Shown here: piece by piece, positions 1 to 64,000 of the stretch | Layout of the letters: each line of letters opens with the position of its first letter | Numbering within the stretch: position 1 is the stretch's first letter | Sequence record: OZ413489.1 | Origin: a phage | Length of the DNA: 64,000 nucleotides | Reading direction: 5' to 3' (one strand) | Program-made: the position numbers and the translations under genes | The notes under the pieces: generated by a model | What the model was told of the DNA's origin: nothing | What the model saw: only the letters and a program-made list of their open reading frames with translations | The model's database searches: none

Positions 1-1119
1 AAAACAGCGCTGGATGCTACAATTTCCGATACCAATAAAGCCACTGTGGACCTTATCAACGGCACAGCGTCAGCTATTCGTCAAGAACTTGCTGTTGCTA
101 AGCAGGAGATCATTGATGATGTTGGGGATGTGTCTGAGATCAGGGCTGCAGTAGCTACAACATCTAAGGCTGTAACCGACTTAGAGGGTAAAGTAAATGC
201 TCAATGGGGCACAAAAATACAGGTAGACTCCGCAGGGAATAAATATGTTGCAGGTATTCAGTTGGGGATGGAAGGGTCTGGAGGCCAAGTTCAATCCTAC
301 TTCATGGTTAGCGCAAACAATTTTGCGGTATACAACCCTGGCAATGGAACAGCAACCCTTGCTTTCGCAATCAAGAACAACCAAGCGTTCTTGAAAGACG
401 CTTTTATAGAGAATGGCACGATCTCCTCTGCCAAGATTGCACAAGAAATTTCGTCAAACAACTACGATGGCAACGGGTACCATAAATACGGTTGGTATAT
501 TAACAAGAACGGGCACGCCCAATTTATGGATGTGTGGGTGAAAGGCAACATCAACGCCAGTTCTGGTAACTTCACAGGGGCAGTTAACGCCACTAGTGGT
601 ACCTTCCGTGGGGATGTTTATGCCAATAATGGTAGCTTTAGAGGCACCATAGATGCAACCGGAGGTACCTTCCGTGGTCGTGTAGAAGCTTCTGTTATCC
701 GCGCTAACCAGTTCGAAGGTGCAATTGTTGCACACAGGACTTACGGAGATTGTGCTCCAGTATATAACTCCCAGCAAAGGGTTTGCCGTTGGAGGTGGAG
801 ATACGTAGATAACGTTTCAGGTCAGGGTAAGAACGTAACATTCTTCTTTAAACTGAATGGTACTCTTGCCAGCTCCCAACTGAATGCATGGATAGCTGGT
901 CATCAGATCCTTGCTGGCAAGAAGTATTTTAACGACAACAACGGCATGTGCGCGGTAGGGATAACAGGTCTTGGTGAACAAACTATAGACATTGTTATCG
1001 AGATTTACACACCGTGGTCAACGTCGAGCGTGACAGGTGTCACAATTTCCTGTCCTACTGTGATAGTAAGTCGTTCAAACTCTAGCTTCCAGGGACCTTG
1101 GAACGAGTCTCACGACTAA
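1..1119 (+). CDS. Tail fibre / host-specificity protein, C-terminal part (5' end lies outside the window)
   Basis: Frame is open from position 1 to the stop at 1119. Contains a lambda J/side-fibre-like motif (SYFMVSANNFAVYNPGNG) and short G-x-F-x-G repeats (GNFTGAV, GTFRGDV, GSFRGTI, GTFRGRV). Terminator follows. Confidence 0.7.
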   Translation, partial: KTALDATISDTNKATVDLINGTASAIRQELAVAKQEIIDDVGDVSEIRAAVATTSKAVTDLEGKVNAQWGTKIQVDSAGNKYVAGIQLGMEGSGGQVQSYFMVSANNFAVYNPGNGTATLAFAIKNNQAFLKDAFIENGTISSAKIAQEISSNNYDGNGYHKYGWYINKNGHAQFMDVWVKGNINASSGNFTGAVNATSGTFRGDVYANNGSFRGTIDATGGTFRGRVEASVIRANQFEGAIVAHRTYGDCAPVYNSQQRVCRWRWRYVDNVSGQGKNVTFFFKLNGTLASSQLNAWIAGHQILAGKKYFNDNNGMCAVGITGLGEQTIDIVIEIYTPWSTSSVTGVTISCPTVIVSRSNSSFQGPWNESHD

Positions 1120-1127
1120 CCTTTAAA

Positions 1128-1154
1128 GCCCCGCTTCGGCGGGGTTTATTTTTA
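1128..1154 (+). terminator. Rho-independent terminator
   Basis: GC hairpin gccccgcttcggcgggg followed by tttattttta, directly after the stop at 1119. Confidence 0.7.
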
Positions 1155-1224
1155 TGCTCAGATTGACTATTGTTACAAAATTTGGTAAAATACCTTGTAG
1201 AGATTTTCATACCGGAGGAGTGAC

Positions 1225-2715
1225 GTGGCTAAGTATGGATTGACAGAGGCTGGTTTCGTTATACCAACCCTAAATGACCTAATCGTTGAAACTAAGCAAA
1301 GCCTGATCCGTGCTTTTGGCGAAAACTTCAACGTACAGAGTAACTCCGTTGCAGATAAGCTGACCACTATCTTCAACGAGCGAGAGTATCAACTTATTCT
1401 TATGGCAGCATCTGTATACGCATCACAGACGCTGTATGGGGCAGAAGGTATTTACCTAGATGAGCTTCTTGGAAGACAGGGTATTTACCGAAGAGGCCGT
1501 TCTAAATCATCAGGTACCTGCCAGTTGACAATCAACACAACTGTGCCGTACAATATGATTTATGATTCCAAAACTTATACACTGGATAGTGGCAACTTTG
1601 TTCTTAGCAATGATGTGCAGGTGGCAGGGAATCTTATTGCCCACAGAATAAATGCTCCAGACCTAAGGATTGGTAAATACAACTTTCAAATCACCAACCA
1701 GACAGATGGAAGTATCAAAACAAAAAGTCTGGTTTTAACAGATAAGTCTCTGGACTCTTCTGATCTGCCAAGCTTTTACGGAGAGATTAAGCAGTTCATT
1801 GTCGATAATACAACCCTGTTGAACGACGATTTGATTCAGATCGATATGTTGACAGGAACGTTGTGGATAGGGTACAATTCGAATCTTGATCAAGTTGGAC
1901 TTAATAGTAGGGTAGATTTCAGAGTATCCCCGATTGTAGGGGAAAGAACTATCACACTGGATGTTATCGCTAACGAGGCTGGTGAGCTGTCAAGAGAAGC
2001 AGAAACCGTGACAACAATGTCACCTACTCCTAGTGGATTTATCAAGCTTACCAACCGAGAAAGATTCAATGAGGGCAGGGATGTTGAGAAAGACTCAGAG
2101 TATCGCTTAAGAGCTTCCAGCACAAAACAGTTAACATCTAAGGCTACCCGTCCTGCAATCCTTAGCGCTGTAAGCGAGGTGAAAGGTGTTGAGAAAGTGA
2201 GAGTGTTCTCCAACAACACCGATAAAACTGATGCTAAAGGTATACCTCCTTACAAGTTCCAAGTGGTTGTGTTTGGTGGTGCAACGGAAGACATTTGCCA
2301 AGCACTTTACCAAACTATAGCCTGTACGAACAGGACTTATGGTAATATTTTCTACGATGTCACTACATCTGATGGTCAAACTGAAAGAATTTATTACTCC
2401 AAGGCAAATACCTACCGCCTAGATGTAAGAATTACCTACTCCGGTGCCGCACTTTCCACAACCGAAAAAGATGCCATTGTAGAGGCTCTTTTGCAGGTTG
2501 TTAACGGACTGGATGTTGCAGATACGTTGTATAATATCCAATTGGTCGGCGCTGCATCTGCTGCTGTATCAATAGGCAGATTTAATAGACTGGTAATTCA
2601 AGTTAAACCAGTAGGAGCTTCTGATGAAGCTTACACTACAAACGATATTGTTGCGAACATGACCGAGGTGTTTGACCTCGACGAAAGTAATATAACTTTC
2701 CAACAAACTATTTAA
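1225..2715 (+). CDS. Baseplate J-like protein (putative)
   Basis: 496 aa; RBS ggagg before the GTG start; N- and C-terminal residue patterns resemble P2 gpJ-type baseplate proteins; sits in a tail gene cluster. Confidence 0.5.
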   Translation: MAKYGLTEAGFVIPTLNDLIVETKQSLIRAFGENFNVQSNSVADKLTTIFNEREYQLILMAASVYASQTLYGAEGIYLDELLGRQGIYRRGRSKSSGTCQLTINTTVPYNMIYDSKTYTLDSGNFVLSNDVQVAGNLIAHRINAPDLRIGKYNFQITNQTDGSIKTKSLVLTDKSLDSSDLPSFYGEIKQFIVDNTTLLNDDLIQIDMLTGTLWIGYNSNLDQVGLNSRVDFRVSPIVGERTITLDVIANEAGELSREAETVTTMSPTPSGFIKLTNRERFNEGRDVEKDSEYRLRASSTKQLTSKATRPAILSAVSEVKGVEKVRVFSNNTDKTDAKGIPPYKFQVVVFGGATEDICQALYQTIACTNRTYGNIFYDVTTSDGQTERIYYSKANTYRLDVRITYSGAALSTTEKDAIVEALLQVVNGLDVADTLYNIQLVGAASAAVSIGRFNRLVIQVKPVGASDEAYTTNDIVANMTEVFDLDESNITFQQTI

Positions 2716-2726
2716 GGCGGCGAGAT

Positions 2727-3413
2727 ATGGCAGAGATTAAGTCGGATGTTAACCACATCCACACTCTGCCAGATTTTGTTCAGGGAGGTCTTGACTACCT
2801 GCCTGGAGATTTTCTGGCTGAGAAGGTTAATTTGGTCACATTCTTAACCGTGTACCTTAAAAGGTTGGAGGATGTTGATAAGATGCTGGTAGGTTTGGCT
2901 GAAGGAAGATTGCTTAACAATGCCAGCGGAAGATACCTTGACGAAGTTGGTAATCAACTTGGTATTCTTAGGAATGGACTTTCAGATGCTGATTTTCGTG
3001 CCACACTAATTATTCAGCAGGCCGCAGCATCAAGGGGCGGGACTCGCGAAGATGTCATCTCCACCTTGCGACAATTGTTCGGAAGAAACAATTTCGATAC
3101 GTGGAAAGGAGACAACTTCAGGTTTGACATAAATATTAGAAAAACTTGCTTTGACATATTGCAGTCTATCGATCAGATCTTAGATATGCTACCATTGCCT
3201 TGTCATTTGCGTCTTACAGAATCGCAAGGGCAAGCTTTTGGTTTTGAAGGGGACCATACAGCTCTTGGCTTCGGATCAGTGTGGGAAGAAAACCAATTCG
3301 GAGTTGGTGGGCTGGCTACTTTGCTGTATGTTCCTGACGTAAGACCTGATTGGGACACCACAACCATTTATTGTGAAAGTATTACAGTAAACGCAACTAG
3401 ACAGGAGGGTTAA
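2727..3413 (+). CDS. Baseplate/tail protein, gpI-like (putative)
   Basis: 228 aa; tightly coupled to flanking genes (stop/start overlap at 3413); position after the J-like gene. Confidence 0.4.
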   Translation: MAEIKSDVNHIHTLPDFVQGGLDYLPGDFLAEKVNLVTFLTVYLKRLEDVDKMLVGLAEGRLLNNASGRYLDEVGNQLGILRNGLSDADFRATLIIQQAAASRGGTREDVISTLRQLFGRNNFDTWKGDNFRFDINIRKTCFDILQSIDQILDMLPLPCHLRLTESQGQAFGFEGDHTALGFGSVWEENQFGVGGLATLLYVPDVRPDWDTTTIYCESITVNATRQEG

Positions 3414-5485
3414 TGGCAACAGCTATTTTTAAACCTTACCGTGATTACTCTACAATGGCTGCACGGTTTCATTACCGCACAGTTCAGGATACTGCAGTTC
3501 CTGGTAGGGATTATAATCATGTTGAGGGTGATGTAACTATCCCAATTGGGGCAACCAGTATTGAGATCCCAGTGGAAATTGTTGACAAATTACCCAACAG
3601 GTTGCCAAGAAGCTTCTTTATGGAGTTTTCATCAAAATCTCAAGGGGTGATGATTGGAACACAAAGGGCGAAATGTACAATAGTTTCAGATGAGAATCTT
3701 GACAGGATATCTTGGGATACTGTCGAGGAGAGAATGTTTCACCCAAGATATTGGGTTACATCTACCCAGCAGACTGAAAGCACCTGTATTGTTGCAGATA
3801 ATAACTGTTGTATTAACCGTTTAGTGTCAAGAACATATGGAGGTATGGCTGGGTGCATTTGGGAAACAGTTGACAAGTATGACCATTTCGGTATTGGGTT
3901 TGATGATCATTATGAGATGAGAAATACCAAGCTTTGGTTCAGAATGTCAATAACCAACGCCAGCAACTTCTCCACTCCTGAAAAGATGATTATGACTGTA
4001 GACCTTGTTGATGGCACAATCATCTATGTTCCTTTAGCTCAATATGCTGTCAGCATCTCAGAGGATAAGAATGTTGCAGAAATTCATATTGATTTCGAGG
4101 ACTGCGTCGGGATGGACCAGAACAACAATATGATGGGTGTTGATCCTCGACAGGTGAGAAGGATTTTAATACCGCTTATGCCTAAAGATTGGGTAAGCAA
4201 TAGCACAAACCCAAGAACGGAAAATGTAGAGTGTGAGTTGCGCCTAGATCTGCTTCAGCCAGACACAGGCTGGAAAATGATGCAACTTAACAATATTCAG
4301 GTGAAAGAACACGACGTTGGGATCTGCACAGCATATGACGATATGTGGAACGTGTCTCCTTTAAGGGTGTTGAACAATATCAAGCGTCTGGGCTATACCG
4401 GAACCATAAACCATTATGTTGGTATGAGTCATTATTATGACTACACATGGTCAGGAACTCAATGGTCTATAAACAGAACAGGAGCGCTAAACGCTGCAGC
4501 TTATAAATGGCATGATGATTTTATGTACAATGCCAAACGACATAACTTCGACGTTATGCAATCTGTAAGTTTTGAGCTTTTCAGCGATGCCTGCCCGTTG
4601 GAATGGACCCAAAGAGACTGGAACGATAACTACGCTAAAACAGGGTATACACCTTGTAGCTACCTCCTGTCTCCAACCATTGAAGAGGGTATGAATTTCC
4701 TTACTGCAGTATTTAAGAATTTTGCATCAGCCGCTATGAGAAACAACCTGCCAGTGATTATGCAGGTTGGTGAACCGTGGTGGTGGTACAATACCGATAC
4801 TCGTAGACCTTGTATTTATGATTACCCTACAAAGCAGGCGTTTTATGATGAGACAGGTGAGTATGCATTAGATATTGGGACTATTGACGATCCTAAAACT
4901 GGCGGTGTTTACGACAAGTATGTAGCATTTTGTCGTGGTAAGCTTGGCGCTCGTATTGCGGCTATTTCAAAGGCAATAAAGGCACACGCTGCATCAGCTC
5001 AGATGACAGCTCTACTGTTTTTCCCAACCATTATGGAAACCGAGCTTACGCAAAAGCTTAACCTTGCTGACCAATATAAAAAGGAAGCAGGTGCTCTTGA
5101 TTTCTTCTGCACCGAGTGCTACGATTGGGTGATGCAGGGAGGTATTGAAAAGGCAAAAGAGTCTGTAAACATACCTATCGTTAAGTTAGGTTGGCAACCG
5201 TCTGAAATACAATACCTTGCAGGGTTCGTTCCTAGTAAAGAGCTTGCTCCGGTATATGGTTACGACCCAACCAGGAATTACCAAGAATTTTTATGGAGAT
5301 GTATTTGCGGAAACATGGCAACTATAGAGTATAGATATCCTGAGGTAAAACAGTATGTGTGGGCATACCCGCAAGTAATGTCTGACAGCATCACTGTTAC
5401 CGCTAGAGATTCTACCGTGCTTCATATGGGGCAGGTTGCTCTGAAAGGGTATGTAGAAGATGTTGTCCCGCCAGACTTCTCATAA
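3413..5485 (+). CDS. Tail fibre / baseplate structural protein
   Basis: 690 aa ORF, start overlaps upstream stop (ATGG); within tail module; no recognisable enzymatic motif. Confidence 0.55.
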   Translation: MATAIFKPYRDYSTMAARFHYRTVQDTAVPGRDYNHVEGDVTIPIGATSIEIPVEIVDKLPNRLPRSFFMEFSSKSQGVMIGTQRAKCTIVSDENLDRISWDTVEERMFHPRYWVTSTQQTESTCIVADNNCCINRLVSRTYGGMAGCIWETVDKYDHFGIGFDDHYEMRNTKLWFRMSITNASNFSTPEKMIMTVDLVDGTIIYVPLAQYAVSISEDKNVAEIHIDFEDCVGMDQNNNMMGVDPRQVRRILIPLMPKDWVSNSTNPRTENVECELRLDLLQPDTGWKMMQLNNIQVKEHDVGICTAYDDMWNVSPLRVLNNIKRLGYTGTINHYVGMSHYYDYTWSGTQWSINRTGALNAAAYKWHDDFMYNAKRHNFDVMQSVSFELFSDACPLEWTQRDWNDNYAKTGYTPCSYLLSPTIEEGMNFLTAVFKNFASAAMRNNLPVIMQVGEPWWWYNTDTRRPCIYDYPTKQAFYDETGEYALDIGTIDDPKTGGVYDKYVAFCRGKLGARIAAISKAIKAHAASAQMTALLFFPTIMETELTQKLNLADQYKKEAGALDFFCTECYDWVMQGGIEKAKESVNIPIVKLGWQPSEIQYLAGFVPSKELAPVYGYDPTRNYQEFLWRCICGNMATIEYRYPEVKQYVWAYPQVMSDSITVTARDSTVLHMGQVALKGYVEDVVPPDFS

Positions 5486-5497
5486 TCAGGAGATAAA

Positions 5498-6538
5498 ATG
5501 TCAAAACCTAGTTTTCCATTAGAGATTTGGGCAGAGGAGGATCAGGTTCTGCCTAACACCCACAGACAGAACAGGCTACGCCCGATTGATGATTTGTGGA
5601 GAAAAGGTTGGGATCTTGGTCAAAAGCCCTCATGTGAAGAACTTAACTATATTTTCAATATGCTCGGGACTTGGGCAAAATACATCGCTGACGAGCAGAT
5701 CCCCGCTCAAGAAGGCCGTTATCTGGTACGTGATAATAACTTGAGTGATCTTTTGAACATTCCTGTTGCCCGTAGAAACCTTGGGATTATTACTAAGGAA
5801 GAGGCAGACGCCAGGTATGTAAAAGTTACAGGTGATACAATGACAGGCCCATTGGGTTTGCAACGTATCAACTTTAAAGCTGCCGAGTCAGATAAGGCTT
5901 GGATAGAGACAACTATTGGCCCAGATAAGACAACTCTCGACTTTGGGTTAAGTGATAATACCGGGTCGTTTGATGATGGTGGTACATCTACAGTGGATGC
6001 GTTCCGTTGGAGATTCCAGCCAACTCAGCCGGATATTAATCCAGAGTTCACTTTGATGTACCTTAACGCGATCACGGCTAACCGTGCGCTGTTGAAAGTG
6101 GTAGGCAATGTTGAAGTTGTCGATAACATGAGGTGCAATAACCTTACTATCAGCAATACAGCGACATTCACCAACTGTAATGTGGCTAGTCAGTTGACGG
6201 CTGGGTCAGTGTATGTTAATGGTGGTGCAAGTTGTGACAGTATGGTTGTAAGAAGCCAGCACTGTGTTGTCGGTAACAGAAATGTGGTTCGCTCTGTGAA
6301 CGGAGTGACGGCTAACGGTAACGGTGATGTAACGATCACTATCCCGCAGACAGGTGTGCAAGACATCAGAATCGGTGCAAGACTTGTTGACGGCGTTTCC
6401 GAATCTCCAATTCGCAACGGCTACGTTGTCACAGGCTGGCATTTCGGTGACAAAAAAGAGATGCGTGGTTCAACCTACTGGGCAGGACCTTTACAAAAAC
6501 TTGTAAACGGTCAATGGATCACTGTTAATTATGCATAG
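5498..6538 (+). CDS. Tail fibre protein (receptor-binding candidate), paralogue 1
   Basis: 346 aa; homologous over its full length to 7553-8596; shared C-terminus QKLVNGQWITVNYA; GDTMTGPLGLQRI motif common in tail fibres. Confidence 0.7.
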   Translation: MSKPSFPLEIWAEEDQVLPNTHRQNRLRPIDDLWRKGWDLGQKPSCEELNYIFNMLGTWAKYIADEQIPAQEGRYLVRDNNLSDLLNIPVARRNLGIITKEEADARYVKVTGDTMTGPLGLQRINFKAAESDKAWIETTIGPDKTTLDFGLSDNTGSFDDGGTSTVDAFRWRFQPTQPDINPEFTLMYLNAITANRALLKVVGNVEVVDNMRCNNLTISNTATFTNCNVASQLTAGSVYVNGGASCDSMVVRSQHCVVGNRNVVRSVNGVTANGNGDVTITIPQTGVQDIRIGARLVDGVSESPIRNGYVVTGWHFGDKKEMRGSTYWAGPLQKLVNGQWITVNYA

Positions 6539-6552
6539 ATCGGAGGACTAGC

Positions 6553-7137
6553 ATGAAAATACTTCAAGAGTTTAAACTTTACCAACCGGGATCTGGCGAA
6601 TACCACTCCAACAAGGAAACCAAGGAGCTGACCCCTCAAGAGGTTGAGGATTACACCGCATACACTGGGTATTTTTTACGTAATGATGATGGCGATTGGT
6701 ATGTGCAGTCACGAACATTACGACAAGAAAATCCGGGTTGTATCTTCCTACTTGTTGACGAGAAGGGAATTCTTAAGACATCTACAGAAGAACCTGATGC
6801 CTTATGGCCTGCTCCAGGTCTTCGTGTGGTTATCGCCAAAAAAGAAGAGGTACCAGAAAACATTATGCTTCACCACGACGCTTTGCGTTTAGTTGGTGAT
6901 GAATTTGTCACAGATAATGAATTCTTTGTTCAACAGGCAGAGGGTGTCATAGAGACAGAACTTGCTTGGGCTACTGCTAGAATTGGTGCCTATCAAGACA
7001 TGATTGACCTTGAATATGATCTTACTGATGACCAGAAACGTAACATCAGAGATTTGAAAATGTACAGGGTAAAACTTCTTGAAATAGATACATCTAAAGC
7101 CCCTGACATTTTCTTCCCGGAGCGACCTACCCTCTAA
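6553..7137 (+). CDS. Tail fibre assembly chaperone (Tfa-like)
   Basis: 194 aa; C-terminal motif MYRVKLLEIDTSKAPDIFFPERP matches the conserved Tfa C-terminus (YR..L..iD.S.APDI.WP..P). Confidence 0.75.
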   Translation: MKILQEFKLYQPGSGEYHSNKETKELTPQEVEDYTAYTGYFLRNDDGDWYVQSRTLRQENPGCIFLLVDEKGILKTSTEEPDALWPAPGLRVVIAKKEEVPENIMLHHDALRLVGDEFVTDNEFFVQQAEGVIETELAWATARIGAYQDMIDLEYDLTDDQKRNIRDLKMYRVKLLEIDTSKAPDIFFPERPTL

Positions 7138-7148
7138 GAGGAGGTGTT

Positions 7149-7463
7149 GTGGAGTTGGATTTGGCGGCATTGTACGGTATCTGCATGGGTACCGTTGTCC
7201 CGATCTGTGTATGGGCTTTCAACCAGTGGCACACCAAATGGAAAGGCATTTCCAAGAGGTTGGATGAACTGGAGAAAGACCTCATCTTAGTGAAAAACAG
7301 TATGGTTACAAAAGATAAACTTGATTCCGTTATCGAGACCCGGTTAAGCAAGCTAGAGGCCGATATTAACGACCTTAAGCAGGATGTCAGGACAGATGTC
7401 TCCGGCATCCGAGCTGATGTACAAAAGATTTTGCACATGCTCGTAGAGCATAGTAAAAGGTAA
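7149..7463 (+). CDS. Membrane-anchored coiled-coil protein
   Basis: 104 aa; RBS aagaggagg + GTG start; N-terminal hydrophobic helix (LAALYGICMGTVVPICVWAF) then a heptad-like charged region. Confidence 0.45.
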   Translation: MELDLAALYGICMGTVVPICVWAFNQWHTKWKGISKRLDELEKDLILVKNSMVTKDKLDSVIETRLSKLEADINDLKQDVRTDVSGIRADVQKILHMLVEHSKR

Positions 7464-7552
7464 ACAAAGGTCAGAACGGAAAGGACTCCGTTCTTGCATT
7501 TTGTTCTCTAAAGTGTTAAAATAGTCCTAAGGAATTTTCTCAGGAGAACGTG

Positions 7553-8596
7553 ATGACTAAACCAGTTATCCCTCTTGATATTTGGGCCAATCAGGATGTT
7601 GTGCTTGAAAATACGGGAGAGTTGAATAAATCTCAACCAAAAAAAGAAGAGAGATTGAAAGGTTGGGATATGACACAAAGAGTGGCATGTGAAGTTGTTA
7701 ACTTTGAACTCCACATGCTTTCTGCGTGGTTAAAGCATTTAACAGAAGATGTTGTCCCAGGATGGGATAATAGATTCTTAAGGGTCACTAATAATCTAGC
7801 AGACGTTCCAGACAAAGCTGCTGCACGTCAAGTTCTCAATGTATACTCGCCTGAAGAAATGGACGATCTGTATGTTGACAAGTCTGGAGACATAATGACT
7901 CAGACTCAAACTTTAGGCCTTCAAAGAATCGAGTTTGCATCTGCGTCAACAGACAATGCGGCAATATATACCACCATAACTCCAGACAAGACGACGATGG
8001 ATTTCTGGATTATGGACAACATCGGTGGTGCTGACGGCACAGACCTTGATGATCCTTCTCACCAAATAGACGGGTTCCGTTGGAGATTTCAACCTTCTGG
8101 TGGGCAGCCTGTGTTTTCGGCTATGAAGCTCAATGCTATAACTGCCAACCGTGCAAGACTGGCCATCCAAGGAAATCTTGAATGCAACGATGCAAAAAGT
8201 TCCTCTGCAAATGCCAATGCGGTCACGATACCAAGAGCCACTGTTAACGGACAACAATCCTGCGGAATCGCTCAAATAGGTGGAAGAGTTGATTGTAACG
8301 ATGAAACAGTCAGGGGTCAATATGCAACAGTTGGTGGAAGAAACGTGGTCCGCAGGGTAAATGGTAACGGCGCAGACAGTAGTGGTAACCTTACTATCCC
8401 TATGCCCAGCAGAGGGGTTGATGATGTAAGGATAGCAAACCGTTTCAAAACCACCTACAGAGAGTCAAGAGTCTACCCTGGACATGTGATGTGCTCTGGT
8501 AACTACGCTTATAAACACCCTTATCAAGGTGATTACTGGACAGGTGCTATCCAAAAACTTGTAAATGGTCAATGGATCACTATATCTTATGCTTAA
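7553..8596 (+). CDS. Tail fibre protein (receptor-binding candidate), paralogue 2
   Basis: About 347 aa from the ATG at 7553 (RBS caggag); homologous to 5498-6538; C-terminus QKLVNGQWITISYA. Confidence 0.7.
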   Translation: MTKPVIPLDIWANQDVVLENTGELNKSQPKKEERLKGWDMTQRVACEVVNFELHMLSAWLKHLTEDVVPGWDNRFLRVTNNLADVPDKAAARQVLNVYSPEEMDDLYVDKSGDIMTQTQTLGLQRIEFASASTDNAAIYTTITPDKTTMDFWIMDNIGGADGTDLDDPSHQIDGFRWRFQPSGGQPVFSAMKLNAITANRARLAIQGNLECNDAKSSSANANAVTIPRATVNGQQSCGIAQIGGRVDCNDETVRGQYATVGGRNVVRRVNGNGADSSGNLTIPMPSRGVDDVRIANRFKTTYRESRVYPGHVMCSGNYAYKHPYQGDYWTGAIQKLVNGQWITISYA

Positions 8597-8607
8597 AAAG
8601 AGGGTAA

Positions 8608-8874
8608 ATGAAACTAACTCAGTTTTTATGGGGACTGGTTGCGGCATCTGATGACCCTACGAAAGTGTCCCAAACTAAGCTATGGTCGAACATAGGCATG
8701 GCGGTGATGACTGGGGTGTTTATTCATATGGGGTATAATGATACGCTTCCTGAATGGTATGCGTGGATATACGCGCCTTCAGTAGCTTGCCCCCAGCTTA
8801 TTAGCAAATTCATCTCGCTCCGGTGGGGTTGCCAGCACCCTGACCACGTTAAAAACGAAGAGCAAAAAGCTTAA
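8608..8874 (+). CDS. Small membrane protein
   Basis: 88 aa; hydrophobic segment NIGMAVMTGVFIHMGY; RBS agagggtaa. Confidence 0.4.
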   Translation: MKLTQFLWGLVAASDDPTKVSQTKLWSNIGMAVMTGVFIHMGYNDTLPEWYAWIYAPSVACPQLISKFISLRWGCQHPDHVKNEEQKA

Positions 8875-8883
8875 GGAGAAATC

Positions 8884-10629
8884 ATGGCGCAAGACATGAC
8901 AAGCTTTGAGCAGGCGGTAGATCAAGTAATTGTTGATTCTGAACGTTTGCACCTGATTGTCAACGGTAACGCTGTGGATGAAGTTGTCGTAGAGGATGGG
9001 ACCACCATCCCTACGGTACGAAAAGCCATGCTTGACACCCTTTATTTTAAAACGCCACCGATCCCTTGGGCGTATGGTGCATCCACAACAGTTTTTAACC
9101 AGCTGTACGAGTTTAAAGGGGACACAGGCCCTCAGTGGTGGTACGCTCCCGCAGCATCAAAATCTAACCCGGTTAGAATGCCAGCAGATCCTTCACAATC
9201 TCCAAACTGGAGATTATATACCGATTCTGCAGTAATGGCAAAATACTACGCAAAACTTAACAGTCCGAGGTTCGAAGGTGACCCGCGAGTACCTACGCCT
9301 CCAATGGACGACAAATCCGAGTCTATAGCAAACACAGAGTTTGTTGTTGACTATGTGGATAGCATATTTGAAGCCATGGAGGGAATGAAAGTTACTGTAG
9401 GGTCTTTGGTGGTAAAAGGTCTTACAGAACTTGCTAACACTATAGTTGGTGGCACACTCACCTTACATGGGCCTGTTAATGGAGCAGATTCTACTGCACG
9501 CTTCAGGAACCTAATCCTCACGGCAAATACTTCTACACTTACTTTTGCGTGGAGTGATCCTAAGCATGCAGACTGGAGAAGCACAGAGCTGCAACCTCAT
9601 GAAGTGTCCACCCACAGGGTTATAGCTGACACTATAACTTCTGGGAAACCAGTGGCTAATAATAACGATGTGCATTTTGATGGTCTAGGTAATAACTTTT
9701 TTGACTACGTGTACATTCGTGGTAATGCCATGAAGGCAGCAACCGAACCGACATTGCAGGTAGATGGAACCACCAGGGTTAAGAACCTTGAGGTGACAGG
9801 CACTGTTACAGGGATAACCTACTCTGTCGATGGCACCATGATTTACCCTAGCTATATTGAAAGCACGGGGGACGCATTAATAAATGGTGATTTAGAAGTT
9901 GGCGGATCTGTAGTTATTCGAGGTACAGCCTCTATCCAAAACATAGCTCTGAATACCCTAAGAGTCAATGAGCGTGCAACTTTTGAAGGGGAAGGGCTTA
10001 CAGCCAACAAAGGTGTAATTACCGAGCTGACAACCACTACTTTAACTGCAACAACTGCAAACTCTGAAAACTGCAACGTTACCAGAAACTTGCAGGTAAA
10101 TGGAGATGTTAGTTTAAACGCAGCAGGGACGGGCACCACCTACCTTCACAACCTTGAAATATCCGGCACAGTGACTGGGTGGCTGCCAGACTTCTCTAAT
10201 GTCAACTTTGTTTGTAATGGCATTAACTCCAGTGGCAAGATAACCACCTCTCAAGAAATTGAGGCGGGTAAAACCATTACTGCCCCTACTTTCCACGCAG
10301 GAAAGGTAGATTTTGATTTAGAGGAGGTTGACGCGTCCAGTGGGACATGGACACCTAACGGGCAGGCCAGTATGTATGTTGTCCACGCGAAAGGGGATTT
10401 TACAATAGGACAATGGCCTGGTACATCAGCGGAAGATAAACCTTATCCATTCACTGCGGTTATCTATGTCATTCAGGATGCTGTAGGTCACAACGTGACT
10501 TTGCACGATAAGTATGCTATCCTGTCGGCAACGCCTGTTATTAATAACAAGGCTAATAGTGTTACCTTGCTGCAATTAACATATTGTGGTGTTGGTGATA
10601 TCGTAGACGTAGTAATTGCACAACGTTAA
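8884..10629 (+). CDS. Tail fibre / tailspike-like structural protein
   Basis: 581 aa; RBS aaggagaaatc; T/G/N-rich repetitive beta-type composition; terminator immediately downstream. Confidence 0.55.
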   Translation: MAQDMTSFEQAVDQVIVDSERLHLIVNGNAVDEVVVEDGTTIPTVRKAMLDTLYFKTPPIPWAYGASTTVFNQLYEFKGDTGPQWWYAPAASKSNPVRMPADPSQSPNWRLYTDSAVMAKYYAKLNSPRFEGDPRVPTPPMDDKSESIANTEFVVDYVDSIFEAMEGMKVTVGSLVVKGLTELANTIVGGTLTLHGPVNGADSTARFRNLILTANTSTLTFAWSDPKHADWRSTELQPHEVSTHRVIADTITSGKPVANNNDVHFDGLGNNFFDYVYIRGNAMKAATEPTLQVDGTTRVKNLEVTGTVTGITYSVDGTMIYPSYIESTGDALINGDLEVGGSVVIRGTASIQNIALNTLRVNERATFEGEGLTANKGVITELTTTTLTATTANSENCNVTRNLQVNGDVSLNAAGTGTTYLHNLEISGTVTGWLPDFSNVNFVCNGINSSGKITTSQEIEAGKTITAPTFHAGKVDFDLEEVDASSGTWTPNGQASMYVVHAKGDFTIGQWPGTSAEDKPYPFTAVIYVIQDAVGHNVTLHDKYAILSATPVINNKANSVTLLQLTYCGVGDIVDVVIAQR

Positions 10630-10638
10630 TATATATCT

Positions 10639-10668
10639 AACCGCTCCTGACGGGGCGGTTTTCTTATC
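10639..10668 (+). terminator. Rho-independent terminator
   Basis: Hairpin accgctcc-tgac-ggggcggt followed by tttcttatct. Confidence 0.65.
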
Positions 10669-10679
10669 TGGAGAACACA

Positions 10680-13600
10680 ATGCTTCCAATCCCTTTGCTA
10701 AAACTTGGTCGTCATTTCCTCGATAAGAGGGGTGGAATTAAGGAACTTGCTGTTCTGTCATACCCAATAGACAACAGTGATGGTACAAGCAACACAGTAT
10801 CCTATGTAAATAGCTTAGCTATACTTTTTGATGATGGTCAGCTTAATATTACTGGCTATAATAGGTTCGGAGAGTGTCGGACTGGAGATCTTGATACAAT
10901 AAACTATCCTAATGAGGCAGCTTGGAACGTAGACCATGTTTGGAGAGCTGACCGTGCATTTGTAATCCGCACATTCGATAATAAATTTTTCTATATTGGT
11001 TGCACAGCTGGTCTTATCGGATCGGAGGCAGCAGGTGGAAACGATGTTTGTGTCAGAGAGTGGACACCTTTGCCGGAACAGATCGTAACAGGGTTGCATT
11101 TGGACACCCATCCTGAGAGACTTGTTGAAGTAATGGGTGGCGTAAACAATACAGTGTGGGTAATTGCTGCACCAGAGGCTGATGGTATGCTTCACCTGTA
11201 CGGCTCTGGCAATAATACTTACGGCTCTCTTCATGTTGACAAAAGTCAACACGCTACTCCAGTTAAGATCGGTGAAACATCTGAAAGTCCAGAGACAGGT
11301 CCTTGGAAAAATCCAAGAATTAATTGTGAAGTTCATGACAACTCGGTTATTTTTGGTGGTCCTAACGGATTCTGGATTGCAGGTTACGATTTCTTAAGAA
11401 ATAACAGCAAAAACACACTAGTTTATCCAGCCGAGCATGTGACTCTTGACCAGTTTAAAGGCATCCCGGTGGGCGAGACATGGAAAGGGTTCATGTGTGG
11501 ACCTAATGGTGCAATTATAGCCACAGAAAGGATGCACAAACCTGATGACCAACAGCTTGTTAACGTATTCTACGGGCAAGACGTCTGGGGAGATGACACA
11601 TGGCGTTCCTTAAATATCACCTACACCCATGAGGTGATAATGGCTCGTGGATACGGCACAAGTGGCATTTTCTTCAATAATGGCACTAAACAGTATCGTG
11701 GATTCTCTCGCAACTTGTGTAATGATATTGGTGCACAATCTGCAAACAATAGCCCTAGGGCTAATTTTATCCACTATCAGGCTCTTGCTACAGCTAAATA
11801 TGTTGAGCAACGCCTGCCAGTTAGCTGGACAGAGAGTGTTTATTTCCAAGGCATCCACAGGGAAGGTTTCTTAGGAACCTTTACTGTTGTTAATGGCAAA
11901 CTTTGGTGGTCAGGCATCCCAAGGGGGAGTTTTGCAGGATCTAACAACCTCTTTGGCGGCAGACTTAACAGCCAAGGGTTCACAGAGATTCCGGAGAATT
12001 GGTATAAAAATGTCCCGGTAGATAGCTGGGGTATCGAAGACATCTTTGATGTCAATGGTGTGAGCAATGTTAGCAACATTTACATCGGAGATACTGTCAA
12101 GATGAAATTGAAACCTCAGCCGGAGGGTGCTACGTTCATTATTGACAAGATTGAGTTGGTAAATGCTGCAGGCACTGTTGTTACAGATGCAAACTATCAG
12201 TTCTCCACTAACTGGAACCATGGTGGTGCTAACGAAGTTGTGGTCACCCAGTATAACCGTAACATCAACAGACGTGGTTTGTATTCTATCAAGATCACCT
12301 ACCATGACAAGCATGGCACTGGAAGAACCTGTACGACAAGGACTTTGAACTGGAACACTATAGTTCCTGCGTATCCGTCCAACGGCAAGTGGCATACCGT
12401 TGGTAGAAACAAGCAGTTCCATGTTAACGATACTGTATACTTTGGGCTGAATGGGACCCAGCCTGCAGTAGAAGGGGATACATCGTATATGGTCAGACTC
12501 CACAGAATGGATGCTGGATCAGTCACTTATGATGTGACCCAAGAGATCTACGATCAAAGACGCGCCACGTATGACAATATTGTGAAAACACAAGCCTTGT
12601 GGAAGTTCAATCCTAATGGCAAGGGTGGTAAAATGTTGCAGGTTAATGAGCAGAACGGAACGTCGTTGACTGTTCACGAACACCCAGACCCTTGGCCTGA
12701 TCCTGGAAAACCTCACCCGGGAGCTCGTACACTGAAAATTGTCAGCCATGATGCAGGGTATTTCGGAATACGCTGGGAAGCTACAGTAAGATATGTCGAC
12801 GGGACAACAAACAACATAGGGATTACACTTGGCGGCACTAGTGAAGATAACTCGCTGAAAATTGCCTACACGCCTAGAGGTATCTCTATTGATAATATGG
12901 ATGTTGTTCGCAATGGTTACGGCGATGTGAATGTCAAAGTTACTCTTGGCGAACATCTTGGTGGGGAAAGGATCATCATGTATGCCTTTGATCATGATCC
13001 ACGCACCAATGGAACTTATGCAAATCAGGCATGGAGTTACCTGATAAATGCACCTGAGCCGAATACTAAAGAGTTCTACTATGGTATGAAGCGAGATGTG
13101 TGCAAGAAAACAGGAACACATGACTGGATTGCTATCTGCGTTAAAGATGAGCGCACAGCTTGGGATGAGCCTGTTAACAGATGGTTCATAGGTATTCCTA
13201 CCAGAAGTGATAAGTATGTCGCAGAATATATTGTATGCATGGGCGGTACCAACCTAAACATGTGTTGGAACGAAGATGTAAACAAATACTCTGATTATGA
13301 CTATATGAGGGATTACTCTTGTAATTTGTGGTTTAACCAAACTACAGGTTACCCTCCGCGTCAGGCAAGGGTAAATCCTGCAATCTTTACAGATACGCAG
13401 GTTTTCTTGACAAAACAGGCCAACGAGGTTCAGACCTTCAAGAATAACTATGACCCTAACAAGTGGTTCTACAACTGTTACGGCGCATTTTTCTGGGGAC
13501 CTGGTGAGTTACCTGGTGGAGGATCTTGCTTGAATGAGGCAACTTACGCCAGTGACTACATCATGGGGCAGGTCAAGAAGTATAAGATAATCCCCGGTCC

Positions 13601-16316
13601 TGAGACTCTGGGCAATGCCGTTGACCCTTATATCATCATGACTGCACTGAGATCAAACATGGACGGGACATCCATGTCTATGCAAATTCCGGTAACAAAC
13701 GGGTACAAACGTGTTGTGATGATCATTAAGTGCGATCTGATCGGGAAGCAAGTTCTTGCAGAAAACGGGACATCCACACATCCTTTTGAGATCGCTCTGC
13801 ACTATCAGTTTGCTGACTCACCTTTTGCAGGGGATAAGAGAATATCTGATACAGACGCACAGCGTTGTAAGAAAGTATTGTTGGGTGCAGGTTGGTGGTG
13901 GTATGAGTTTGATTTAACAGACAAATTCACCGACACGTCTAAAGTTGTAACAGGACTTCGTCTAGACCTTGGCGAGAACATGCACAAAGCTGTTTGTGAT
14001 GGCACCTATGGTGACCCTACAATATACCTAAAATATGTTTCTTTTGAGCATCCGGAAGATGTTGTCTACGGTCCAAAACTGAGATTGTTTGGCAGCTGGA
14101 TTGCAAAAGATAGGGTAGGCATGGGTAAGAAGGTAAGAGGGCTCTTGGTTGATGCAGGAACAGAAGACATGCTGGTTAATGCAGTGTGGCCTGAATTACC
14201 TGGGACTCAGTGGGACAACTCAGCCAAATCTATAAACTGGTTTAACATTCATAGGGCCATGTGGACCACTAACTGCTACTTGTGGAGAGAGCTTAACGAT
14301 CAGGCCTTTGGATTCAGCGATGGTAGAAGGATGGCGATCATTTGCTGGACAACACTGCAAAGATGTTATGACCATGACTATGAGATTGGGGGCAGGGCAT
14401 GGAAAAATATCAGGGATAGAATCATAACCAATTTTGCAGACGACAACGGTGGTGGAGCACATAACTTTGGCACAAGCCGACTCATCCATTTGAACGGATC
14501 CTCAGCCTACAAGAAAGAAGGTTACTCTGGGTCTATGATCGAGTGGGGTCTGGTGAAAGATGCTCGCGTATTGATGGGCCAGCAACTTGCTGCCGCAATA
14601 GGTCCCAGCGCAGTGCAGTCGGTTAAACCAGCGTGGTTCGATATTCCATTGTGGTCACCCGGAACACCGGGAACTGCTGCAATCAACCCTACCACTGGGG
14701 ATCTAGAAATCTCCTGGGAGGACTTGAAGCAGGTCGGTGGTTGGGACAAAACAGGGTACCAGGTTCAGTGGTGGAGAGCTGATGGATCTTTAGCTGCTGA
14801 TGAGTTTGTTAAGGACAATTTCTACACTATGTCCTCTGCAAAAGCACAGCAATTATTTGGTCAGGCAACTCCGTCAACGATCACCATGTCTATGTGCTGT
14901 AAAGACAACAGGACTGGAGCTTTGGGGCCAAGGGTTGCTAAAGTTTTCTCAGGTATTAAATGGAATCTACCTGTCCAAAGTATTTCATGGAAGCAAATAG
15001 GTGATAACAAGCTGCTGGTTACCCCTGCCTGTCAGTTCAACGCAACTCTTAACGTTGATCCTGCTGTTGCGGCAAACTCAGCTAAAGCTTCTGACTTCTC
15101 TGTGTCTAACACTGCTATGGCAGATGTGAGGAAGATTGACACGCTGAACGCCAGAATTACCTGTAAAAACACTTATGGCACATTCCAGATCATCAACAAC
15201 TTCACAGATGCTGATTCTAAGGTAGTGAGGACAGCAAGCCAGACTTTGAGTTTAGGAACTCTGGCCTATGCGGCCCTGATCACTGAACAGTCGGCAACAC
15301 TCCAAGGAGGTGGTGTAGGCAAGTCCATTACAACACCTGTGTGGAAGCCAAATGAGTGGGTTGTGTTTGATTTGACTGTGGACTTCTCCAGCGATAATAA
15401 CTGGACATGGGTAAGGAATTGTTTGTCACAGTTGATGGGCGGTCCAAGCTCCGTTAGTGATAGTCACGACTCTACTGACCCGAGTGTGTTCCAGGTAGGT
15501 AAAACTCACCCAGAGACTGGAGAAACGTTGCCTGACAGGAAGTATGCTTTGGTTTGCATCTCTTACGGGAAGGCAGATGTCACCTTCTCAGGGACACACA
15601 CTTATAACGGAACCTACAACTTCTCAAGGAAGTATAGTCTCAAAGCAGGGAACATTATAGACGAGGTTGGTGTGCTGTATAATCCGGGCAACGGCATAGG
15701 GATTGTTGGTGGTAAACTGCAGATGCAGGAACCTTCTATTACCCCTTCCAACGTATCCGGGATTAGAAAGACTTGGGAAAGTAGTAATACCAACATTGCA
15801 ACAGTGGATGCCACCACAGGACTGGTAACATTTAAAGCTACTGGGAATGTCACCATAAAGTTTGTAGTTACAGATGATGCAGGGCGCAAAACGTCTTCAA
15901 CATCTTTTACTGTCAAACAGATGGCACCACAGTGGAGAATGTGGATAGGTACAGCAACAAACGGGGCATACCCTAATCCGGCAGGTACTTCTGGTATGAA
16001 GACTTTCTCTACAAGCAAACCGATGGAGTACGGCAGCGGTCCTAAGGTAGGGCAGATGGTGTACTTTGGTGCGTATATTCCTGAAATTATAGGGCTTCCG
16101 AGAAGTCAGCTTCAGTTGCTGTTTGGGGCTGGTGTTGACGATCTTGCCACTTTCGGGTATAGCGACAACATCGAGGCTGCAAGGAGTTCAGGATGGGTAG
16201 GGTTCAGAATGGAGTCTGGAAAGGAAGGCAGGATTCTAGGGACAGCCTCTATAGGTGTTATGTTCCCTGGTGACCAGCAGTATCGTCTAGAAGCCTACGC
16301 AACCTTTTCTCGTTAA
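10680..16316 (+). CDS. Large virion-associated protein with bacterial Ig-like (Big_2-type) repeat
   Basis: 1878 aa single ORF; near the C-terminus a segment (SNVSGIRKTWESSNTNIATVDATTGLVTFKATGNVTIKFVVTDDAGRKT) has the Big_2 pattern; last gene of the late block. Confidence 0.65.
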   Translation: MLPIPLLKLGRHFLDKRGGIKELAVLSYPIDNSDGTSNTVSYVNSLAILFDDGQLNITGYNRFGECRTGDLDTINYPNEAAWNVDHVWRADRAFVIRTFDNKFFYIGCTAGLIGSEAAGGNDVCVREWTPLPEQIVTGLHLDTHPERLVEVMGGVNNTVWVIAAPEADGMLHLYGSGNNTYGSLHVDKSQHATPVKIGETSESPETGPWKNPRINCEVHDNSVIFGGPNGFWIAGYDFLRNNSKNTLVYPAEHVTLDQFKGIPVGETWKGFMCGPNGAIIATERMHKPDDQQLVNVFYGQDVWGDDTWRSLNITYTHEVIMARGYGTSGIFFNNGTKQYRGFSRNLCNDIGAQSANNSPRANFIHYQALATAKYVEQRLPVSWTESVYFQGIHREGFLGTFTVVNGKLWWSGIPRGSFAGSNNLFGGRLNSQGFTEIPENWYKNVPVDSWGIEDIFDVNGVSNVSNIYIGDTVKMKLKPQPEGATFIIDKIELVNAAGTVVTDANYQFSTNWNHGGANEVVVTQYNRNINRRGLYSIKITYHDKHGTGRTCTTRTLNWNTIVPAYPSNGKWHTVGRNKQFHVNDTVYFGLNGTQPAVEGDTSYMVRLHRMDAGSVTYDVTQEIYDQRRATYDNIVKTQALWKFNPNGKGGKMLQVNEQNGTSLTVHEHPDPWPDPGKPHPGARTLKIVSHDAGYFGIRWEATVRYVDGTTNNIGITLGGTSEDNSLKIAYTPRGISIDNMDVVRNGYGDVNVKVTLGEHLGGERIIMYAFDHDPRTNGTYANQAWSYLINAPEPNTKEFYYGMKRDVCKKTGTHDWIAICVKDERTAWDEPVNRWFIGIPTRSDKYVAEYIVCMGGTNLNMCWNEDVNKYSDYDYMRDYSCNLWFNQTTGYPPRQARVNPAIFTDTQVFLTKQANEVQTFKNNYDPNKWFYNCYGAFFWGPGELPGGGSCLNEATYASDYIMGQVKKYKIIPGPETLGNAVDPYIIMTALRSNMDGTSMSMQIPVTNGYKRVVMIIKCDLIGKQVLAENGTSTHPFEIALHYQFADSPFAGDKRISDTDAQRCKKVLLGAGWWWYEFDLTDKFTDTSKVVTGLRLDLGENMHKAVCDGTYGDPTIYLKYVSFEHPEDVVYGPKLRLFGSWIAKDRVGMGKKVRGLLVDAGTEDMLVNAVWPELPGTQWDNSAKSINWFNIHRAMWTTNCYLWRELNDQAFGFSDGRRMAIICWTTLQRCYDHDYEIGGRAWKNIRDRIITNFADDNGGGAHNFGTSRLIHLNGSSAYKKEGYSGSMIEWGLVKDARVLMGQQLAAAIGPSAVQSVKPAWFDIPLWSPGTPGTAAINPTTGDLEISWEDLKQVGGWDKTGYQVQWWRADGSLAADEFVKDNFYTMSSAKAQQLFGQATPSTITMSMCCKDNRTGALGPRVAKVFSGIKWNLPVQSISWKQIGDNKLLVTPACQFNATLNVDPAVAANSAKASDFSVSNTAMADVRKIDTLNARITCKNTYGTFQIINNFTDADSKVVRTASQTLSLGTLAYAALITEQSATLQGGGVGKSITTPVWKPNEWVVFDLTVDFSSDNNWTWVRNCLSQLMGGPSSVSDSHDSTDPSVFQVGKTHPETGETLPDRKYALVCISYGKADVTFSGTHTYNGTYNFSRKYSLKAGNIIDEVGVLYNPGNGIGIVGGKLQMQEPSITPSNVSGIRKTWESSNTNIATVDATTGLVTFKATGNVTIKFVVTDDAGRKTSSTSFTVKQMAPQWRMWIGTATNGAYPNPAGTSGMKTFSTSKPMEYGSGPKVGQMVYFGAYIPEIIGLPRSQLQLLFGAGVDDLATFGYSDNIEAARSSGWVGFRMESGKEGRILGTASIGVMFPGDQQYRLEAYATFSR

Positions 16317-16328
16317 CAAGGGGGTAAA

Positions 16329-16360
16329 TAAAAAGGGGCCAAACGGCCCCTTTCTTTTTA
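16329..16360. terminator. Bidirectional rho-independent terminator
   Basis: aaaaa-ggggcc-aaac-ggcccc-tttcttttta: hairpin flanked by A-tract and T-tract, between convergent genes ending at 16316 (+) and 16364 (-). Confidence 0.75.
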
Positions 16361-16363
16361 TAG

Positions 16364-16564
16364 TTAGTAATACTCCCAACATGCCCCATCTTCAGACGGC
16401 TTGACGCGCTTACCTTTATGGTCAACATAGGTATAGCCACAACCTTCACAAATAACAGGTGCTGCATAACCTTCCTTCCACTGCTTCTCCGTGATCAATC
16501 CTTTCAGATCTCCGCAGTCACGACCAAACAACTCTTCAGAACAGTCTTTACAAAAATCAGCCAT
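16364..16564 (-). CDS. Small zinc-ribbon protein
   Basis: 66 aa with CxxC ... CxxC pairs (CKDC, CEGC). Confidence 0.5.
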   Translation of the reverse strand: MADFCKDCSEELFGRDCGDLKGLITEKQWKEGYAAPVICEGCGYTYVDHKGKRVKPSEDGACWEYY

Positions 16565-16633
16565 CTCTATCAGTCTCCATATTTAACCAATCTATATTAC
16601 ATATTGCCGAAGAAACAGTATTTCATTTCATTA

Positions 16634-16852
16634 TCACAGATCTCCAACAACTTCCCAAATACCCCAGTGAGCATCTATATCCTTGATAAAGTATCTTTCT
16701 CCACGGTTTGTCCACACACCTATCCCAACTTTACCATCTATCCCATTGTATACATCTGCCTCATACTCTTTGCCCGGTGTAAAGTGTACACCCATCATAA
16801 GGGCTGTTATTCCATTAGGATTTTTAAATTTAACAAATTTTACTTTGCTCAT
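16634..16852 (-). CDS. Hypothetical protein
   Basis: 72 aa ORF; adjacent to the next gene (stop/start 1 bp apart). Confidence 0.45.
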   Translation of the reverse strand: MSKVKFVKFKNPNGITALMMGVHFTPGKEYEADVYNGIDGKVGIGVWTNRGERYFIKDIDAHWGIWEVVGDL

Positions 16853-16853
16853 A

Positions 16854-17183
16854 TTACTTAATCCTTGCAGTTACAGTAGCGCTATACCCCATGTAGTTAT
16901 GAGACATAAAGAATGTAAGCCCTTTAAGTTCAGGATTCTTTCTAAGAAATCGTTTCAATTTTCGAATGCAATTAACACCATGATCATAGTTTGAGAAATT
17001 AAATTTAATACCCTGCTCCATCATAGTGCACACTTCTTCATGGGTATGCCATTGTCTATCGTGGTCACAAAACCAGTAACCAATACCTTCTTTTTCTTGG
17101 ATATGCAATCCCCAAAATACTTTATGCATTGGATATTTTGGTTTTCTACCATGATAATGTAGTTTAATATTCACATGTGCCAT
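16854..17183 (-). CDS. Hypothetical protein (His-rich)
   Basis: 109 aa ORF in a co-directional array. Confidence 0.45.
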   Translation of the reverse strand: MAHVNIKLHYHGRKPKYPMHKVFWGLHIQEKEGIGYWFCDHDRQWHTHEEVCTMMEQGIKFNFSNYDHGVNCIRKLKRFLRKNPELKGLTFFMSHNYMGYSATVTARIK

Positions 17184-17351
17184 TTTTTGTTACTCCGTTC
17201 TGTATCTGTGATAATGAGAATAGCAAACTGGGGTGTGTGCTGTCAACAACATTTTTAAGCGTTTTGGGGAAGTTTTTTGAAAGGTGGGTGTAATCACAAG
17301 AGAGGGTGGAGTTATTGAAGGCACAGGCCTCTTTTGAGGCCTTAAAGTCGA

Positions 17352-17732
17352 TTATGACACTTTGACGTAGCGCTCTGACAGAGCTGGAAAGCCAAAAGCA
17401 GTACCTATACTACCGTATGCTACCCACCATTGAAGTTCATCGTGACACCATTTTCCGATCAGGAAGGTGCTGGGGTAGCGGGTCAGTATTTTGGCATAAG
17501 CTTTAGGGTCTGCATCTTCTGGGATAATGATACTTGGAACATCTTTGTTATGGCCACAGCAGCAGTTTAGAGTTTTCAATCCTGCCGCCCATAGACTCAT
17601 GATAGGCTTAGCCATGCACTTATCAAGGCACACACGTTTTTTGCCGTCACGGAGCTTTTTAGGCACATCAACGATAACATTTTGATGCTTGGCACCTTTC
17701 ACTTTCCAATTATAGGATTTACACTTGCACAT
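17352..17732 (-). CDS. Hypothetical Cys-rich protein
   Basis: 126 aa; several Cys clusters (CKC, CLDKC, CCCGHN) suggest metal binding; function not assignable. Confidence 0.45.
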   Translation of the reverse strand: MCKCKSYNWKVKGAKHQNVIVDVPKKLRDGKKRVCLDKCMAKPIMSLWAAGLKTLNCCCGHNKDVPSIIIPEDADPKAYAKILTRYPSTFLIGKWCHDELQWWVAYGSIGTAFGFPALSERYVKVS

Positions 17733-17762
17733 TTAATCAGTCTCCATCTAGAAAGCAATACT

Positions 17763-17933
17763 TTACTTAAAATCTTTGTCACCTATTACGATTGCACGAA
17801 TCCACTCATTGTGATGTTCAATGGCGGTAAGGTGTAACATAATGCAGTGATTGTCATTACCAAACACGGTGCGGTAAGCTTTAGCAGCACCATGATATAA
17901 CTTCCACATCAGGTAATGATATCTTCGCCTCAT
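17763..17933 (-). CDS. Small hypothetical protein (56 aa)
   Basis: Not in the >=60 aa track; ATG overlaps the upstream TGA stop (ATGA coupling) of the HAD gene. Confidence 0.35.
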   Translation of the reverse strand: MRRRYHYLMWKLYHGAAKAYRTVFGNDNHCIMLHLTAIEHHNEWIRAIVIGDKDFK

Positions 17934-18409
17934 GGCTCTTTCTCCGGTTCAGGATCTGGGTAATCTTCAATAATAAAGGGCCATCCGTTCCGCTTAGCCT
18001 CAGACTTGTACTCAATCTCCTTCATTGCAAACTCTAACTGATTTTTAGCCGGAATACATGCCGGAGAATCATCAACCCAGATATCTGGGTAGATATCAAA
18101 CTGCGCCAGGTAGGCTGCCTTCTGAACACCGCCAGTATAAAACACACCAACATCGAGCTCCTTGCGCCAATACTCAATGTCCACATTGTCTTGAGTAATG
18201 AATCGGAAAGTCACAAGGTATACTGTCCACCCCTCCTTCTTCAGGTCCCTGATCAGGCGGGAGAAGATGAAAGGGCTCGCATTAAACGTTCCATCAAAGT
18301 CAATGGCAATGATGTGCGTGCCGTGGCGAGTCTCATATGGATTGCTTGTGGTAAGATTGCTGTAGTTAAAAGGGACCTCTTCCCCGCAGTAGCTGTAGTC
18401 CATATTCAC
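17930..18409 (-). CDS. HAD-superfamily phosphatase (candidate nucleotidase)
   Basis: 159 aa; HAD motif I IAIDFDGTF (DxDGT) near the N-terminus. Confidence 0.65.
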   Translation of the reverse strand: MNMDYSYCGEEVPFNYSNLTTSNPYETRHGTHIIAIDFDGTFNASPFIFSRLIRDLKKEGWTVYLVTFRFITQDNVDIEYWRKELDVGVFYTGGVQKAAYLAQFDIYPDIWVDDSPACIPAKNQLEFAMKEIEYKSEAKRNGWPFIIEDYPDPEPEKEP

Positions 18410-18681
18410 ACCTTCTCGTTGATAAATTTACGGGCGGTTTGGTGAGTTGTTTCTGCTGTCTTCAGAATAATATTAATTTTATCGTCAAGATCATTCATCT
18501 CAGCAGTTAATTCAGGAATCTCTCCGGCATGCATAGTGAAATCATACATAGACATGCCAAGAATCTCATTGATTCGGCGGTTGCATTCTGCAGCACGCTG
18601 GTTCATTTTCCAAGCTAACACCAGAGCCTCTTGCGTAGCCTCCAGTGCAAAGTCTAATACGTCAGCTTCTTCTTTCGTCAT
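18406..18681 (-). CDS. Hypothetical protein (helical)
   Basis: 91 aa ORF, stop overlaps the next start. Confidence 0.45.
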   Translation of the reverse strand: MTKEEADVLDFALEATQEALVLAWKMNQRAAECNRRINEILGMSMYDFTMHAGEIPELTAEMNDLDDKINIILKTAETTHQTARKFINEKV

Positions 18682-18736
18682 CTCAGTCTCTCTTGTTGTA
18701 TTGTTGGTAGGTGCATGAACACCTTATATCTCACTT

Positions 18737-19303
18737 TTATTCAAACTGCAATAGTAAGTCCACCACCGCGCTAGGTCTGTCAACAAATTCCCCAGGTCCA
18801 CATGCCCACAGAGGGTATCCGTCTACATACCGCCAAATCCAACCTGCGGTGTGGAGTTCGAGCAGGGCAGTGCCGTCCTTACTGTCAACCACTCTTTCCC
18901 ACAGTGTCGGGCAGCGAAGCTTGAGGATCGGATCCCCTCCCTTATACCCATCCATGTAGATACCCATTGCAAAGTTCAGCATCATCTTTTTGTGCACTGA
19001 TCTTTTACTGAGGGTACTCATCACTTCCTCTTTGTGAATGTTTGTAAGCTTCTCCTTGGCTACCCGCAGATCGTTGCAACCATTGTTCAGCAGATCTTCC
19101 AGACACTTGATCCGAAGGTCGTGAATGTCTTTGTCGTGTACCGTTGGCACAGGGTCGTAGCGGTATAGCACTGTTGATACAAGGTTGCTCGGGTGTGGGT
19201 CTGACAGCAACCCATAACCCCAATACTCTTCTGTATCTGAAAGGACAAGACACCCAATGTCTCTGTCAAGCTTTCCTGTGTTGTAAGCCACATTGACCGC
19301 CAT
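18737..19303 (-). CDS. Hypothetical protein
   Basis: 188 aa ORF in the co-directional array. Confidence 0.5.
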   Translation of the reverse strand: MAVNVAYNTGKLDRDIGCLVLSDTEEYWGYGLLSDPHPSNLVSTVLYRYDPVPTVHDKDIHDLRIKCLEDLLNNGCNDLRVAKEKLTNIHKEEVMSTLSKRSVHKKMMLNFAMGIYMDGYKGGDPILKLRCPTLWERVVDSKDGTALLELHTAGWIWRYVDGYPLWACGPGEFVDRPSAVVDLLLQFE

Positions 19304-19305
19304 GA

Positions 19306-19551
19306 CTATAGCTCCACTAGCAAAGTGCTTTCAAAGTGCCGTTCATGCAAACCGTTGTAAGGGACCACTTCTACAACGCCATCACGGACATATGGGGCCA
19401 TCATGGTGGTATAATCTCCAAACGGGTTGGTATTGTCACTAACCACAACCACCTTCTGCCCTTCCTTGGCAGAGTGCCAAATAGATCTGCACTTCATCAG
19501 GTGTTCGAGAGCTCCAGGTAAAATTTTGTTACGTTCTTTACGGGTCTTCAT
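19306..19551 (-). CDS. Hypothetical protein
   Basis: 81 aa ORF, tightly packed. Confidence 0.45.
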   Translation of the reverse strand: MKTRKERNKILPGALEHLMKCRSIWHSAKEGQKVVVVSDNTNPFGDYTTMMAPYVRDGVVEVVPYNGLHERHFESTLLVEL

Positions 19552-19997
19552 AACAGATATAGCTCCTTATGAAAGTGGTCTTTTAATTTCTCACTGAGAA
19601 ACTTCTTGATACCTTCCTCTAAAGTGTTTTCGATGTAGTCCAGCTTAACTGCTTCGATGGACATATCATAGATTGCCAGCTCTAAGCTGTCAAGTCCCAT
19701 CATAGCATGAACCATAAGATTTTCATCTTCAGATACATTCAGGGGACTTCCTATAACATCTGGAGGCAGAATAGTTTCCCAATTATTCTGGGTGGTAGTT
19801 CTCCCGCCATCTACTTTACGGCGCAGTTCGAATGTGTTCTTAGTGTAGAACACTTCATAAGAAACGATACGACTGTCACTCTCATAATAAACGAAGTTCA
19901 GGTAGGAGCCTAGCCGCAGTCGGCAAACTTCCACCCCAAACCATTGTTTCTTATAAGAATTCAGGCTAATGCTGTCGCATTCACGTTTGCTCAACAC
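19548..19997 (-). CDS. Hypothetical protein
   Basis: 149 aa ORF; start overlaps the downstream gene (ATGA). Confidence 0.5.
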   Translation of the reverse strand: MLSKRECDSISLNSYKKQWFGVEVCRLRLGSYLNFVYYESDSRIVSYEVFYTKNTFELRRKVDGGRTTTQNNWETILPPDVIGSPLNVSEDENLMVHAMMGLDSLELAIYDMSIEAVKLDYIENTLEEGIKKFLSEKLKDHFHKELYLL

Positions 19998-20013
19998 GGC
20001 TATCTCCTTTTTG

Positions 20014-20247
20014 TTAATCTTCGTAAATCAGGATTTCTGCTTTAGGTTTTCGTGCTTTCAGATCCAGCTCTATCCAATGCACCATGGCTGTTTCAAGAAA
20101 AACAGCCTGGATGCATCCGTCCTCAGCGTGCCCTACCAACATAACAAGATCTTCACCTTCGTCATCTGCATCACGAACATACAGAATCTCTCCAGATTCA
20201 AAGTCTTTCACAACCTGATTGCTGGATAATTTACGAATTTTTGCCAT
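20014..20247 (-). CDS. Hypothetical small protein
   Basis: 77 aa ORF. Confidence 0.45.
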   Translation of the reverse strand: MAKIRKLSSNQVVKDFESGEILYVRDADDEGEDLVMLVGHAEDGCIQAVFLETAMVHWIELDLKARKPKAEILIYED

Positions 20248-20248
20248 A

Positions 20249-20512
20249 TCAGAAACCCTCTAAAAAGCTCTTGTAGAAAACAATCTCAGTATCCACACCA
20301 GTCACAATCTTGTCGTTCCTGATTTCATCAGTAAGATAGGTGTCAAAACGCAGAACCTGTGTGGTATTGTCGCACATCCACTCAGCTGTGACCATGGCGA
20401 AAATCTTAGCATCCTCATTATCTGGTGTAAATGTTACCACCTCACCACATTTAAATTTTTCGATAGGTTGCGTGTTAGCTTTCGGTTCTGCAATAGTGAT
20501 TTTCGTGGTCAT
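20249..20512 (-). CDS. Hypothetical small protein
   Basis: 87 aa ORF, adjacent to neighbours. Confidence 0.45.
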   Translation of the reverse strand: MTTKITIAEPKANTQPIEKFKCGEVVTFTPDNEDAKIFAMVTAEWMCDNTTQVLRFDTYLTDEIRNDKIVTGVDTEIVFYKSFLEGF

Positions 20513-20769
20513 TACTCTTCCTCCATAGTTTCACCAAATACTTCGATACGAGCATCGAGCTCTGTTGCTTTCAGCTCCCCAACAAAATCTTTTAGTTCTT
20601 TCTCGTCCAGATCGTAAGCCCACACACAAGAAGAACATGCAGATTTCACAATCAGCAGCGTAGATACACGGCCTGACTCTGTGATCATGCTCACAATGGT
20701 TCCCACAGGGAACGTGTTGATAGCTTTTTTAACTGGGCGTTCAGATTTGATTACTACTTCTGTTGCCAT
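20512..20769 (-). CDS. Hypothetical small protein
   Basis: 85 aa ORF. Confidence 0.45.
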   Translation of the reverse strand: MATEVVIKSERPVKKAINTFPVGTIVSMITESGRVSTLLIVKSACSSCVWAYDLDEKELKDFVGELKATELDARIEVFGETMEEE

Positions 20770-20784
20770 AAATAACGTCCTCTC

Positions 20785-22266
20785 TTACTTAGCGTACTCG
20801 ATTAATTCCACAGTTTTCCCAAAGCTCGGGATATAATTTTTATTATACCCTTCGGTGAGAACCCATAAAGTATCGTACTTTTTCCACTTGTTGTCAACAG
20901 CCTTTTGTTCAAAGTTATGCTCAAAGTATAGGTCGGTCAGGACGATGACATCTTTTGCATTTGGTATGTTGGCATCCAGATACTCGAACACGCAAGCAGC
21001 TGTTGTGCCCCATGTTGAGTGGACCTCATAGTTAATCATCTCATCGATGTTACCGCGAGTGTATACTTTAACCTCTCCAACCTCCGTTGACCAACAGAAC
21101 ATAGTAACCTTAAACTCTTTATACAAATTGCACAACCCGGTGATCTCATTGAACATTTTCTTTAAAGTTCTTTGTGAGATCGACCCAGAAACGTCTAAAG
21201 CCACTACAATATCTATAGTGTTTTCCGGATTACGACCAGGAACAATAACGTGTTGATTCTTGTTTATAGCTCCAACTTTTCGCATTGTGGTGGTCAAAGA
21301 CCCAGATCGGCGACCAGGTTTTCTGTAGGTTAACTCAGCCTTTCTTTTAGATAACATACGTTGCTTAATAATATCTATATAATTGATTACAGGCTTGCCT
21401 CTGTTTTTGACAAACTCGCGCACCGCCTCGGGGCAACGACCTCCTGAAGCTTGCATTGCTGCTTCCAACATGTCACCAGAGTCCTGCATGGCCTGATCTT
21501 TGTCAGATTGACTGATTACTGGTTGCGGCTGATCATACCCCATAGCCTTTCCAAGATCATCACTAGTGCCACCGTTCCCGCTCATGTGATCATCGGTTTG
21601 TCGTTTATCTCCTTGGGAGTTCTCACCTTTACCGTTCTTACTTTTACCGTTATTCTGATCTCTTTGCTTATCAAGAACTGCATAGACGTTCTCAGCAATC
21701 CATCCATGAAACCTCATGTCGCAGTAGCAATTAGCTAAGAAGCCAAAAGGCTTACCTTTTACGAACTCAGTGCTTTTCCCCTTCGGGAAGAAAACACAAG
21801 GAGGCTTACTAAAGTCAACCACAAGACCTGTGTTGATAACGTGATCACAAGCAATATTGAACAGTTCCGGCTCAAAGCTTTTACCACGGACCAGATGATC
21901 ACAGATAATATGCCCCACCTCATGTGACAGAAGAAAGGCCACCTCTTTCACAGATTTTGGGGAATAGAAAACCTCAGCCATCTCAAACTGCTTGTCAGTC
22001 AGAGATGCTTTAAGAATGGTTTTACGCTCATCCGCCAACCCCATAATGAACTCAGGGCTGTAGTAGATGCGTTTATGGTCGGTTGCCATGGTGGAGCACC
22101 ATGTGTGGTTTTCTACGAACTGCAACCCTGACAGTAGTGTGCCATAAAACGGCAGCTTTTCAAGGAGATACATACGTGCAGCCTGCAACATTCTCAGGGC
22201 ATCATCTTTCTGTGAGGCAATGATTTCTGAACTTCTGCTATCCATTAAAACTCCAGAAGGGGCCAT
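20785..22266 (-). CDS. VWA-domain protein with N-terminal metallopeptidase-like domain
   Basis: 493 aa; zincin-like motif HEVGHIICDH in the N-terminal half; MIDAS-like VVALDVSGSIS (DxSxS) in the C-terminal half. Confidence 0.7.
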   Translation of the reverse strand: MAPSGVLMDSRSSEIIASQKDDALRMLQAARMYLLEKLPFYGTLLSGLQFVENHTWCSTMATDHKRIYYSPEFIMGLADERKTILKASLTDKQFEMAEVFYSPKSVKEVAFLLSHEVGHIICDHLVRGKSFEPELFNIACDHVINTGLVVDFSKPPCVFFPKGKSTEFVKGKPFGFLANCYCDMRFHGWIAENVYAVLDKQRDQNNGKSKNGKGENSQGDKRQTDDHMSGNGGTSDDLGKAMGYDQPQPVISQSDKDQAMQDSGDMLEAAMQASGGRCPEAVREFVKNRGKPVINYIDIIKQRMLSKRKAELTYRKPGRRSGSLTTTMRKVGAINKNQHVIVPGRNPENTIDIVVALDVSGSISQRTLKKMFNEITGLCNLYKEFKVTMFCWSTEVGEVKVYTRGNIDEMINYEVHSTWGTTAACVFEYLDANIPNAKDVIVLTDLYFEHNFEQKAVDNKWKKYDTLWVLTEGYNKNYIPSFGKTVELIEYAK

Positions 22267-22278
22267 TGGCCCCTGTCA

Positions 22279-23256
22279 TTATTTAACGTGTTTGAAAATA
22301 CCTGCCAACTCGGTCATTGTCATGCGGGTGGTCTTCATAAGATCTGTCATAGCTTTCTCCATAATTGGAGATACTACCATAAAGTTTCCTTTAGTGAAAC
22401 CTTTATTCCAGTCGGTCACCAACAGTGGTTTAAGTCCAGCTCTGAGACGTTCACCAGTTAAAGCACAGCATTTGCGAATATACGAACTCTTAAATTGGCT
22501 GAACGACAGATCAACTTTCATACCTGCATCGTAGAACGTTTGACAATAGAAAGTGTAAGCCTTAGCAATCTCAACATCATCAGGCAGTGCAGGAACCTCT
22601 TCTGCAATCCCCTCTTCGACCTCCTGAGGCTCTTTTTCCTCTTCAGAGTTCTGTTCTTCAACTTCTTCTGTCACAGTCTCGTTCACGATGTCTGAAATGT
22701 GTTTGTTGGCTGCACGATCAGCCATGAAATTTTTAAAGTCCTGCATTGGTGACATATCTTCTTCCTCTTCGTCAAATAGTGCTAGTTTATCTTCTTCTGT
22801 CCCGTATTGCAAGATGAAATCTTCAAAAGTATAATAACCTTTCAATTTCTCCATACGCTCTTCGCTCAGGTGGAGCATCATCTGCTGGACAATTTTTCGA
22901 TCAGTTTTGTCTTTAATCAGGATTGCAGTCTTTTTATCTACCAGACAGTCTTTCAGAGCATTGCACCTCAACCCTACCACACAACAATTGTCAATTGCGT
23001 AAGGACCTTCATCATCTATACGCTCCAAAGATGGGTAGAAAGGATTCCCCAGCCCGTTTTCATCTGTGTGCATGTCAAAAGGTATAAGGGTATAGTCGCA
23101 TACTCCATCTCCTAAAAGTTTTTTACCAAATAGGAGGTATTCTTCCCATGACAGGTCGAACTCTATATCTCGTTTCCGTGCGTTATTCTGTTTGCGTCTA
23201 TATTTTTTGAGCAAGCGCTCTAACTCTTCTGGTGTATAATATTTTTCAAGATTCAT
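22279..23256 (-). CDS. Hypothetical protein with possible HNH-like motif and acidic linker
   Basis: Track ORF runs to 23322, but a minus-strand promoter sits inside its first 60 nt, so the start is more likely the Met of MNLEKYY (about 23256). Segment ERIDDEGPYAIDNCCVVGLRCNALK resembles an HNH core; long E-rich stretch. Confidence 0.45.
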   Translation of the reverse strand: MNLEKYYTPEELERLLKKYRRKQNNARKRDIEFDLSWEEYLLFGKKLLGDGVCDYTLIPFDMHTDENGLGNPFYPSLERIDDEGPYAIDNCCVVGLRCNALKDCLVDKKTAILIKDKTDRKIVQQMMLHLSEERMEKLKGYYTFEDFILQYGTEEDKLALFDEEEEDMSPMQDFKNFMADRAANKHISDIVNETVTEEVEEQNSEEEKEPQEVEEGIAEEVPALPDDVEIAKAYTFYCQTFYDAGMKVDLSFSQFKSSYIRKCCALTGERLRAGLKPLLVTDWNKGFTKGNFMVVSPIMEKAMTDLMKTTRMTMTELAGIFKHVK

Positions 23257-23287
23257 GAGTCGTCTCTCGTGCTCTGTAAGTGAAGAA

Positions 23288-23316
23288 ATCGTATCAATTG
23301 TCTCAACAGATGTCAA
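23288..23316 (-). promoter_or_regulatory. sigma70-type promoter (minus strand)
   Basis: Minus-strand reading TTGACA-17 bp-TACGAT, heading the minus block. Confidence 0.45.
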
Positions 23317-23329
23317 CATCAAAAACGTG

Positions 23330-23358
23330 TTGACTTTACTCTAACTCTACAATATAGT
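23330..23358 (+). promoter_or_regulatory. sigma70-type promoter (plus strand)
   Basis: TTGACT-17 bp-TATAGT, about 40 bp before the ATG at 23399; back-to-back with the minus promoter. Confidence 0.55.
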
Positions 23359-23398
23359 GCACCCATTCGAAAGAAAACTAACATAGGAGCACTTACTT

Positions 23399-24298
23399 AT
23401 GGCAAATCTTAACAGTTTTAGTACGCGGTGGAAACAGGACATAACAACCAATCTTTCAGCTGGGGACATCCTTTCTGCAATTTACGAGGCTTTAGATGAT
23501 AAAGCTACTTCAAAAGCGGTTTGTACCAACCCGCTAATTCCTGTAGTGATGAAGGTTATTGAGCGTAGATTGGTATCTGGGTCTGATAAGTGGACATATT
23601 TAGATAATGAAGGACACACCTATTCCAATGGGTACGTCGATATAAAAGTAGAATACGCGGTATCATACCGCCGGAGCGGTTCTGTAACTTTCAACTTCTC
23701 TGGAGGTTTTCGATCTCTGGCTACCTCACCTTTTGTTTCCTCAGAGGAGAAGTATGAGCTGCCATTTCTTTGGATGATGGCTAACGCGACAGGAAAAACC
23801 CCCGTTAGCATCCGAGTAAAATACAACTACAACGGATCTAGTAAGATCTATGCCGAAAGTGTCTCAGCAAGTTTTTATTTTGTGATGGGGGATGGAATCC
23901 TCAAACATATAAAGATGTGCGATATGCATGATGTTATAAATGAAGTGACTGATAAGAATGTTCTAGTGAAAGACCTCAACAATTTTTATACACCCGGAGA
24001 CTATTACGTCAGCCGTCCACTGTGCATCTTTAATGCCGCACACCCTCTAGGTGAGTATTTGATCGCCAATAGCGATATTGCCAATAACCGCTTCGAGGTA
24101 GCAAGAGTTCAGAATGAGGTATTGACATCTTGCAAGAGCGGTGATAAGTTTACCGAAGAAGAGATGGGTGTTTTAGAAATGATGGGATATAAGTGTAGCC
24201 TTTGGGTAGATGAGGTGTTTAATGATTGCATCTATGGACAGGATATTTACCCATTAAAGAAGTATACTGATACAAGTTTAATTTATGCAAGGGTTTGA
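23399..24298 (+). CDS. Hypothetical protein
   Basis: 299 aa; RBS ataggag; first gene after the divergent promoters. Confidence 0.55.
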   Translation: MANLNSFSTRWKQDITTNLSAGDILSAIYEALDDKATSKAVCTNPLIPVVMKVIERRLVSGSDKWTYLDNEGHTYSNGYVDIKVEYAVSYRRSGSVTFNFSGGFRSLATSPFVSSEEKYELPFLWMMANATGKTPVSIRVKYNYNGSSKIYAESVSASFYFVMGDGILKHIKMCDMHDVINEVTDKNVLVKDLNNFYTPGDYYVSRPLCIFNAAHPLGEYLIANSDIANNRFEVARVQNEVLTSCKSGDKFTEEEMGVLEMMGYKCSLWVDEVFNDCIYGQDIYPLKKYTDTSLIYARV

Positions 24299-24573
24299 CT
24301 ATGATGAAGGCATGTGGTAATGTATATTACGTCGGTGAACATGTTCAGGCAGACAGTGTGTGGAAATCTATTAAGTCCACCACTGACGATGCCTTTCTGA
24401 GTGGACTATGTTTCCCCAATCCGGGAGACATCCTCCCTCATCCTGGAGATTTTGTTGTCAACAAGATGGACGGTTATACCGTGTGCCTGATGGTTGAAAA
24501 AATCTTTTTAGACACTAGACACAATCACCGTCTTGTGTTAAAATTTCAAGAATGTAAAATGACAATTGCCTAA
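24295..24573 (+). CDS. Hypothetical protein
   Basis: 92 aa; start overlaps upstream stop (ATGA). Confidence 0.45.
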   Translation: MTMMKACGNVYYVGEHVQADSVWKSIKSTTDDAFLSGLCFPNPGDILPHPGDFVVNKMDGYTVCLMVEKIFLDTRHNHRLVLKFQECKMTIA

Positions 24574-24586
24574 GGAGACCTTACCG

Positions 24587-24943
24587 ATGTCTAAAGTTAC
24601 TTATCGTGCAGCTATTTACTGCAATGAACACCCAATCAACAATGATGGTCACTGCCTTTTTAAAGAAAATCAGTTGGGATGTATTGTCCTCCCTGATGAA
24701 GGGAAAGGTTATCTGATTGCATTGACAGGGTTTGAACCTGAAGCTCTGGAAGCCAATCTGGACTACCTGGTAGAAGAGGGTGCTGCAGACCTGGTTGCCA
24801 ATGGCTTCTCCATAAGCCTTGACGAAGTGGAGCGCTTCATGGGCAATTACCGTGTAGTGCGTGAGTTTACTATCGAGGTGGAAACTCCAGAGTGGGGTAG
24901 CCATGAAACTAATGCCGAAGAAAAAGAAGAGGAGGTAGAATAA
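24587..24943 (+). CDS. Hypothetical acidic protein
   Basis: Track ORF from 24566; the ATG at 24587 is preceded by RBS aaggag. Confidence 0.45.
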   Translation: MSKVTYRAAIYCNEHPINNDGHCLFKENQLGCIVLPDEGKGYLIALTGFEPEALEANLDYLVEEGAADLVANGFSISLDEVERFMGNYRVVREFTIEVETPEWGSHETNAEEKEEEVE

Positions 24944-25200
24944 TGAAAGTGCAGATCTTGACTAATGCCGAGAAGATGTTTATTGAAGATACACCTTTTG
25001 AAGCTGGTGAGCTCCAGTTCATTTATTTTGTTGACTTAGATAAGGTGTTCCCTGCACTGAATCTTGGTCTGGATGAAGTTCCTCATAAGGTTTTGTGCCA
25101 AGTTGTTCGTGCATTAGCGGCAGATGGGGAGTTCCACACCCTTGAAGATGTCCAGACCTACGGGTATCTTGAACTACAACGAGAAGAAGAGGTGGACTGA
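24943..25200 (+). CDS. Hypothetical protein
   Basis: 85 aa; coupled start (ATGA). Confidence 0.45.
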   Translation: MKVQILTNAEKMFIEDTPFEAGELQFIYFVDLDKVFPALNLGLDEVPHKVLCQVVRALAADGEFHTLEDVQTYGYLELQREEEVD

Positions 25201-25202
25201 TA

Positions 25203-25583
25203 ATGGCCCGGTGGAAGACAACAGTTGACCTTCATGATCAGTGGTTAGGACGCATCACTGAAGACGGGAAGCTAGTGGAGTGGGACAATAAGCATGTTAG
25301 CGAGTTGGCAAGTATTGTGGCTGGCAAGTTACGCTCCAAGTTCCCTGAACAACTGGATCCTGATAGTTCAAAGTTCGATCCTGAGTTGGAGGATGTTGTA
25401 TACTACTTCGACACCGTTGATGACTACGACGCGTGGTTTGCAGCACGGGAGCTTTACCCACAAGGCTCTGCTATGCGTCAGATGGAAGAAGATTATCCTC
25501 CGTGTGAGCAATTCAATAGTGCAATGACTTGCCTCTATGATTGGGCAGATAAGAACCTTGTCTGGATTCGGACTGCATTTTAG
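25203..25583 (+). CDS. Hypothetical protein
   Basis: 126 aa ORF. Confidence 0.45.
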   Translation: MARWKTTVDLHDQWLGRITEDGKLVEWDNKHVSELASIVAGKLRSKFPEQLDPDSSKFDPELEDVVYYFDTVDDYDAWFAARELYPQGSAMRQMEEDYPPCEQFNSAMTCLYDWADKNLVWIRTAF

Positions 25584-25627
25584 TGGGCAGGAATGGCGGC
25601 AAGGATGCTGCTTAAGGAGTAGTAGAG

Positions 25628-25897
25628 ATGTTATACCAGCAATATGAACTTCGTGCAGAAAAAGAGTTAAATTTTGACAAAGATATTCACAGATATTATT
25701 ATGGGAAAGTTAGAGGGCAAGCAAGAAAGTGTACTCCAACACTCTTTTATGCCAGCAGACGACTAGCGCCAGAAGAGGCAACAGCAGAAAGGGTTGCGTA
25801 CAACTGGAGAGTCACGTATGATATTGACAGATCCGATGTGATATCTGTTTTGGAAAACTTTGAAAACACTTACACACAAGTAGAGGACTTTTACTAA
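25628..25897 (+). CDS. Hypothetical protein
   Basis: 89 aa; stop overlaps the ATPase start. Confidence 0.45.
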   Translation: MLYQQYELRAEKELNFDKDIHRYYYGKVRGQARKCTPTLFYASRRLAPEEATAERVAYNWRVTYDIDRSDVISVLENFENTYTQVEDFY

Positions 25898-27081
25898 TGT
25901 CAAGAAACGTATTCGAAAGTGGTCAAATCACTGTCCGTGAGTTGCCAGCTATTATTCAGTTTGCCCAACGTCATAGCCGATCTGTCCTAATTTTGGGACC
26001 AATGGGTGTGGGTAAAAGTCAGGTGATGAAGCAGATCGCTGATAATATGTTCGGTGAGCGAGATGACAACCTTGTTGACGTGCGACTGTCAGATAAAGAT
26101 CCTGCCGACTTATCTGGGCTACCTATCCCTGTAGAGGCGGATGGAACTACACGTACAGTGTTTGCAATTCCAGAATTTTGGCCTGCGGATCCTGACTGGA
26201 GCGGAATTATCTTTCTGGATGAGCTCACTCATGCAGATAACTACCTGCAAAAGGTTGCAATGCAAATTATGCTTGACCACAAGTGCGGTACCTATGCATT
26301 CCCTAAGGGTTCTGTTTTTGTGGCTGCTGGTAACCGTTCTACAGATGGTGCGGTTCTTTCGGCGCTCGAAGCCCCTCTGGCTAACCGTTTTATCATTGTA
26401 GAGGTTACAAGCAATGCAGAGGTGTTTATTGAGGACTACGCATTCCTTAATGGGGTGCACTCCTCTGTAATTGGATATCTGAAAAGAGTTCCATCAGCTA
26501 TCGATAATTATGAGGCCATGGCTGAGATTAATTGTCCATCTTTTGCCACACCGCGATCTTGGGTTGCTGCATCTGATATCTTGCACGATTTTGACAGCGG
26601 TATTATTTCTGACGCTATGGCCCGTGTTCTTCTGCAAGGTGCTATTGGTCACACTGCAGCGGTAGAGATCTGGACATACCACACCAAGAAACGCAATTTA
26701 CCTGAAATCGGTCGGATTATGGCAGGTGGTTGCAAAGAATACGTAGGTCCTAAGCAGCCAGACATTTTGTGGATTCTTGGATCTGAAGGTTGTATCGCTA
26801 TTCGTAATATGATGGAAAATGCAAGTATCTCAGACGAAGATCTTGTCAGCTGCGTGGCAAACTTCCTCGATTTCCTTTGGGAAAACTTCAAGGACGAGAA
26901 CCGAGATTTTGTATTCTCAGTCTTTATGGCGATGATGAAACCTAATGCCTTAGGAAATGCCTTGCTTATCGGCAAAGGGCGTGACAAGATTGTTGCTCAG
27001 CTGATCAAAGCATACCCAAACCTGATGAAGATTGTAAAAGAGTTTGGTGAAGAGTTTAGCGCCATTTTGGCTAAAGCTTAA
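25897..27081 (+). CDS. MoxR-like AAA+ ATPase
   Basis: 394 aa; Walker A LILGPMGVGKSQ, Walker B IIFLDELTHA, and the short single-AAA architecture typical of MoxR/CbbQ-type ATPases. Confidence 0.75.
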   Translation: MSRNVFESGQITVRELPAIIQFAQRHSRSVLILGPMGVGKSQVMKQIADNMFGERDDNLVDVRLSDKDPADLSGLPIPVEADGTTRTVFAIPEFWPADPDWSGIIFLDELTHADNYLQKVAMQIMLDHKCGTYAFPKGSVFVAAGNRSTDGAVLSALEAPLANRFIIVEVTSNAEVFIEDYAFLNGVHSSVIGYLKRVPSAIDNYEAMAEINCPSFATPRSWVAASDILHDFDSGIISDAMARVLLQGAIGHTAAVEIWTYHTKKRNLPEIGRIMAGGCKEYVGPKQPDILWILGSEGCIAIRNMMENASISDEDLVSCVANFLDFLWENFKDENRDFVFSVFMAMMKPNALGNALLIGKGRDKIVAQLIKAYPNLMKIVKEFGEEFSAILAKA

Positions 27082-27090
27082 GGGGGTTGT

Positions 27091-27471
27091 ATGGCTAAAG
27101 TAGGTAAGCGGGGAAACTGCCTGGTGGTATTGACCGAGGAGCCGGAGAAGGAGTACGAATGCAGCTCCACTTGCGTGATCGATATCCGAGAAAAAGATGT
27201 AGATGAAATCTGGTTTAAAATATTGGACGCTTGCGACAGCAGTGATTATTTCTTCATCTATGTCAACGATAAGGCTGGGTTCTTCCATGACGACGGAGAG
27301 TTGCCGTATGAAATCTATGAACTTGTAGAGGCTTGCCATCGTGGAGATGCGGAGTTGTTTGGCTTACGGCTGAAAAGCGGTAAATTCTTCTATCAAGATG
27401 AGTGCATGAATCTTCATAACTTTGTAGAGGGAACTTGCAACGATGGAGAGATTTTGGCACACTATGATTAA
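27091..27471 (+). CDS. Hypothetical protein
   Basis: 126 aa; followed by a terminator. Confidence 0.45.
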   Translation: MAKVGKRGNCLVVLTEEPEKEYECSSTCVIDIREKDVDEIWFKILDACDSSDYFFIYVNDKAGFFHDDGELPYEIYELVEACHRGDAELFGLRLKSGKFFYQDECMNLHNFVEGTCNDGEILAHYD

Positions 27472-27477
27472 TTTCTA

Positions 27478-27512
27478 AGACCTCCCCCGCTTCGGCGGGG
27501 ATTTTCTATTTG
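27478..27512 (+). terminator. Rho-independent terminator
   Basis: Hairpin cccccgcttcggcgggg followed by attttctattt. Confidence 0.7.
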
Positions 27513-27520
27513 GAGTTATT

Positions 27521-28021
27521 GTGAAAATTAAGATCTTTGCTATTATTTTGAGCGCATTTTTATCGCTGCCTGTTGTTGCAGCACCAAAACAAAAAGTATA
27601 CCATACTTGCAAGCCATCAGATACTAAGGAAAACATTCTAGCATGCAATATCTACAGGGAAGCTAGAGGGGATGGCACGATGGGTATGCTGGCATCTGGG
27701 TTTGCCACCCTAAACAGGAAATCTCACCCCAAATACCCAGACACCATAAGAAAGATTGTCTACCAACCTAACCAGTTTTCGTGGACAAACCACGGCAAAA
27801 CTTTTAAGGTGACAGAAAAAGATTCATGGGATCACGCTAAAAGTCTTGCAAAGATGCTTCTAAAGGTCTATAATAACAACCATGTTGCATACATGGCTAT
27901 GGACATAACAGGTGGAGCAACACACTACCATACAACCAAAGTACGACCGAAATGGGCAAAAAAGATGCAGAGGACAGCTCAATTCGGGAGTCATATCTAC
28001 TACAAGGAGCGCAATAAATGA
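27521..28021 (+). CDS. Secreted SleB-like cell-wall hydrolase (candidate lysin)
   Basis: 166 aa; GTG start after RBS tggag; N-terminal signal-like peptide MKIKIFAIILSAFLSLPVVAAP; core residue pattern (YREARGDG ... NQFSW) resembles the SleB/Hydrolase_2 family. Confidence 0.6.
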   Translation: MKIKIFAIILSAFLSLPVVAAPKQKVYHTCKPSDTKENILACNIYREARGDGTMGMLASGFATLNRKSHPKYPDTIRKIVYQPNQFSWTNHGKTFKVTEKDSWDHAKSLAKMLLKVYNNNHVAYMAMDITGGATHYHTTKVRPKWAKKMQRTAQFGSHIYYKERNK

Positions 28022-28563
28022 TTGTAAACAGTAATGAAACTAAAGCAGTACTAACCGGAAATATGGAGGTCACCAGGGGCTCAATTTCTCTGAACAAAGA
28101 GACTTTTGGGCTAATCATTAAAGGGATTTACGAAGATAAGGTGCTGGCAAGCTGCCGTGAACCAATCTTCAATGCTGTGGACTCTCATGTTGAGTCTGGA
28201 CGGGGTGATGTACCGATCATCATTCACTCCCCTACAGACCTTGAACCATACTTCTTTGTGCAGGACGTTGGATTGGGTATGTCAGAAGAGATGGTCCGCA
28301 ACACTTTCATGAACCTCGGGGAGTCAACCAAGCGCAACAGCAACGCTCTGGTAGGTAATAAAGGTGTAGGTTCAAAGGCCCCGTTCAGCATGGTTGACCC
28401 TGCAGATGTGGTTAGTGTGCCATACCAACACAATAGCGCCAAGTGCCGTGCATGCCGCTATGAGATTGTGGTAGCTCCGGAAGCACGCAAAGATGGAGAC
28501 CCTATTGAATATGTAGTTGATCGTGACGGTAACACTATCGACATTCTTTACGAGGAGGCGTAA
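28018..28563 (+). CDS. Short GHKL-superfamily ATPase-domain protein
   Basis: 181 aa; Bergerat-fold motifs: N-box EPIFNAVDS, G1 box VQDVGLGM, G2-like GNKGVGSKAPF; too short to carry a transducer or dimerisation domain. Confidence 0.6.
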   Translation: MIVNSNETKAVLTGNMEVTRGSISLNKETFGLIIKGIYEDKVLASCREPIFNAVDSHVESGRGDVPIIIHSPTDLEPYFFVQDVGLGMSEEMVRNTFMNLGESTKRNSNALVGNKGVGSKAPFSMVDPADVVSVPYQHNSAKCRACRYEIVVAPEARKDGDPIEYVVDRDGNTIDILYEEA

Positions 28564-29933
28564 TGGAAAAAGGGCAGTATGATGTAGGCACAGATGCTGC
28601 CCTCGTTGCAATCATGAGCGGTGAGAATGTCTTCGTTTCAGGACCTGCAGGTTGTGGGAAGACGTATCTCATCAACATGATCCAGTCGATGTATGGAGAC
28701 TCTTGCATAACGGTTGCCCCGACAGGGGTAGCCGCTTTAAACGTTAATGGAGCAACAGCACACCGAACCTTCGATCTTGCAGCAGGTGTGAGCATGGAGT
28801 CAGACTGGACCGCAATAAGGGCAAAAACAGCAAAGCCTTTGAAAAGCAAGGCATTTACCATCCTAATTATCGATGAAATCTCTATGATCCGTGCTGATAA
28901 GTTTATAGAGATGGATAGGAAACTCCGCTTCCTTCGAAAAAATGACAAACCTTTCGGAGGCATACAGGTCATATTGTTTGGCGATTTTTACCAGGCACCT
29001 CCTGTTGTCTCTTCTATGGAGAAGGAAGCCTACTTCAACTTCTACCATACGGACCTGTGTTGCTATACCGAATCTTGGAAAGAGCTTGACCTCCACAACA
29101 TAGCCCTAATAGATCAGTTCCGACAGGAGTCTATTCGATTTGCCACAATGCTCAACTGTGTTCGTGAGGGTCGTCGCATAAAAGAGGTTGTAGCAGAACT
29201 TAATGCTCGCTGTTACAAAGGAGGTGTACCAACAGATGCTCTCACAATTTGCGCCACCAACAAACAAGCAGAGGAAGTGAACAGAAGGTTCTATGATGCC
29301 ATCAACGCCCCAGAGAAGGTATACACTGGTGAAATGAAGGGTAAGTTTCCCTCCACCCTGCCAGTTGAGCAGGAGATGAAGTTGAAAATTGGCATGAAAG
29401 TTATGATAACCGCCAACGATGTTGACCCGACGCACAAAGTACCTTATTATGTTAACGGAACACGTGCCACAATTGTTAAATTTAAGAACAAGGCGGTGGT
29501 GGTAGAGCTTGAAGATGGAACACAGGTTGACATAGAGCAGAGGTTGTGGGAGAATAACGAGTATAAGCCATCTCAGAGATACAACATTGCAGAAAGGAAG
29601 ATGGAGAAGTTTATAGAGAGGGTAGTGATTGGGTCATACAGGCAACTTCCTCTGAAATCTGGGTATGCCGTAACATCTCATAAAAGTCAAGGACTTACGC
29701 TAGATTGTTACAACCTGGACCTTGGAAAGAACGGAGCTTTCTCTCCTGGGATGACGTATGTTGCTTTGAGTCGGGTTAAGACAATACAAGGAATAAACTT
29801 GTTGCGTCCACTAAGAGAAGTTGACATTATTGTTGACCCGCGAGTCGTAGAGTTTTACAATACAACATTCCCTGACTTAGACAAAATTGTCAGGAAAGAT
29901 TTTGAAACCAGAGCCGAAGAGGGGGACGTATGA
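28563..29933 (+). CDS. Dda/RecD/Pif1-like SF1 DNA helicase
   Basis: 456 aa; Walker A GPAGCGKT, Walker B ILIIDEISM, C-terminal SH3-like fold motifs (YAVTSHKSQGLT). Confidence 0.8.
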   Translation: MEKGQYDVGTDAALVAIMSGENVFVSGPAGCGKTYLINMIQSMYGDSCITVAPTGVAALNVNGATAHRTFDLAAGVSMESDWTAIRAKTAKPLKSKAFTILIIDEISMIRADKFIEMDRKLRFLRKNDKPFGGIQVILFGDFYQAPPVVSSMEKEAYFNFYHTDLCCYTESWKELDLHNIALIDQFRQESIRFATMLNCVREGRRIKEVVAELNARCYKGGVPTDALTICATNKQAEEVNRRFYDAINAPEKVYTGEMKGKFPSTLPVEQEMKLKIGMKVMITANDVDPTHKVPYYVNGTRATIVKFKNKAVVVELEDGTQVDIEQRLWENNEYKPSQRYNIAERKMEKFIERVVIGSYRQLPLKSGYAVTSHKSQGLTLDCYNLDLGKNGAFSPGMTYVALSRVKTIQGINLLRPLREVDIIVDPRVVEFYNTTFPDLDKIVRKDFETRAEEGDV

Positions 29934-30271
29934 GTTTGTGGAGAAATATCGTTAACTACGTGTGCGGCAATCCAACTCCTGAAGAGAAGGATGTTGTGAT
30001 TCACGATTTTACTAAAAGATCTCGTGAAAAAGATCTACTGCTAACAAAGGTGACTGATAAAGATCCTGCAGTAGGGGACTGGGCAGGTTTTGCGTTTACA
30101 TCGGACAAATACACCTTTAACAAAGGTGACTACCTTGTTGTGGATTTTAACGAAGACATTGAGGGTGCTGAACCTTACTATCAAACCCTTATTGTTGCAG
30201 GGTGTGTTGATCTCTCTGCAGGCATGCACAGTTTGATTCTTTTTGAGCTTGACTCTGAAGACCTTGAGTAG
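29930..30271 (+). CDS. Hypothetical protein
   Basis: 113 aa; ATGA overlap with the helicase stop. Confidence 0.45.
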   Translation: MSLWRNIVNYVCGNPTPEEKDVVIHDFTKRSREKDLLLTKVTDKDPAVGDWAGFAFTSDKYTFNKGDYLVVDFNEDIEGAEPYYQTLIVAGCVDLSAGMHSLILFELDSEDLE

Positions 30272-30331
30272 TAAGATGTGAGTATAAAGGGGAGGCACTC
30301 CTCCCCACAAAAACTAAGGAAGCACTAAACG

Positions 30332-30634
30332 ATGAAACGTTATAAACCATACACTTTTGAAATCGATTTCGAACTTGACGATATGTTTACTGTGGAAGCT
30401 CAGGCAGTAGTTCAGTTGCCAGATCCGGAGTGCCGGGATTCTGATGTTGACTGTTACGGATTTAGACAAATCACCGATGTGCATGTTTACCACAACGGTG
30501 AAGAGGTGGACTTCCACCAACTGCCAAACGATATGCGCCACTCAATTTACAAACGTGCAGCCCGTGAACTAGAGTCCTATCTGGATGCAGCGACGACAGC
30601 AGCTGCATTTGCTGAAGAAGTGGGAGGTTTCTGA
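30332..30634 (+). CDS. Hypothetical protein
   Basis: 100 aa; RBS aaggaag. Confidence 0.45.
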   Translation: MKRYKPYTFEIDFELDDMFTVEAQAVVQLPDPECRDSDVDCYGFRQITDVHVYHNGEEVDFHQLPNDMRHSIYKRAARELESYLDAATTAAAFAEEVGGF

Positions 30635-31029
30635 TGATTACAGGTGTGAAGATTATCCAATACCACTTAACCAAATTGGAAGATGCTGAAAAAGAGCTTG
30701 CAGAAGTTCTGAATAGTGGATATACTTTACTATCATGCGCCTGCTCAGACACATACGCTGTGTGGACACTTATCCGGAAGGAAGAGCCTGCGTGGATCTT
30801 GGTGCCAAACCCTAAGATCATTAGTGAGGTGGATGACTACGCTCAGGACGGCCTGCCAGAAGGCTGGGAAGTATGGGAAGGTGGTGAAAACCCTGCACCA
30901 GGTAAGTGGGTAAAATACAAACTACGTAGCGGTGCACAGTACGCTGACTACTCTGATGACCTGGACTGGAGTCATTCTTCACCAGGATCATCTGCAAGTT
31001 CATATGATATCGTAGCTTTTCAGGAATAA
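30634..31029 (+). CDS. Hypothetical protein
   Basis: 131 aa; coupled start. Confidence 0.45.
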   Translation: MITGVKIIQYHLTKLEDAEKELAEVLNSGYTLLSCACSDTYAVWTLIRKEEPAWILVPNPKIISEVDDYAQDGLPEGWEVWEGGENPAPGKWVKYKLRSGAQYADYSDDLDWSHSSPGSSASSYDIVAFQE

Positions 31030-31041
31030 GGAGAAGAAGGT

Positions 31042-31524
31042 ATGTCAGATTTTATGTGGAAAGTAGGTTACGCAACCCCTGAAATGTGTGAGGCTTGCTT
31101 TGTTAAAATAGGCCGCGAGGATATCGACAAAGTGATCCTTAAGTTTCGTGATGTGGCTGTAATCGGCAACCGAGTGCTTAAGCACTTAAAGAATCTGAAG
31201 CTCACCAAAAAGAAGTTCTTTGGACTTTTCGAAGAGAAGGTTGATGCTTGGACCCATTGCATTCAGGAAGCTAAATCTCACTACAGTGCCATCGTTACTC
31301 CAGAACGGGTAGCAAAGATGGAAGGATTCATCAACAGCACAGAATTTGAGTGCCTAAAGGCTGCCCTTGATAGCTATCCAAAGTGCCTCAAACACCTTGA
31401 CAAGTATGCAGAAAAGGATGGTGAAATGTATCTCACCCTGGACGCATATTATGAGATGCAAGAAATTTTAAATTTAGATTTGACATTGGTATCCACCGAG
31501 TATACAATAGGTATCCGGGTTTAA
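31042..31524 (+). CDS. Hypothetical protein
   Basis: 160 aa; RBS aaggagaag; terminator follows. Confidence 0.5.
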   Translation: MSDFMWKVGYATPEMCEACFVKIGREDIDKVILKFRDVAVIGNRVLKHLKNLKLTKKKFFGLFEEKVDAWTHCIQEAKSHYSAIVTPERVAKMEGFINSTEFECLKAALDSYPKCLKHLDKYAEKDGEMYLTLDAYYEMQEILNLDLTLVSTEYTIGIRV

Positions 31525-31530
31525 CACTAG

Positions 31531-31557
31531 GCCCTGCCCGAAAGGGTGGGGCTTTTT
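31531..31557 (+). terminator. Rho-independent terminator (repeated hairpin, copy 1)
   Basis: gccctgcccgaaagggtggggc + ttttt; the same hairpin recurs at 42528. Confidence 0.65.
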
Positions 31558-32340
31558 GCATTAGGAGACAGCAAATTGAAATTTATCTACAAAGAACACT
31601 ACCACAAAGGTGTTGTGTGGAGTCTATTTGACGGGTCTGGTGGTGCAGTCATTGACTGGGCAAAAGCTGGGTACCTGTGCCTGTGCTTTAATGCAGAAGG
31701 TGCTGATCACGGCAGTTATGCAGAGGTTATAACCGATCATCCCAACATTCACTATGTGGATTATTGGATTGACCCATGGTTCCCTCAGGAAACTTTTTGC
31801 ATGTACCCAGCTCCAGACTTTATTCTTGCATTTCCTCCGTGCACGCATTTAGCGGTATCAGGTGCTGCACATTTTAAGAAAAAGCTGGCTAAGGACCCCA
31901 TGATCCAAATTAATGCTGTAAAGGATGCTCGGGTTGCGGAAGAGCTGGGAGAGATTTACGATTGCCCGTGGCATGTAGAGAATCCTGTGGGTGTTATGTC
32001 CACACTGTGGCGTAAACCTGATTACCGTTTTCATCCTTCTGACTATGGTGGGTATTTACCGGAGGATGATGTAAACCCTTGGTTTCCTGAATTTATAGCT
32101 CCACGTGATGCCTATCCAAAAATAACTTGCGGCTGGATAGGTAATGGATTTATAATCCCGCCCACAAAACCTGTCCCGCAAATAGTTGACGCGGTTAGCG
32201 GGTATTCCATGCAACACGCCAAGCTGGGTGGAAAGAGTGCAAGAACGAAGATGATTCGAAGCCTCACACCACGTGGCTGGGCAAAAGCCGTATTCTTAGC
32301 AAACGAGCCTGTAGTAAGGAGCAGAATTAATGGGAAGTAA
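31546..32340 (+). CDS. DNA (cytosine-5)-methyltransferase
   Basis: About 260 aa; motif I LFDGSGG, motif IV FPPC (catalytic PC), motif VI HVENPVG (ENV). Track start at 31546 lies in the terminator hairpin; a TTG at 31576 after RBS aggaga is the more likely start. Confidence 0.7.
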   Translation: MGLFALGDSKLKFIYKEHYHKGVVWSLFDGSGGAVIDWAKAGYLCLCFNAEGADHGSYAEVITDHPNIHYVDYWIDPWFPQETFCMYPAPDFILAFPPCTHLAVSGAAHFKKKLAKDPMIQINAVKDARVAEELGEIYDCPWHVENPVGVMSTLWRKPDYRFHPSDYGGYLPEDDVNPWFPEFIAPRDAYPKITCGWIGNGFIIPPTKPVPQIVDAVSGYSMQHAKLGGKSARTKMIRSLTPRGWAKAVFLANEPVVRSRINGK

Positions 32341-34408
32341 ATTTATGGCATCTGCATACAACCGTTTCGGTGAGCCAAACCCGAAAGCAACTAAGTATAA
32401 AAGTGGGGGAAGTGTGAAACGAGACTATCGTGATGAAAAAGAGATTGAAACTGTAGAGACTGTTTTAGAAAATACTAAAATCGTCCCTGTCCCACAACAA
32501 AATATCGGTCTGATGGCTGCACAATATTTTGGTGTGCGATCAGCATTGTCCCAAGAAGACGGTGTGACAGTTACTGCAACATATTTCCCATATTACGACC
32601 GCTACGGGAATCTGTCCGGTTTCAAAAAGCGTGACTGGACGATTCCTAAAGAGCAAAGGGGCCATTTCTCCGTTGTTGGCATAGTAAAGGCCAACTCCCA
32701 GATGTTTGGTCAAAAGCTGTGTGCATCTTCCAACAACCGTAAGCAGATTAACGTTTGTGAGGGGGAAGGTGATGTTATTGCAGCATGGCAGGCTGCATAT
32801 CAGATACAAGTAAAAGGGATTCTCACCAACGCTAAAGCCCCGGCAAAGGTGAAGCAGTGGGCTAAAGAAGTCCAGGACGGGATCGATGCAGTTATCAACG
32901 GTGGTGATCTGGCAGGAAAACCATGCCTGCCTTTTGTTGGAATTAACTGTGGATGTGCAAACGCAGTAGATACTTTTGCAAACAATGAGAAGTTTATCCG
33001 TAGCTATGGAACAGTTGTGCTGGCAATGGATAACGATGCAGCTAACGAGGTAGAGAAGCAAAAACACGTCATTAAAGGTGTTGAGGCCACGCACAATATC
33101 GCAGCATTTTTGATGGCTGATAACGTTTACCACGTAGAATACCCTGGTGAAGTAAACGACCCTGACGGTGTAAAAGATATCCGAGACATGCTGAAGGCTA
33201 AAAAGCTGGAAGATATTGTCAACATGTTCCGGCATCCTGTTAAATATGTGCCTGATGCGGTGTCGGATTTAGAAGACTTCTCTATCGAGTCTTTGCGGAA
33301 AAAGACTTCCAACGGGGTAGATATCAGCGCAGAGTTCCCAAAACTGCAAAAAATGCTAAAAGGCTTGCACAAAGGGACACTCGTAATGCTTACAGGTCCA
33401 TCAGGTGGCGGTAAAACAACCGTAGCTAAAAAACTGGAACACTGTATTGCAAGATACCTAATGGACCCGACATGCCCGAAGGCTGATGACTATGAAGAGG
33501 ATGATCGTCTATGTATGATCCATCTTGAGGAGGACCCAGAGGAAGCAATTAACTCCTTGTATGCAAACCAGTTAGGGTTTGATGTTAAAGAGTTTGTTGA
33601 AGATCCTAGCCAGTTTTTAACTGATCAAGAACACGCAGAGATTCACCAATCATGGGCAAAAGCTGGAAAAATCAAAGTGTTCAAACATTTCGGGTCTATT
33701 CCGGTGGATGAGTTGATTACCAAGCTTAAGCAAATGGTTTGCCTGTACCATTGCCGTTATATTGTGCTGGATCACCTGTCCATGGTAATTTCAGGGCTTA
33801 ATGTTAAGGATGAGCGAAAAGAACTGGACATGGCTATGACTCAGCTGGCTGCGTTTTGTAAGCAGTTTAACGTGTTTATCTTGGTGATCGCTCACCTCAA
33901 ACGTACAGAGATTGTGCCTCCTAAGGACAAGGATGGTAACCCGTTACCTTTCTGGTATCCTGTGCGAAAAGAGAATTTGCGAGGATCGGCGGGGCTTGAA
34001 CAGTTGAGTTGGGTAGTCATAGGTGTCGAGGCCGAAGAAATGGTGGATCGTTCTCGTGGACGTGTCCGTCTGGTAGGTCTTAAAAACCGTCCAGCAAAAA
34101 CTCTAGGTATTGCTGACACTTTGGTTATGGACCCGCACACAGGTAAGTTCCATGATGCCAGTAATTGGTACTGGGACAAAGAAATGCAGATGTTTACAGA
34201 CGGAGAAGGTGGGGAGGTTGTTTGGAGACCTCAGGCCATGTTTGAGGACCAAGAGCATGCAGTTGTAGAAACACCTATGGGCAAGGTTGTAGCCGATAAG
34301 GTTGTAACTCCTACTATTAAGCCTGTTGACACGCAGGAAGACCTCCAGTACGATGATCCATCCTCTGATCCGGTCCCCGGTTTTGAGGATGATGAAACAC
34401 CTTTTTAA
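32330..34408 (+). CDS. Primase-helicase (TOPRIM + DnaB-like)
   Basis: 692 aa; TOPRIM-like VLAMDNDAANE; Walker A LTGPSGGGKTT; Walker B-like VLDHLS in the C-terminal half. Confidence 0.8.
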   Translation: MGSKFMASAYNRFGEPNPKATKYKSGGSVKRDYRDEKEIETVETVLENTKIVPVPQQNIGLMAAQYFGVRSALSQEDGVTVTATYFPYYDRYGNLSGFKKRDWTIPKEQRGHFSVVGIVKANSQMFGQKLCASSNNRKQINVCEGEGDVIAAWQAAYQIQVKGILTNAKAPAKVKQWAKEVQDGIDAVINGGDLAGKPCLPFVGINCGCANAVDTFANNEKFIRSYGTVVLAMDNDAANEVEKQKHVIKGVEATHNIAAFLMADNVYHVEYPGEVNDPDGVKDIRDMLKAKKLEDIVNMFRHPVKYVPDAVSDLEDFSIESLRKKTSNGVDISAEFPKLQKMLKGLHKGTLVMLTGPSGGGKTTVAKKLEHCIARYLMDPTCPKADDYEEDDRLCMIHLEEDPEEAINSLYANQLGFDVKEFVEDPSQFLTDQEHAEIHQSWAKAGKIKVFKHFGSIPVDELITKLKQMVCLYHCRYIVLDHLSMVISGLNVKDERKELDMAMTQLAAFCKQFNVFILVIAHLKRTEIVPPKDKDGNPLPFWYPVRKENLRGSAGLEQLSWVVIGVEAEEMVDRSRGRVRLVGLKNRPAKTLGIADTLVMDPHTGKFHDASNWYWDKEMQMFTDGEGGEVVWRPQAMFEDQEHAVVETPMGKVVADKVVTPTIKPVDTQEDLQYDDPSSDPVPGFEDDETPF

Positions 34409-34423
34409 TGTTTAACAAAGAGT

Positions 34424-34452
34424 GGGAGGGGTAGTACAACCGCCTCCCCTTT
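34424..34452 (+). terminator. Possible weak terminator / hairpin
   Basis: gggagg...cctccc hairpin followed by a short T run; weak. Confidence 0.3.
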
Positions 34453-34466
34453 AAGGAGAACTGTAT

Positions 34467-36896
34467 ATGAGCATGTGGTCGTTCGACTTTGAGTCATCCG
34501 GTTTGCTGGAAGACCCAGATCTTTATTATCACTGCGGCCTGTTTAAAGAGCTGAATAAGAACCGTTTTATGCTGTTCCTTCCTCTAAATGACCGCACACA
34601 CTACTCCGAGGAGGATATAGAAAAGGCTAAGAACTTCATTCTGGCAAAGAAAACTCTTTATAAAGATTTTGAAGTTCGCATAGCAGATTTTTCAGAGTTG
34701 GAAGGTTGGCTTACAGGAAATTCTGACTGGTCACCAACAGCTTTGAACTGCCATAACTGCTACAGTTATGACTTTATGCTGATGGAAAGATTATCTGGTA
34801 TTCATTTTGATATGTTCCGTGATCCTAAATGTATGGGGACTATCAACGATCACCAGGTTAACCTGTTTGATACGTTGGCGATGAGCCGAATCTTGTGGCC
34901 TGATCGCCCTTTACCAAAAGGTTGTCCGGACTCTGTATTCAACCCGGTTACTAAGAAAATGCAGCCTGTTGGTCCTCACGGCCTTATGGCATGGGGCTAC
35001 GCCCTTGGTAACCAGAAAGTTCAAATTGATGACTGGCGCGATCTTCCGTTGTGGAAGTATGTGGATCGTGTATTCGAGGACGTTATCATCCAGGAGCTGC
35101 TCTGGAAAGAGCTGGTAGCGGAATCAAAAGGTGTATTCTACGGCAAATCTGACATGCAGAACTTTATGTACGATCCGGCCAAAGAGAAGCCGAAAGGGTT
35201 CAAGAAGATCACCTGGAAGAACGCATTACGTCGAGGCATGCTGCAGCACTTCCTGATGGAGCTGCAGGCCCGTCAGGGTGTATACTTCGACATAGATGGA
35301 GCTATTGCTTTACGTGACCGTTGCGATGCGTGGATGAAAGAAATCGCTGATCGTGTTGAACCACAACTACCTTTAAAAGAGCTGTCAATGTCTCAGCGGC
35401 CCAAGTTCCCTGAAAAGCCGTTTAACCAAGACGGGACAATCTCTAATAATGGTTGGAAATGGTTAAAAGATAAGCTTGGCTATCCTGTAGACATGAGTGC
35501 TTTAGAGTTCAAAGCCCTGCCTAAGCGAGCATTTACCTCTACAGGAGATGTCAGCAAGATGGGGATAAAATGGTGTGAAGAGATGGGCTGCAAAGACCCC
35601 GATAAGATGGCTGATTTCTTGAGAGGCTATATTAAGGGCACCTCCACACCACAACCCTTACCTAAAGAGCTGATGGATCAGGCAATAAGTGATCTGCAGC
35701 AGAAGCGAATGCCTGACTGCAAGATACCTATGAAAATCAGCAATCAGGACGACATCAAGCGATACCTAATCAGTGCTGGTTGGCTCCCAACAATGTGGAG
35801 AACTAAAGATGTAACTAAAGACAGCAAGAAGAAAGCTTTACCTGATGCAGATGTTGATGCACGAGTATATGCATATATGGACGAGCTTTTGGAGTCAGAG
35901 TATTGTGACCTAATTATCAACTTCTGGAACAAAACTGATGCTAAGTTCCAGACAACCGTGCACAAGTTCCGAAGCTTTCCTAACTCCGAAAGGATTAAAA
36001 AGGAAGTATTCGGGAAAATACGTAGAAAAGCCAGGGCACTTATTACTTCTCCGCAACTGAAAGATACGTTTGGACACCTATGCCCAAATCTTGAAAAATT
36101 GAACGGAGAGATGGCTAAAGATATCGTCTTGTGGTTATCATTGCGAAACCGCAGATCGGTCCTTGATCCAATCAAGGAGGATAAGGTTGATACTGGTCTT
36201 CTTAATCACCCACGTTTGAAGATTGACCATAAGCTTCCTGCTAAAAGCTCTGGATTAACAAACACTTCCAGACAGAAACACAGTATTTGTGCAAACATGC
36301 CTAAACCATCTCCTAAAGTAGTTATGGGTAAAGAGATGCGTAGTCTGTGGGGTGTTCCTCCAGGATACTTTGAGATCGGTATTGACGGGTCCAACTTAGA
36401 GCAGCTCATCGGGGCTTGGGGTGCCTTTGAGTTCGACAACGGCTTGTATTATGATGTTGTAAGTAACGGAGACGCACACCAAAACAATGCTGAGGCATAT
36501 ACAAAAGTGGCAGGCAGAGAGGTGTCCCGTAACGACGGTAAACCTATCACGTATGGGGTTATGTACGGGGCACAAAAAGATAAAGTTGCAGATATGCTGG
36601 ACATCTCCCCAGAGTTGGGACAAAGGGTAATCGATGCACTCTGGGATGCCAACCCAGGTCTTAAGGGGCGCAAAGAGGATCTGGAGAAATTCTGGGAAGC
36701 AACAGGTAAGAAGTTTATCTACTCTTTTGATGGTCATGCTATCTGGACCCGATCTAAACACTCTTTACTTAATGCATACCAACAAAATGGCGGTGCATCG
36801 TTGTGTGACTTAGTTGGAATACTCATGCACCACCAGATGGTGAAGCGTGGGTGGTACGATGAAGGTGTTCGTCGTATTATTTATTACCATAAATAA
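34467..36896 (+). CDS. Family A DNA polymerase
   Basis: 809 aa; RBS aaggagaac; exonuclease-like segment (LFDTLAMSR); palm motifs DGSNLEQL (motif A-like) and KPITYGVMYG (motif B-like). Confidence 0.8.
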   Translation: MSMWSFDFESSGLLEDPDLYYHCGLFKELNKNRFMLFLPLNDRTHYSEEDIEKAKNFILAKKTLYKDFEVRIADFSELEGWLTGNSDWSPTALNCHNCYSYDFMLMERLSGIHFDMFRDPKCMGTINDHQVNLFDTLAMSRILWPDRPLPKGCPDSVFNPVTKKMQPVGPHGLMAWGYALGNQKVQIDDWRDLPLWKYVDRVFEDVIIQELLWKELVAESKGVFYGKSDMQNFMYDPAKEKPKGFKKITWKNALRRGMLQHFLMELQARQGVYFDIDGAIALRDRCDAWMKEIADRVEPQLPLKELSMSQRPKFPEKPFNQDGTISNNGWKWLKDKLGYPVDMSALEFKALPKRAFTSTGDVSKMGIKWCEEMGCKDPDKMADFLRGYIKGTSTPQPLPKELMDQAISDLQQKRMPDCKIPMKISNQDDIKRYLISAGWLPTMWRTKDVTKDSKKKALPDADVDARVYAYMDELLESEYCDLIINFWNKTDAKFQTTVHKFRSFPNSERIKKEVFGKIRRKARALITSPQLKDTFGHLCPNLEKLNGEMAKDIVLWLSLRNRRSVLDPIKEDKVDTGLLNHPRLKIDHKLPAKSSGLTNTSRQKHSICANMPKPSPKVVMGKEMRSLWGVPPGYFEIGIDGSNLEQLIGAWGAFEFDNGLYYDVVSNGDAHQNNAEAYTKVAGREVSRNDGKPITYGVMYGAQKDKVADMLDISPELGQRVIDALWDANPGLKGRKEDLEKFWEATGKKFIYSFDGHAIWTRSKHSLLNAYQQNGGASLCDLVGILMHHQMVKRGWYDEGVRRIIYYHK

Positions 36897-37163
36897 CATT
36901 GTGGCTTCATAGAGTAATCTATGTCGAATAACCTCTTTAACTGCGGGAAGCCTAAACCTTATGGCAAGGTAATCCGCAACGAAGCGCTCAAAAGAGCGAA
37001 CGCTCAGAGGCCATTCCGAAAGGAAGTAGACCAGCAAGTGCGGTCGAAATGGGAGGATTCCTGTGGTTGCTTATCATAGGAATATGAGATGGTCCGATCC
37101 TACGTGAAAACGTATGGCTATGCACGTAATGGTGCGGGGTAGCTTAACGACCTACCTGAACTA

Positions 37164-37520
37164 TTGGATGAGTACCAACTTCAAGTGCCTGACACACCGA
37201 AGTATAAGACTGTGTACACCTTCGACACAATTGAAGAACTGGAAGCATTTAAGGCAGAGCAGGAAGCCAAACTTCATGTGTTCGACGGTCATAAGTACAA
37301 AAAGGCACGCAAGGATGAGGACGGAAACGAAGTGGTTGACAGAGACGGAAACACGGTGTACGATCCTATCCTGAACGATGACGGAAAGCTTGAACTTATC
37401 TGGAGCCCTGTGGGTGAAATGGTGGTACATTGCTTCTGGCAAGCTTCTAAAATGATGGGAGTCCCGTTCCAGATCACAGGTGAATACTTGTGTGGTCGTA
37501 ATTGGGGTGATTGTCACTAA
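37164..37520 (+). CDS. Hypothetical acidic protein
   Basis: 118 aa; TTG start in the track with a weak RBS, start uncertain; preferred over the overlapping 37114-37374 frame on composition. Confidence 0.4.
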   Translation: MDEYQLQVPDTPKYKTVYTFDTIEELEAFKAEQEAKLHVFDGHKYKKARKDEDGNEVVDRDGNTVYDPILNDDGKLELIWSPVGEMVVHCFWQASKMMGVPFQITGEYLCGRNWGDCH

Positions 37521-37569
37521 TGTAAACTATCAACACATGGAAGTGTTGTTGAGCAAAGAGGAGACTTTT

Positions 37570-37854
37570 ATGGTAGTAGAACCAACAAAAACATTTACAT
37601 CCATGACTATCCCTGTTATTATGCAGGTGGAGTGTGTTCAGGTATCTCAAGTGTGGCCTGGCACCAAAATCCCAACAGGGCCTGATTTCTTTCAGGTTGG
37701 GAAAGTGTACAATGTCTGGAAGGCACCAGATTGTTACCCTTTCATTAAAGATGACCGTGGGATGCTGTGGTACCTTGGAAATGACTTGACACTGCACCTT
37801 GGGAATACTATTATTGCAGTATTCAGACTTAACAAGAAGGAGACCGATCAATGA
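37570..37854 (+). CDS. Small protein, KDD-G-x-W paralogue family
   Basis: Track ORF from 37480; strong RBS aagaggag before the in-frame ATG at 37570; motif FIKDDRGMLWYL. Confidence 0.5.
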   Translation: MVVEPTKTFTSMTIPVIMQVECVQVSQVWPGTKIPTGPDFFQVGKVYNVWKAPDCYPFIKDDRGMLWYLGNDLTLHLGNTIIAVFRLNKKETDQ

Positions 37855-38078
37855 CGACTTTGGTTAAAGCTACCTTTGTAGAAGAAAAGATGACAGACCT
37901 GTCATTCTTTAAAGAAGGAAAGACCTACGAGGTTTATTACGATAAAGCTCGTGCAAACAAAATGATTAAAGACGAGGAAGGGGTTGCCTGGTATATCTCT
38001 CACCTGGCAAACGGTGAGTATCATATCTACGGAACCACTTTGCTTGCCAAGTTTGTAGTTGTTGAAGAGGACCTATGA
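37851..38078 (+). CDS. Small protein, KDD-G-x-W paralogue family
   Basis: 75 aa; motif IKDEEGVAWYI; ATGA overlap. Confidence 0.5.
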   Translation: MTTLVKATFVEEKMTDLSFFKEGKTYEVYYDKARANKMIKDEEGVAWYISHLANGEYHIYGTTLLAKFVVVEEDL

Positions 38079-38269
38079 AAGTAAAGTATCTTGCTGAAGG
38101 TATGAATAGGTATTTTACCCTTGGTGAAGAATATTGGCCCTTTACAAACAACGGCGATGTCTACGTGAAAGATAATTTCGGCACGCCGTGGTTTCTGCAC
38201 TCTAATGGGCTGGGATACTCCATTTACTGCGGTGCAGTGAACAACACAACTCTTGCAGAGTTCGTTTAG
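38075..38269 (+). CDS. Small protein, KDD-G-x-W paralogue family
   Basis: 64 aa; motif VKDNFGTPWFL; ATGA overlap. Confidence 0.5.
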   Translation: MKVKYLAEGMNRYFTLGEEYWPFTNNGDVYVKDNFGTPWFLHSNGLGYSIYCGAVNNTTLAEFV

Positions 38270-38279
38270 AGGAGGTAGG

Positions 38280-38651
38280 ATGTTAGTAAAAGGTACCCAC
38301 ACAGTCAAACAACGTATTGAAGTTGAGATTGATGATTGTGAGCTGAAGCATATTTTACGGTCATGCTCCAACGTTTTGCTCCTTAGTATTCTTCAGGAGC
38401 GAGCGGAGAACGAGTTCTTAAATGCATTGGCAGGCCGTCCCGGTGACTTCTGTGTGCGTAAGCGTGGTGACAACAAGTCGTGGTTGTGGGAGATCGATGC
38501 CGACTGGGATTACCACAAAAATGAGGGTATAGATGAGCCTATTCGTGAACTGACGGACAAAGAGATTCAGATGTACAATGAAGTTTGTCATTGGGCAACA
38601 CGCCAACAAATTTACCTAGACCCTGTGTGGCTGATTGAAAATAGTCGTTGA
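38280..38651 (+). CDS. Hypothetical protein
   Basis: Track ORF from 38253; ATG at 38280 after RBS agaggaggtagg. Confidence 0.5.
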   Translation: MLVKGTHTVKQRIEVEIDDCELKHILRSCSNVLLLSILQERAENEFLNALAGRPGDFCVRKRGDNKSWLWEIDADWDYHKNEGIDEPIRELTDKEIQMYNEVCHWATRQQIYLDPVWLIENSR

Positions 38652-38676
38652 CAAGAAGTAAGGCTAGATGTAAGAT
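38648..38676 (+). promoter_or_regulatory. sigma70-type promoter
   Basis: TTGACA-17 bp-TAAGAT upstream of 38728. Confidence 0.55.
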
Positions 38677-38727
38677 ACTCCCCACAAACAGAGTATTGAT
38701 TGTTAAATAATTAAGGAGACCTCTAAG

Positions 38728-38982
38728 ATGAAAATCATGTTGAAACCAGAATGCGTTGCAAACGACCGAGCTTTTAAAGATTGCACACTTGGCGCTACTT
38801 ATGAAGCAGAGTTTTGTGAGAACCCTTTGGTAAAAGCCCTTTTGGAAGAAGGGGCCCCTCTATCACAAGAAGAGCTTGATGAGCTGGAAAACTCAGCACA
38901 GTGCCTTACCTTTAAAGATGATGAAGGAGACTCTGTCTGGTGCACTGTTAATGAAGTAGTTTTTGTAAAACCTGAACATTAA
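38728..38982 (+). CDS. Small protein, KDD-G-x-W paralogue family
   Basis: 84 aa; RBS taaggagac; motif FKDDEGDSVWC. Confidence 0.5.
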   Translation: MKIMLKPECVANDRAFKDCTLGATYEAEFCENPLVKALLEEGAPLSQEELDELENSAQCLTFKDDEGDSVWCTVNEVVFVKPEH

Positions 38983-38985
38983 TAC

Positions 38986-39014
38986 TTGACAACAGTGATG
39001 GGGCCTAATATAAT
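38986..39014 (+). promoter_or_regulatory. sigma70-type promoter
   Basis: TTGACA-17 bp-TATAAT; falls inside the track ORF 38986-39306, which argues for a downstream start. Confidence 0.55.
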
Positions 39015-39045
39015 GGCCCTATCAAAACGAAAGGGGACCACAGCA

Positions 39046-39306
39046 ATGACCAAACAATATCAACGAATTAAAGCCAAGGTTAAGCCAGACTATCTGGAGA
39101 AAGACTCTGCTTTTCGGGACTGCACAGCCGACAAAGTTTACACAGGGGCTGTCCTGTTGAACGATAAACTTGAAGTAGATGTGCTGGGTAAAGAGGCCGT
39201 TATCGAGGATGACAACGGTGACTGGGTTTTCTGCACCACACGAGAGCTAGAAGTCTTAGAATATTTCGGTGAAATCTTCAACTCCTTAGACGACGAGGAA
39301 GCGTGA
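39046..39306 (+). CDS. Small protein, KDD-G-x-W paralogue family
   Basis: ATG at 39046 with RBS aaagggga; motif IEDDNGDWVFC; homologous to 38728-38982. Confidence 0.5.
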   Translation: MTKQYQRIKAKVKPDYLEKDSAFRDCTADKVYTGAVLLNDKLEVDVLGKEAVIEDDNGDWVFCTTRELEVLEYFGEIFNSLDDEEA

Positions 39307-39695
39307 TGAAAAATATTTGGGATATCGATATCTTTGAAGCCTCTAAGCTTGACGGTGCTGATGGAGTGATTATGGTGTCTGATGGCAAGGCAACACTAAC
39401 TTCCGGAGATATCATCTATGCCTTGGACGAGCTGGCGCTTCTGAAATCTACCGGTAACACTTTGGAGGAGCGTCTTCAAGGATTCGCTTTCAAAGAAGGT
39501 ACAAATACAGCCATGATGTGCACCACACGGACAGTTCAGGTTGGTAACGGTGTCTATATGATTATTGCTGTGTGTCCTAAATTCAGCAACGTCAACAAAG
39601 ATGATGCTGACGCGGTCAACGATGTGGTTGTTCTCTTCGTGGGTGACGCTATGGCAGATCTGATGAATGCAGGAGAAGCAGCAAATGAAGACTGA
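39303..39695 (+). CDS. Hypothetical protein
   Basis: 130 aa; ATGA overlap. Confidence 0.45.
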   Translation: MMKNIWDIDIFEASKLDGADGVIMVSDGKATLTSGDIIYALDELALLKSTGNTLEERLQGFAFKEGTNTAMMCTTRTVQVGNGVYMIIAVCPKFSNVNKDDADAVNDVVVLFVGDAMADLMNAGEAANED

Positions 39696-39987
39696 AAACA
39701 TCACCCCAGCAGGGTTCTTAAAAGTATACCGTGAACTGCTATATACTACAGAGGACAGTGTTCTAGAGTATCCAGAATATCTTTTGCTGTATAAGTATCT
39801 GCAGGAGGCTGGTGAAAATCTGCCAGTTAGTGCAGAAGGTGGTCCAAACTGGATATACAGCGCATGGAGAAAGGTTGACATTCTCCCAGACCCAGGTAAA
39901 GATATGGTAGTTTGGCAGCTTATCAACAACATCGGGATTCCAATCTTTGATGAAGCTGTTAAAATCTATTTTGAACTTGACGATTAA
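39685..39987 (+). CDS. Hypothetical protein
   Basis: Track ORF from 39667; ATG at 39685 follows RBS aggagaag. Confidence 0.45.
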   Translation: MKTENITPAGFLKVYRELLYTTEDSVLEYPEYLLLYKYLQEAGENLPVSAEGGPNWIYSAWRKVDILPDPGKDMVVWQLINNIGIPIFDEAVKIYFELDD

Positions 39988-40004
39988 TATCAGGAGACCT
40001 TAAG

Positions 40005-40250
40005 ATGACTGAAGCAGTTGCTCGCGCAGGACAGAAAGTACGTTGTGTTGAAGTAGGTTTTGGTGGCAAAGGGTGTCAAAACTTGACTCAAGGTAAGGAA
40101 TACGCTGTTATCTCTGGGGGTGGAGACGAAAGTATTGTGTTCGAGGGCCACATCCTGGATGCTGAAAACTTTGAAATCTTTGACGACGATGGGGACCCGA
40201 TCACCTGCCTGCTGGACGGGAATTGGGGAACTTTCGAAGTGATTGGCTAA
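40005..40250 (+). CDS. Small protein, KDD-G-x-W paralogue family
   Basis: 81 aa; RBS caggagac; motif FDDDGDPITC. Confidence 0.5.
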   Translation: MTEAVARAGQKVRCVEVGFGGKGCQNLTQGKEYAVISGGGDESIVFEGHILDAENFEIFDDDGDPITCLLDGNWGTFEVIG

Positions 40251-40333
40251 CAAATACCTATTGTAATTTACAGAAGGGGATGCTAAAATAGTGTCTCCTT
40301 CTATGTTGTTCAAATAAAATCGGAGATTCCATA

Positions 40334-40699
40334 ATGGAACAAATGAACGATCAAGCGTCGGTTGCGATGAACGAGCAAGAACAACCTCAAGAATTTTTCT
40401 TAGGGTTAAGTAAAGATCAAGTGTCTCTTCTGCTAGTGCTTTCTTCTTTCATGGGAAGACTTCAGGAGCTTACACAACAGCCAGAGGCTGAACAATTATT
40501 CCAGGCTCTGCGTGAAGAAGAAAAATATCGTCGTTTGGACTATGCCTTAGGTTGGGTAGCTCAACAACGAGATATGCTGATGGCCCTCTCTGGGACCACA
40601 AGTTTTGCAATGGGCCTGTTGGCTCAAGTTCAGGACAAATTAATTCAAGCAGGGTTTGCACACACGGCAAACACTAACGAAGAACAAGGAGATAAATAA
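40334..40699 (+). CDS. Hypothetical helical protein
   Basis: 121 aa; RBS ggagatt; stop overlaps the next ATG. Confidence 0.45.
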   Translation: MEQMNDQASVAMNEQEQPQEFFLGLSKDQVSLLLVLSSFMGRLQELTQQPEAEQLFQALREEEKYRRLDYALGWVAQQRDMLMALSGTTSFAMGLLAQVQDKLIQAGFAHTANTNEEQGDK

Positions 40700-41925
40700 T
40701 GAGCGTTATTCAACAATTCGCTAACCCGATGAATCCGCGTGAAACTGTTTTACTAGCTCACGGCATGATTAAACGTGTCAGCATCAAGCCTATCAAAGGT
40801 GCTGATCCTACAACAGGTATTAAAACCACTGTGTGGCAAGGTAAGAAAATTGAATCCAGCCACACCATCTCTTTACTGATTTCTGAACTGGATTCCTCTG
40901 ATAACCTACTTCAAGGTGGTGAAGAAGTTTGGATCAGTATGGGCGATAAGCTGCTTAAACCAGGTCATCAAGACTCTGTCTCTGTTAAAATTGATGACAA
41001 GTGGGAAACCGTAACGCCAGGATGGATCGTAAATATCCCTTTGAAGGCAAACGAGCATAACGGTAAGACCTACTACAAAGGCTCACTGGCTAAGATGGTT
41101 AAGCTGGGTGCAGGAGAGGCTCCAGCAGCGACTCAGCAGCAAAAACAGCAACAAGGTGCACAATCACAAGGCCAGAAGCAGAAACCTCAGCAGAATGCCA
41201 ATCAGGACGTTTTACGCATCTATGGTGATGTGACTCAGATTGTTGGCAACGTGGTTACTGTTAATGACCACAAGATTGGCGAAGGTGCTATGGTTGTCAC
41301 TGATGAGCAGCTTAAAGACCTGGTGGTAGGTGGTCGTGTTGCAGCCATTGTTGACAAAGACACCGGAAACATTATCAGTGGCTTCAAGGCCTATCCTCCT
41401 AAGGCAGAGAACGGCACTCAAGGCTCTGGTGGCAAGCGTAAATCCTCTTACGACCCTATCGGTGTGGAGACGGGACATAGCATCAATGCGTTGCAGATCA
41501 TCCTGGATCGCGGGTTTAAGGTGGACGACCCACTAGGCGTGGCTAAAACACTGCACGTAGTCACCATTGAGCTTAAGAAAGAGTATGCTCAAGCCACCAA
41601 CCGAACTGAAGATGAAGTAGGTGCCAGTGTCGGCAATGCGGTGTTGAACGCTTGTCGCCGTATTGACAAGAAAACGAAAGTTGATGATTTTGCAGCGGCA
41701 ATTACTGCAGAAGCAAAAGATGTCTTGACTAATCTGGCTGAGCCGTTGTACGATTGGATCAAGAACGGTGCTGGGTCCACTGACCATCAAGAACCTCAAG
41801 CTGCCAAACAGGAAGCAGCTCCACAGCAAAACACTGTAGACGCTCCTCCTGTAAATGACGAGGAAGATGACCCGATGGATCAGAATCCAGCACAGTATGA
41901 GTTCGATGACTCGATCCCTTTCTGA
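40699..41925 (+). CDS. Single-stranded DNA-binding protein-like
   Basis: 408 aa; Q-rich low-complexity linker (QQQKQQQGAQSQGQKQKPQQ) and an acidic C-terminal tip ...YEFDDSIPF resembling the SSB C-terminal interaction motif (DDDIPF). Confidence 0.55.
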   Translation: MSVIQQFANPMNPRETVLLAHGMIKRVSIKPIKGADPTTGIKTTVWQGKKIESSHTISLLISELDSSDNLLQGGEEVWISMGDKLLKPGHQDSVSVKIDDKWETVTPGWIVNIPLKANEHNGKTYYKGSLAKMVKLGAGEAPAATQQQKQQQGAQSQGQKQKPQQNANQDVLRIYGDVTQIVGNVVTVNDHKIGEGAMVVTDEQLKDLVVGGRVAAIVDKDTGNIISGFKAYPPKAENGTQGSGGKRKSSYDPIGVETGHSINALQIILDRGFKVDDPLGVAKTLHVVTIELKKEYAQATNRTEDEVGASVGNAVLNACRRIDKKTKVDDFAAAITAEAKDVLTNLAEPLYDWIKNGAGSTDHQEPQAAKQEAAPQQNTVDAPPVNDEEDDPMDQNPAQYEFDDSIPF

Positions 41926-41933
41926 GGTCAGTT

Positions 41934-42512
41934 ATGAAATGCAAACGTTGTGGAGAGGACAAGGAGGCCTCCGACTTCTACACCAGTAACAAATCAACGT
42001 GCAAAGAGTGTTGCAAGAAGGCCAGCAGGGAGGCTGACCAATTTGCTAAAGACTCTTCAGAAAAAGGTGTAATACGTGTGTTGTACAAGGCTCAAAAGTG
42101 CAACAGCAAGCAAAGAGGTCACCCTCCTCCGACTTACACCAAAAAAGAGTTTAAGGAGTGGCTATACCTTAACGGTTACAAAGAGTTGTATGATCAGTGG
42201 GTAGCCAGCGGATACGACAAAAGGAAAAAGCCTTCTTGTGACAGGATAGATGATTTCAAAGGGTACTCTTTTGATAATATCCGTTTAACGACTTGGGGAG
42301 AAAATAAAGACAAGCAGACAGAGGATATTCTGTTACATAGAAGCACCAGCGGTAGACGGTGCAAAAATGTAAGGAGGTTGGACATGAATGGTAACGTTCT
42401 TAAAGAATGGGTATCTCACAACTCTTGTAGCAGAGAAACCGGAATATATATTGGTTACTACATTCATGAAAAAATTCCAGCTCCAGATGGATACTTATAC
42501 GAATACTTTTAA
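41934..42512 (+). CDS. HNH-family homing endonuclease
   Basis: 192 aa; N-terminal CxxC...F...CxxCC zinc motif (KCKRCGEDKEASDFY...CKECCK) and an HNH-like core (SCDRIDDFKGYSFDNIRLTTWGEN). Confidence 0.6.
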   Translation: MKCKRCGEDKEASDFYTSNKSTCKECCKKASREADQFAKDSSEKGVIRVLYKAQKCNSKQRGHPPPTYTKKEFKEWLYLNGYKELYDQWVASGYDKRKKPSCDRIDDFKGYSFDNIRLTTWGENKDKQTEDILLHRSTSGRRCKNVRRLDMNGNVLKEWVSHNSCSRETGIYIGYYIHEKIPAPDGYLYEYF

Positions 42513-42527
42513 CACATAACTAACATA

Positions 42528-42556
42528 GCCCTGCCCGAAAGGGTGGGGCATTTTTG
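42528..42556 (+). terminator. Rho-independent terminator (repeated hairpin, copy 2)
   Basis: gccctgcccgaaagggtggggc + atttttgtat; same hairpin as at 31531. Confidence 0.65.
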
Positions 42557-42574
42557 TATAAGGAGATCTGAAAA

Positions 42575-42991
42575 ATGACATTAGAAGATATCATTGTTAA
42601 ACCTGAGAACTATGACCAATACAACCTGTCAACTCAATCTGTAGACCTTGGATGCGCCACAGTTAGTGCGTGGCTGGTTAATGGAAAAGAGCTGGACAAG
42701 TGCTTAGAAGCTCACATGTCTGTTAACAAGTTTCTGGATGAAAATACTCACTGGCTTGAGGGTGCTGGAGTATATGCTTCATGGTTGGAGAGCATGGGCT
42801 TTGACTATCAATCTGATGAAGGGTGGTGGAGCTATCTGGCTATCTGTCCAGAAACACTGCAATGCTTCATGAAATACTCTGAAGATCTTGAGTACCGAGC
42901 GGTGGTTGATAGTGCTATTGCCCGTTATAGCCGTAAACCTTTTTCCCATGACATTAAAACTGTGGAAGAATTTGTTGAAGTTTTCTGTTGA
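42575..42991 (+). CDS. Hypothetical protein
   Basis: 138 aa; RBS taaggagatc. Confidence 0.5.
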   Translation: MTLEDIIVKPENYDQYNLSTQSVDLGCATVSAWLVNGKELDKCLEAHMSVNKFLDENTHWLEGAGVYASWLESMGFDYQSDEGWWSYLAICPETLQCFMKYSEDLEYRAVVDSAIARYSRKPFSHDIKTVEEFVEVFC

Positions 42992-43087
42992 CACAGGTTG
43001 AAAGGTGTGCAATTATAACTTCATAAAACGGGAGGACGCGATGAACGAAGAAAACTGGGATGTATAACTAACAGGAGACCACTGCCC

Positions 43088-43285
43088 ATGATTTATCGAA
43101 TCCGTGTAAGAGAAGATGCACCAGGCTGTTACTTTGACTGGCGTGGGTGGTGGTTTCTCCACCCGATGGATGGACTCACAGATAGAATGCTGGATGCTGC
43201 CCTTTATACAGATACCGACATAGAATATAATCTTTATCTGAAGGACGGTATAGATAACGGCCTATTTGAAGCAATTCCTGTGTAA
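43088..43285 (+). CDS. Hypothetical small protein
   Basis: 65 aa; RBS caggagacc. Confidence 0.45.
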   Translation: MIYRIRVREDAPGCYFDWRGWWFLHPMDGLTDRMLDAALYTDTDIEYNLYLKDGIDNGLFEAIPV

Positions 43286-43353
43286 GAGACTGCGATAGCC
43301 ATGTTTTATGATCTTCCTGTAGCACCACCACCTATTGAACCCGGAGAACCAAG

Positions 43354-43773
43354 ATGATCTATGAAATGCCAAAATTGATCCGTGACGATGCCCAAAACCA
43401 CACCATTATTATGGGTAAACGCATGAATATCCTTTGCCGTAACGATTTCTGTGGTGGAGAATACGTTGCAGACTACTTCGGTGAGAATGGTAAACACCCT
43501 GTTCAGTTCTTCCTTGACCATGAGGATAACATTATCTGGGAGTTTGAAACTGAAGATATCCGCAACCTCTTCATCTTCCTCGGTGTCAAGGTTAAGGCCA
43601 ATTTCGCAGAAGGTGAGTGCGACGATTGTGGATTTTATGAGGTGACAGACTTTTATCTCCCGAGTGGCAAGAACCTTTACTATGAGAGTCACTTCGGAAA
43701 CACCAACATGCCTCAAAGCTGGGAAGAATTTTTCAGTATCGTAGAAGAGGAGCTGGCATACCGTGATTATTGA
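43354..43773 (+). CDS. Hypothetical Cys-containing protein (coupled to macro-domain gene)
   Basis: 139 aa; RBS ggagaacc; Cys pairs (CRNDFC, CDDC); 3' end overlaps the macro-domain start. Confidence 0.5.
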   Translation: MIYEMPKLIRDDAQNHTIIMGKRMNILCRNDFCGGEYVADYFGENGKHPVQFFLDHEDNIIWEFETEDIRNLFIFLGVKVKANFAEGECDDCGFYEVTDFYLPSGKNLYYESHFGNTNMPQSWEEFFSIVEEELAYRDY

Positions 43774-44221
43774 TACTGTAAAGGGAGATTTAATCTCCCT
43801 TTTTAAGAGCGGTGCTGGTCACCTGATCCACGGTTGTAACTGCTTCCACACAATGGGTAAAGGTATAGCAAAACAGATTGCCCGTGAGTTCCCTCAAGCA
43901 TTGGCAGCCGACAAAGAGACGAGACACGGTTGCCTAAGTAAACTGGGTGCGTTCTCCCGATGGGAGCACTTATCTCCGATAGGTATTGTCTACGGAATCA
44001 ATCTGTATACTCAGTTCTACCCAGGGCCTAATGCTGAATATTTCTCAATCCTGAAAGGCTTTGAGCTAGTCAATGAGGTATTCAAGGGATCGACTTTACC
44101 ATTCTACATCCCTAAGATCGGGTGCGGCATAGGCGGTTTGAAGTGGGAGCACGTAGAGGACGTTATTAACCTCGCCACTTTTGATATAGATATTATCGTG
44201 GTGGAGTACAAAGAGTGTTGA
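43763..44221 (+). CDS. Macro-domain (ADP-ribose-binding/processing) protein
   Basis: 152 aa; GTG start overlapping the upstream gene; macro signatures HGCNCFHTMGKGIA and IPKIGCGIGGL. Confidence 0.65.
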   Translation: MIIDTVKGDLISLFKSGAGHLIHGCNCFHTMGKGIAKQIAREFPQALAADKETRHGCLSKLGAFSRWEHLSPIGIVYGINLYTQFYPGPNAEYFSILKGFELVNEVFKGSTLPFYIPKIGCGIGGLKWEHVEDVINLATFDIDIIVVEYKEC

Positions 44222-44246
44222 CAGCTGGCTTTTGAGATGGTATAGT
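44218..44246 (+). promoter_or_regulatory. sigma70-type promoter
   Basis: TTGACA-17 bp-TATAGT overlapping the macro gene stop. Confidence 0.5.
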
Positions 44247-44274
44247 CACCACAACGATTGAGAGAGGGAGCACT

Positions 44275-44475
44275 ATGGAGACTAAAATCTTAATTCTGGC
44301 TGTGATAGATACGACCGAAGGGGCCGTGTTCGAATCTGCAGGAGGGTATTTCTACCTGCCCTACGGAAAAAGAACTTCCGAACCGAGTAAAGATTCAATC
44401 CTTAAAGTGTTCCCTTGTGCTTTCTGGCTGGAGATTCTGGTAGAAGATTGCAGAGGATTGGGGAGAGAATTATGA
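44275..44475 (+). CDS. Hypothetical small protein
   Basis: 66 aa; RBS gagggag. Confidence 0.45.
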   Translation: METKILILAVIDTTEGAVFESAGGYFYLPYGKRTSEPSKDSILKVFPCAFWLEILVEDCRGLGREL

Positions 44476-44666
44476 GAAACAAGAAAGAGCTTTACTCTGG
44501 CGAGTGGATCAACGATCAACAGGTCGGAGAGGTAACCTGCTTCCGATGTTTTACCAGGTACAATCTTAAAACTGCACCAAAAAGTGTTCCAAAGACTGAT
44601 GGTTATTATATAAAAGAACCTCATTGCCCAAAATGTAAATGCCGATTGTACTGGAGCAATCTGTAA
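44472..44666 (+). CDS. Small zinc-ribbon protein
   Basis: Track ORF from 44415; ATG at 44472 with RBS ggggagag and ATGA coupling; CxxC...CxxC (CFRC, CPKC). Confidence 0.45.
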   Translation: MRNKKELYSGEWINDQQVGEVTCFRCFTRYNLKTAPKSVPKTDGYYIKEPHCPKCKCRLYWSNL

Positions 44667-44670
44667 GAGG

Positions 44671-44698
44671 TTGACATCTGAAAACTGCAGTGTATAAT
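44671..44698 (+). promoter_or_regulatory. sigma70-type promoter (extended -10)
   Basis: TTGACA-16 bp-TGtTATAAT. Confidence 0.55.
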
Positions 44699-44729
44699 AT
44701 ACGCATAAACTAACAGAGAGCGATGTATT

Positions 44730-44921
44730 ATGGTAATTTTTAACCGGGATGGTATCATAGTTAGACAGCACCCGTTCCTTGAATACTATCAAATTGAGCA
44801 ATGGTGCTACGGGGATTGCAGTCACTCCTATGGGCAAAGTTGGGGATACCGTACAGTTTTTGAATCCACAGACCTTGACAAAGTAAGACAGAAAGTTTTA
44901 GAACTTATTAACAACAAGTGA
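44730..44921 (+). CDS. Hypothetical small protein
   Basis: 63 aa ORF downstream of the promoter. Confidence 0.4.
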   Translation: MVIFNRDGIIVRQHPFLEYYQIEQWCYGDCSHSYGQSWGYRTVFESTDLDKVRQKVLELINNK

Positions 44922-44928
44922 GTATGAT

Positions 44929-45261
44929 ATGGTAACATTAGAAAGACGTAAAGCTATTGCCGCCACACTGGCAGACATCTTTTGGGATTGTAATTTAAAA
45001 TCTACCCGAAATTGTGGCGCATCTGTAGATGTATTATTCCCACGGCCTACTATTGTTGCAATGGGCAACCTTCTTGATGTGGTATATGGAGCATGGGACA
45101 AGGAAGGTGGATTCTATATCTGGCAACCTGACTACGGGACTTGGAAAGAGGTTAGTGGTTCTACGGACTTCACTCCTGCAGTGGCTAAAATGGATGGCTG
45201 GAAAATCTATGTCGGTAACGACATGGAACTGAAAGGCGAAATTGTTTACTGGTTACCTTAA
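44929..45261 (+). CDS. Hypothetical protein
   Basis: 110 aa. Confidence 0.45.
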   Translation: MVTLERRKAIAATLADIFWDCNLKSTRNCGASVDVLFPRPTIVAMGNLLDVVYGAWDKEGGFYIWQPDYGTWKEVSGSTDFTPAVAKMDGWKIYVGNDMELKGEIVYWLP

Positions 45262-45282
45262 GAGAATGCAGGAGATAAAGTT

Positions 45283-45528
45283 ATGAACAAAGGGTGGACA
45301 TTTGTAGACGGCGTTAAAAACATGCCTCTAGGAAAGTATATTGTAGCCATGGCTGATGAGGATGGCAATGTGGATTTCGGAGCTTGCGAGGTTGTTCTTG
45401 CAGGATCTGGTAACTATGTGGACAAAACCGGGATAATTAACGGTCAGTTCTACTTTGATCACAACCCTGTTGTAGCGTATATGGCTATGCCAGAGTTTAA
45501 GTTCCCAAAGGATGGTGCTGATGTTTAA
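45283..45528 (+). CDS. Hypothetical protein
   Basis: 81 aa; RBS caggagat. Confidence 0.45.
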   Translation: MNKGWTFVDGVKNMPLGKYIVAMADEDGNVDFGACEVVLAGSGNYVDKTGIINGQFYFDHNPVVAYMAMPEFKFPKDGADV

Positions 45529-45718
45529 GCTTAAATCCGCATGGAGCATTGCTGTGGGTGATGAGATCCGTATCCCCGGTGGGAAGACCATTATGAAGAT
45601 ATCTCGTATTGAGTACGAAGGTGACCGTGTATTCCACATCTTCGCAGAAGATGGTCGAGAAATTTATATACAGGCAGGTTCTCACATTTATATCCGTAAG
45701 AAAGGGGACGACAAATGA
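45512..45718 (+). CDS. Hypothetical small protein
   Basis: 68 aa; overlaps neighbours at both ends. Confidence 0.4.
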   Translation: MVLMFKLKSAWSIAVGDEIRIPGGKTIMKISRIEYEGDRVFHIFAEDGREIYIQAGSHIYIRKKGDDK

Positions 45719-46044
45719 CAGAAATCATCATTTCAACTGCAGGGTATGTGTTCCTGACAATCATTGCACTGACTATTTTGGTGACAGTGTATGGGTTTGT
45801 TATCCTTCCTATCCTTGAGACATTTAGTTTGTGTCGGTGTTGGAGAAAAGCTTACGGTCCACAACCATGGAAGGACTGGCCCCACCTGGTGCGCTTAGCG
45901 TTCTCTTATGCTTACGATCACTCCAGTAGTGCATGCATAACCGGATACCACGCCCACAACTGGAGCTGGGAAGGGTTGAGGAAATGGAATGTTACAAAGA
46001 CCATACCTCTGCGCATGTACAAACCTAAAAACAAAGACAACTGA
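45715..46044 (+). CDS. Membrane protein
   Basis: 109 aa; N-terminal hydrophobic helix (GYVFLTIIALTILVTVYGFVILPIL). Confidence 0.5.
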   Translation: MTEIIISTAGYVFLTIIALTILVTVYGFVILPILETFSLCRCWRKAYGPQPWKDWPHLVRLAFSYAYDHSSSACITGYHAHNWSWEGLRKWNVTKTIPLRMYKPKNKDN

Positions 46045-46079
46045 TACTTGAAAATTCTTGGCATATCAAGTATAAGGGG

Positions 46080-46560
46080 GATTTCTAAAATGGATTTCCT
46101 CCTTTTGATATTTCACCGGGCCGGATATTTTAAAATTCTTAGAAAATCAGAAAATGGATCGAAAACTAAAATGGATTTTTCAGAGTAGGCGCGACAAGCT
46201 GAATAACTCATCCTATCGTTTGCACCATATTCCAGGCCACCATTATAGATTTCCCACACATGCTAACCTCCCTCTACTAGAACTTCCTCCACTTACCCTT
46301 GACCTTCTATGGTAACAATCTAACCGCTATCTTGAAGTTGCTGTGCAGCTTTCCAGGTACTCGATCTACTTTTCATTTCAGGGCTTGGATTTTCTGAAAA
46401 TTTTTCTCGATAAATTTCTCAGTACTCGATCTGTTTTTCGTTTTCTGAATCGGATTTTCTGGAAATCGTTCCGGCTCTCGACCTGAAATTTTTGGGGACG
46501 AAATCGATTTTTCGTTTTCAGAAATGGATTTTTAAAATTTCTATATGGGAATATTTTATG
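46080..46560. repeat. Iteron-rich AT-rich non-coding region (candidate origin / protein-binding array)
   Basis: Repeated words: aaaatggat(t/c) x4, gtactcgatct x2, ggattttctg(a/g)aaat x2, tttcgttttc x2; no convincing ORF. Confidence 0.5.
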
Positions 46561-46646
46561 GGATACTGTTTTATAGGAAATTGTTACGGAGGGTAATTAG
46601 CGTGCTAATTAAATTTATTAAATGCGAGGAGTTCTCATTTAGAATT

Positions 46647-46665
46647 TTGAATGATAATCATTCTC
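46647..46665. promoter_or_regulatory. Fur-box-like operator, copy A
   Basis: ttgAATGATAATCATTcTC: 15/19 to the Fur consensus GATAATGATAATCATTATC (15/16 over the core). Confidence 0.5.
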
Positions 46666-46677
46666 GTTTGCAGAATA

Positions 46678-46722
46678 ACGGGCAGGCCCGGTGATTGTCT
46701 CCCGGCCCCTACTGCCCCGGCT
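46678..46722 (+). other. Conserved hairpin element, copy A (core ggcaggcccggtgattgtctccc)
   Basis: GGGCAG-GCCCGG-loop-CCGGCCC-CTGCCC hairpin followed by ttgttatt; the 23-nt core recurs at 46822 and, inverted, at 54121. Confidence 0.4.
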
Positions 46723-46782
46723 TGTTATTATAGTATCACACAGGACAAAGAAAGCAAGGATTTTTTGCATAAATTTTTAAAT

Positions 46783-46801
46783 GATAATGATAACCGTTCT
46801 C
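46783..46801. promoter_or_regulatory. Fur-box-like operator, copy B
   Basis: GATAATGATAAcCgTTcTC: 16/19 to the Fur consensus; TTGCAT lies 16 bp upstream. Confidence 0.5.
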
Positions 46802-46807
46802 ATTTTA

Positions 46808-46858
46808 TGCAGCGCCCATCCCCGGTGGTTGTCTCCCCCGTCACCGGTGCCTGCCGTC
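46808..46858 (+). other. Conserved hairpin element, copy B (core ccggtggttgtctccc)
   Basis: CCGGTG...CACCGG stem around the loop gttgtctccccc; same core motif as copy A. Confidence 0.4.
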
Positions 46859-47060
46859 CTTTCGATAGGTATATCGTGCCACCTGGCGGGGCCGCTGTCA
46901 ACACTTTTCAAAAAATTTTTCTAACCTGATGCGCTAACCGCTGCAACCTGGCGGGGTCAGCCTGGCAGGACCTAACTGACCGGGTAGGAGAGAATGAAGG
47001 CTTGTAAACCTGGTGGGCCTATGCTACAGGATAGGTAACAATTGAAGAGGAGGTACAAAA

Positions 47061-47228
47061 ATGAAAGGTAATATGATCCCCCTAGAAAATGTAGCTATTA
47101 ATGACGCTGAGGCTATCGCCCTGGTTGAAAAGGCTATGGCGGGAGCGTTGGAACATAAAGAAGAGTACGAAAAATGGTGGTTAACCTGGCGGGGGCGGCA
47201 GGTGGATTCTATCATAAAAATAATTTAA
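47061..47228 (+). CDS. Small hypothetical protein (55 aa)
   Basis: Strong RBS gaagaggaggt, 7 nt before the ATG; not in the >=60 aa track. Confidence 0.45.
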   Translation: MKGNMIPLENVAINDAEAIALVEKAMAGALEHKEEYEKWWLTWRGRQVDSIIKII

Positions 47229-47235
47229 AATAGTC

Positions 47236-47265
47236 GTTGACAACAAGGTTAATCATGGTATTATT
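47236..47265 (+). promoter_or_regulatory. sigma70-type promoter
   Basis: TTGACA-17 bp-ATTATT (or TATTAT at an 18-bp spacer). Confidence 0.5.
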
Positions 47266-47314
47266 ACCCTACAAGGTGAACAACACCGCACTAACCAGTA
47301 AAGAGGATAAATTT

Positions 47315-47512
47315 ATGAACGCATACGGGATCAAAGTACGTCGCAACACTCGCCAGGTGGTCACCAATCAAGTGATTTGCCGGGTGGATGTAACCATCAA
47401 CAACGGGCAAGGCCTTTATAAATTTCGTCGCGGTCATAGCTATACCCTGCAACAGCTTAATCGTTGCGCCCTGACAAAAGGTCAGATCAACCATTGGTTT
47501 AATAAAAAATAA
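47315..47512 (+). CDS. Hypothetical small basic protein
   Basis: Track ORF 47237-47512 begins inside the promoter; ATG at 47315 with RBS aaagaggat. Confidence 0.45.
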   Translation: MNAYGIKVRRNTRQVVTNQVICRVDVTINNGQGLYKFRRGHSYTLQQLNRCALTKGQINHWFNKK

Positions 47513-47515
47513 GTA

Positions 47516-47544
47516 TTGACATACAGTCCGACACCAAATACACT
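47516..47544 (+). promoter_or_regulatory. sigma70-type promoter
   Basis: TTGACA-17 bp-TACACT. Confidence 0.5.
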
Positions 47545-47576
47545 AAAAGCACAAAAGACACTAAGAGGATAAAATC

Positions 47577-47975
47577 ATGAAAACCACTACCTTTAATTTT
47601 GATAATGCAGACTTTTCTTTTTCTGATGTCAAGAACTGCCGCCGTGATCGTGGATTTTACAAGGCTTATAATCTGGTGGGCCTGGACGATGACAATAATT
47701 TGCACGAAGTAGCTGAGATCCGGTATTATGCCGCCGCCAGCGGTAACACTAACTACTGCGTTTTTTGGATACACGACAACAAGAACAATAAGTACGGTTA
47801 TACTGGTGGCAAGGCTAGCGGTCACGGTTATGATAAAGCCAACGCTGCACTTGAAAGCGCATTAAATGCCATGGGAATCACTGCCGACGGCTGGATCTAT
47901 GAAGAAGAGTTTTTGGCGGCACTTGCTGCCCACCTGGGCTATAAAAAGCACATTGTAACATGCGCCCACGAATAA
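47577..47975 (+). CDS. Hypothetical protein
   Basis: 132 aa; RBS taagaggat. Confidence 0.5.
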   Translation: MKTTTFNFDNADFSFSDVKNCRRDRGFYKAYNLVGLDDDNNLHEVAEIRYYAAASGNTNYCVFWIHDNKNNKYGYTGGKASGHGYDKANAALESALNAMGITADGWIYEEEFLAALAAHLGYKKHIVTCAHE

Positions 47976-47986
47976 AAAAAAAATTA

Positions 47987-48014
47987 TTGACACGCTGCAA
48001 AATTCAAGTAAACT
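47987..48014 (+). promoter_or_regulatory. sigma70-type promoter
   Basis: TTGACA-16 bp-TAAACT, followed by a 5'-UTR hairpin. Confidence 0.5.
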
Positions 48015-48024
48015 AGGCACAAAA

Positions 48025-48043
48025 GGCGGGAATGTTTCCCGCC
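48025..48043 (+). promoter_or_regulatory. 5'-UTR stem-loop
   Basis: ggcggg-aatgttt-cccgcc between the promoter and the RBS of 48063. Confidence 0.45.
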
Positions 48044-48062
48044 AACACGAAGGAAAAAGATC

Positions 48063-48458
48063 ATGAATAAAAACGTACGCCGCATCATGAACGAACTGGC
48101 AAACGATGAAAAAATTATTGATATGCATTTGGTCAACATTTGCCGCCGTTGTGTAACATATAACAACCGCGCCGCAAAAGCGCGTGAGATGAACGCAAAA
48201 GGCACCTTAAAGCCCTTTCAGGTGGTTGTAAAATCTATGACCAGTGCAGCAGGCCAGGCGCATGACCACAACAACGGGAGCACTAATATTGATCCATCTT
48301 ACGTAATGAAACGGATCCGGACTTGCAAGAATAAAGAGCAGGTGTATAACGTCATAGATTGGCTGGACTCCCTGGGTGACGTGGTTTACAATAGGTTTTC
48401 TGCAGCTATTGAAATTCAGTTAGACAGGTTGGACGGGAAAGTACTGAAAACTTACTGA
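48063..48458 (+). CDS. Hypothetical protein
   Basis: 131 aa; RBS aaggaaaaag. Confidence 0.5.
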   Translation: MNKNVRRIMNELANDEKIIDMHLVNICRRCVTYNNRAAKAREMNAKGTLKPFQVVVKSMTSAAGQAHDHNNGSTNIDPSYVMKRIRTCKNKEQVYNVIDWLDSLGDVVYNRFSAAIEIQLDRLDGKVLKTY

Positions 48459-48460
48459 GT

Positions 48461-48506
48461 TTATTTTTAGATGGCCTTGACTCCAGGGCCATCAATAAAG
48501 TAAACT
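48461..48506 (+). promoter_or_regulatory. Repeated 46-bp promoter/palindrome element, copy 1
   Basis: ttatttttaGATGGCCttgactccaGGGCCATCaataaagtaaact: a TTGACT -35 inside an inverted repeat, TAAACT at -10 spacing; near-identical copies at 49089 and 52803. Confidence 0.5.
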
Positions 48507-48538
48507 AATCCCAGTTAAGCGAAAAAGGAGGCTTGAAG

Positions 48539-48658
48539 ATGAGCACTACACGCCAGCACACAAAGGTAACTATTATCGTTTGCATCATTGGTTATATCCT
48601 GGCGCAAATGTTGATGGGTAGCGCTAACGGTGTCGCAAAATTTTTCTTAAACTTTTAA
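48539..48658 (+). CDS. Small hydrophobic peptide (39 aa)
   Basis: RBS aaaggagg, 8 nt before the ATG; one predicted TM helix (TIIVCIIGYILAQMLMG). Confidence 0.45.
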   Translation: MSTTRQHTKVTIIVCIIGYILAQMLMGSANGVAKFFLNF

Positions 48659-48686
48659 TTGACAAGCTAACTTAGATCAGTATACT
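48659..48686 (+). promoter_or_regulatory. sigma70-type promoter
   Basis: TTGACA-16 bp-TATACT. Confidence 0.55.
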
Positions 48687-48698
48687 AAACACATAAAC

Positions 48699-48711
48699 GG
48701 GAAAACTTCCC
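48699..48711 (+). promoter_or_regulatory. 5'-UTR stem-loop
   Basis: ggg-aaaactt-ccc between the promoter and RBS aaaggagaaaac. Confidence 0.4.
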
Positions 48712-48735
48712 AGAACACCAAAAGGAGAAAACATT

Positions 48736-49086
48736 ATGAATACTTCCATCACTATGACCGCCGAAGAAAAAGCCCTGCAGATCGCCGCTCTGAAAAAACA
48801 GATTGCAGAACTTGAAGACAAGATCGACAATTTTGAAATCGACGAAGACAAATACGACGATAAATATGATGAATGGTTGGACGAGATCTACGGCGAAATT
48901 ATGATCGGAAACATTTCTTTTCTTCCGTCGCGTATCCTCAAGGAGCTAGATCCTATCGCTTACCGCTGCGGATTTAGCGACTACATCGACAGCCTGGATA
49001 TTGAGGACGATGAAGAATACCAGGAATTGCAGACAGAGCTTGAAGAAGTGAAAGAAGAGCTTGCAGAACTGGAAGAAAACGAGTAA
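48736..49086 (+). CDS. Hypothetical acidic coiled-coil protein
   Basis: 116 aa; heptad-like N and C termini; very acidic. Confidence 0.5.
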   Translation: MNTSITMTAEEKALQIAALKKQIAELEDKIDNFEIDEDKYDDKYDEWLDEIYGEIMIGNISFLPSRILKELDPIAYRCGFSDYIDSLDIEDDEEYQELQTELEEVKEELAELEENE

Positions 49087-49088
49087 GA

Positions 49089-49134
49089 TTATTTTTAGAT
49101 GGCCTTGACTCCAGGGCCATCAATAAAGTAAACT
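49089..49134 (+). promoter_or_regulatory. Repeated 46-bp promoter/palindrome element, copy 2
   Basis: Identical core to copy 1, directly after the stop at 49086. Confidence 0.5.
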
Positions 49135-49175
49135 TTATACTGTTAACACTGAACTAATGCATAGGAGTTAAAACC

Positions 49176-49421
49176 ATGGCAGCACTAATCACCAAATATT
49201 ATGCCCCTACCAACACCAAAAGCGCCCGTATCATGGTAAAAGGCTTCGGACGTAAAAAGGTTTACACTTGGGATTATTCCCTAGACATGGAAGACAACTA
49301 CACCAACGCGATGACCGATTTTATTAATGAACTAAATAAGCAGATCTTAACCAATTATAAGGTGACCGACATCGCCTATGTTGGGGAAGGTGGGATCTGT
49401 TTTGTCGGTATTGTCAAATAA
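49176..49421 (+). CDS. Hypothetical protein
   Basis: 81 aa; RBS ataggagtt. Confidence 0.5.
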   Translation: MAALITKYYAPTNTKSARIMVKGFGRKKVYTWDYSLDMEDNYTNAMTDFINELNKQILTNYKVTDIAYVGEGGICFVGIVK

Positions 49422-49496
49422 GCTGTTTTTTCGGTGGTCCTGGTGGCAGGGCCATCTATAAAGATAGTTTATTAACACCATGAAAGGAGAAAGTAC

Positions 49497-49850
49497 ATGA
49501 TCAGCGGGGCTAGTTTTATTATTGGCGCTATTGCTACAGCTTTAATTGTAAACAAGATCCAGGATAAAAAGGAAAGAGGAAGTACCGCCCTTGCAGAATA
49601 TCCATTTTGGACATTCAACGATAACGAAGATTATATTATAAAGTATAAAAATAAAGAAGGTGACCAAGTAACACCGCGACCGATCCCGGCTTACAAGATG
49701 CAGGAAACACTATACCGCTTGGAGGCAGGGGGCGCAAAAATTGTGGACTTTTGGGGATACGATCACACAGATCAGGAAGTTATAAAGCGCCGTATCCGGG
49801 CTATTCAGGCCAATATTGAAGTTAGCAAGGGGGGAATATATGAAGATTAA
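49497..49850 (+). CDS. Hypothetical protein with N-terminal hydrophobic segment
   Basis: 117 aa; RBS aaaggagaaag; N-terminal TM-like helix. Confidence 0.5.
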   Translation: MISGASFIIGAIATALIVNKIQDKKERGSTALAEYPFWTFNDNEDYIIKYKNKEGDQVTPRPIPAYKMQETLYRLEAGGAKIVDFWGYDHTDQEVIKRRIRAIQANIEVSKGGIYED

Positions 49851-50037
49851 TTTTGAGAAAATTGTAAAGCGATCTCATGATTCCGAAGAGCTGCCGGAAC
49901 GCCGCCAGCGTAACAATAAACTGAATAAGCCAAAAAGATTTGGGAAGATCTGGCGGAATCATTATGATCGTAAATTGCCGGGCCTCCTTTTGGAACGTGA
50001 ACGGCAGGCGGAACGATACCGCCACAAAGGCAACTAA
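49840..50037 (+). CDS. Hypothetical small basic protein
   Basis: Track ORF from 49816; ATG at 49840 after RBS aagggggg. Confidence 0.4.
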   Translation: MKINFEKIVKRSHDSEELPERRQRNNKLNKPKRFGKIWRNHYDRKLPGLLLERERQAERYRHKGN

Positions 50038-50044
50038 CAACCAA

Positions 50045-50073
50045 CGCCCCGCCATCGTGCGGGGCTTTTTATT
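50045..50073 (+). terminator. Rho-independent terminator
   Basis: gccccgc-catcgt-gcggggc + tttttattt. Confidence 0.75.
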
Positions 50074-50195
50074 TCTACCCTACGAATAGCGCCCCTGGTT
50101 GGCCCCACAACGCCCTAAAAGCCCCCTACCCATGCAATCCCATTTCTTAACCTGAAAACATCGTCAAAGGCTGTTTTAAAGCGTTAAAAATATTG

Positions 50196-50223
50196 TTGAC
50201 ATCTAAAATATTCTAGATATACT
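50196..50223 (+). promoter_or_regulatory. sigma70-type promoter
   Basis: TTGACA-16 bp-TATACT. Confidence 0.55.
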
Positions 50224-50258
50224 AATCACATCAAAGCGAGAAGTAAGGAGTAAACGCC

Positions 50259-50519
50259 ATGCGTAAATTAAAAAATTTTGATAAAGTTGATATTGTCCTG
50301 AATAATTTTTACTACTGCAATAACAAGGCCGTTTGGTGGCGTGATAGTTCCACCGATAAAGTCAAGGCGCGCTTTCTCCAGGGGCACTGGCAAGGCCGCC
50401 CAGTGATTAAAATCATGGGGCAATTGGTAGCGTTTAAAAATTGCCGCCGTGTTGATGACGTTGAAGAGATTTTAAACATTTTGCGCCACAATAATTTAAA
50501 AAATAGTGTTGACAAGTAA
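50259..50519 (+). CDS. Hypothetical protein
   Basis: 86 aa; RBS taaggagtaaac. Confidence 0.5.
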   Translation: MRKLKNFDKVDIVLNNFYYCNNKAVWWRDSSTDKVKARFLQGHWQGRPVIKIMGQLVAFKNCRRVDDVEEILNILRHNNLKNSVDK

Positions 50520-50536
50520 ATCTCAATAAGTATAAT
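50509..50536 (+). promoter_or_regulatory. sigma70-type promoter
   Basis: TTGACA-16 bp-TATAAT overlapping the stop of 50259-50519. Confidence 0.6.
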
Positions 50537-50546
50537 TAAAAACACA

Positions 50547-50565
50547 GGCGGGAAAACTTCCCGCC
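50547..50565 (+). promoter_or_regulatory. 5'-UTR stem-loop
   Basis: ggcggg-aaaactt-cccgcc, then RBS acaggagaaaat. Confidence 0.45.
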
Positions 50566-50593
50566 ACTAACAAAGAAAACAGGAGAAAATATC

Positions 50594-51217
50594 ATGACCA
50601 CCGTTAACATTACCACAGGTTACAATTTATCTTTCGACGTGCTGACCGACGAACAAAAAGAAAAAGCCGTGGAAATGGTCCGCGAAAGAGAAGAACACAG
50701 CGGGGATAACTTTTTTGCAGAAAGTGTAATTGAGTACTATAAAGAATATGTTTTTCCAGAGTACGGCCTTGAAGATACCGATGTACATTGGTCAGGCTTT
50801 TGGTGCCAGGGTGACGGCGCGTCAATCAGTGCGGAAAACGTGGATTTAGAAAAATTCTTGCGTAAAGTCAAGTCTCTGACTAAATTCCGCTCAATTCGTC
50901 ACTTGTTCGGCACAATGCACGATGGCGAGTTATCCGCAAGTGTTGAGCGTGATCCATATAGCCGCTATAGTCACGAAAACACTGTAAACGGATACATCGA
51001 TACTACATGGCTAGACCTGACCACCAAACAAGAAAACAAAGTGGAAGATCTGGAAGAGCTGATCACCGAGACGGTACGGGAGTTATCCCGCAAGGTTTAC
51101 GTAGACCTGGAGGAGGCCTATCTTGAACAATTCACCGCCGAAAACTTGATCGGCCTTATCGAGGCCAATGATTGGCGGTTTGATGTCGATGAACACGGTA
51201 AGATGACTTTTTCATAA
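50594..51217 (+). CDS. Hypothetical protein
   Basis: 207 aa. Confidence 0.55.
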   Translation: MTTVNITTGYNLSFDVLTDEQKEKAVEMVREREEHSGDNFFAESVIEYYKEYVFPEYGLEDTDVHWSGFWCQGDGASISAENVDLEKFLRKVKSLTKFRSIRHLFGTMHDGELSASVERDPYSRYSHENTVNGYIDTTWLDLTTKQENKVEDLEELITETVRELSRKVYVDLEEAYLEQFTAENLIGLIEANDWRFDVDEHGKMTFS

Positions 51218-51225
51218 ATAAAGTG

Positions 51226-51253
51226 TTGCAATAACCTAAAAACCTGCTATATT
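51226..51253 (+). promoter_or_regulatory. sigma70-type promoter
   Basis: TTGCAA-16 bp-TATATT, followed by a 5'-UTR hairpin. Confidence 0.45.
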
Positions 51254-51262
51254 AAAACTCAA

Positions 51263-51281
51263 GGGGCAAGACGTTTGCCCC
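51263..51281 (+). promoter_or_regulatory. 5'-UTR stem-loop
   Basis: ggggcaa-gacgt-ttgcccc, then RBS aaagaggtaaac. Confidence 0.45.
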
Positions 51282-51305
51282 ACACAAAACAAAGAGGTAA
51301 ACATT

Positions 51306-51686
51306 ATGAAAAACACTACTAAAGCTATTGACACCGTTATGTTTAACCTGGTTACATTCCGTGAAGATATGAAAGATCTTCCACGTGAAACAGTGTGCGA
51401 TCACATTGAAAACTATCGCAAACTAATCAAAGAGTTGCCTTTAAAACGTGACCAGTATGCGGCTAACGCTATGCTTAACGCCATGATCAAAAAGATGATT
51501 CAGTGTGATTTAACTCTGGCCTATGATTATGCAGGTGGTCGTTTTGCAGTATACAATCAGCCCGTGCCTGGTATGAGCACCACCGAAGAATTGCACGCGT
51601 TAAATCTGAAACAAGATGTATGGGATAACATGCCCCGCGTGGTGGTGTGGGCAGAAAGCGGAAAGATTTACGGCGATAATTTTTAA
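51306..51686 (+). CDS. Hypothetical protein
   Basis: 126 aa. Confidence 0.5.
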   Translation: MKNTTKAIDTVMFNLVTFREDMKDLPRETVCDHIENYRKLIKELPLKRDQYAANAMLNAMIKKMIQCDLTLAYDYAGGRFAVYNQPVPGMSTTEELHALNLKQDVWDNMPRVVVWAESGKIYGDNF

Positions 51687-51696
51687 TCAGGTAACA

Positions 51697-51722
51697 GGCG
51701 GCATATTTGCCGCCTTATTGTT
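51697..51722 (+). terminator. Rho-independent terminator
   Basis: ggcggc-atattt-gccgcc + ttattg. Confidence 0.55.
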
Positions 51723-51750
51723 AAACAGAACTGCAAAAGAGGTACATAGA

Positions 51751-52122
51751 ATGGAATTTATTATTTTGGCTGTAGTAGTTGCCTTGTTCAACGCCTGGAT
51801 CGCTGGCAAGATAGGTAGATCCGCTTTTCTATGGTTTGTTATATCTATTTTCCTGGGAGTGGTTGCAACTATTGTATTGGTTATCCTTGCAATTGTTGAC
51901 AAGGGCGATAATAGAAAGGGTAAAGTGTTTTCCGACCTGTATGACGCACAAACGTTTGTCAACGCCTATTATAGTGATCTTCCAGTCTCCCTACGCTGCA
52001 GCCTGGCACAACAGGTTTTTGATGAGGCTAAAACCAGAGACCAAGCCCATGAGATATGTTTAACTGAAGCGGATCGCCTATTTGAGAGGAATAGAAAATA
52101 TGTGGACCAGCCGTTTAAATAA
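51751..52122 (+). CDS. Membrane protein (two predicted TM helices)
   Basis: Track ORF from 51616 overlaps the upstream gene and terminator; ATG at 51751 follows RBS aaaagaggtac; begins MEFIILAVVVALFNAWIAG. Confidence 0.5.
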   Translation: MEFIILAVVVALFNAWIAGKIGRSAFLWFVISIFLGVVATIVLVILAIVDKGDNRKGKVFSDLYDAQTFVNAYYSDLPVSLRCSLAQQVFDEAKTRDQAHEICLTEADRLFERNRKYVDQPFK

Positions 52123-52321
52123 CGCCACGTTAATTAATCCCTTTAGTGAAGATTTGAAGCCAGCCGCCTGGCGTGACGGATTCAATAACGAACGCTTTAT
52201 TTTCAGGCCTGATCTTGAGGAATTTTATAACAATGGATCGAACAACAGCGGAGATAATTTTTCTTGTGGTGTGCGTGGTGATAGGACTCCTGGGGGCCAT
52301 TGTAAACCACGTCACTACTAA
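52100..52321 (+). CDS. Hypothetical small protein (uncertain frame)
   Basis: ATG with RBS gagaggaa; overlaps an alternative-frame peptide (52233-52358) that has a clear TM helix, so one of the two is probably spurious. Confidence 0.3.
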   Translation: MWTSRLNNATLINPFSEDLKPAAWRDGFNNERFIFRPDLEEFYNNGSNNSGDNFSCGVRGDRTPGGHCKPRHY

Positions 52322-52341
52322 CAGGAGGGAAGGGGGAGACG

Positions 52342-52461
52342 ATGACAACCAAAGATAAGCCATGCGCTGATAAGGTGCGCCGTGTTATGGTATGGCTTGA
52401 GATTATCGCCCTTGAAATATTGTTAGGCGTAGGGATGTACTTTATCGCTGTAAGTAACTAA
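52342..52461 (+). CDS. Small hydrophobic peptide (39 aa)
   Basis: RBS gggggaga before the ATG; TM helix VMVWLEIIALEILLGVGMYFIAV; terminator follows. Confidence 0.45.
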   Translation: MTTKDKPCADKVRRVMVWLEIIALEILLGVGMYFIAVSN

Positions 52462-52463
52462 GA

Positions 52464-52496
52464 GCGGCCCCCGATCATGGGGGCCTATCTTTTAAA
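52464..52496 (+). terminator. Rho-independent terminator
   Basis: ggccccc-gatcat-gggggcc + tatcttttaaaaaattttt. Confidence 0.65.
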
Positions 52497-52515
52497 AAAT
52501 TTTTCTTCCGGGGTG

Positions 52516-52544
52516 TTGCAATCCGGTCCGGAATGTGGATAATA
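52516..52544 (+). promoter_or_regulatory. sigma70-type promoter
   Basis: TTGCAA-17 bp-ATAATA; the -10 region contains TGTGGATAA. Confidence 0.5.
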
Positions 52545-52599
52545 ACAATCAACGGGGAGCTAATCCCCACCACCACAAAAACCAGAAAGGAGAAACAAA

Positions 52600-52800
52600 A
52601 TGAGCAACAATATCCGCGTTATTAACTTCAAAAAAGAAGAAAAAATTGCCGTGCTGATTGACGGTCAAGAAATCTTCAAGGGCGACTATGAAGATCATCA
52701 AACGGCGATTAGTATCACTCGCGTGATTGGTTATCATAATTTCTACCCCCAAGGCGCTGAGGCAGCAGTTAAACGAATCAAAGAGATTGTAGGCCTGTAA
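52600..52800 (+). CDS. Hypothetical small protein
   Basis: 66 aa; RBS aaaggagaaac. Confidence 0.5.
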   Translation: MSNNIRVINFKKEEKIAVLIDGQEIFKGDYEDHQTAISITRVIGYHNFYPQGAEAAVKRIKEIVGL

Positions 52801-52802
52801 AA

Positions 52803-52848
52803 TTTATTTTTAGATGGCCTTGACTTCAGGGCCATCGATAAAGTAAAT
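52803..52848 (+). promoter_or_regulatory. Repeated 46-bp promoter/palindrome element, copy 3
   Basis: aatttatttttagatggccttgacttcagggccatcgataaagtaaatt; two substitutions relative to copies 1 and 2. Confidence 0.5.
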
Positions 52849-52893
52849 TTAAACCCTGTTAAAATACCACGCAGTTAACAAGGAGTGATAGAC

Positions 52894-53193
52894 ATGTTTA
52901 TCCAGGCTAATAATCTTTATTTCTTTGATGGTCAGATCGTAGATGGTGTGGAAGTGGAGATCACCGGGTGCCCTGGCGGTCAGGCTATGACTTTTCGGAA
53001 TAATGCCTTTGATGATTCTCATATCGTTATAAGAATGGAAGTTACGAAGCTGGACGACAAGAAAACACTTATTGACTATTCTGTGAAAGATCATCCAGAC
53101 TACCGCATGATCCATGGTGATTTGTGCATTGTTGACCGTGACAAGGTGGGCGGCATTGTGATCGCTATTGTGAACGATGTTTTCTCAAACTAA
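52894..53193 (+). CDS. Hypothetical protein
   Basis: Track ORF from 52885; in-frame ATG about 9 nt in, after RBS aacaaggagtg. Confidence 0.5.
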   Translation: MFIQANNLYFFDGQIVDGVEVEITGCPGGQAMTFRNNAFDDSHIVIRMEVTKLDDKKTLIDYSVKDHPDYRMIHGDLCIVDRDKVGGIVIAIVNDVFSN

Positions 53194-53210
53194 TTTCAGC
53201 AGGCGATTTT

Positions 53211-53561
53211 ATGAAAGTCAAACTATATTACCTTAATGAGCTTAACCCCCTTGCCCAGGTCCGCGCCCTAGCTAATACCTTGATTTGTGAGAAATCTGTA
53301 TATTGTGTTGAGCTTAACGCCATGCGTGAACGTCTCAAAGGTGGTTACTTTGACATCCATGCTGCAATCAACGGCCTGAATATGGAATTTATACGCTTAC
53401 GTAACAGCCGCCGGAATCTGGCAAGAATGGAACAAGATCCGGCCCACCTTCGTAAACTGGTTATTGAAAATCATCTGATGTTTAATGCCGAGGGGGATTA
53501 TTACCATTTTCACCGCAAACGCTGGTACCGTGGCGGCAATACAGGCAAGAATGCAAAATAA
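53211..53561 (+). CDS. Hypothetical basic protein
   Basis: 116 aa ORF. Confidence 0.5.
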   Translation: MKVKLYYLNELNPLAQVRALANTLICEKSVYCVELNAMRERLKGGYFDIHAAINGLNMEFIRLRNSRRNLARMEQDPAHLRKLVIENHLMFNAEGDYYHFHRKRWYRGGNTGKNAK

Positions 53562-53597
53562 GGCCCCTAGCAGGGCCTGCAGCAATATAATCACATA

Positions 53598-53631
53598 AAG
53601 GCCATGCGGTTGCATGGCCTTTATTATTTTG
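53598..53631 (+). terminator. Rho-independent terminator
   Basis: aaaggccatgc-ggtt-gcatggccttt + attatttt. Confidence 0.7.
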
Positions 53632-53678
53632 GCGTTACAACGGCATACGGGGCGCTTAAAAAATTTTTAAAGAAGTAC

Positions 53679-53707
53679 TTGCATCATTCCCGACAATATG
53701 GATAATA
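53679..53707 (+). promoter_or_regulatory. sigma70-type promoter
   Basis: TTGCAT-17 bp-ATAATA; same -10 context (tgGATAATAa) as the promoter at 52516. Confidence 0.5.
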
Positions 53708-53770
53708 AGAGTTGTCGAGGGGGAGGCCCCCAATCGTTGACCAGATAGATAGGAGTTAAAATCATGGCTA

Positions 53771-54034
53771 TTGTTACCGCTGGCTATCTTCAAAGATGCG
53801 GAAGCAAAACAACGCCGGATCTCAATACATGAGATCATCAACCTTAACGCTGGAGGCACACCATACCGCCCAGGACCTGGCCGTGAGATGGACAATACGC
53901 TAGCGATCCTGAAGATACGCCGTAAACGGTCCTCCCTTACTCTGGACTCATTACACACAATGCAGCCTCCGTTCCAGGTGACCGGGAAACGGATCGCCAG
54001 GTCCTGGACAAAGGCCAATGATCGGACCGTATAA
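53771..54034 (+). CDS. Possible gene with aberrant start (candidate frameshifted gene or non-coding transcript)
   Basis: 87-codon ORF with only a TTG start; a well-placed RBS (taggagttaaaatc) precedes an ATG at about 53764 in another frame that stops after 22 codons. Confidence 0.25.
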   Translation: MLPLAIFKDAEAKQRRISIHEIINLNAGGTPYRPGPGREMDNTLAILKIRRKRSSLTLDSLHTMQPPFQVTGKRIARSWTKANDRTV

Positions 54035-54120
54035 ATAAAAGTGTTTTGGTACTGATTTTGGGGTTGACTTGTTCGGCCCCTTTTGCTATTCTTATTAAAC
54101 GGGCGGCACTTGGGAACAGG

Positions 54121-54143
54121 GGGAGACAATCACCGGGCCTGCC
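54121..54143 (-). other. Conserved hairpin-core motif, copy C (inverted)
   Basis: Minus-strand ggcaggcccggtgattgtctccc, identical over 23 nt to copy A at 46681. Confidence 0.4.
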
Positions 54144-54168
54144 TGTCATATAAGAACTATAAAAACCG

Positions 54169-54197
54169 TTGACATCTGCCATGGGGTGGGGTAACAT
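54169..54197 (+). promoter_or_regulatory. sigma70-type promoter
   Basis: TTGACA-17 bp-TAACAT upstream of 54252. Confidence 0.45.
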
Positions 54198-54251
54198 TTA
54201 TCTTGAAGGGGCAAAAGTGCCCACACAACAACCAAGAGAGAGGAAAACACT

Positions 54252-54524
54252 ATGTCAAACTGGATTAATCAAGAAGTCGAATCACGTTTTAATGCTATTT
54301 GGGATCTCATCGAAAAAGAAGACGGCACATCAAGCCCCTACCTCAACAATTTGGAATTCCATTTTGTGGAAGCGATGAACGCAGAACATGATCACGAAGG
54401 TGGCGCGGATGAGTTCGCTAAAGGTTATGGCTTTAACAATGCCAACGAAATGATCGAGGCGGTAGTACTCCAGGCTGAGGAAGATTATCAACTAAAAACG
54501 CTTGAATTCTGCCGCCGCAAGTAA
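54252..54524 (+). CDS. Hypothetical acidic protein
   Basis: 90 aa; RBS agagagaggaaaac. Confidence 0.5.
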   Translation: MSNWINQEVESRFNAIWDLIEKEDGTSSPYLNNLEFHFVEAMNAEHDHEGGADEFAKGYGFNNANEMIEAVVLQAEEDYQLKTLEFCRRK

Positions 54525-54530
54525 TAAGAT
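54502..54530 (+). promoter_or_regulatory. sigma70-type promoter
   Basis: TTGAAT-17 bp-TAAGAT at the end of the upstream gene; a 5'-UTR hairpin gggccaaaaggccc (about 54539-54552) follows. Confidence 0.45.
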
Positions 54531-54584
54531 AATGACACGGGCCAAAAGGCCCACTAATCAGAACCGCACAAAGAGGTAAACATC

Positions 54585-54848
54585 ATGAAACGTCTTGATC
54601 AGCTCAAATTAGTTCAATATATGGCTTATCGTGTTCTTGAAGTCCAGAAAGGTAGCAAAAAAGAGGTTTGCGAGAAAGCTTATAAGATCTTCACTCGCAA
54701 AAAAGATGACTGGATGCTACGCCAGACTAAAAAGGCTGACATCTTGGGGTACCTGGAAGAAGAGATCCGCCTTGAAGAGCAAGAAGAGATCCGCCGTAGT
54801 GAGGCAGATTATCAGGCAGCTTGGGAAAACTGGATGAGCAACAAATAA
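54585..54848 (+). CDS. Hypothetical protein
   Basis: 87 aa; RBS aaagaggtaaac; last plus-strand gene before the non-coding region. Confidence 0.5.
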   Translation: MKRLDQLKLVQYMAYRVLEVQKGSKKEVCEKAYKIFTRKKDDWMLRQTKKADILGYLEEEIRLEEQEEIRRSEADYQAAWENWMSNK

Positions 54849-54867
54849 TACAACAAGGTGCACGGTC

Positions 54868-54893
54868 AGGGGCTTAAAGCCCCTTTCTTTTTG
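54868..54893 (+). terminator. Rho-independent terminator
   Basis: aggggc-ttaa-agcccct + ttctttttgtct. Confidence 0.75.
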
Positions 54894-55770
54894 TCTCCTC
54901 TTTTCCTACCACAAATGGCCCCGCCTGGCAAATGGAATAATCAACAAGCCAGCAATTAACCCCACTGTACAAACATACATATAAAATAACTATTGCATAA
55001 TTTTTCATTGTGTGGTAGCAGTGCCATTTTTACACGTTTTTCCTTCCAAAATTGCACGTAATGCAGCATTTGCACAAAATTTAACCTGATGCATATCTTC
55101 AATAGCTTGTCAACAACTAAAAATCTTTATAAGTCATACACTTACATAACTACAAAAACGTTTTCTACGTGAAAAATCGAGTATAACTATAGCCGCCAGA
55201 TCTCAGAATTTACGTACGCTCGCCATTCTATAGCCTGCTAAGCATTTATTCCAACCATAGAATAACGGAATAGTCAATACCTGCATAAAATAATTATTCG
55301 TGTAAACTGCATAACATAAATCGGCCCAGGTGTCAACATTTTTCGTAAACAGTCTGGAATTGTCACGTTAGGTTACCATAAGCAGAGAAATCTTTAGTCG
55401 TCTAATGTTTACTGTACATTACTATACTGACTGGAATCATTAGATGACTAAGAGAAAGATAAGAAATAATTAATAATGTAATTATTTTACCTGTAACAAT
55501 AAGGCAACTATGCAAACGAATGGCATGGCGCGACGGAGTCGCGACATAATATAAAAGCAGTAACCATCACCCCCGTGATAGTTTGTCTGCAAACTATTAA
55601 TCAGATCATAGTTGCCTTGTATTTAGTTAATCATGACATGACAAGCAAGGCAACTATAGATCTGCTAATAGTTGCCCTGCTTTTATATTATGTCATGCTA
55701 ATTATAATCAGTGCGATTATTGTCATGTATAATTATTGTCATGCAAACGAATGGCATGGCTGATTATCGG

Positions 55771-55860
55771 TGTGTAAACAGTCAATCATGTAAATGGTTA
55801 GCATGTGAACAATCAGGAATGTAAACAATCCAGTGTGTAAACTAATAGGTGTGTAAAAGT
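55771..55860. repeat. TGTAAAC-type iteron cluster
   Basis: gtgtaaaca, atgtaaatg, atgtaaaca, gtgtaaact, gtgtaaaag within about 90 bp. Confidence 0.45.
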
Positions 55861-56001
55861 GTCATGTTGTGTCAGTTAGGTCACATTATGTCAGACAAGT
55901 TTTTCTCCTCTTTGTCAAGTGCTGCATGAAAAATTTACAAGCTTGTATGGTAGCATTTTTGCGGCCCTGTTTACATTCAGTAATGTATGTATAATCCTTG
56001 T

Positions 56002-56165
56002 TGTGTGGGCGTTTAGACGTCTAGACGGTTGGAAGTCCACAGGTCAATATCTAATCTATCGGCTGCTAACTATATCCCACACATGTGTGGGCGTTTAGAC
56101 GTCTAGACGGTTGGAAGTCCACAGGTCAATATCTAATCTATCGGCTGCTAACTATATCCCACACA
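56002..56165. repeat. Perfect tandem duplication, 2 x 82 bp
   Basis: The unit tgtgtgggcgtttagacgtctagacggttggaagtccacaggtcaatatctaatctatcggctgctaactatatcccaca occurs twice head-to-tail with no mismatch seen; each copy contains the palindrome TAGACGTCTA; the junction forms CCCACACATGTGTGGG. Confidence 0.8.
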
Positions 56166-57461
56166 AATAGTAAGAAATATGATTGTTATATGCGTAAACT
56201 GTAACTCATGTTATCAATCCCTGTATGGATCGCCAGTGGTGCGCATAATAGGTATTATGTTAAATTGCCCGTAATGATAACAGTTCTCACAATGATAGGT
56301 ATTCTCATTCATCCACACAAAATAGGTTGCAAATGTTGTGCCACTGTGTGAACGGCCTGGCCTATTAATTTCTCTCACTGCCTCGATATTTGAGAATTGT
56401 TATAAGAATGAGAAGTATTCCCATTCCGTCCGCCTGGCAGCACTCCTGTAGGTCCTGCAAGGACTCTAGCTGAAAGCTAGACCCTTCGGGCCTCCCTGTA
56501 GGTCAGGTCAAAATCGTGGTAGAATTGGGCCTGTTCAGATATTTCTGGCTGACTCTTCAGGTCTGTGTGGGAAAAGCCAACCTCTCCGGCGGGGCAGGGG
56601 GTCATGACGGGAAAATTGCAGGTCAATTAAAAAATTTACGTGGTGTATGAAGCGCTCTTCAGGTAAGGCATGTATTATGGGATGAAACCCTCTTCAGGCA
56701 ATGATATTTGTGGGTGTGATATTTGCTGGAAAGCCAGATATGACGGGACTCCCGGCGGGGATGGGGTAGTACAGACAGGGAAAATATGAGAATGTAGTTG
56801 GGGAAATTGATCAGACAGGTAGAGTATGGAATATGTTACAAGTATGTTAAATATGGAGGTTGAATATCTGTAGGATTTGTGTGTAAAATCAAAGACTTAA
56901 GGGGTGTTGTGGTATTTTCTATAAATAATTCAAGTTTAATAGGCAATATTTGTCTCTATCCGCTTTGTGTGGTAAACAGATTCAGATTAGATTGGTTTAC
57001 AAGTGTATACATAATATACAAATTAAAGATACAAGAAACCCCCCTCCCCCTTCGGCTACCATTCACCTTTTCCTCTGACTGGTACTTAAACACTTATTCA
57101 GACTCTTCAGGTTATCACCCATATATCATATGGCAGTGACTGGTGTCCTCCGGCCCCTCTTTCGTCACCCGTCCGCTTCGCCATGCTAATGCCATAGCCA
57201 ATGGTTCGGTTGTTCACTCTGTTCACTCAGGTGTATCTCCATACCCCTTCAAACCGAAGAGAACAGAAAACCCGAATTACTCGGTAAAAGAAAAGAGAAG
57301 AACTTAATTTTATCAGGATAGGCAAGAATGTCAAGGCATGACTGCTCACTAAACAAGCAAACAGTCATGTGTGGAAGGTAAGTGATTGTGGTGGTGGGAA
57401 ATTTAGTTGAAAGATGTGTTATAGGTGCTCCCAGCACTTTAGCCGGGTAGCTAATTGTGTG

Positions 57462-57743
57462 TCAGTCCAGTGGTTCATCACCTACTTCACTGAAATCAAT
57501 GTTCATGGTCTCCTCCCAACCATCAATCTCAGCACCAGAGTAGAGATCTTTAGGACTTACTCCCAAAGCATCAGCAACAGAGTCCATATTTAACACCTCT
57601 GGCAGGTATGATTCATCGAATTCAAGGTAAATCAGGCCACGAGTGTTGTCAGCTCCACCAAATATTTCTATCTTCATGAAATCTCCTCTGGGAATGAGAG
57701 TGTGAACAGGGTTTATACGTTCCAATGCGCTGGAATTATGCAC
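57462..57743 (-). CDS. Hypothetical acidic protein
   Basis: 93-aa track ORF; possible true start at the internal Met (MKIEIFGG). Confidence 0.45.
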   Translation of the reverse strand: MHNSSALERINPVHTLIPRGDFMKIEIFGGADNTRGLIYLEFDESYLPEVLNMDSVADALGVSPKDLYSGAEIDGWEETMNIDFSEVGDEPLD

Positions 57744-57797
57744 GTTTGCCTCTTCAGGCCATGCTTCAGCATGAGGAACCTGTGTGGGCTCGGTGCT

Positions 57798-58010
57798 TCA
57801 TAGTCTACCACCCCTGAACTCTTCGTGCTCAGGCATAATAGAGAACCAGATATCTACGATGTCTTCCCACGTCAGGTCATCAGCCTCAGGATCTACCTGG
57901 AGCGAAGATGAAGAATCTTCAGAATCGAAGTTTTCCTCTTGCACTGGCTCAGTCAAGGGACATATAGTCACTCCTTTGGATGTCTCTTCAGATGCATGTG
58001 TGTTTATCAT
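57798..58010 (-). CDS. Hypothetical acidic protein
   Basis: 70 aa; ATG overlaps the stop of the upstream micro-ORF. Confidence 0.45.
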   Translation of the reverse strand: MINTHASEETSKGVTICPLTEPVQEENFDSEDSSSSLQVDPEADDLTWEDIVDIWFSIMPEHEEFRGGRL

Positions 58011-58096
58011 GTTCCACCCGTGAGTATTCCGGCAACAGCTGCTATGGACGTAATGATCATCAGGATCACCACTAAAACTTCGGACAATGTTCTCAT
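58007..58096 (-). CDS. Small hydrophobic peptide (29 aa)
   Basis: Minus-strand ATG after RBS tggag; MRTLSEVLVVILMIITSIAAVAGILTGGT; sits downstream of the minus-strand promoter at 58129-58158. Confidence 0.4.
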   Translation of the reverse strand: MRTLSEVLVVILMIITSIAAVAGILTGGT

Positions 58097-58128
58097 TGTG
58101 TACTCCATATTCTACAAACTATGTGTGG

Positions 58129-58158
58129 ATACTATCACTGGATCGGTAATGTGTCAAC
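58129..58158 (-). promoter_or_regulatory. sigma70-type promoter (minus strand)
   Basis: Minus-strand reading TTGACA-17 bp-TAGTAT. Confidence 0.5.
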
Positions 58159-58312
58159 AGAAACGCCGCGAGGGTTTGGTTAAAATCCGAGCGTATGGTG
58201 ATTTGGGTCAAAACGGACGTGCGTTCTCGCTACGCTCGAAATATGGAGTTGTTTGTAGGGAGCTCTTAAACGCTCTGTAATGAAATTAACTACCCAAGGT
58301 ATGCAATCGTGC

Positions 58313-58346
58313 ACCAGACAAAGAAAAGGACGCCACAGAGCGTCCT
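58313..58346 (-). terminator. Rho-independent terminator (minus strand)
   Basis: Minus-strand hairpin ggacgctctgtggcgtcc followed by ttttctttgtct, downstream of the gene ending at 58371. Confidence 0.65.
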
Positions 58347-58370
58347 AGGTGTCTTAAATTTGATATTTTG

Positions 58371-58682
58371 CTATACCCACGAGGGCTTATCAAGGTTGGA
58401 GTAGCTGAAAGGTGTCAAAAGGTGACTGTCAAAATCTCTCAAACTATCCAAATCTTTTTCCTCGTCCTGACACCATCTGTGCCTACATTTGTTGTTGTAG
58501 TGCATGGAATGCATAGCGTTCTGCAACTTAACAGGCACAAGTGATTCAGGAGTAGATAGTATTGTTGGGTATGCCAGAACCACCTCAAACAGTGGAAACA
58601 CATCGAAACTAAAGTCTACCTCTGCAGAGGTTGATGGCATATAGGAGTATTTAGCCGCCTTTGTAGACATAATCCACCTCAC
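58371..58682 (-). CDS. Hypothetical protein
   Basis: 103 aa; start overlaps the upstream stop. Confidence 0.5.
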   Translation of the reverse strand: MRWIMSTKAAKYSYMPSTSAEVDFSFDVFPLFEVVLAYPTILSTPESLVPVKLQNAMHSMHYNNKCRHRWCQDEEKDLDSLRDFDSHLLTPFSYSNLDKPSWV

Positions 58683-59011
58683 ACAGGTTTGATAATACCT
58701 TCACCGAATAGCTCTTCGTATCTAATCTTGTCCGGATCCCACTCCTGTATAATTTCGAAGACAATATCCAACCCAGGAACAATCACTTCTCCAGTGTCAA
58801 GCTTAGCAAGAACAAAACCGGAAGGTTGAATGGTTTCCCAGTTACGGCGATCAGAATAAAATACTTCGAAAATATCACCAACCTCAATCCGTTTCTGTTG
58901 CTCAAGATGCTGAAGGTTCTCTTTCATACGGATGCAGCGTATTTTTCGTGCAGGCCATAGACCACCTGCATCACGTTCATTCAATTCTTTTACAGTGATC
59001 GGTATACCCAT
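58679..59011 (-). CDS. Hypothetical protein
   Basis: 110 aa; RBS gaaggagac. Confidence 0.5.
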   Translation of the reverse strand: MGIPITVKELNERDAGGLWPARKIRCIRMKENLQHLEQQKRIEVGDIFEVFYSDRRNWETIQPSGFVLAKLDTGEVIVPGLDIVFEIIQEWDPDKIRYEELFGEGIIKPV

Positions 59012-59023
59012 CTCAAGTCTCCT

Positions 59024-59056
59024 TCATGGATAGTAAAAAGAGGGGCCTAAGCCCCC
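59024..59056. terminator. Hairpin terminator (functional on minus strand, possibly bidirectional)
   Basis: agaggggcctaagcccccctct flanked by aaaa / ttt tracts; lies after the minus gene ending at 59067. Confidence 0.55.
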
Positions 59057-59066
59057 CTCTTTGTCA

Positions 59067-59372
59067 TTATTCTACAGAGCGTTTGAACAGAATGTCTGCC
59101 TCAGACATGTGCTCAACCTCTTCTTCGATTTTAGCTCGACGTTTTTCAGCCTCATATCGAATATCGAACTCGGTAGCCACCAGAGATTTGATGAATTTAG
59201 GAGAATACAGATGATCCTGCTTCTCAACAAGAATGATATCCTTGATGGCATCTTTCAAATCTTTAATCTGAAGCTGGAGTTCCACCAGTTCTTCAATTGT
59301 TTTGCGAAGGCGATCACGTTCTGCAGTGTCAGAAGGAAGAGAGGTGAACAGTTCAACTTTAGATTTAGCCAT
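59067..59372 (-). CDS. Hypothetical coiled-coil protein
   Basis: 101 aa; RBS taaggagac; charged heptad-like sequence. Confidence 0.5.
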   Translation of the reverse strand: MAKSKVELFTSLPSDTAERDRLRKTIEELVELQLQIKDLKDAIKDIILVEKQDHLYSPKFIKSLVATEFDIRYEAEKRRAKIEEEVEHMSEADILFKRSVE

Positions 59373-59400
59373 AGTAAGAGTCTCCTTATGTTGTTTTAAA

Positions 59401-59652
59401 TTAACGTTCTACAAAAATACCGTTCAGTTCAATAACCAGGAATTTCTGGTCTTCACTATCGTCTCGTGCCAGCACCTCACAGACGTATCGGTCATCCCCA
59501 TCATCATCGCAGTCAAATACAAGACTGAGGACTTTATCATGGTAAACCTTCGCCACTACCGCCTCGTAAGTATTGCCGATTGTGAATCCAAGATAATCTC
59601 CGATGCATTTGACAACAACATGGTCTCCAGCATTTAAGTCAATCTTCGTCAT
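59401..59652 (-). CDS. Hypothetical protein
   Basis: Track ORF to 59718; RBS aaggag precedes the internal Met (MTKIDLNAGDHVV) at about 59652. Confidence 0.45.
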   Translation of the reverse strand: MTKIDLNAGDHVVVKCIGDYLGFTIGNTYEAVVAKVYHDKVLSLVFDCDDDGDDRYVCEVLARDDSEDQKFLVIELNGIFVER

Positions 59653-59779
59653 TACTGCGCTCCTTGGGTAATAATACTGTATGTAAAACTTTAACCAGAG
59701 ATGTGAATAACGCCCCAAAACACACCGATAGCGCTAAAACAGACAAGGCCATCATTAAAGCTTCAGTAAAATCCGTCAT
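59642..59779 (-). CDS. Small membrane peptide (45 aa)
   Basis: Minus-strand ATG after RBS gaggtgagga; TM helix ALMMALSVLALSVCFGALF; overlaps the next start. Confidence 0.4.
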
Positions 59780-59807
59780 TCCTCACCTCTTGTTAGTCAC
59801 TATACTA

Positions 59808-60071
59808 TCATTTATCCTTGTCGTCAAGAACTTTTTTAAATCTTTCAGGGATATCTCCCGTTCTTAGATAGTTCATGACCTCGCAAGGTTCCCACTTGAA
59901 TTTCTTACAGAGCAGGGCGGCTGAGATTGTTTCATTGCGAAAAGAAAGGATATTAATATCCCACTCTGAGAACCCCAACTTCCGAAGGGTAGCTACAGAA
60001 ATCCTCACCGCAACCCAGCAGCAAAAACATGCAACAAACGCCACTGCTACAACCCACATCAGGATGTTCAT
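59808..60071 (-). CDS. Membrane protein
   Basis: 87 aa; N-terminal TM helix ILMWVVAVAFVACFCCWVAV. Confidence 0.5.
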   Translation of the reverse strand: MNILMWVVAVAFVACFCCWVAVRISVATLRKLGFSEWDINILSFRNETISAALLCKKFKWEPCEVMNYLRTGDIPERFKKVLDDKDK

Positions 60072-60160
60072 ATAAGCACCTTACTGAAATACAAGACACA
60101 GTGTTAAGGTTACTGACCAGCAAATAATTAACAGTGCCGTTGCAACCTTGGCAAGATTTA

Positions 60161-60448
60161 TCATAGTGCCTCTAAGATTTCATATCCTTCGGGTCGGAAT
60201 ACAAGCCACTCCGTGGCTCCGTTTGGTCGATACGCTTTATACAGAACAACCTGATCTCGGCACATGCACATGGCTACATAGTTTTCATCCACACCTGCAG
60301 CCTGCATTGCATCTTCTTCTCCGGCAACCGCTTTGCTTACAACTTCCTTGGTAGGCAGGTGTGCGATCAGCTCGTCACCATCATTAATTCCAAAATGGCT
60401 GAGTTCTCCATTGGTATCTTTGATCTTAATCTTAACCAGATCTTTCAT
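60161..60448 (-). CDS. Hypothetical protein
   Basis: 95 aa; start overlaps the upstream stop. Confidence 0.5.
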   Translation of the reverse strand: MKDLVKIKIKDTNGELSHFGINDGDELIAHLPTKEVVSKAVAGEEDAMQAAGVDENYVAMCMCRDQVVLYKAYRPNGATEWLVFRPEGYEILEAL

Positions 60449-60777
60449 TAGTCTTTCTCCAGGTTCAAAGGTCCTAAGATTTCATATGCCAGATTAGAAG
60501 TTACAAGAGGGTCTTCTGCGTCTTTAGTATTATACCACCCGTGAATAACCAGAGTCCCACTTTGTTTCATGTCCAACTGTAACTCTTCTGCCGTTTCCTC
60601 ATCCAGCTCCAAGATTTCCATAAGGTATTTGATGTTAGGGAGGTATGCAGCTGTTACAGTCCCCTCTACCAGACCTTCAGGCCAACCTACATCTGGATGA
60701 CAAGTAGGAACCAGGTTGGTCAGCTTAATGGTGTACGCTTTTTCTGCACGAGCCTTCAGTAACGGGTCAATCTTCAT
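60448..60777 (-). CDS. Hypothetical acidic protein
   Basis: 109 aa; ATGA coupling. Confidence 0.5.
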   Translation of the reverse strand: MKIDPLLKARAEKAYTIKLTNLVPTCHPDVGWPEGLVEGTVTAAYLPNIKYLMEILELDEETAEELQLDMKQSGTLVIHGWYNTKDAEDPLVTSNLAYEILGPLNLEKD

Positions 60778-61127
60778 TATTCGTCCTCCTCTTCGGTACC
60801 TGCTTCCAGTAATAAGTTAAGAATATCTTCTGCACAAGGCTCATAGAACTCTTGGCCTTCATTATCGATGATTTTATAGTCATCTCCACGAATAATCAGG
60901 GGATCACTCTCAAAATTATCGAGACCTTTAACAACGACAACACGATCGATTGCCATCATTGTAAGAACTTTATCGACATCTTCCTCTGCTACACCATACT
61001 GCAGCAGAATGTCTTTGGTAGGAGGAACAGCATCCACCACAACGCCGTTACCAAAACCTTCTGGAAGTTTAGCTAAAATATCTTCCGGAACCACATTCAC
61101 ATCAAAACCGGTAATTTCTACTTTCAT
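60777..61127 (-). CDS. Small acidic protein, tandem paralogue family
   Basis: 116 aa; begins MKVEITGF; Asp/Glu-rich; resembles 61128-61388 and 62552-62821 in start and composition. Confidence 0.5.
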   Translation of the reverse strand: MKVEITGFDVNVVPEDILAKLPEGFGNGVVVDAVPPTKDILLQYGVAEEDVDKVLTMMAIDRVVVVKGLDNFESDPLIIRGDDYKIIDNEGQEFYEPCAEDILNLLLEAGTEEEDE

Positions 61128-61388
61128 TTACAGCACCTCTTCGTCAACTACTTCATAAAAATGGCCTGGGATTGCAATAGCGTTCTCACCTTCACCTACA
61201 AACACAGTTCCGTCAAGAATCAACATCATAAGAATTTCTGTAATATCCTCTTCCGGAACGTTGCCAAAACCTTTAATCAGCTCGTAGGTTGGAATATTTA
61301 CCTCTAAGATGTCACCATCTTTAGAACGGAAATCAACACCGTCCTGAATCTCTGCCGTTTCAAGGTTTTTCAATTTAATCTTCATCAA
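61128..61388 (-). CDS. Small acidic protein, tandem paralogue family
   Basis: 86 aa; begins MMKIKLKNLETAEI. Confidence 0.5.
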   Translation of the reverse strand: MMKIKLKNLETAEIQDGVDFRSKDGDILEVNIPTYELIKGFGNVPEEDITEILMMLILDGTVFVGEGENAIAIPGHFYEVVDEEVL

Positions 61389-61464
61389 TCGGTCTCCTGT
61401 CTTGTTAAGATGAAGGTATTATTTCACACAGGGTTGGCGTTGTCAACACCTGTGTGCAAGAAAA

Positions 61465-61860
61465 TTACTGAAACAGTGCGGATAAATTACCTTCTGGTGG
61501 GAACTTATCTGCCAAAAACGGTGTTAGCACAGTAGCCCTCTGAAGATCTGGGGTCCACTCGTTGTTCAGAACATCCCAGTAGTACGCAATGTTGCTGTGT
61601 GGGTGCCGCATTACGAACTTTTTCCCTTCGTAGTCATCTGAAACCTCTACAGAAGAAATAACAACAGAATCTTCAAGGGTTTCTTCATAGAAAGATCCAC
61701 CTTCAAATTTCCAACGAGATGCAAGAGCCCCTGCCTTGAACGCTGCAGATAACGGACTGTCGGCAAGAACATACATTTCTTGCACTCTGTCGCTGCGATC
61801 TTTGCTTCTTACGTTGTATACAGTATCTGAGCTATACTCAACACGGTATAGGCTTACCAT
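61465..61860 (-). CDS. Hypothetical protein (paralogue of 63667-64000)
   Basis: 131 aa; shares KKFVMRHPHSNIAYYWDVLNNEWTP with KVFVIVHPDSRVKHYWNARTKTWTP of the gene at 63667. Confidence 0.5.
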   Translation of the reverse strand: MVSLYRVEYSSDTVYNVRSKDRSDRVQEMYVLADSPLSAAFKAGALASRWKFEGGSFYEETLEDSVVISSVEVSDDYEGKKFVMRHPHSNIAYYWDVLNNEWTPDLQRATVLTPFLADKFPPEGNLSALFQ

Positions 61861-62192
61861 TACCGAACCTCCTCAATAACTTCCACATCTGAACCTACCA
61901 CAAATGCAAAAGGACAGGTTTCATGAAAGATATCCGGATCGCCGCCAAGCTTGCTAACAATTTCTCCACCACTAATAAACACAAGCTCACCGATATTCAT
62001 CAGATTGCTGAAATAGTACCCATAATGATTAAAGAATGCAGCAGGGTCAGGTAGACTAGTAGCCTCAAGCACTACATCGGTTGAGGTTACTTTCTTATCA
62101 TAACCTCTCGCCTTTTGAGATGCAAGATCTGCAGAATCCTCAGGCGACCGGAGATGCACAGGAATTGTTTCACCAATAAAGCGTACTTTCAT
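61860..62192 (-). CDS. Hypothetical protein
   Basis: Track ORF to 62219 overlaps the upstream gene by 22 nt; the internal Met (MKVRFIGE) at about 62192 is immediately after the upstream stop. Confidence 0.45.
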   Translation of the reverse strand: MKVRFIGETIPVHLRSPEDSADLASQKARGYDKKVTSTDVVLEATSLPDPAAFFNHYGYYFSNLMNIGELVFISGGEIVSKLGGDPDIFHETCPFAFVVGSDVEVIEEVR

Positions 62193-62196
62193 ATTA

Positions 62197-62460
62197 TCAC
62201 CCAACAACCATAGCTTCAAAAGGAGTCATGAACGAATAAACGGCATCATCATCTGCTTCAGGGAATGCTCCCAAAGACTTCATATCTGAGCCCTTGACAA
62301 ATACAAGGTTTTGATCAAAGGCTTCTTGGGGGTCAATCCGATACATATTTCGTAAAATATCGCTTACCTCCTCATCAAGAGGTGAGTATGCTGTGCACGT
62401 TTTTCCGATCAAGCTTTGAGAATCAGGGTATCCACCTGAAGTTTTAAAATAAACAATCAT
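62197..62460 (-). CDS. Hypothetical protein
   Basis: 87 aa. Confidence 0.45.
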   Translation of the reverse strand: MIVYFKTSGGYPDSQSLIGKTCTAYSPLDEEVSDILRNMYRIDPQEAFDQNLVFVKGSDMKSLGAFPEADDDAVYSFMTPFEAMVVG

Positions 62461-62551
62461 ATAGTATCACCTCTGGTAAGAGATTGGGACTCCTTTCCCA
62501 CAAATAATTACAAATCTTCCTTAGCGAGGAAGTATGCTAATCCAAGCAGGA

Positions 62552-62821
62552 TTATTCCTCTACAATCTCATACACATCAGGAGTTACAATCAACTCTTCT
62601 CCGTTACCCGGTGCAACAAACACCACCAAACCTTCAGGTGTGTGCTTTTTAGCCATCTCGATAACATCTTCTCGCAGAGCTGGCTCCATCAGATCAAAAC
62701 CTTCACCTAGGGCATCACGAACCACCTTCATATAGTCCACTGGTTGTGCTTCAACAATCATGCCTTCAACCAGTCCACAATTTTTGTCTGCCAGCTCAGT
62801 TTGGAATAATTTAATTTTCAT
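62552..62821 (-). CDS. Small acidic protein, tandem paralogue family
   Basis: 89 aa; begins MKIKLFQTELADK. Confidence 0.5.
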   Translation of the reverse strand: MKIKLFQTELADKNCGLVEGMIVEAQPVDYMKVVRDALGEGFDLMEPALREDVIEMAKKHTPEGLVVFVAPGNGEELIVTPDVYEIVEE

Positions 62822-62958
62822 TTAGAGGTCTCCTCAATTATTTGATATTAATAGCCGTAACCTAACACATTAACTACAACTGCGATTGCAAACATAATTT
62901 CAAAGCATGCAATCTCTACATTTGGGACTAATTTCTTAATCACACCCATTGTAGCACC

Positions 62959-63276
62959 TCATTCTCCAAAGTCAATCTTTACTTTGCCTTTCCCCTTACC
63001 TTTCTTTCCACCGCATTTAGCCAGCTGACGTGCTGCAACATCTACCATACGGTCAGTTGCCTCGTAAGCATCACTGCCTTTAGCCTTGGCAATAACTTCT
63101 TTTCCAGAATTGTCAAAAATGAACGCCATAACTTCCTGGTGATCATTTTCAACTTTTACACTCACACGTGCATAGTTGGCAGAGGGATGCAAACGCTCCA
63201 ACTTAGACATTTTGTGGGAAATGAAAGACACCATACCTTCAGTGATTTCTACGTTGCCAGTGATTTCAATTTGCAT
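62959..63276 (-). CDS. hpf: Ribosome hibernation promoting factor / RaiA-like (short HPF family)
   Basis: 105 aa; aligns along its length with short HPF/YfiA proteins (MQIEITGNVEITEG ... VSVKVE ... AKAKGSDAYEATDRMVDVAARQLAK); Lys/Gly-rich tail. Confidence 0.7.
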   Translation of the reverse strand: MQIEITGNVEITEGMVSFISHKMSKLERLHPSANYARVSVKVENDHQEVMAFIFDNSGKEVIAKAKGSDAYEATDRMVDVAARQLAKCGGKKGKGKGKVKIDFGE

Positions 63277-63323
63277 AACGTGTTCCTTTTAAAGAAGAGG
63301 GAACCGAACCCTCTTTGAAAACA

Positions 63324-63353
63324 ATGATACTAAATCTGAAGCGTTGTGTCAAC
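63324..63353 (-). promoter_or_regulatory. sigma70-type promoter for the HPF-like gene
   Basis: Minus-strand reading TTGACA-17 bp-TATCAT, then 5'-UTR hairpin agagggttcggttccctct and RBS aaaaggaac. Confidence 0.55.
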
Positions 63354-63358
63354 AGTTT

Positions 63359-63649
63359 TTACAGATTGTTGTCGATAGTTTTTAAAATATCCACAGCAAG
63401 ATCTGCCATTTTTCGAACATACTCTGCAAACTCAACAGGATCCTTGATCAAAGAATTCACAGGGTCGTACCCTAGAGCGTTCAAAATGGCTGCAGCATCT
63501 ACAACCTTCTCATCATTTGCGAAGATCTCTCCATCAAACTTGTAGGTCCATTTTGAGTCAATCTTGGCAGGGAATGATTGGTCAACGCTTGTTACACCAT
63601 CCTTTTTAAACGCTCCGGTGTTATCAGTGTCTAGAACTAAATCCATCAT
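63359..63649 (-). CDS. Hypothetical protein
   Basis: 96 aa. Confidence 0.5.
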   Translation of the reverse strand: MMDLVLDTDNTGAFKKDGVTSVDQSFPAKIDSKWTYKFDGEIFANDEKVVDAAAILNALGYDPVNSLIKDPVEFAEYVRKMADLAVDILKTIDNNL

Positions 63650-63666
63650 GTTAGTACCTCACCGTT

Positions 63667-64000
63667 TCAGTTTAGCTTTTCTTCAACAACCCCATAGCTC
63701 GGGACAGAGTCAAGAGCTTTCTGGTTTAAAAGTGGTGTAGCAGAATCTGCAAACGGTGTCCAAGTTTTTGTTCTGGCGTTCCAGTAATGCTTCACTCTGG
63801 AATCTGGATGCACTATAACAAAAACTTTTTCACTTGTCAACACATTAATTTCTTCCACACCCCTGCTGATAATTTCTCCGTCATATCCCCCGGTCTGGTA
63901 TCCTTCGTACCAGGTTCTTGCATAGGCATAGCCAGCCTGCCAGCATGCAGCCTCCTCCGAGGTGGAGACTACGTAGAAGTCTTTCTCAAATTCTGGGATA
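63667..64000 (-). CDS. Hypothetical protein, 5' end outside window (paralogue of 61465-61860)
   Basis: Minus-strand frame stays open to the window edge beyond the GTG the track used at 63858; conserved HYWNARTKTWTP segment. Confidence 0.45.
   Translation of the reverse strand, partial: IPEFEKDFYVVSTSEEAACWQAGYAYARTWYEGYQTGGYDGEIISRGVEEINVLTSEKVFVIVHPDSRVKHYWNARTKTWTPFADSATPLLNQKALDSVPSYGVVEEKLN

Follow-up and report, generated by a model that had tools for sequence, protein, structure and literature searches.

The 64,000-nucleotide stretch of DNA analysed here (the window) belongs to a Vequintavirus. In this region it shares 98-99% identity with over 100 rV5-like phages, and its best match is Escherichia phage MaxTheCat (99% identical), whose genome it parallels from approximately 30.2 to 99.1 kb. 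At positions 27521-28021 lies a gene encoding a small cell wall hydrolase, preceded by a terminator-like hairpin and followed by a fused remnant of rIIA and rIIB. The features of this locus and its surroundings are as follows.

23330-23358, + strand: sigma-70-like promoter (TTGACT-17-TATAGT) heading the rightward operon that includes the hydrolase gene; equals rV5 P010
27091-27471, + strand: 126-aa acidic protein (rV5 gp3, PHROG 12370), upstream neighbour
27485-27511, + strand: terminator-like hairpin, CCCCGC-TTCG-GCGGGG followed by ATTTTCTATTT (GC-rich stem and T-run), 10 nt upstream of the start codon
27512-27515, + strand: Shine-Dalgarno motif GGAG, read from the sequence, 5 nt ahead of the hydrolase GTG
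27521-28021, + strand: SleB-like (Hydrolase_2) wall hydrolase coding sequence, running from GTG to TGA and encoding 166 aa; orthologous to rV5 gp2 and MaxTheCat bas57_0064
27521-27580, + strand: predicted Sec/SPase I signal peptide, residues 1-20, MKIKIFAIILSAFLSLPVVA; heuristic n/h/c analysis and -3/-1 rule
27659-27661, + strand: GAA codon of the presumed catalytic Glu47 in N-I-Y-R-E-A-R-G, placed by alignment to SleB
27671-28003, + strand: Hydrolase_2/SleB-type catalytic domain (Pfam, residues 51-161)
28018-28563, + strand: in-frame fusion of the rIIA N-terminus to the rIIB C-terminus, 181 aa, with an ATG that overlaps the hydrolase stop; product of a deletion of approximately 2.6 kb
28563-29933, + strand: Dda/RecD-like helicase, the downstream neighbour of the hydrolase block that is conserved across Vequintavirinae genera
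51751-52122, + strand: two-TMD 123-aa protein, 100% identical to a 'putative holin' of MaxTheCat (bas57_0112); putative function

The GTG at 27521 is the first possible start of the hydrolase open reading frame, and its TGA stop shares the sequence ATGA with the start of the next gene. The protein is 99.4% identical to Vequintavirus orthologues over its full length (165/166 residues), and the single mismatch would fit a GTG start translated as Val. These orthologues (rV5 gp2, MaxTheCat bas57_0064, and those of APECc02, JES2013 and slur16) are the same gene with the same length and pI, and they occupy the same slot upstream of rIIA behind the same hairpin. Nothing notable distinguishes the hydrolase itself from them; the difference lies downstream, where rIIA-rIIB has collapsed to the 181-aa fusion. 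In rV5 Table S3, gp2 is a 'cell wall hydrolase' of 166 aa, 19,052 Da and pI 10.0, assigned to PF07486. Orthologues are annotated as 'cell wall hydrolase', 'SleB' or 'endolysin' in more than 100 genomes, with 'endolysin' as the RefSeq label, while at least two Vequintavirus records name the orthologue merely 'hypothetical protein'. The gene is thus already annotated and described in the literature, in a phage genus with many sequenced members, and finding it again is a rediscovery that carries little weight as it stands.

Operon context and the rIIA-rIIB fusion

The genes run in the order fucosyltransferase, several small open reading frames, MoxR-type ATPase, 126-aa acidic protein, hydrolase, rIIA, rIIB, Dda/RecD-like helicase, primase-helicase and DNA polymerase. 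The hydrolase is probably expressed from an early or middle rightward operon and not with the late genes. A literature search for transcriptomic or timing data from Vequintavirinae returned nothing usable.

The interval from the hairpin (27485-27511) to the hydrolase gene contains no recognised promoter. The identical hairpin is predicted terminator t003 in rV5 Table S4. Hairpins of different sequence occupy the equivalent spacer of approximately 50 nt in Certrevirus F5M2A and Septuagintavirus A73, and some structure upstream of the hydrolase seems to be conserved across genera. Such a hairpin could serve for attenuation, keeping the output of a dangerous enzyme low.

The upstream neighbour, rV5 gp3, has been listed as a T5.083 homologue, and we considered it as a conserved partner of the hydrolase. 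BLASTP of the gp3-like protein against the upstream genes of T5-like phage HildyBeyeler and Justusliebigvirus alia gave nothing significant (E 0.2-0.4), and against those of F5M2A and A73 no match at E<=1e-3. These four homologue loci ruled out a conserved upstream partnership.

In both F5M2A and A73 the hydrolase gene is followed, with a 4-bp overlap, by a gene for a 65-70-aa two-TMD protein and then by the same helicase at 40-41% identity. Since this helicase follows in these genera as well, placement beside replication genes is a conserved trait of the subfamily. The slot directly downstream is always membrane- or lysis-related, holding the small TMD protein in Certrevirus and Septuagintavirus and rIIA-rIIB in Vequintavirus. 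The small membrane protein was also considered as a universal partner. It is absent in the T5-like phage and alia and was rejected as such for that reason.

The fusion joins the first ~125 residues of rIIA to the last ~56 of rIIB, and PHROG matches of the 181-aa protein identify these two termini. In relatives the same place holds both genes at full length, rIIA with 660 aa and rIIB with 401 aa, and the approximately 2.6 kb in question is missing from the window relative to 117 of 117 related phage records. The junction falls at a short imperfect repeat, CATGGT(G/T)GAC. Contigs of two independent public sequencing runs (ERR15372739 and SRR35114172) encode an identical fusion protein flanked by the same genes, so the variant is real, whether it circulates or arose in a laboratory. 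Its form resembles that of T4 r1589, the classical rIIA-rIIB fusion deletion.

The first-pass annotation had placed the gene among replication genes rather than in a lysis cassette. That it lies outside any cassette is borne out: its neighbours are the small acidic protein and rIIA-rIIB/helicase, and no late-promoter motif was found upstream. The rest of the description needs qualifying. The surrounding operon appears to be of the early/middle type, the gene seems to abut the helicase because of the ~2.6-kb rIIA-rIIB deletion, and its embedding among replication genes is in part a consequence of losing most of these two genes in the window.

Catalytic domain and predicted export signal

A Pfam search assigned the protein to a single family, PF07486 (Hydrolase_2), with an E value of 2.1e-19 and 70.4 bits against a curated gathering cut-off of 27 bits; the match spans residues 51-161 and profile positions 2-100 of 100. 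PHROG 938 ('endolysin') was matched at E 1.7e-27. Among PDB sequences, phmmer retrieved SleB catalytic domains alone, 4F55 (E 2.5e-6) and 4FET (E 1.8e-5). An AlphaFold model of the hydrolase (pLDDT 88.5), in which the structured domain starts near residue 28, gave the same two entries as the sole significant Foldseek matches in the PDB (probability 1.00; TM 0.73-0.78 normalised by target).

A word-indexed search recovered 10 homologous proteins, and breadth came from an exhaustive search of cluster representatives (11,334 clusters at E<=1e-3), of which the 150 nearest were aligned. E47 was kept in 149 of these 150, and R66 and H158 in all of them. The wider set of family signature residues is likewise retained in the protein (Y45, R49, N65, R66, Q85-F-S-W88, P143, W145, H158 and Y161). 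In the alignment with SleB (4F55/4FET), E47 falls on the first Glu of the YGESRGE motif. SleB is a lytic transglycosylase with one catalytic Glu (PMC12331253; title of 4FET), and this residue is essential (PMC12331253). The alignment, together with chain-numbering arithmetic and one secondary source, suggests that E47 is the equivalent of the SleB catalytic Glu. Profile, fold and the retained E47, R66 and H158 together establish that the Hydrolase_2 domain is real, and it looks catalytically intact. The earlier description of the product as a SleB-like wall hydrolase thus stands.

The resemblance to SleB has limits. The Bacillus SleB/CwlJ structures 4F55 and 4FET share with the phage protein the catalytic-domain fold and the conserved Glu-containing motif, at approximately 21-24% identity. 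SleB has an N-terminal peptidoglycan-binding domain, whereas in the phage hydrolase Hydrolase_2 is the sole Pfam match and just ~30 residues separate the signal peptide from the catalytic domain. The phage enzyme also has an extra helical insert at approximately residues 95-125. SleB requires the muramic-delta-lactam of the spore cortex; because E. coli does not contain this substrate, substrate or bond specificity may differ from that of SleB. The hydrolase is a member of the domain family and not a SleB orthologue. By analogy it would cleave glycan strands; some phage papers call the SleB-like protein an amidase (PMC7344957, PMC11370258), while the SleB literature describes a lytic transglycosylase.

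The N-terminal hydrophobic, signal-type segment reported in the first pass was also recovered. In MKIKIFAIILSAFLSLPVVA/APKQK (slashes mark predicted cleavage), K2 and K4 form a basic n-region, I5-L16 a 12-residue hydrophobic h-region, and P17-V-V-A20/A21 a c-region with a helix-breaking Pro, V-V-A at -3 to -1 and Ala at +1. The signal-peptide call is a rule-based heuristic, and the segment follows the Sec/SPase I rule set checked in this way: basic n-region, h-region of 7-15 residues, small residues at -3 and -1, and no Pro at +1. With 2.95 for its best Kyte-Doolittle 10-mer, it ranks close to the top of the scores listed for 104 crude open reading frames of the window. Cleavage is predicted between A20 and A21. 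A cut one residue further on would leave Pro at +1, which is disfavoured, so the predicted mature protein comprises residues 21-166 (16.9 kDa, pI 9.95, from a 19-kDa precursor).

Of 151 sequences scored (the query and the 150 cluster representatives), 133 have an N-terminal hydrophobic segment, versus 17 of the 104 crude window open reading frames. Closer Vequintavirinae orthologues retain the hydrophobic core, and small -3/-1 residues are kept in close and distant orthologues despite sequence drift (FAA/T, SQA/S, SHA/T and AQA/E). Textbook signal peptides are seen in the homologues of HildyBeyeler (MKAALLLVAALTFSFNSHA/T, ending FNSHA/T) and alia (FTPVVAQA/E). A signal peptide has been reported for the Certrevirus orthologue CB7_83 (PMC7344957). 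With this signal peptide published and the orthologues annotated, the observation is correct but already known. Reviews place Hydrolase_2 among the dominant lysin domains of Gram-negative phages, with approximately 28% of such lysins carrying predicted signal peptides (PMC8223927).

A lipobox ([LVI][ASTVI][GAS]C) was sought in the hydrolase and not found, the first Cys being C30 in YHTC; some homologues have lipobox-like ends. A Cys next to the active-site motif occurs in 106 of 120 sequences. A Cys30-Cys42 disulfide was considered as a sign of periplasmic location and set aside as a hint only, since the pairing pattern varies among subgroups.

The first pass had left open whether the protein is secreted or a signal-anchor-release (SAR) lysin. 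The signal-type N-terminus agrees with both, as a hydrophobic stretch could in principle serve as an uncleaved anchor, leaving a tethered enzyme to be released upon depolarisation by a holin or pinholin. Anchoring would explain how early synthesis is tolerated, and the family does include other topologies: in Pakpunavirus K8_033 the hydrophobic segment at the N-terminus is longer, lacks a basic n-region and shows no obvious site for cleavage. SAR endolysins such as P1 Lyz and phage 21 R21 have weakly hydrophobic, uncleaved SAR domains, with a Gly/Ala/Ser-rich TMD of approximately 20 residues and no signal-peptidase site. In contrast, the window protein combines a short, strongly hydrophobic h-region with an AXA-type site, its uncharged stretch being just 16-18 residues. 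Residues 5-20 are 62% I/L/F/V/M and 31% G/A/S; the contrast with the roughly 35% I/L/F/V/M of the P1 Lyz and R21 SAR domains is indicative and serves as a lead only. Pro followed by V-V-A/A, with small -3/-1 residues kept in orthologues, also argues against an anchor. Of the two forms proposed in the first pass, the secreted one is the better fit, and we consider the tethered form distinctly unlikely.

We give next to no credence to two other readings, namely that a wrong start codon has produced a spurious signal-like N-terminus or that the protein is a virion lysin that works during DNA injection. After the GTG, the first Met in frame is M54, which lies past the presumed catalytic E47. The GTG itself is preceded by a good ribosome-binding site, and homologues share the hydrophobic N-terminus. 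Virion lysins do occur in large myoviruses. However, the published mass-spectrometry list of rV5 virion proteins does not include the hydrolase, candidate baseplate lysins are encoded by genes of their own, and the hydrolase is a single-domain protein with a predicted export signal; the comparison with virion-associated lysins rests on that published list.

Lysis genes of the phage type and the role of the hydrolase

The first-pass annotation had further observed no classical holin-endolysin pair in the window. None does lie beside the hydrolase gene, but the absence of a pair follows from where the window ends, which excludes the endolysin and spanins. A search of the rest of the genome in MaxTheCat for holin and spanin genes found spanins, an R-like endolysin and a putative holin, and any impression that the phage type does without conventional lysis machinery falls away. 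The endolysin is a 156-aa lambda-R-like protein at record position 124.5 kb; it was recognised by PDB sequence search (lambda lysozyme 1AM7, E 3e-56) and has no N-terminal hydrophobic segment. The i- and o-spanins lie at record positions 1-683, beside the terminase. By tblastn, the R-like endolysin and spanins fall outside the window and the holin candidate alone inside it (51751-52122). The two hydrophobic helices of this candidate are N-terminal, and its PHROG is of 'unknown function'. Pfam gave no match for the MaxTheCat R-like endolysin, the holin candidate or the spanins.

The existence of this separate set, with R-like endolysin, spanins and holin candidate, makes the SleB-like enzyme most likely an accessory. 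We therefore read the protein as a small, basic, Sec-exported murein hydrolase of the SleB fold that probably serves as an accessory wall-weakening or lysis factor rather than as the sole lysin. It would be expressed from the early/middle rightward operon, behind the terminator-like hairpin, and be translationally coupled to rIIA through the ATGA overlap. Made with a classical Sec signal peptide, it would cross the inner membrane with no need for a holin; signal peptidase I would cut after A20 and release a soluble periplasmic enzyme, which would act on the sacculus by cleaving glycan strands via E47.

Holin-free export is a reasonable inference from the predicted signal peptide, and it has parallels. 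Lys44 of Oenococcus phage fOg44 is a Sec-exported endolysin with a cleavable signal peptide, from a phage of a Gram-positive host. It and the SAR endolysins P1 Lyz and R21 share Sec export without a holin pore with the predicted behaviour of the window hydrolase, though their catalytic families differ from it. In these cases a holin or depolarisation may still time action, and Sec-exported lysins of Gram-positive phages are reported to require membrane de-energisation for activity. A freely exported wall hydrolase made early or in the middle phase should carry a risk of premature lysis, which counts against our reading. Either membrane de-energisation or weak expression downstream of the hairpin may still govern its timing.

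The opposite assignment, in which the SleB-like protein is the principal endolysin and the lambda-R-like enzyme the accessory, has some appeal. The SleB-like protein is present in all Vequintavirinae genera, in which the other lysin has been swapped (PMC7344957), and RefSeq labels the gene 'endolysin'. However, LysECP26, an rV5-type orthologue of the R-like enzyme, has been purified, is muralytic and lyses Gram-negative cells (PMC9728275), and the rV5 authors call gp89 'an obvious lysin' (PMC3606486). The SleB-like gene also has no recognised late promoter. On these grounds we hold the exchange of roles to be extremely doubtful.

The exported enzyme might instead have no part in lysis, which would then be left to the R-like endolysin system alone. 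In that case it would remodel peptidoglycan, for example by loosening the sacculus for enlargement or envelope change, by blocking superinfection or by releasing muropeptides. In favour of this, the gene sits in an early/middle block, its translation is linked to that of rIIA/rIIB, which are membrane-integrity genes, and a complete separate lysis set exists. Moreover, the conventional endolysin type varies among Vequintavirinae genera while the SleB-like gene is constant (PMC7344957, PMC11370258). On the other hand, CB7_83 is reported to be toxic upon expression in E. coli ('data not shown'; PMC7344957), and in CB7 a candidate class II holin gene overlaps that of the SleB-like protein (PMC7344957). 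Evidence from other phages, given below, bears on this alternative as well, and we regard it overall as possible but unlikely. For the role of exported SleB-type hydrolases in large virulent coliphages, we found no experimental test.

The same domain in other phages

Orthologous SleB-like hydrolases with signal-peptide-type N-termini occupy the same slot upstream of the Dda/RecD-like helicase in Certrevirus (CB7 gp83) and Septuagintavirus (A73_73), at 41-46% identity in the F5M2A/A73 comparisons. In these two genera the gene for the 65-70-aa two-TMD holin-like protein overlaps the 3' end of the hydrolase gene, where Vequintavirus has rIIA-rIIB; an overlapping holin-like gene speaks against a purely non-lytic role.

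Pseudomonas phage vB_PaeP_Tr60_Ab31, of the lambdoid type, offers a different arrangement. Its ORF65 has the same catalytic domain (motifs WGEARGEG…NR…QFSCW…HY) but, unlike the window hydrolase, lacks an export signal at its N-terminus. Immediately before it come a Q-like antiterminator and a multi-TMD holin-like gene, and an Rz-like spanin is nearby. This layout is that of a classical, holin-dependent cassette, and use of the domain as a true cassette endolysin is further evidence against confining it to remodelling. From its gene positions, Hydrolase_2 looks to be a genuine lysin module of Gram-negative phages.

In T5-like phages and Stephanstirmvirinae, the form with a signal peptide occurs apart from any cassette and together with another lysin. 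This recurrence of a second, exported Hydrolase_2 speaks for a non-lytic function. Counting the cassette enzyme of Ab31, the cleavable signal peptides predicted here and the K8_033 topology, the module would appear to be deployed with at least three export solutions.

A bolder proposal, which we consider very unlikely, is that the exported SleB-like enzyme is a core lysis effector of Vequintavirinae, and the 'second lysin' of T5-like phages and Stephanstirmvirinae, gated by a downstream membrane protein. The gate would then be the two-TMD protein in Certrevirus and Septuagintavirus or the coupled rIIA/rIIB in Vequintavirus. If so, the rII proteins, which have long been a puzzle, would restrain an exported hydrolase from premature lysis, in these phages at least, and the rIIA-rIIB fusion deletion in the window would be a rapid-lysis-type variant.

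Under our preferred reading of an accessory wall-weakening or lysis factor, the meaning is more modest. In several families of large virulent coliphages (rV5-like, T5-like and phAPEC8-like), a conventional endolysin is accompanied by an exported SleB-type hydrolase that is encoded away from the lysis cassette. If this enzyme is a Sec-dependent lysis or wall-weakening factor, it would be a Gram-negative addition to the small set of signal-peptide lysins. As an enzyme naturally built to reach the periplasm, it could also interest lysin engineers.

Gene content downstream of the SleB-like gene

The slot downstream of the SleB-like gene (a wall hydrolase CDS at window 27521-28021, (+), orthologous to rV5 gp2) is occupied by rIIA-rIIB in Vequintavirus, whereas in Certrevirus and Septuagintavirus it holds a two-TMD, holin-like gene of 65-70 aa that shares 4 bp with the 3' end of the SleB-like gene. 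The window has no counterpart of this holin-like gene.

Certrevirus F5M2A locus (L007), 4028-4225: two-TMD holin-like gene
Septuagintavirus A73 locus (L008), 4007-4219: two-TMD holin-like gene
Window, 28018-28563, (+): rIIA-rIIB fusion ORF, junction at about 28389-28400

In the window ORF, the N-terminal ~125 aa of rIIA are joined in frame to the C-terminal ~56 aa of rIIB. The fusion arose through loss of about 2.6 kb, with a short imperfect repeat, CATGGT(G/T)GAC, at the breakpoint. It is similar in form to rII fusion deletions of the T4 r1589 kind. The junction is absent from all 117 related phage records. Contigs from two public runs (ERR15372739 and SRR35114172) encode a 181-aa protein identical to this fusion and flanked by the same genes as in the window.

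A holin candidate elsewhere in the window

Window, 51751-52122, (+): putative holin, 123 aa, with two N-terminal hydrophobic helices

This protein is 100% identical to the product of a gene annotated as 'putative holin' in Escherichia phage MaxTheCat, to which the window is 99% identical, and its PHROG label is 'unknown function'. It differs from gp129, the 78-aa protein proposed as the rV5 holin (PMC3606486).

DNA polymerase gene and related records

Window, about 34467-37520: DNA polymerase region, main ORF ending at 36896, further ORF at 37164-37520

MaxTheCat is annotated with a DNA polymerase gene joined from two pieces. The spacing of the two window ORFs fits an intervening sequence of ~270 nt, which may be an intron.

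Between about 53.8 and 56.5 kb, the window aligned to MaxTheCat only in short, gapped pieces (92-95% identity); the interval is a variable patch amid small hypothetical genes. Separately, 16-23 'Campylobacter phage' records (MG0656xx, host C. jejuni) were 98-99% identical to E. coli rV5-like phages over the region around the SleB-like gene, which suggests that this data set includes mislabelled or contaminating phages.

A hairpin ahead of the SleB-like gene

The ~50-nt spacer directly 5' of the SleB-like gene contains a stable GC-rich hairpin in three Vequintavirinae genera.

Window, 27485-27511, (+): GC-rich hairpin
L007, about 3456-3490: GC-rich hairpin
L008, about 3453-3482: GC-rich hairpin

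The hairpins are alike in position and unrelated in sequence. In rV5, the corresponding hairpin is predicted terminator t003 (rV5 Table S4). The spacer hairpin may be a conserved attenuator preceding a potentially toxic SleB-like gene.

Follow-up and report, generated by a model that had tools for sequence, protein, structure and literature searches.

A 64,000-nucleotide stretch of phage DNA (record OZ413489.1; hereafter the window) carries at 31,531 to 32,340 an open reading frame that was originally predicted to encode an orphan, short C5-cytosine methyltransferase starting inside a terminator hairpin. The locus raises the questions of where this gene begins and how it is expressed behind a hairpin, and of what its product does to phage DNA and at which sequence. 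The window belongs to a Vequintavirus, an rV5-like E. coli myophage, with rV5-like relatives of about 136 kb. Positions 31000-33000 were 99.0-99.4% identical to Escherichia phages JeffSchatz (Bas55), DrSchubert and nomine, with 361 bases around the methyltransferase gene start being 100% identical to nomine, and the encoded protein was 99-100% identical to its nomine and JeffSchatz counterparts. The records of these relatives label the product as "Dcm-like C5 cytosine methyltransferase", "putative site specific DNA methylase" or "DNA methyltransferase", and the gene was retained in every one of the 116 full-length Vequintavirus matches. It is already annotated in about a hundred near-identical phage genomes and is an ordinary member of its family.

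We placed the coding sequence at 31576..32340 (765 bp, 254 aa, TTG start, TAA stop) on the plus strand, as are the promoter, hairpin, motifs and primase/helicase gene described below. The TTG start had been proposed as the likely one, and it held, with a Shine-Dalgarno AGGAG read directly from the sequence at 31563-31567, 8 nt before TTG 31576, and with GenBank coding sequences of near-identical records (JeffSchatz bas55_0073 and EdH4_00055) at the same coordinates. The proposed start inside the hairpin proved to be an artefact of mechanically extending the open reading frame to GTG 31546 (31546..32340, 264 aa), from which the TTG lies in frame 30 bases downstream. No public annotation starts there, and position 31531 is not a start codon, being the first stem base of the hairpin. 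As a start codon GTG 31546 was rejected, being part of the hairpin's 3' arm, lacking a Shine-Dalgarno sequence and falling in a region not conserved as coding in relatives, and GTG 31615 was rejected for its poor Shine-Dalgarno sequence and for the loss of the residues before strand 1. Two metagenomic relatives (L005 and L006, protein about 80% identical) contained the same hairpin followed downstream by GGAGGG and an ATG. A 22-nt indel separates the window from these relatives between the hairpin and the start, so this interval is non-coding. Gene callers that extend the reading frame into the hairpin are wrong, and the gene starts at TTG 31576.

The hairpin itself is GC-rich and occupies 31529..31558 (stem 31529-31554, GAAA loop, followed by TTTTT). 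It is terminator-like for the gene before it (31042-31524), whose stop codon lies only a few bases away, and the folding energy of the 66-nt stretch 31515-31580 is -22.8 kcal/mol. The EdH4 record annotates a terminator here, and L005 and L006 carry a T-to-C substitution in the 3' arm by which a G-U pair becomes G-C. The best promoter in the region, a predicted sigma70-like promoter at 31480..31508 (TTGACA-17 nt-TACAAT, 11 of 12 matches), precedes the hairpin and falls within the 3'-terminal part of the upstream gene. Its -35 hexamer is invariant in L005 and L006 and its -10 hexamer is kept as TACAAT or TATGAT, with the spacer varying. Any transcript from the 31480 promoter would carry the hairpin (31529-31554) in its 5' leader. 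No promoter comparable to this one was observed between the hairpin and the primase/helicase and DNA polymerase genes. With a strong promoter upstream and these essential genes downstream, the hairpin must be passed routinely, and it is probably either a leaky terminator or a stem-loop of the leader and does not act as a block. The expectation of low or read-through-dependent translation was upheld as far as read-through goes, but given the promoter upstream and the essential genes downstream this concerns transcription and not translation. A TTG start is expected to lower initiation, and low translation on this account is a reasonable expectation. The same order of promoter and leader hairpin was seen at four further early promoters of the window, and a near-copy of the hairpin was observed at 42527-42554, again followed by AGGAG and a start codon.

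The genes around the methyltransferase include rIIA/B, a PIF1/Dda helicase, small unknown ORFs, a primase/helicase and a DNA polymerase. The ATG of the primase/helicase gene (32330..34408) overlaps the methyltransferase stop by 11 nt, a context that points to a co-transcribed replication module, and the DNA polymerase gene comes after it. The absence of a nearby restriction endonuclease partner was correctly foreseen, as no endonuclease gene was found near the methyltransferase in the window. Neither the JeffSchatz nor the EdH4 record annotates a Vsr partner adjoining the gene.

The assignment as an orphan, short C5-cytosine methyltransferase was borne out by the motifs, the fold and the experimentally studied homologues of the protein. 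We identified motif I (LFDGSGG, the SAM-binding glycine loop) at residues 17-23 in TTG numbering (31624..31644), motif IV (FPPCT) with the predicted nucleophile Cys89 at residues 86-90 (31831..31845), and motif VI (ENPV) with Glu135 at residues 135-138 (31978..31989). Motifs I and IV match the original prediction, while motif VI reads ENPV and not ENV, and the three are contained in 254 aa instead of about 260. Two family alignments were examined: the first comprised 50 close homologues, the second 32 sequences with identities as low as 33%. C89 and E135-N136-P137 were invariant in both. Invariance of G20, S21, P87 and P88 was confined to the close homologues, and in distant members motif I degenerated to D-x-[ST]-G. 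In profile searches motif I aligned with motif I of DNMT3B and M.HaeIII, and the Pro-Cys of motif IV aligned with the PC of DNMT3B, M.HaeIII and E. coli Dcm.

An AlphaFold2 model built on the family alignment (pLDDT 88, pTM 0.89) matched the C5-methyltransferase fold, with ENP at the end of strand 132-136, the position expected for motif VI. Beyond the ENP strand the model contains another strand, a conserved loop (161-183), strand 184-189, a partly variable loop (190-215) and C-terminal helices. The window protein had no Pfam or NCBIfam match and no match to PF00145 even at E <= 1. Thirty of the 50 close homologues did match PF00145 at E <= 1, and three (P0054, P0069, P0071) scored above its gathering cut-off (24.7-28.5 bits against 22), over profile positions 4-94 only, which cover motifs I-IV. 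Searches of PDB sequences (phmmer and profile) returned only insignificant alignments to motifs I-IV, with E about 0.5-1. For motifs VIII (QxRxR), IX and X (GN[SA]V) no sequence alignment extended beyond motif IV or VI, and the candidates, W145-R146 and the C-terminal IRSLTPRG helix, are purely positional. The place of motifs IX/X is occupied by a family-specific C-terminal signature, KLGGKSARTKMIRSLTPRGWAKAVF (32221..32295), which from its position in the modelled fold may be the equivalent of motif X. Across the family this signature reads KLGGKSxxTKxIRSLTPRG on the C-terminal helices, with G218, G219, T224, K225, I227, R228, S229, P232 and R233 invariant among close homologues and '[IL]RSxTP' found in most family members.

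The family is large and its members are nearly uniform in length. The 264-aa open reading frame matched PHROG 757 'DNA methyltransferase' over residues 10-261 (E 4.3e-87), and the window protein shares with the phage 'Dcm-like' methylases of PHROG 757 its family, its length class, the invariant Cys/ENP/Lys, IRSLTPRG and orphan status in lytic phages. A word-indexed search returned 3,567 homologues, nearly all of 225-260 aa, while a profile scan of 1.84 billion cluster representatives recovered 2,102 members at E <= 0.001, mostly short. N-terminal extensions were seen in a few members, and P0270 is a fusion with a D12-class adenine DNA methylase, which we counted in favor of a DNA methyltransferase. 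Among the best 150 of the 2,102 no bridge to the canonical long C5-methyltransferases was found, almost all being of the short form. By tblastn the gene was present in 1,505 of 50,697 phage records (about 3%), including Drexlerviridae (TLS "dcm", JakobBernoulli, KarlJaspers, AAS23), Dhillonvirus, Phapecoctavirus and other Escherichia, Klebsiella and Salmonella phages. At the loci inspected it lay among replication or early genes with no adjoining endonuclease.

Results for two homologues, those of phages K42 and AAS23, make DNA C5-methylation by this family well supported. The 711-bp "Dcm" of phage K42 (KarlJaspers strain) was identified as the trigger of retron Ec86, and escape mutants disrupt the gene; its expression raises 5mC in Ec86 msDNA as measured by LC-MS, and a C82A/E128A/K175A/K176A mutant is inert (10.1101/2023.08.16.553469). 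We found that KarlJaspers bas06_0055 is 711 bp (236 aa), with C82, E128, K175 and K176 at exactly those positions, and that the window protein is 54% identical to it over 235 residues (E 1e-87), a comparison that also took in JakobBernoulli. Cys89 corresponds to K42 C82 and Glu135 to K42 E128, while Ile183 stands where K42 has Lys176. The second homologue, gp52 of Pantoea phage AAS23, is 52% identical to the window protein. The virion DNA of AAS23 resists EcoRII and was reported as "Dcm methylated" from digests including that enzyme, by which the site was not mapped (PMC8004638). Similarly, CCTGG was inferred in the retron study from msDNA mutants, without mapping of the methylated base (10.1101/2023.08.16.553469). 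The window protein differs from both homologues in its 10-residue N-terminal extension and its TTG start.

The model contains no separate target-recognition domain. In its place are about 55 conserved, confidently modelled loop residues with one variable loop. The original prediction named the lack of such a domain as an argument against itself, and with these loops present the model neither bears that argument out nor clearly defeats it. These loops, residues 161-215 (32056..32220) around strand 184-189 with pLDDT 77-98, are the only candidate for target recognition in the model. In size the loop region resembles the recognition loop of DNMT3, and the catalytic domain of DNMT3A and DNMT3B, which is also compact with loops in place of a separate recognition domain, was the closest structural neighbour. 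At 12-15% identity, a profile E of about 0.5 and no regulatory domains in the window protein, this is a resemblance in fold and not family membership. Residues 161-194 are mostly highly conserved with the K42 and AAS23 proteins. The variable loop (195-215) is of the 'GYSxQH' type with a 4-residue insertion in the window protein, whereas that of KarlJaspers/K42 and AAS23 is 'NPGW'; among the 120 closest homologues 82 carry the former subtype and 30 the latter.

E. coli Dcm and M.EcoRII share with the window protein their predicted chemistry and possibly their target. They are likewise orphan or solitary, and the window protein would, as they do, protect against EcoRII-type enzymes. At 472 aa, however, they are about twice as long, and their recognition region is unrelated in sequence. 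Comparing the family profile with E. coli K-12 Dcm by hhalign aligned 25 columns around motif IV only (probability 0.35%). With no detectable similarity to Dcm beyond motif IV, "Dcm-like" is a label and not a statement of homology in the recognition region. Mapping of motifs VIII-X or of the recognition region by sequence was dropped, as this comparison gave essentially nothing.

The case for a Dcm-like specificity had originally been built on CCWGG words being frequent in the conserved non-coding motifs, and this premise failed on analysis. The window contains 112 CCWGG sites against 112 +/- 10 in dinucleotide shuffles, and the count is 0.75 of the maximal-order Markov expectation (z -3.1), the lowest ratio of 32 interrupted pentamer palindromes; enrichment was rejected on these figures. 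Outside 44-56 kb the ratio falls to 0.58 (66 observed against 114 expected, z -4.5), while inside this 12-kb block of early genes, with its sigma70 promoters and small ORFs, it is 1.22 at a density about 3-fold that elsewhere, and the block holds 41% of the CCWGG sites in the window. The CCWGG-containing motifs quoted in the original prediction do exist, but in only a few copies: ACCTGGCGGGG in three copies at 46881-47194 and CCAGGACCTGG with its complement in two, at 53870 and 53997. They lie in the 44-56 kb stretch and contain only seven CCWGG sites between them. With CCWGG not enriched and if anything avoided, a Dcm-like specificity does not follow from the frequency argument. The avoidance, mild and partly post hoc, suggests that CCWGG-directed restriction or methylation has mattered to this phage. 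As a possible footprint of 5mC deamination, CTWGG/CCWAG were at expectation (1.01), and TCWGG/CCWGA came out slightly above it (1.22), an excess that stems at least in part from coupling within the Markov model and that we gave no weight.

Taken as a whole, we consider it very likely that this gene, transcribed past a leaky hairpin, specifies a stand-alone DNA cytosine-C5 methyltransferase of minimal size that uses SAM and probably places 5mC on phage DNA, with CCWGG as the most probable site. Transcription would run through the hairpin from upstream genes, from the sigma70-like promoter at 31480, or from both, and the enzyme would be expressed together with the phage replication genes. The conserved motifs and the fold suggest the canonical mechanism, by which Cys89 of the PPC motif would attack C6 of a flipped-out cytosine, Glu135 of ENP would protonate N3, and the methyl group would go to C5. 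The conserved loops would stand in for a separate target-recognition domain, as in DNMT3. Replicating phage DNA would acquire 5-methylcytosine, CCWGG being the most probable site, and progeny would be resistant to EcoRII-type enzymes and invisible to McrBC. Since McrBC needs RmC, an E. coli phage can afford CmCWGG, which speaks for this site.

For the window protein the analysis shows the gene model, the motifs, the fold and the family membership, and for homologues others have shown 5mC formation and EcoRII resistance. That this protein is itself active, methylates a given site and protects the phage is a prediction. From the two studied proteins a CCWGG specificity is plausible for the 'GYSxQH' subtype; because the variable loop differs from that of the tested homologues, we infer this specificity and do not take it as established. 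An anti-restriction role is the standard inference for orphan phage methylases, and the position in a replication module fits. In the BASEL study Vequintavirinae proved "exceptionally susceptible" to the set of RM systems used there (PMC8594841), so any protection would be narrow. It may also come at a cost, as the homologues are sensed by retron Ec86 (10.1101/2023.08.16.553469).

The main rival is an active C5-methyltransferase with a target other than CCWGG. Its motif could be shorter, relaxed or otherwise different, or the enzyme could prefer DNA that is single-stranded or forms a hairpin. We regard this as unlikely overall while giving it appreciable weight. RmC-type methylation would gain an E. 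coli phage little, since McrBC would cut such DNA, and this was counted against it, as were the loop residues 161-194 shared with K42 and AAS23 and the genomic avoidance of CCWGG, which points to CCWGG itself. The same avoidance also counts against our preferred explanation, as full CCWGG protection by the enzyme would make it unnecessary. In favor of another target are the lack of similarity to E. coli Dcm outside motif IV, the very small recognition region, a variable-loop subtype unlike that of K42 and AAS23, and the nearest structural neighbours, DNMT3A/B, which read only a dinucleotide. The retron study adds that msDNA 5mC came from the phage enzyme and not from host Dcm, little being found in dcm+ MG1655 without the phage gene, and describes the K42 enzyme as toxic (10.1101/2023.08.16.553469).

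A further reading, in which the Vequintavirus subtype has a target other than CCWGG or uses methylation as a timing signal on the phage's own early region (44-56 kb), appears improbable to us. Enzyme levels would be low owing to the promoter-hairpin-TTG arrangement. If this reading were true, the gene would serve regulation or a narrowly tuned form of counter-defence and would not be a generic anti-restriction methylase.

We assign a very small probability to the protein being a relic within the replication operon, either catalytically dead or a methyltransferase of another substrate than DNA (tRNA, as for Dnmt2). The missing Pfam match and the weak TTG start would fit such a relic. It is opposed by the invariance of the catalytic Cys and ENP throughout a large family that is clearly under purifying selection, by homologues that act on DNA, by DNA C5-methyltransferases outscoring Dnmt2 in fold matching, and by the retention of the gene throughout the full-length Vequintavirus matches. 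Least probable of all is the transfer of a group other than methyl, such as the carboxymethyl that phage CmoX (a DNA cytosine C5-carboxymethyltransferase, PDB 8yf3) takes from Cx-SAM to give a modified cytosine: E. coli makes Cx-SAM, CmoX was among the fold matches and selects Cx-SAM through an Arg replacing the motif-X Asn of M.HhaI, and the family has a nearly invariant Arg228 in its motif-X-like 'IRSLTP', but DNMT3 enzymes carry Arg-Ser at this position and use SAM, the K42 enzyme (54% identical) yielded 5mC by LC-MS, the family carries FPPC and not the SPPC that defines CmoX, no cmoA, cmoY or amide-ligase gene is annotated near the gene while CmoX genes typically lie beside CmoA and ligase homologues, and Vequintavirinae are highly RM-sensitive.

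As a discovery the locus amounts to little, with the family present in about 3% of sequenced phages and homologues already tied to 5mC and retron Ec86. In the literature we found no direct Vequintavirus methylome data, and no mapped specificity or direct mapping of the target site for this widespread minimal methylase family. The analysis does provide useful corrections concerning the start codon, the role of the hairpin, the CCWGG statistics and the name "Dcm-like", which has no foundation in homology to the Dcm recognition region. For the phages themselves, defences that respond to methylation, such as retron Ec86, may detect those that carry the gene, a point to weigh when therapeutic phages are chosen.

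The promoter, terminator-like hairpin, AGGAG and TTG start of the C5-methyltransferase gene (31480-31580) follow the same promoter, hairpin and gene order as a cassette that recurs in the window. In this cassette a consensus-like promoter is followed about 10-35 nt on by a GC-rich hairpin (e.g. GGCGGGAAAACTTCCCGCC), and then by an RBS and an ATG; examples were observed at 47987-48060, 48659-48730, 50509-50580 and 54169-54240. The hairpin ahead of the C5-methyltransferase gene, GGCCCTGCCCGAAAGGGTGGGGC, has a second copy, with 2 mismatches, at 42527-42554, which likewise precedes a T-run, an AGGAG and a start codon (ATG at 42576).

Small ORFs and strong sigma70-like promoters characterize the early-gene block at 44000-56000. 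Of the 112 CCWGG sites in the window, 46 were found inside this block, corresponding to a density of 3.8 per kb versus 1.3 per kb elsewhere in the window (Poisson p ~2e-6). This density was reached although the GC content of the block was slightly lower. Outside the block CCWGG was avoided (Markov ratio 0.58). We also observed two copies of an intergenic element of about 60 bp, at 48460-48518 and 49083-49146, which includes the promoter-like site TTGACT-CCAGGGCCATCAATAAAG-TAAACT with CCAGG within the spacer.

The DNA polymerase gene was interrupted by a group I intron at 36881-37116 on the plus strand (Rfam RF00028, 64.7 bits, E 4e-14), a region that corresponds to a 276-bp insertion (~36891-37166) relative to phage JeffSchatz. 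As a result of the intron the polymerase lies in two parts, an 809-aa ORF at 34467-36896 and a second segment downstream of it at 37164-37520, whereas the JeffSchatz polymerase is a single ORF of 925 aa. In L006, a metagenomic relative at ~80% identity (Logan ERR11458096), we observed an intein in the PIF1-type helicase (1-2539; Intein_splicing and LAGLIDADG matches) and two small homing-endonuclease-like genes (4747-5264; DUF723 and T5orf172/MUG113), which separate the methylase gene from the gene for the primase/helicase.

Sixteen public records (MG065636-MG065690) that carry the name 'Campylobacter phage' and list C. jejuni as host were 96-99% identical to the E. coli Vequintavirus region of the window, and further records with the 'Campylobacter phage' label matched T1-like phages. 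These host labels look doubtful.

One member of the short C5-methylase family, P0270 (563 aa), carries the C5-methylase module (residues 3-178 matched) naturally fused to a complete D12-class N6-adenine methyltransferase (residues 303-546; PF02086). An N6-adenine methyltransferase gene of about 1.33 kb is present in JeffSchatz (bas55_0069) and EdH4 but absent at the equivalent position of the window (30271-30332, between ORFs of 113 and 100 aa), and methylase content therefore varies among phages that are otherwise ~97% identical.

Follow-up and report, generated by a model that had tools for sequence, protein, structure and literature searches.

Six tiny conserved ORFs, p1–p6, adjoin the DNA polymerase gene of an E. 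coli phage of the rV5-like type (OZ413489.1), and our analysis indicates that they encode small (64–94 aa), soluble, single-domain β-barrels that fall into three diverged families (groups A, B and C) of one superfamily (Table 1). The window is the whole 64,000-nucleotide stretch analysed; the BASEL Vequintavirus MaxTheCat is 99% identical to it. With the polymerase on one side, the cluster is bounded on the other by the gene of a 408-aa protein whose C-terminal tip is SSB-like, and an endonuclease comes next. The six are core genes with good conservation across more than 110 Vequintavirus genomes, and each is under purifying selection when compared with phage FV3 (pN/pS 0.02–0.26, with differences mostly at third codon positions). 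Literature searches on the cluster genes returned no functional data.

Table 1. Members of the superfamily, a candidate member (p8), and promoter sites, with positions in the window
Feature	Coordinates	Strand	Length (aa)	Group	rV5 ORF	PHROG	pN/pS	Other properties
p1	37570..37854	+	94	A	224	phrog_12922	0.02	AGGAG RBS
p2	37851..38078	+	75	A	223	phrog_12623		modelled as Gp54-like small β-barrel
p3	38075..38269	+	64	A	222	phrog_12802	0.16	
p4	38728..38982	+	84	B	220	phrog_12544	0.10	pI 4.2
p5	39046..39306	+	86	B	219	phrog_11936		acidic C-terminal tail
p6	40005..40250	+	81	C	216	phrog_4927		pI 4.1
p7	16634..16852	-	72			phrog_30425		p6-family paralogue; ATG + AAGGA RBS
p8	59401..59652	-	83			phrog_12851		pI 4.3; AAGGAG RBS; GDHVVVKC...FTIGNTYEAVV...VFDCDDDGDDRYVCEV
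Sigma-70-like promoter upstream of p4	38648..38676	+						TTGACA-17-TAAGAT, 10/12; equivalent site annotated P220 in rV5
Sigma-70 promoter upstream of p5	38986..39014	+						TTGACA-17-TATAAT, perfect consensus, 12/12

The first-pass annotation had described these ORFs as at least six small paralogues with a shared motif, F(I/V)KDDxGxxW(Y/F). In that form the motif is exact in p1, and p2–p6 deviate from it; their equivalent segments are MIKDEEGVAWY, YVKDNFGTPWF, TFKDDEGDSVW, VIEDDNGDWVF and IFDDDGDPITC, respectively. Nothing is invariant across the six-way alignment except the start Met and a single Tyr, Asp and Gly. Judged by Smith-Waterman scores against 500 shuffles, the group A pairs are significant (p1–p2, z 11.4; p2–p3, z 5.6; p1–p3, z 3.5), as is p4–p5 (z 11.3), a pair that also gives reciprocal PHROG cross-hits. 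Cross-group pairs lie near noise (z −0.1 to 2.7). Similarity is highly significant within A and within B; between groups the likeness is at the superfamily level only.

Links between the groups appear when profiles are compared. The group C profile was deepened with 12 distant p6 homologues (69–102 aa) from an exhaustive HMMER search. With hhalign it matches group A with a P of 3.5e-4 over 49 columns (probability 37%) and group B with a P of 1.6e-3 over 45 columns (probability 16%), and both alignments span all three conserved segments in unchanged order. The C–A score of 26.0 and the C–B score of 22.4 compare with 9.6 ± 2.2 and 9.7 ± 2.2 for column-shuffled control profiles that keep composition and conservation, and neither was reached by any of 109 shuffles. 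Compared directly, A and B give a P of 0.043 and a score of 15.9 (shuffles 9.8 ± 1.9, with 1 of 108 reaching it). Iterative jackhmmer searches with reversed decoys united p5 with p4 and with the entire p6 family, p6 included (inclusion E 0.01), and p2 with p1, p3, p6 and p7 (relaxed inclusion E 0.05), admitting 0 decoys in both cases. A p6-family HMM run over 827 ORFs placed p5, p3, p4 and p2 all in the top 10. As far as sequence comparison goes, the p6 family is the profile-level hub between groups A and B. Because the cross-group signal emerges only with profiles, and there stands above the shuffle and decoy controls, these comparisons indicate that the similarity of p1–p6 exceeds compositional bias but is superfamily-level; bias as its sole cause, the refutation proposed at the outset, is argued against by the same controls. 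One profile match, of A5 to 39303–39692, is spurious and stems from a fused ORF (P0064) contained in the A5 alignment.

The original list of six turns out to be incomplete. Both p7 and p6 match phrog_10169, and jackhmmer from p7 (inclusion E 0.01) recovered p6 and all 17 p6-family homologues of the test set with 0 decoys, which by sequence makes p7 a firm p6 paralogue. By the same kind of evidence p8 is a candidate further member whose firm relationship is to Bas11 gp61 only: the two share PHROG cross-hits, and jackhmmer from p8 reached Bas11 gp61 alone, with p2 at E 0.14. The ORF at 45512–45715 (+) was excluded because its iterative search took in its own reversed decoy. What had been called a paralogous family holds loosely, as three families (3 + 2 + 1, plus one elsewhere) that are united only in resembling each other at the profile level and in having the same small β-barrel architecture.

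The common layout consists of β1, a short helix or loop, β2 (the GKxY strand), a β3-turn-β4 hairpin (hIKDDxGxxW) and a C-terminal strand. In the structure model of p2, strands 36–40 and 46–48 flank D41–V45; in that of p5, strands 50–54 and 60–64 flank D55–D59; and the GKxY segment is β2 in both, so that two independent models put the motif in equivalent secondary-structure elements. Relative to p2, p1 carries an insert of ~21 residues in the β1-β2 loop, and in p4 a helical insert is predicted between β2 and the hairpin. An extra hairpin makes group A a six-stranded barrel of the Gp54 (Bas11) type, and its predicted fold matches PDB 9AXB, a structure also matched by ~50 further phage proteins that are uncharacterized. 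The model of group B is a barrel of five strands and SH3-like type, a putative relative of the SH3/KOW/Tudor-like class of small β-barrels, and a search with the p5 model fails to retrieve 9AXB. Group C probably has the group B layout. The KDDxG motif would seem to form the hairpin's tight turn and its folding core and not to be a site of catalysis or ligand binding; this would account for the sole conservation of that part across the families.

These data also bear on whether A, B and C are true paralogues at all, or have converged on an Asp/Asn-x-Gly hairpin turn, a Gly-Lys-x-Tyr strand and an acidic, β-rich composition. Convergence could explain why cross-group pairwise scores are at noise, why hhalign probabilities are low (16%–37%), why the direct A–B score is reached by one of the shuffles and why the p5 model finds no match in the p2-like 9AXB; many small ORFs of Bas11 and the window that look unrelated carry comparable motifs, and Asp-rich loops draw in repeat proteins in the exhaustive search. 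It would not readily explain C–A and C–B scores that column-shuffled profiles never reach, three segments aligned in the same order, decoy-controlled searches that unite the groups, the high ranks of p2–p5 under the p6-family HMM, or the equivalent placement of the motif in the two models, and we consider it unlikely. Structural neighbours add no bridge between A and C: the phages of the p2 neighbours in BFVD and those carrying p6 homologues have no phage in common, and the distant homologues are metagenomic proteins. A 78-aa BFVD match, "isim", corresponds to none of the cluster genes.

Gp54 of Bas11 (PDB 9AXB; 9ERV with CapRel-SJ46) is non-essential, is bound by a host defence protein and is known only as a trigger of CapRel bacterial defence (PMC11578894). 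It has been reported as a rare barrel topology with known relatives only in close T1-like phages. Its close homologues from Bas5, Bas8, Bas10 and SECphi27 do not activate CapRel-SJ46 (PMC11578894). It differs from the proteins described here in coming from a T1-like siphovirus, in belonging to PHROG 7421 and in lacking the KDDxG motif, with YHSG, by eye, at the equivalent turn. No sequence similarity was detected between Gp54 and group A, B or C: hhalign scores fell inside the shuffle range (reached by 6/60, 20/60 and 49/60 shuffles), jackhmmer from Gp54 found nothing, and a PDB sequence search with profiles A4 and A7 returned chance matches only, 9AXB not among them. With no sequence similarity detected, and with Gp54 itself known only as a trigger, the analogy says little about function. 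The predicted presence of its fold in a three-gene family of rV5-like myoviruses and in ~50 further phage proteins suggests a fold that small accessory proteins of phages commonly adopt.

In PHROG, every one of these window proteins belongs over its full length to a separate family (E 1e-27 to 3e-67), and the eight families of Table 1 are separate and function-less; the superfamily link, fold and paralogy are not recorded there. Pfam has no family above threshold for any cluster member. Its DUF7244 weakly matches the C-terminal half of p6 and of four other p6-family members (5/18; best E 0.021), but the scores (14.5 bits, E 0.039, for p6) are far under the gathering threshold of 27 bits, and the p6 family is therefore not placed in DUF7244. 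The practical value of the present analysis lies in an annotation improved over "hypothetical protein" and in a screen shortlist of seven or eight small, conserved candidates that may inhibit defences, trigger them or assist replication; a new mechanism is not established.

Groups A and B are confined to the genus Vequintavirus in tblastn and word-index searches, and PVP-SE1 and CR3 lack both at the position downstream of the polymerase. Siphophages of Klebsiella, Vibrio and Aeromonas, a BASEL phage of T1-like type and phage contigs from metagenomes all carry the p6 family, so that a lineage-specific expansion is an apt description of A and B but not of p6. Groups A and B probably arose via tandem duplication within the genus, and their copies appear to diverge chiefly in loops and surface charge. 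All six ORFs start with ATG and have a GGAG-type ribosome-binding site upstream. The suggestion that some are coupled and some have their own promoter agrees with the sequence: p1/p2 and p2/p3 meet in ATGA overlaps consistent with translational coupling, and sigma-70-like promoters precede p4 and p5. A promoter-like site at 39977–40006 is ruled out for p6, as the −10 element of the site runs into the p6 start codon. Assignment of the region as early is not established by its replication module and sigma-70-like promoters, as the rV5 paper reports such promoters across the whole genome.

For function, we hold with middling confidence a joint explanation that combines one β-barrel superfamily, a structural-turn motif and the binding of a host protein by each copy. 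Each copy would be expressed from host-RNAP promoters together with the replication genes and would act stoichiometrically, binding a host protein in host takeover or counter-defence, possibly through β-strand addition, the way Gp54 binds CapRel; such proteins could in turn be sensed by host immunity. The one indirect line of support for the host-interaction or anti-defence role suggested initially is the fold that group A has in common with Gp54. A more specific form of this explanation strikes us as very unlikely: diversified Gp54-like and SH3-like "clamp" barrels, partially unfolding and adding a β-strand, would each bind and neutralise, or serve as a decoy for, a separate immune sensor or DNA-metabolism protein of the host. 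If true, it would make Gp54-type barrels a widespread, unrecognised class of phage counter-defence modules and immune triggers.

The barrels may instead be accessory factors of the replication module that bind the phage replisome (polymerase, primase-helicase, SSB-like protein) or ssDNA/RNA, a somewhat unlikely reading to which the location of the cluster between the polymerase and the SSB-like-tip protein, with the endonuclease next, lends support. So do its core status and strong purifying selection genus-wide, and two distant p6-family genes that likewise lie in replication modules of different, unrelated phage backbones, one directly after a primase-polymerase/helicase and one flanked by a helicase and a DUF2800 nuclease. 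SH3/KOW/Tudor-like barrels, moreover, often bind nucleic acids. However, PVP-SE1 and CR3 have homologous polymerases with no A, B or C member at this position, and the replisome therefore does not require such proteins; net charges of −10 to −12 make poor nucleic-acid binders; and phage accessory genes are commonly found in replication modules merely through shared expression timing.

The same acidity (pI 4.1–4.3, net charge −10 to −12 per ~80 residues in p4, p5, p6 and p8) could mark DNA mimics or metal-binding decoys that block DNA-binding enzymes of the host, restriction enzymes or nucleases for instance, the Asp-rich hairpin and surface imitating DNA or chelating divalent cations. The phage DNA mimics Ocr and Ugi are likewise small and acidic, and p8 has an exact DxDxDG-type loop, DCDDDG. 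Ocr is named as a parallel in the Gp54 paper, where the T7 protein is described as small, acidic, non-essential, inhibiting one defence and sensed by another (PMC11578894); its fold is unrelated to that of the cluster proteins and the parallel is conceptual only. We regard such mimicry or metal binding as highly improbable. As to host-protein binding, core, well-conserved status in more than 110 genomes is more typical of housekeeping accessory factors than of arms-race anti-defence genes.

The six small ORFs p1-p6 form three families of real, constrained genes (groups A, B and C) that are linked at the profile level beyond what composition provides, and groups A and B are limited to one genus. 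Their region (window 36900-41000) shares 97%-99% identity with over 100 Vequintavirus (rV5-like) E. coli myoviruses and 99.1% with the BASEL phage MaxTheCat. The rV5 counterparts are ORFs 224, 223, 222, 220, 219, and 216, all annotated as hypothetical proteins, immediately 3' of the family-A DNA polymerase and 5' of a 408-aa protein and an endonuclease. All six exist where the first-pass annotation placed them, each with an ATG start and a GGAG-type ribosome-binding site; ATGA overlaps at p1/p2 and p2/p3 are consistent with the translational coupling it proposed for some, and sigma-70-like sites 5' of p4 (10/12 matches; also annotated as a promoter in rV5) and p5 (12/12) with the separate promoters. 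Differences from phage FV3 are concentrated in third codon positions (pN/pS 0.02-0.26). Judging from sequence, p1-p6 are expressed and constrained genes. The starts proposed for p1 and p5 are likelier than those of the longer rV5 annotations, since p1 has a 94-aa PHROG profile and the upstream start of p5 is covered by a consensus promoter. Some Vequintavirus genomes carry p1 variants (proteins P0025 and P0027) in which an internal duplication of 11 residues, CHPFIKEKAPN, precedes CYPFIKDDRG; on one contig a p5 variant (P0064) runs in frame into the following gene, for a product of 131 aa.

Coordinates of the small ORFs, their look-alikes, and neighboring features
Feature	Sequence	Position	Strand	Description
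p1	window	37570-37854	+	group A
p2	window	37851-38078	+	group A
p3	window	38075-38269	+	group A
p4	window	38728-38982	+	group B
p5	window	39046-39306	+	group B
p6	window	40005-40250	+	group C
p7	window	16634-16852	-	72 aa, KVKFVKF...FTPGKEYEA...HWGIWEVVG
p8	window	59401-59652	-	83 aa, GDHVVVKC...FTIGNTYEAVV...VFDCDDDGDDRYVCEV
Small ORF	window	58682-59011	-	D-x-G segment
Small ORF	window	60164-60448	-	D-x-G segment
Small ORF	window	19309-19551	-	D-x-G segment
Small ORF	window	45512-45715	+	D-x-G segment
Look-alike	Bas11 (stretch L002)	33759-33929	+	GKxY...DDxGD...hydrophobic-strand layout
Look-alike	Bas11 (L002)	37336-37581	-	same layout
Look-alike	Bas11 (L002)	37578-37943	-	same layout
Look-alike	Bas11 (L002)	42369-42554	+	same layout
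Look-alike	Bas11 (L002)	45147-45338	+	same layout
Look-alike	Bas11 (L002)	47216-47653	+	same layout
Group I intron	window	36881-37166	+	splits polymerase gene; no ORF
Rfam RF00028 match	window	36881-37116		64.7 bits, E 4e-14
408-aa protein	window	40699-41925	+	phrog_4477
Polymerase gap	isim (stretch L003)	2115-2621		HNH endonuclease
Polymerase gap	FV3 (stretch L004)	1-443		HNH endonuclease
Polymerase gap	PVP-SE1 (stretch L006)	4273-4866		LAGLIDADG endonuclease
Polymerase gene	CR3 (stretch L007)	2664-5300		uninterrupted

The six had been described as one family sharing a C-terminal F(I/V)KDDxGxxW(Y/F) motif, but direct sequence similarity does not make them one. Against 500 shuffles, Smith-Waterman scores reach significance for p1-p2 (z 11.4), p2-p3 (5.6), p1-p3 (3.5), and p4-p5 (11.3), and are at or near noise for pairs across groups. 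The six-way alignment has four invariant columns, and PHROG places each protein in a separate family, with cross-matches confined within groups. Word-index searches matched rV5-like phages alone, giving very shallow profiles, and hhalign between groups (P 0.043, 0.085, and 0.0024) linked these through the short motif only. An exhaustive HMMER search from p6 collected 12 divergent proteins, 69-102 aa long, that share the signature GDKVKCV...YLTxGKxYxV...FEIxDDxGDxIYC...WExV. The hhalign matches of this deep profile cover 49 columns in group A (P 3.5e-4, probability 37%) and 45 in group B (P 1.6e-3, probability 16%), both alignments spanning the GKxY strand and then the DDxG hairpin, with the C-terminal strand as well in group A, in the same order. 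When columns of the target alignments were shuffled, with composition and conservation retained, scores were 9.6 +/- 2.2 (maximum 17.7) for group A and 9.7 +/- 2.2 for group B, and 0/109 shuffles reached the observed 26.0 or 22.4, respectively; A against B scored 15.9 (shuffles 9.8 +/- 1.9; 1/108 reached it). Among 827 window and Bas11 ORFs, the top ten of the p6-family HMM include p5, p3, p4, and p2. With reversed decoys in the database, jackhmmer from p5 (inclusion E 0.01) drew in p4 together with p6 and all of its family, and from p2 (inclusion E 0.05) p1, p3, the p6 family, and p7; neither search admitted a decoy. Because shuffled profiles never reach the C-A or C-B scores, the HMM ranks the groups high, and decoys stay out, compositional bias does not account for the motif. 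The relationship is still a distant one, in which the p6 family is the hub. We infer that all three groups share an ancestor and that groups A and B arose by tandem duplication.

The AlphaFold2 model of p2, from the group A alignment (pLDDT 90.4, pTM 0.79), is all-beta, with strands at residues 2-10, 25-31, 36-40, 46-48, 51-53, 56-60, and 64-70 and a short helix at 12-16; that of p5 (pLDDT 83.6, pTM 0.71) has strands at 5-12, 31-37, 50-54, 60-64, and 68-78 and a helix at 14-19. In both, GKxY is beta2 and the motif forms the beta3-turn-beta4 hairpin, Asp...Gly being a five-residue turn. Because both models place the motif in a hairpin turn, its role would be that of a structural signature, not a functional site. 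Group A looks like a six-stranded barrel of the type of Gp54, the Bas11 protein bound by the CapRel defence (structure 9AXB), and group B like a five-stranded SH3-like type without the extra hairpin; an insertion of ~12 residues before the last strand of group A in the six-way alignment agrees with this difference. The models give the Gp54-type fold of group A with confidence and suggest an SH3-like barrel for group B, in agreement with the published remark that the nearest fold to Gp54 is that of SH3 domains (PMC11578894). Foldseek against BFVD finds the p2 fold in ~50 uncharacterized phage proteins (TM 0.65-0.81), mainly of T1-like and other enterobacterial phages. Profile and iterative searches and hhalign detected no sequence similarity of Gp54 (from MZ501085.1) to any window group, and the link is therefore at fold level only. 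This predicted kinship of group A with Gp54 is the one useful new point in a finding that is ordinary in kind, namely small uncharacterized phage beta-barrel proteins.

The list of six members was incomplete. At a strict threshold p7 recovers p6 and all 17 p6-family homologues of the test set, and it is therefore a genuine p6 paralogue on the opposite strand; p8, a further candidate, shares the family layout and is firmly linked only to Bas11 gp61. Bas11 (MZ501085.1), itself a T1-like phage, has at least six small look-alikes besides Gp54 (gp41, gp47, gp48, gp61, gp71, and the gp79 N-terminus), some of them pulled in by the decoy-controlled searches. Four other small window ORFs, in which a hairpin-like D-x-G segment is accompanied by a terminal hydrophobic strand, are possible further beta-proteins of this size; no reliable family link was found for them, and the plus-strand one was rejected as a reliable member, its iterative search having admitted its own reversed decoy.

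Lineage-specific expansion, as had been proposed, describes groups A and B, which are found only in Vequintavirus and in essentially every genome (116 records each, group B at two places per record), but not the p6 family, which extends to Klebsiella, Vibrio, and Aeromonas siphophages, the BASEL phage PaulSarasin, other large myoviruses, and metagenomic contigs of ~42-50 kb and ~150 kb. Downstream of the homologous polymerases of PVP-SE1 (Seunavirus) and CR3 (Certrevirus), no member of groups A, B or C is present. Sixteen unannotated GenBank records named "Campylobacter phage" (MG065644-MG065690; H9-H13 and others; host C. jejuni, 75-143 kb) are 96%-97% identical to the window region; probably either the labels are wrong or the sequences come from contaminating coliphages.

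No function is assigned to these genes in the literature or databases searched. We favor, speculatively, stoichiometric binding of host or defence proteins because of the Gp54 analogy, small size, multiplicity, divergence of loops and charge, and host-type promoters. Gp54, a non-essential 66-aa protein of unknown function, partially unfolds its barrel on binding, the sensor being clamped by beta-strand addition; its close homologues do not activate CapRel, and the authors suggest that it may inhibit another defence (PMC11578894). The main rival, that the small barrels are accessory factors of the replication module, draws on core conservation and on recurrent genomic context, a p6-family gene sitting in a replication module in two unrelated backbones as well. 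With pI 4.1-4.3 and a net charge of -10 to -12, the proteins p4, p5, p6, and p8 are very acidic, and they are the only members for which a DNA-mimic or metal-binding role could hold; group A and p7 are near-neutral. Groups B and C both conserve a cysteine ahead of the GKxY strand and another five residues past the turn glycine, in equivalent positions, and no signal peptides or transmembrane segments were seen by eye in the family proteins. The first-pass observation is confirmed in part, and its interpretation has partial support, in the loose paralogy and in the genus-restricted expansion of groups A and B.

In the rV5 genome paper introns are reported in the terminase gene only and the polymerase is treated as a 775-aa protein; GenBank records give two separate "DNA polymerase" CDSs with spurious small ORFs in the gap. 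In the window the gap is a group I intron. Splice sites after CAT (His, ending 36890) and after G37166 would bring ...RRIIYYH next to DEYQLQV..., and the joined polymerase aligns without a break across motif C of T7 DNA polymerase (VHDEIQV). Gap content differs among relatives, which looks like a homing-endonuclease gain/loss cycle at a single insertion site. The 408-aa protein contains a Gln/Gly-rich linker, and its final residues, ...YEFDDSIPF, resemble the C-terminal tip of E. coli SSB (DFDDDIPF); it may be the phage SSB or an SSB-tip mimic.
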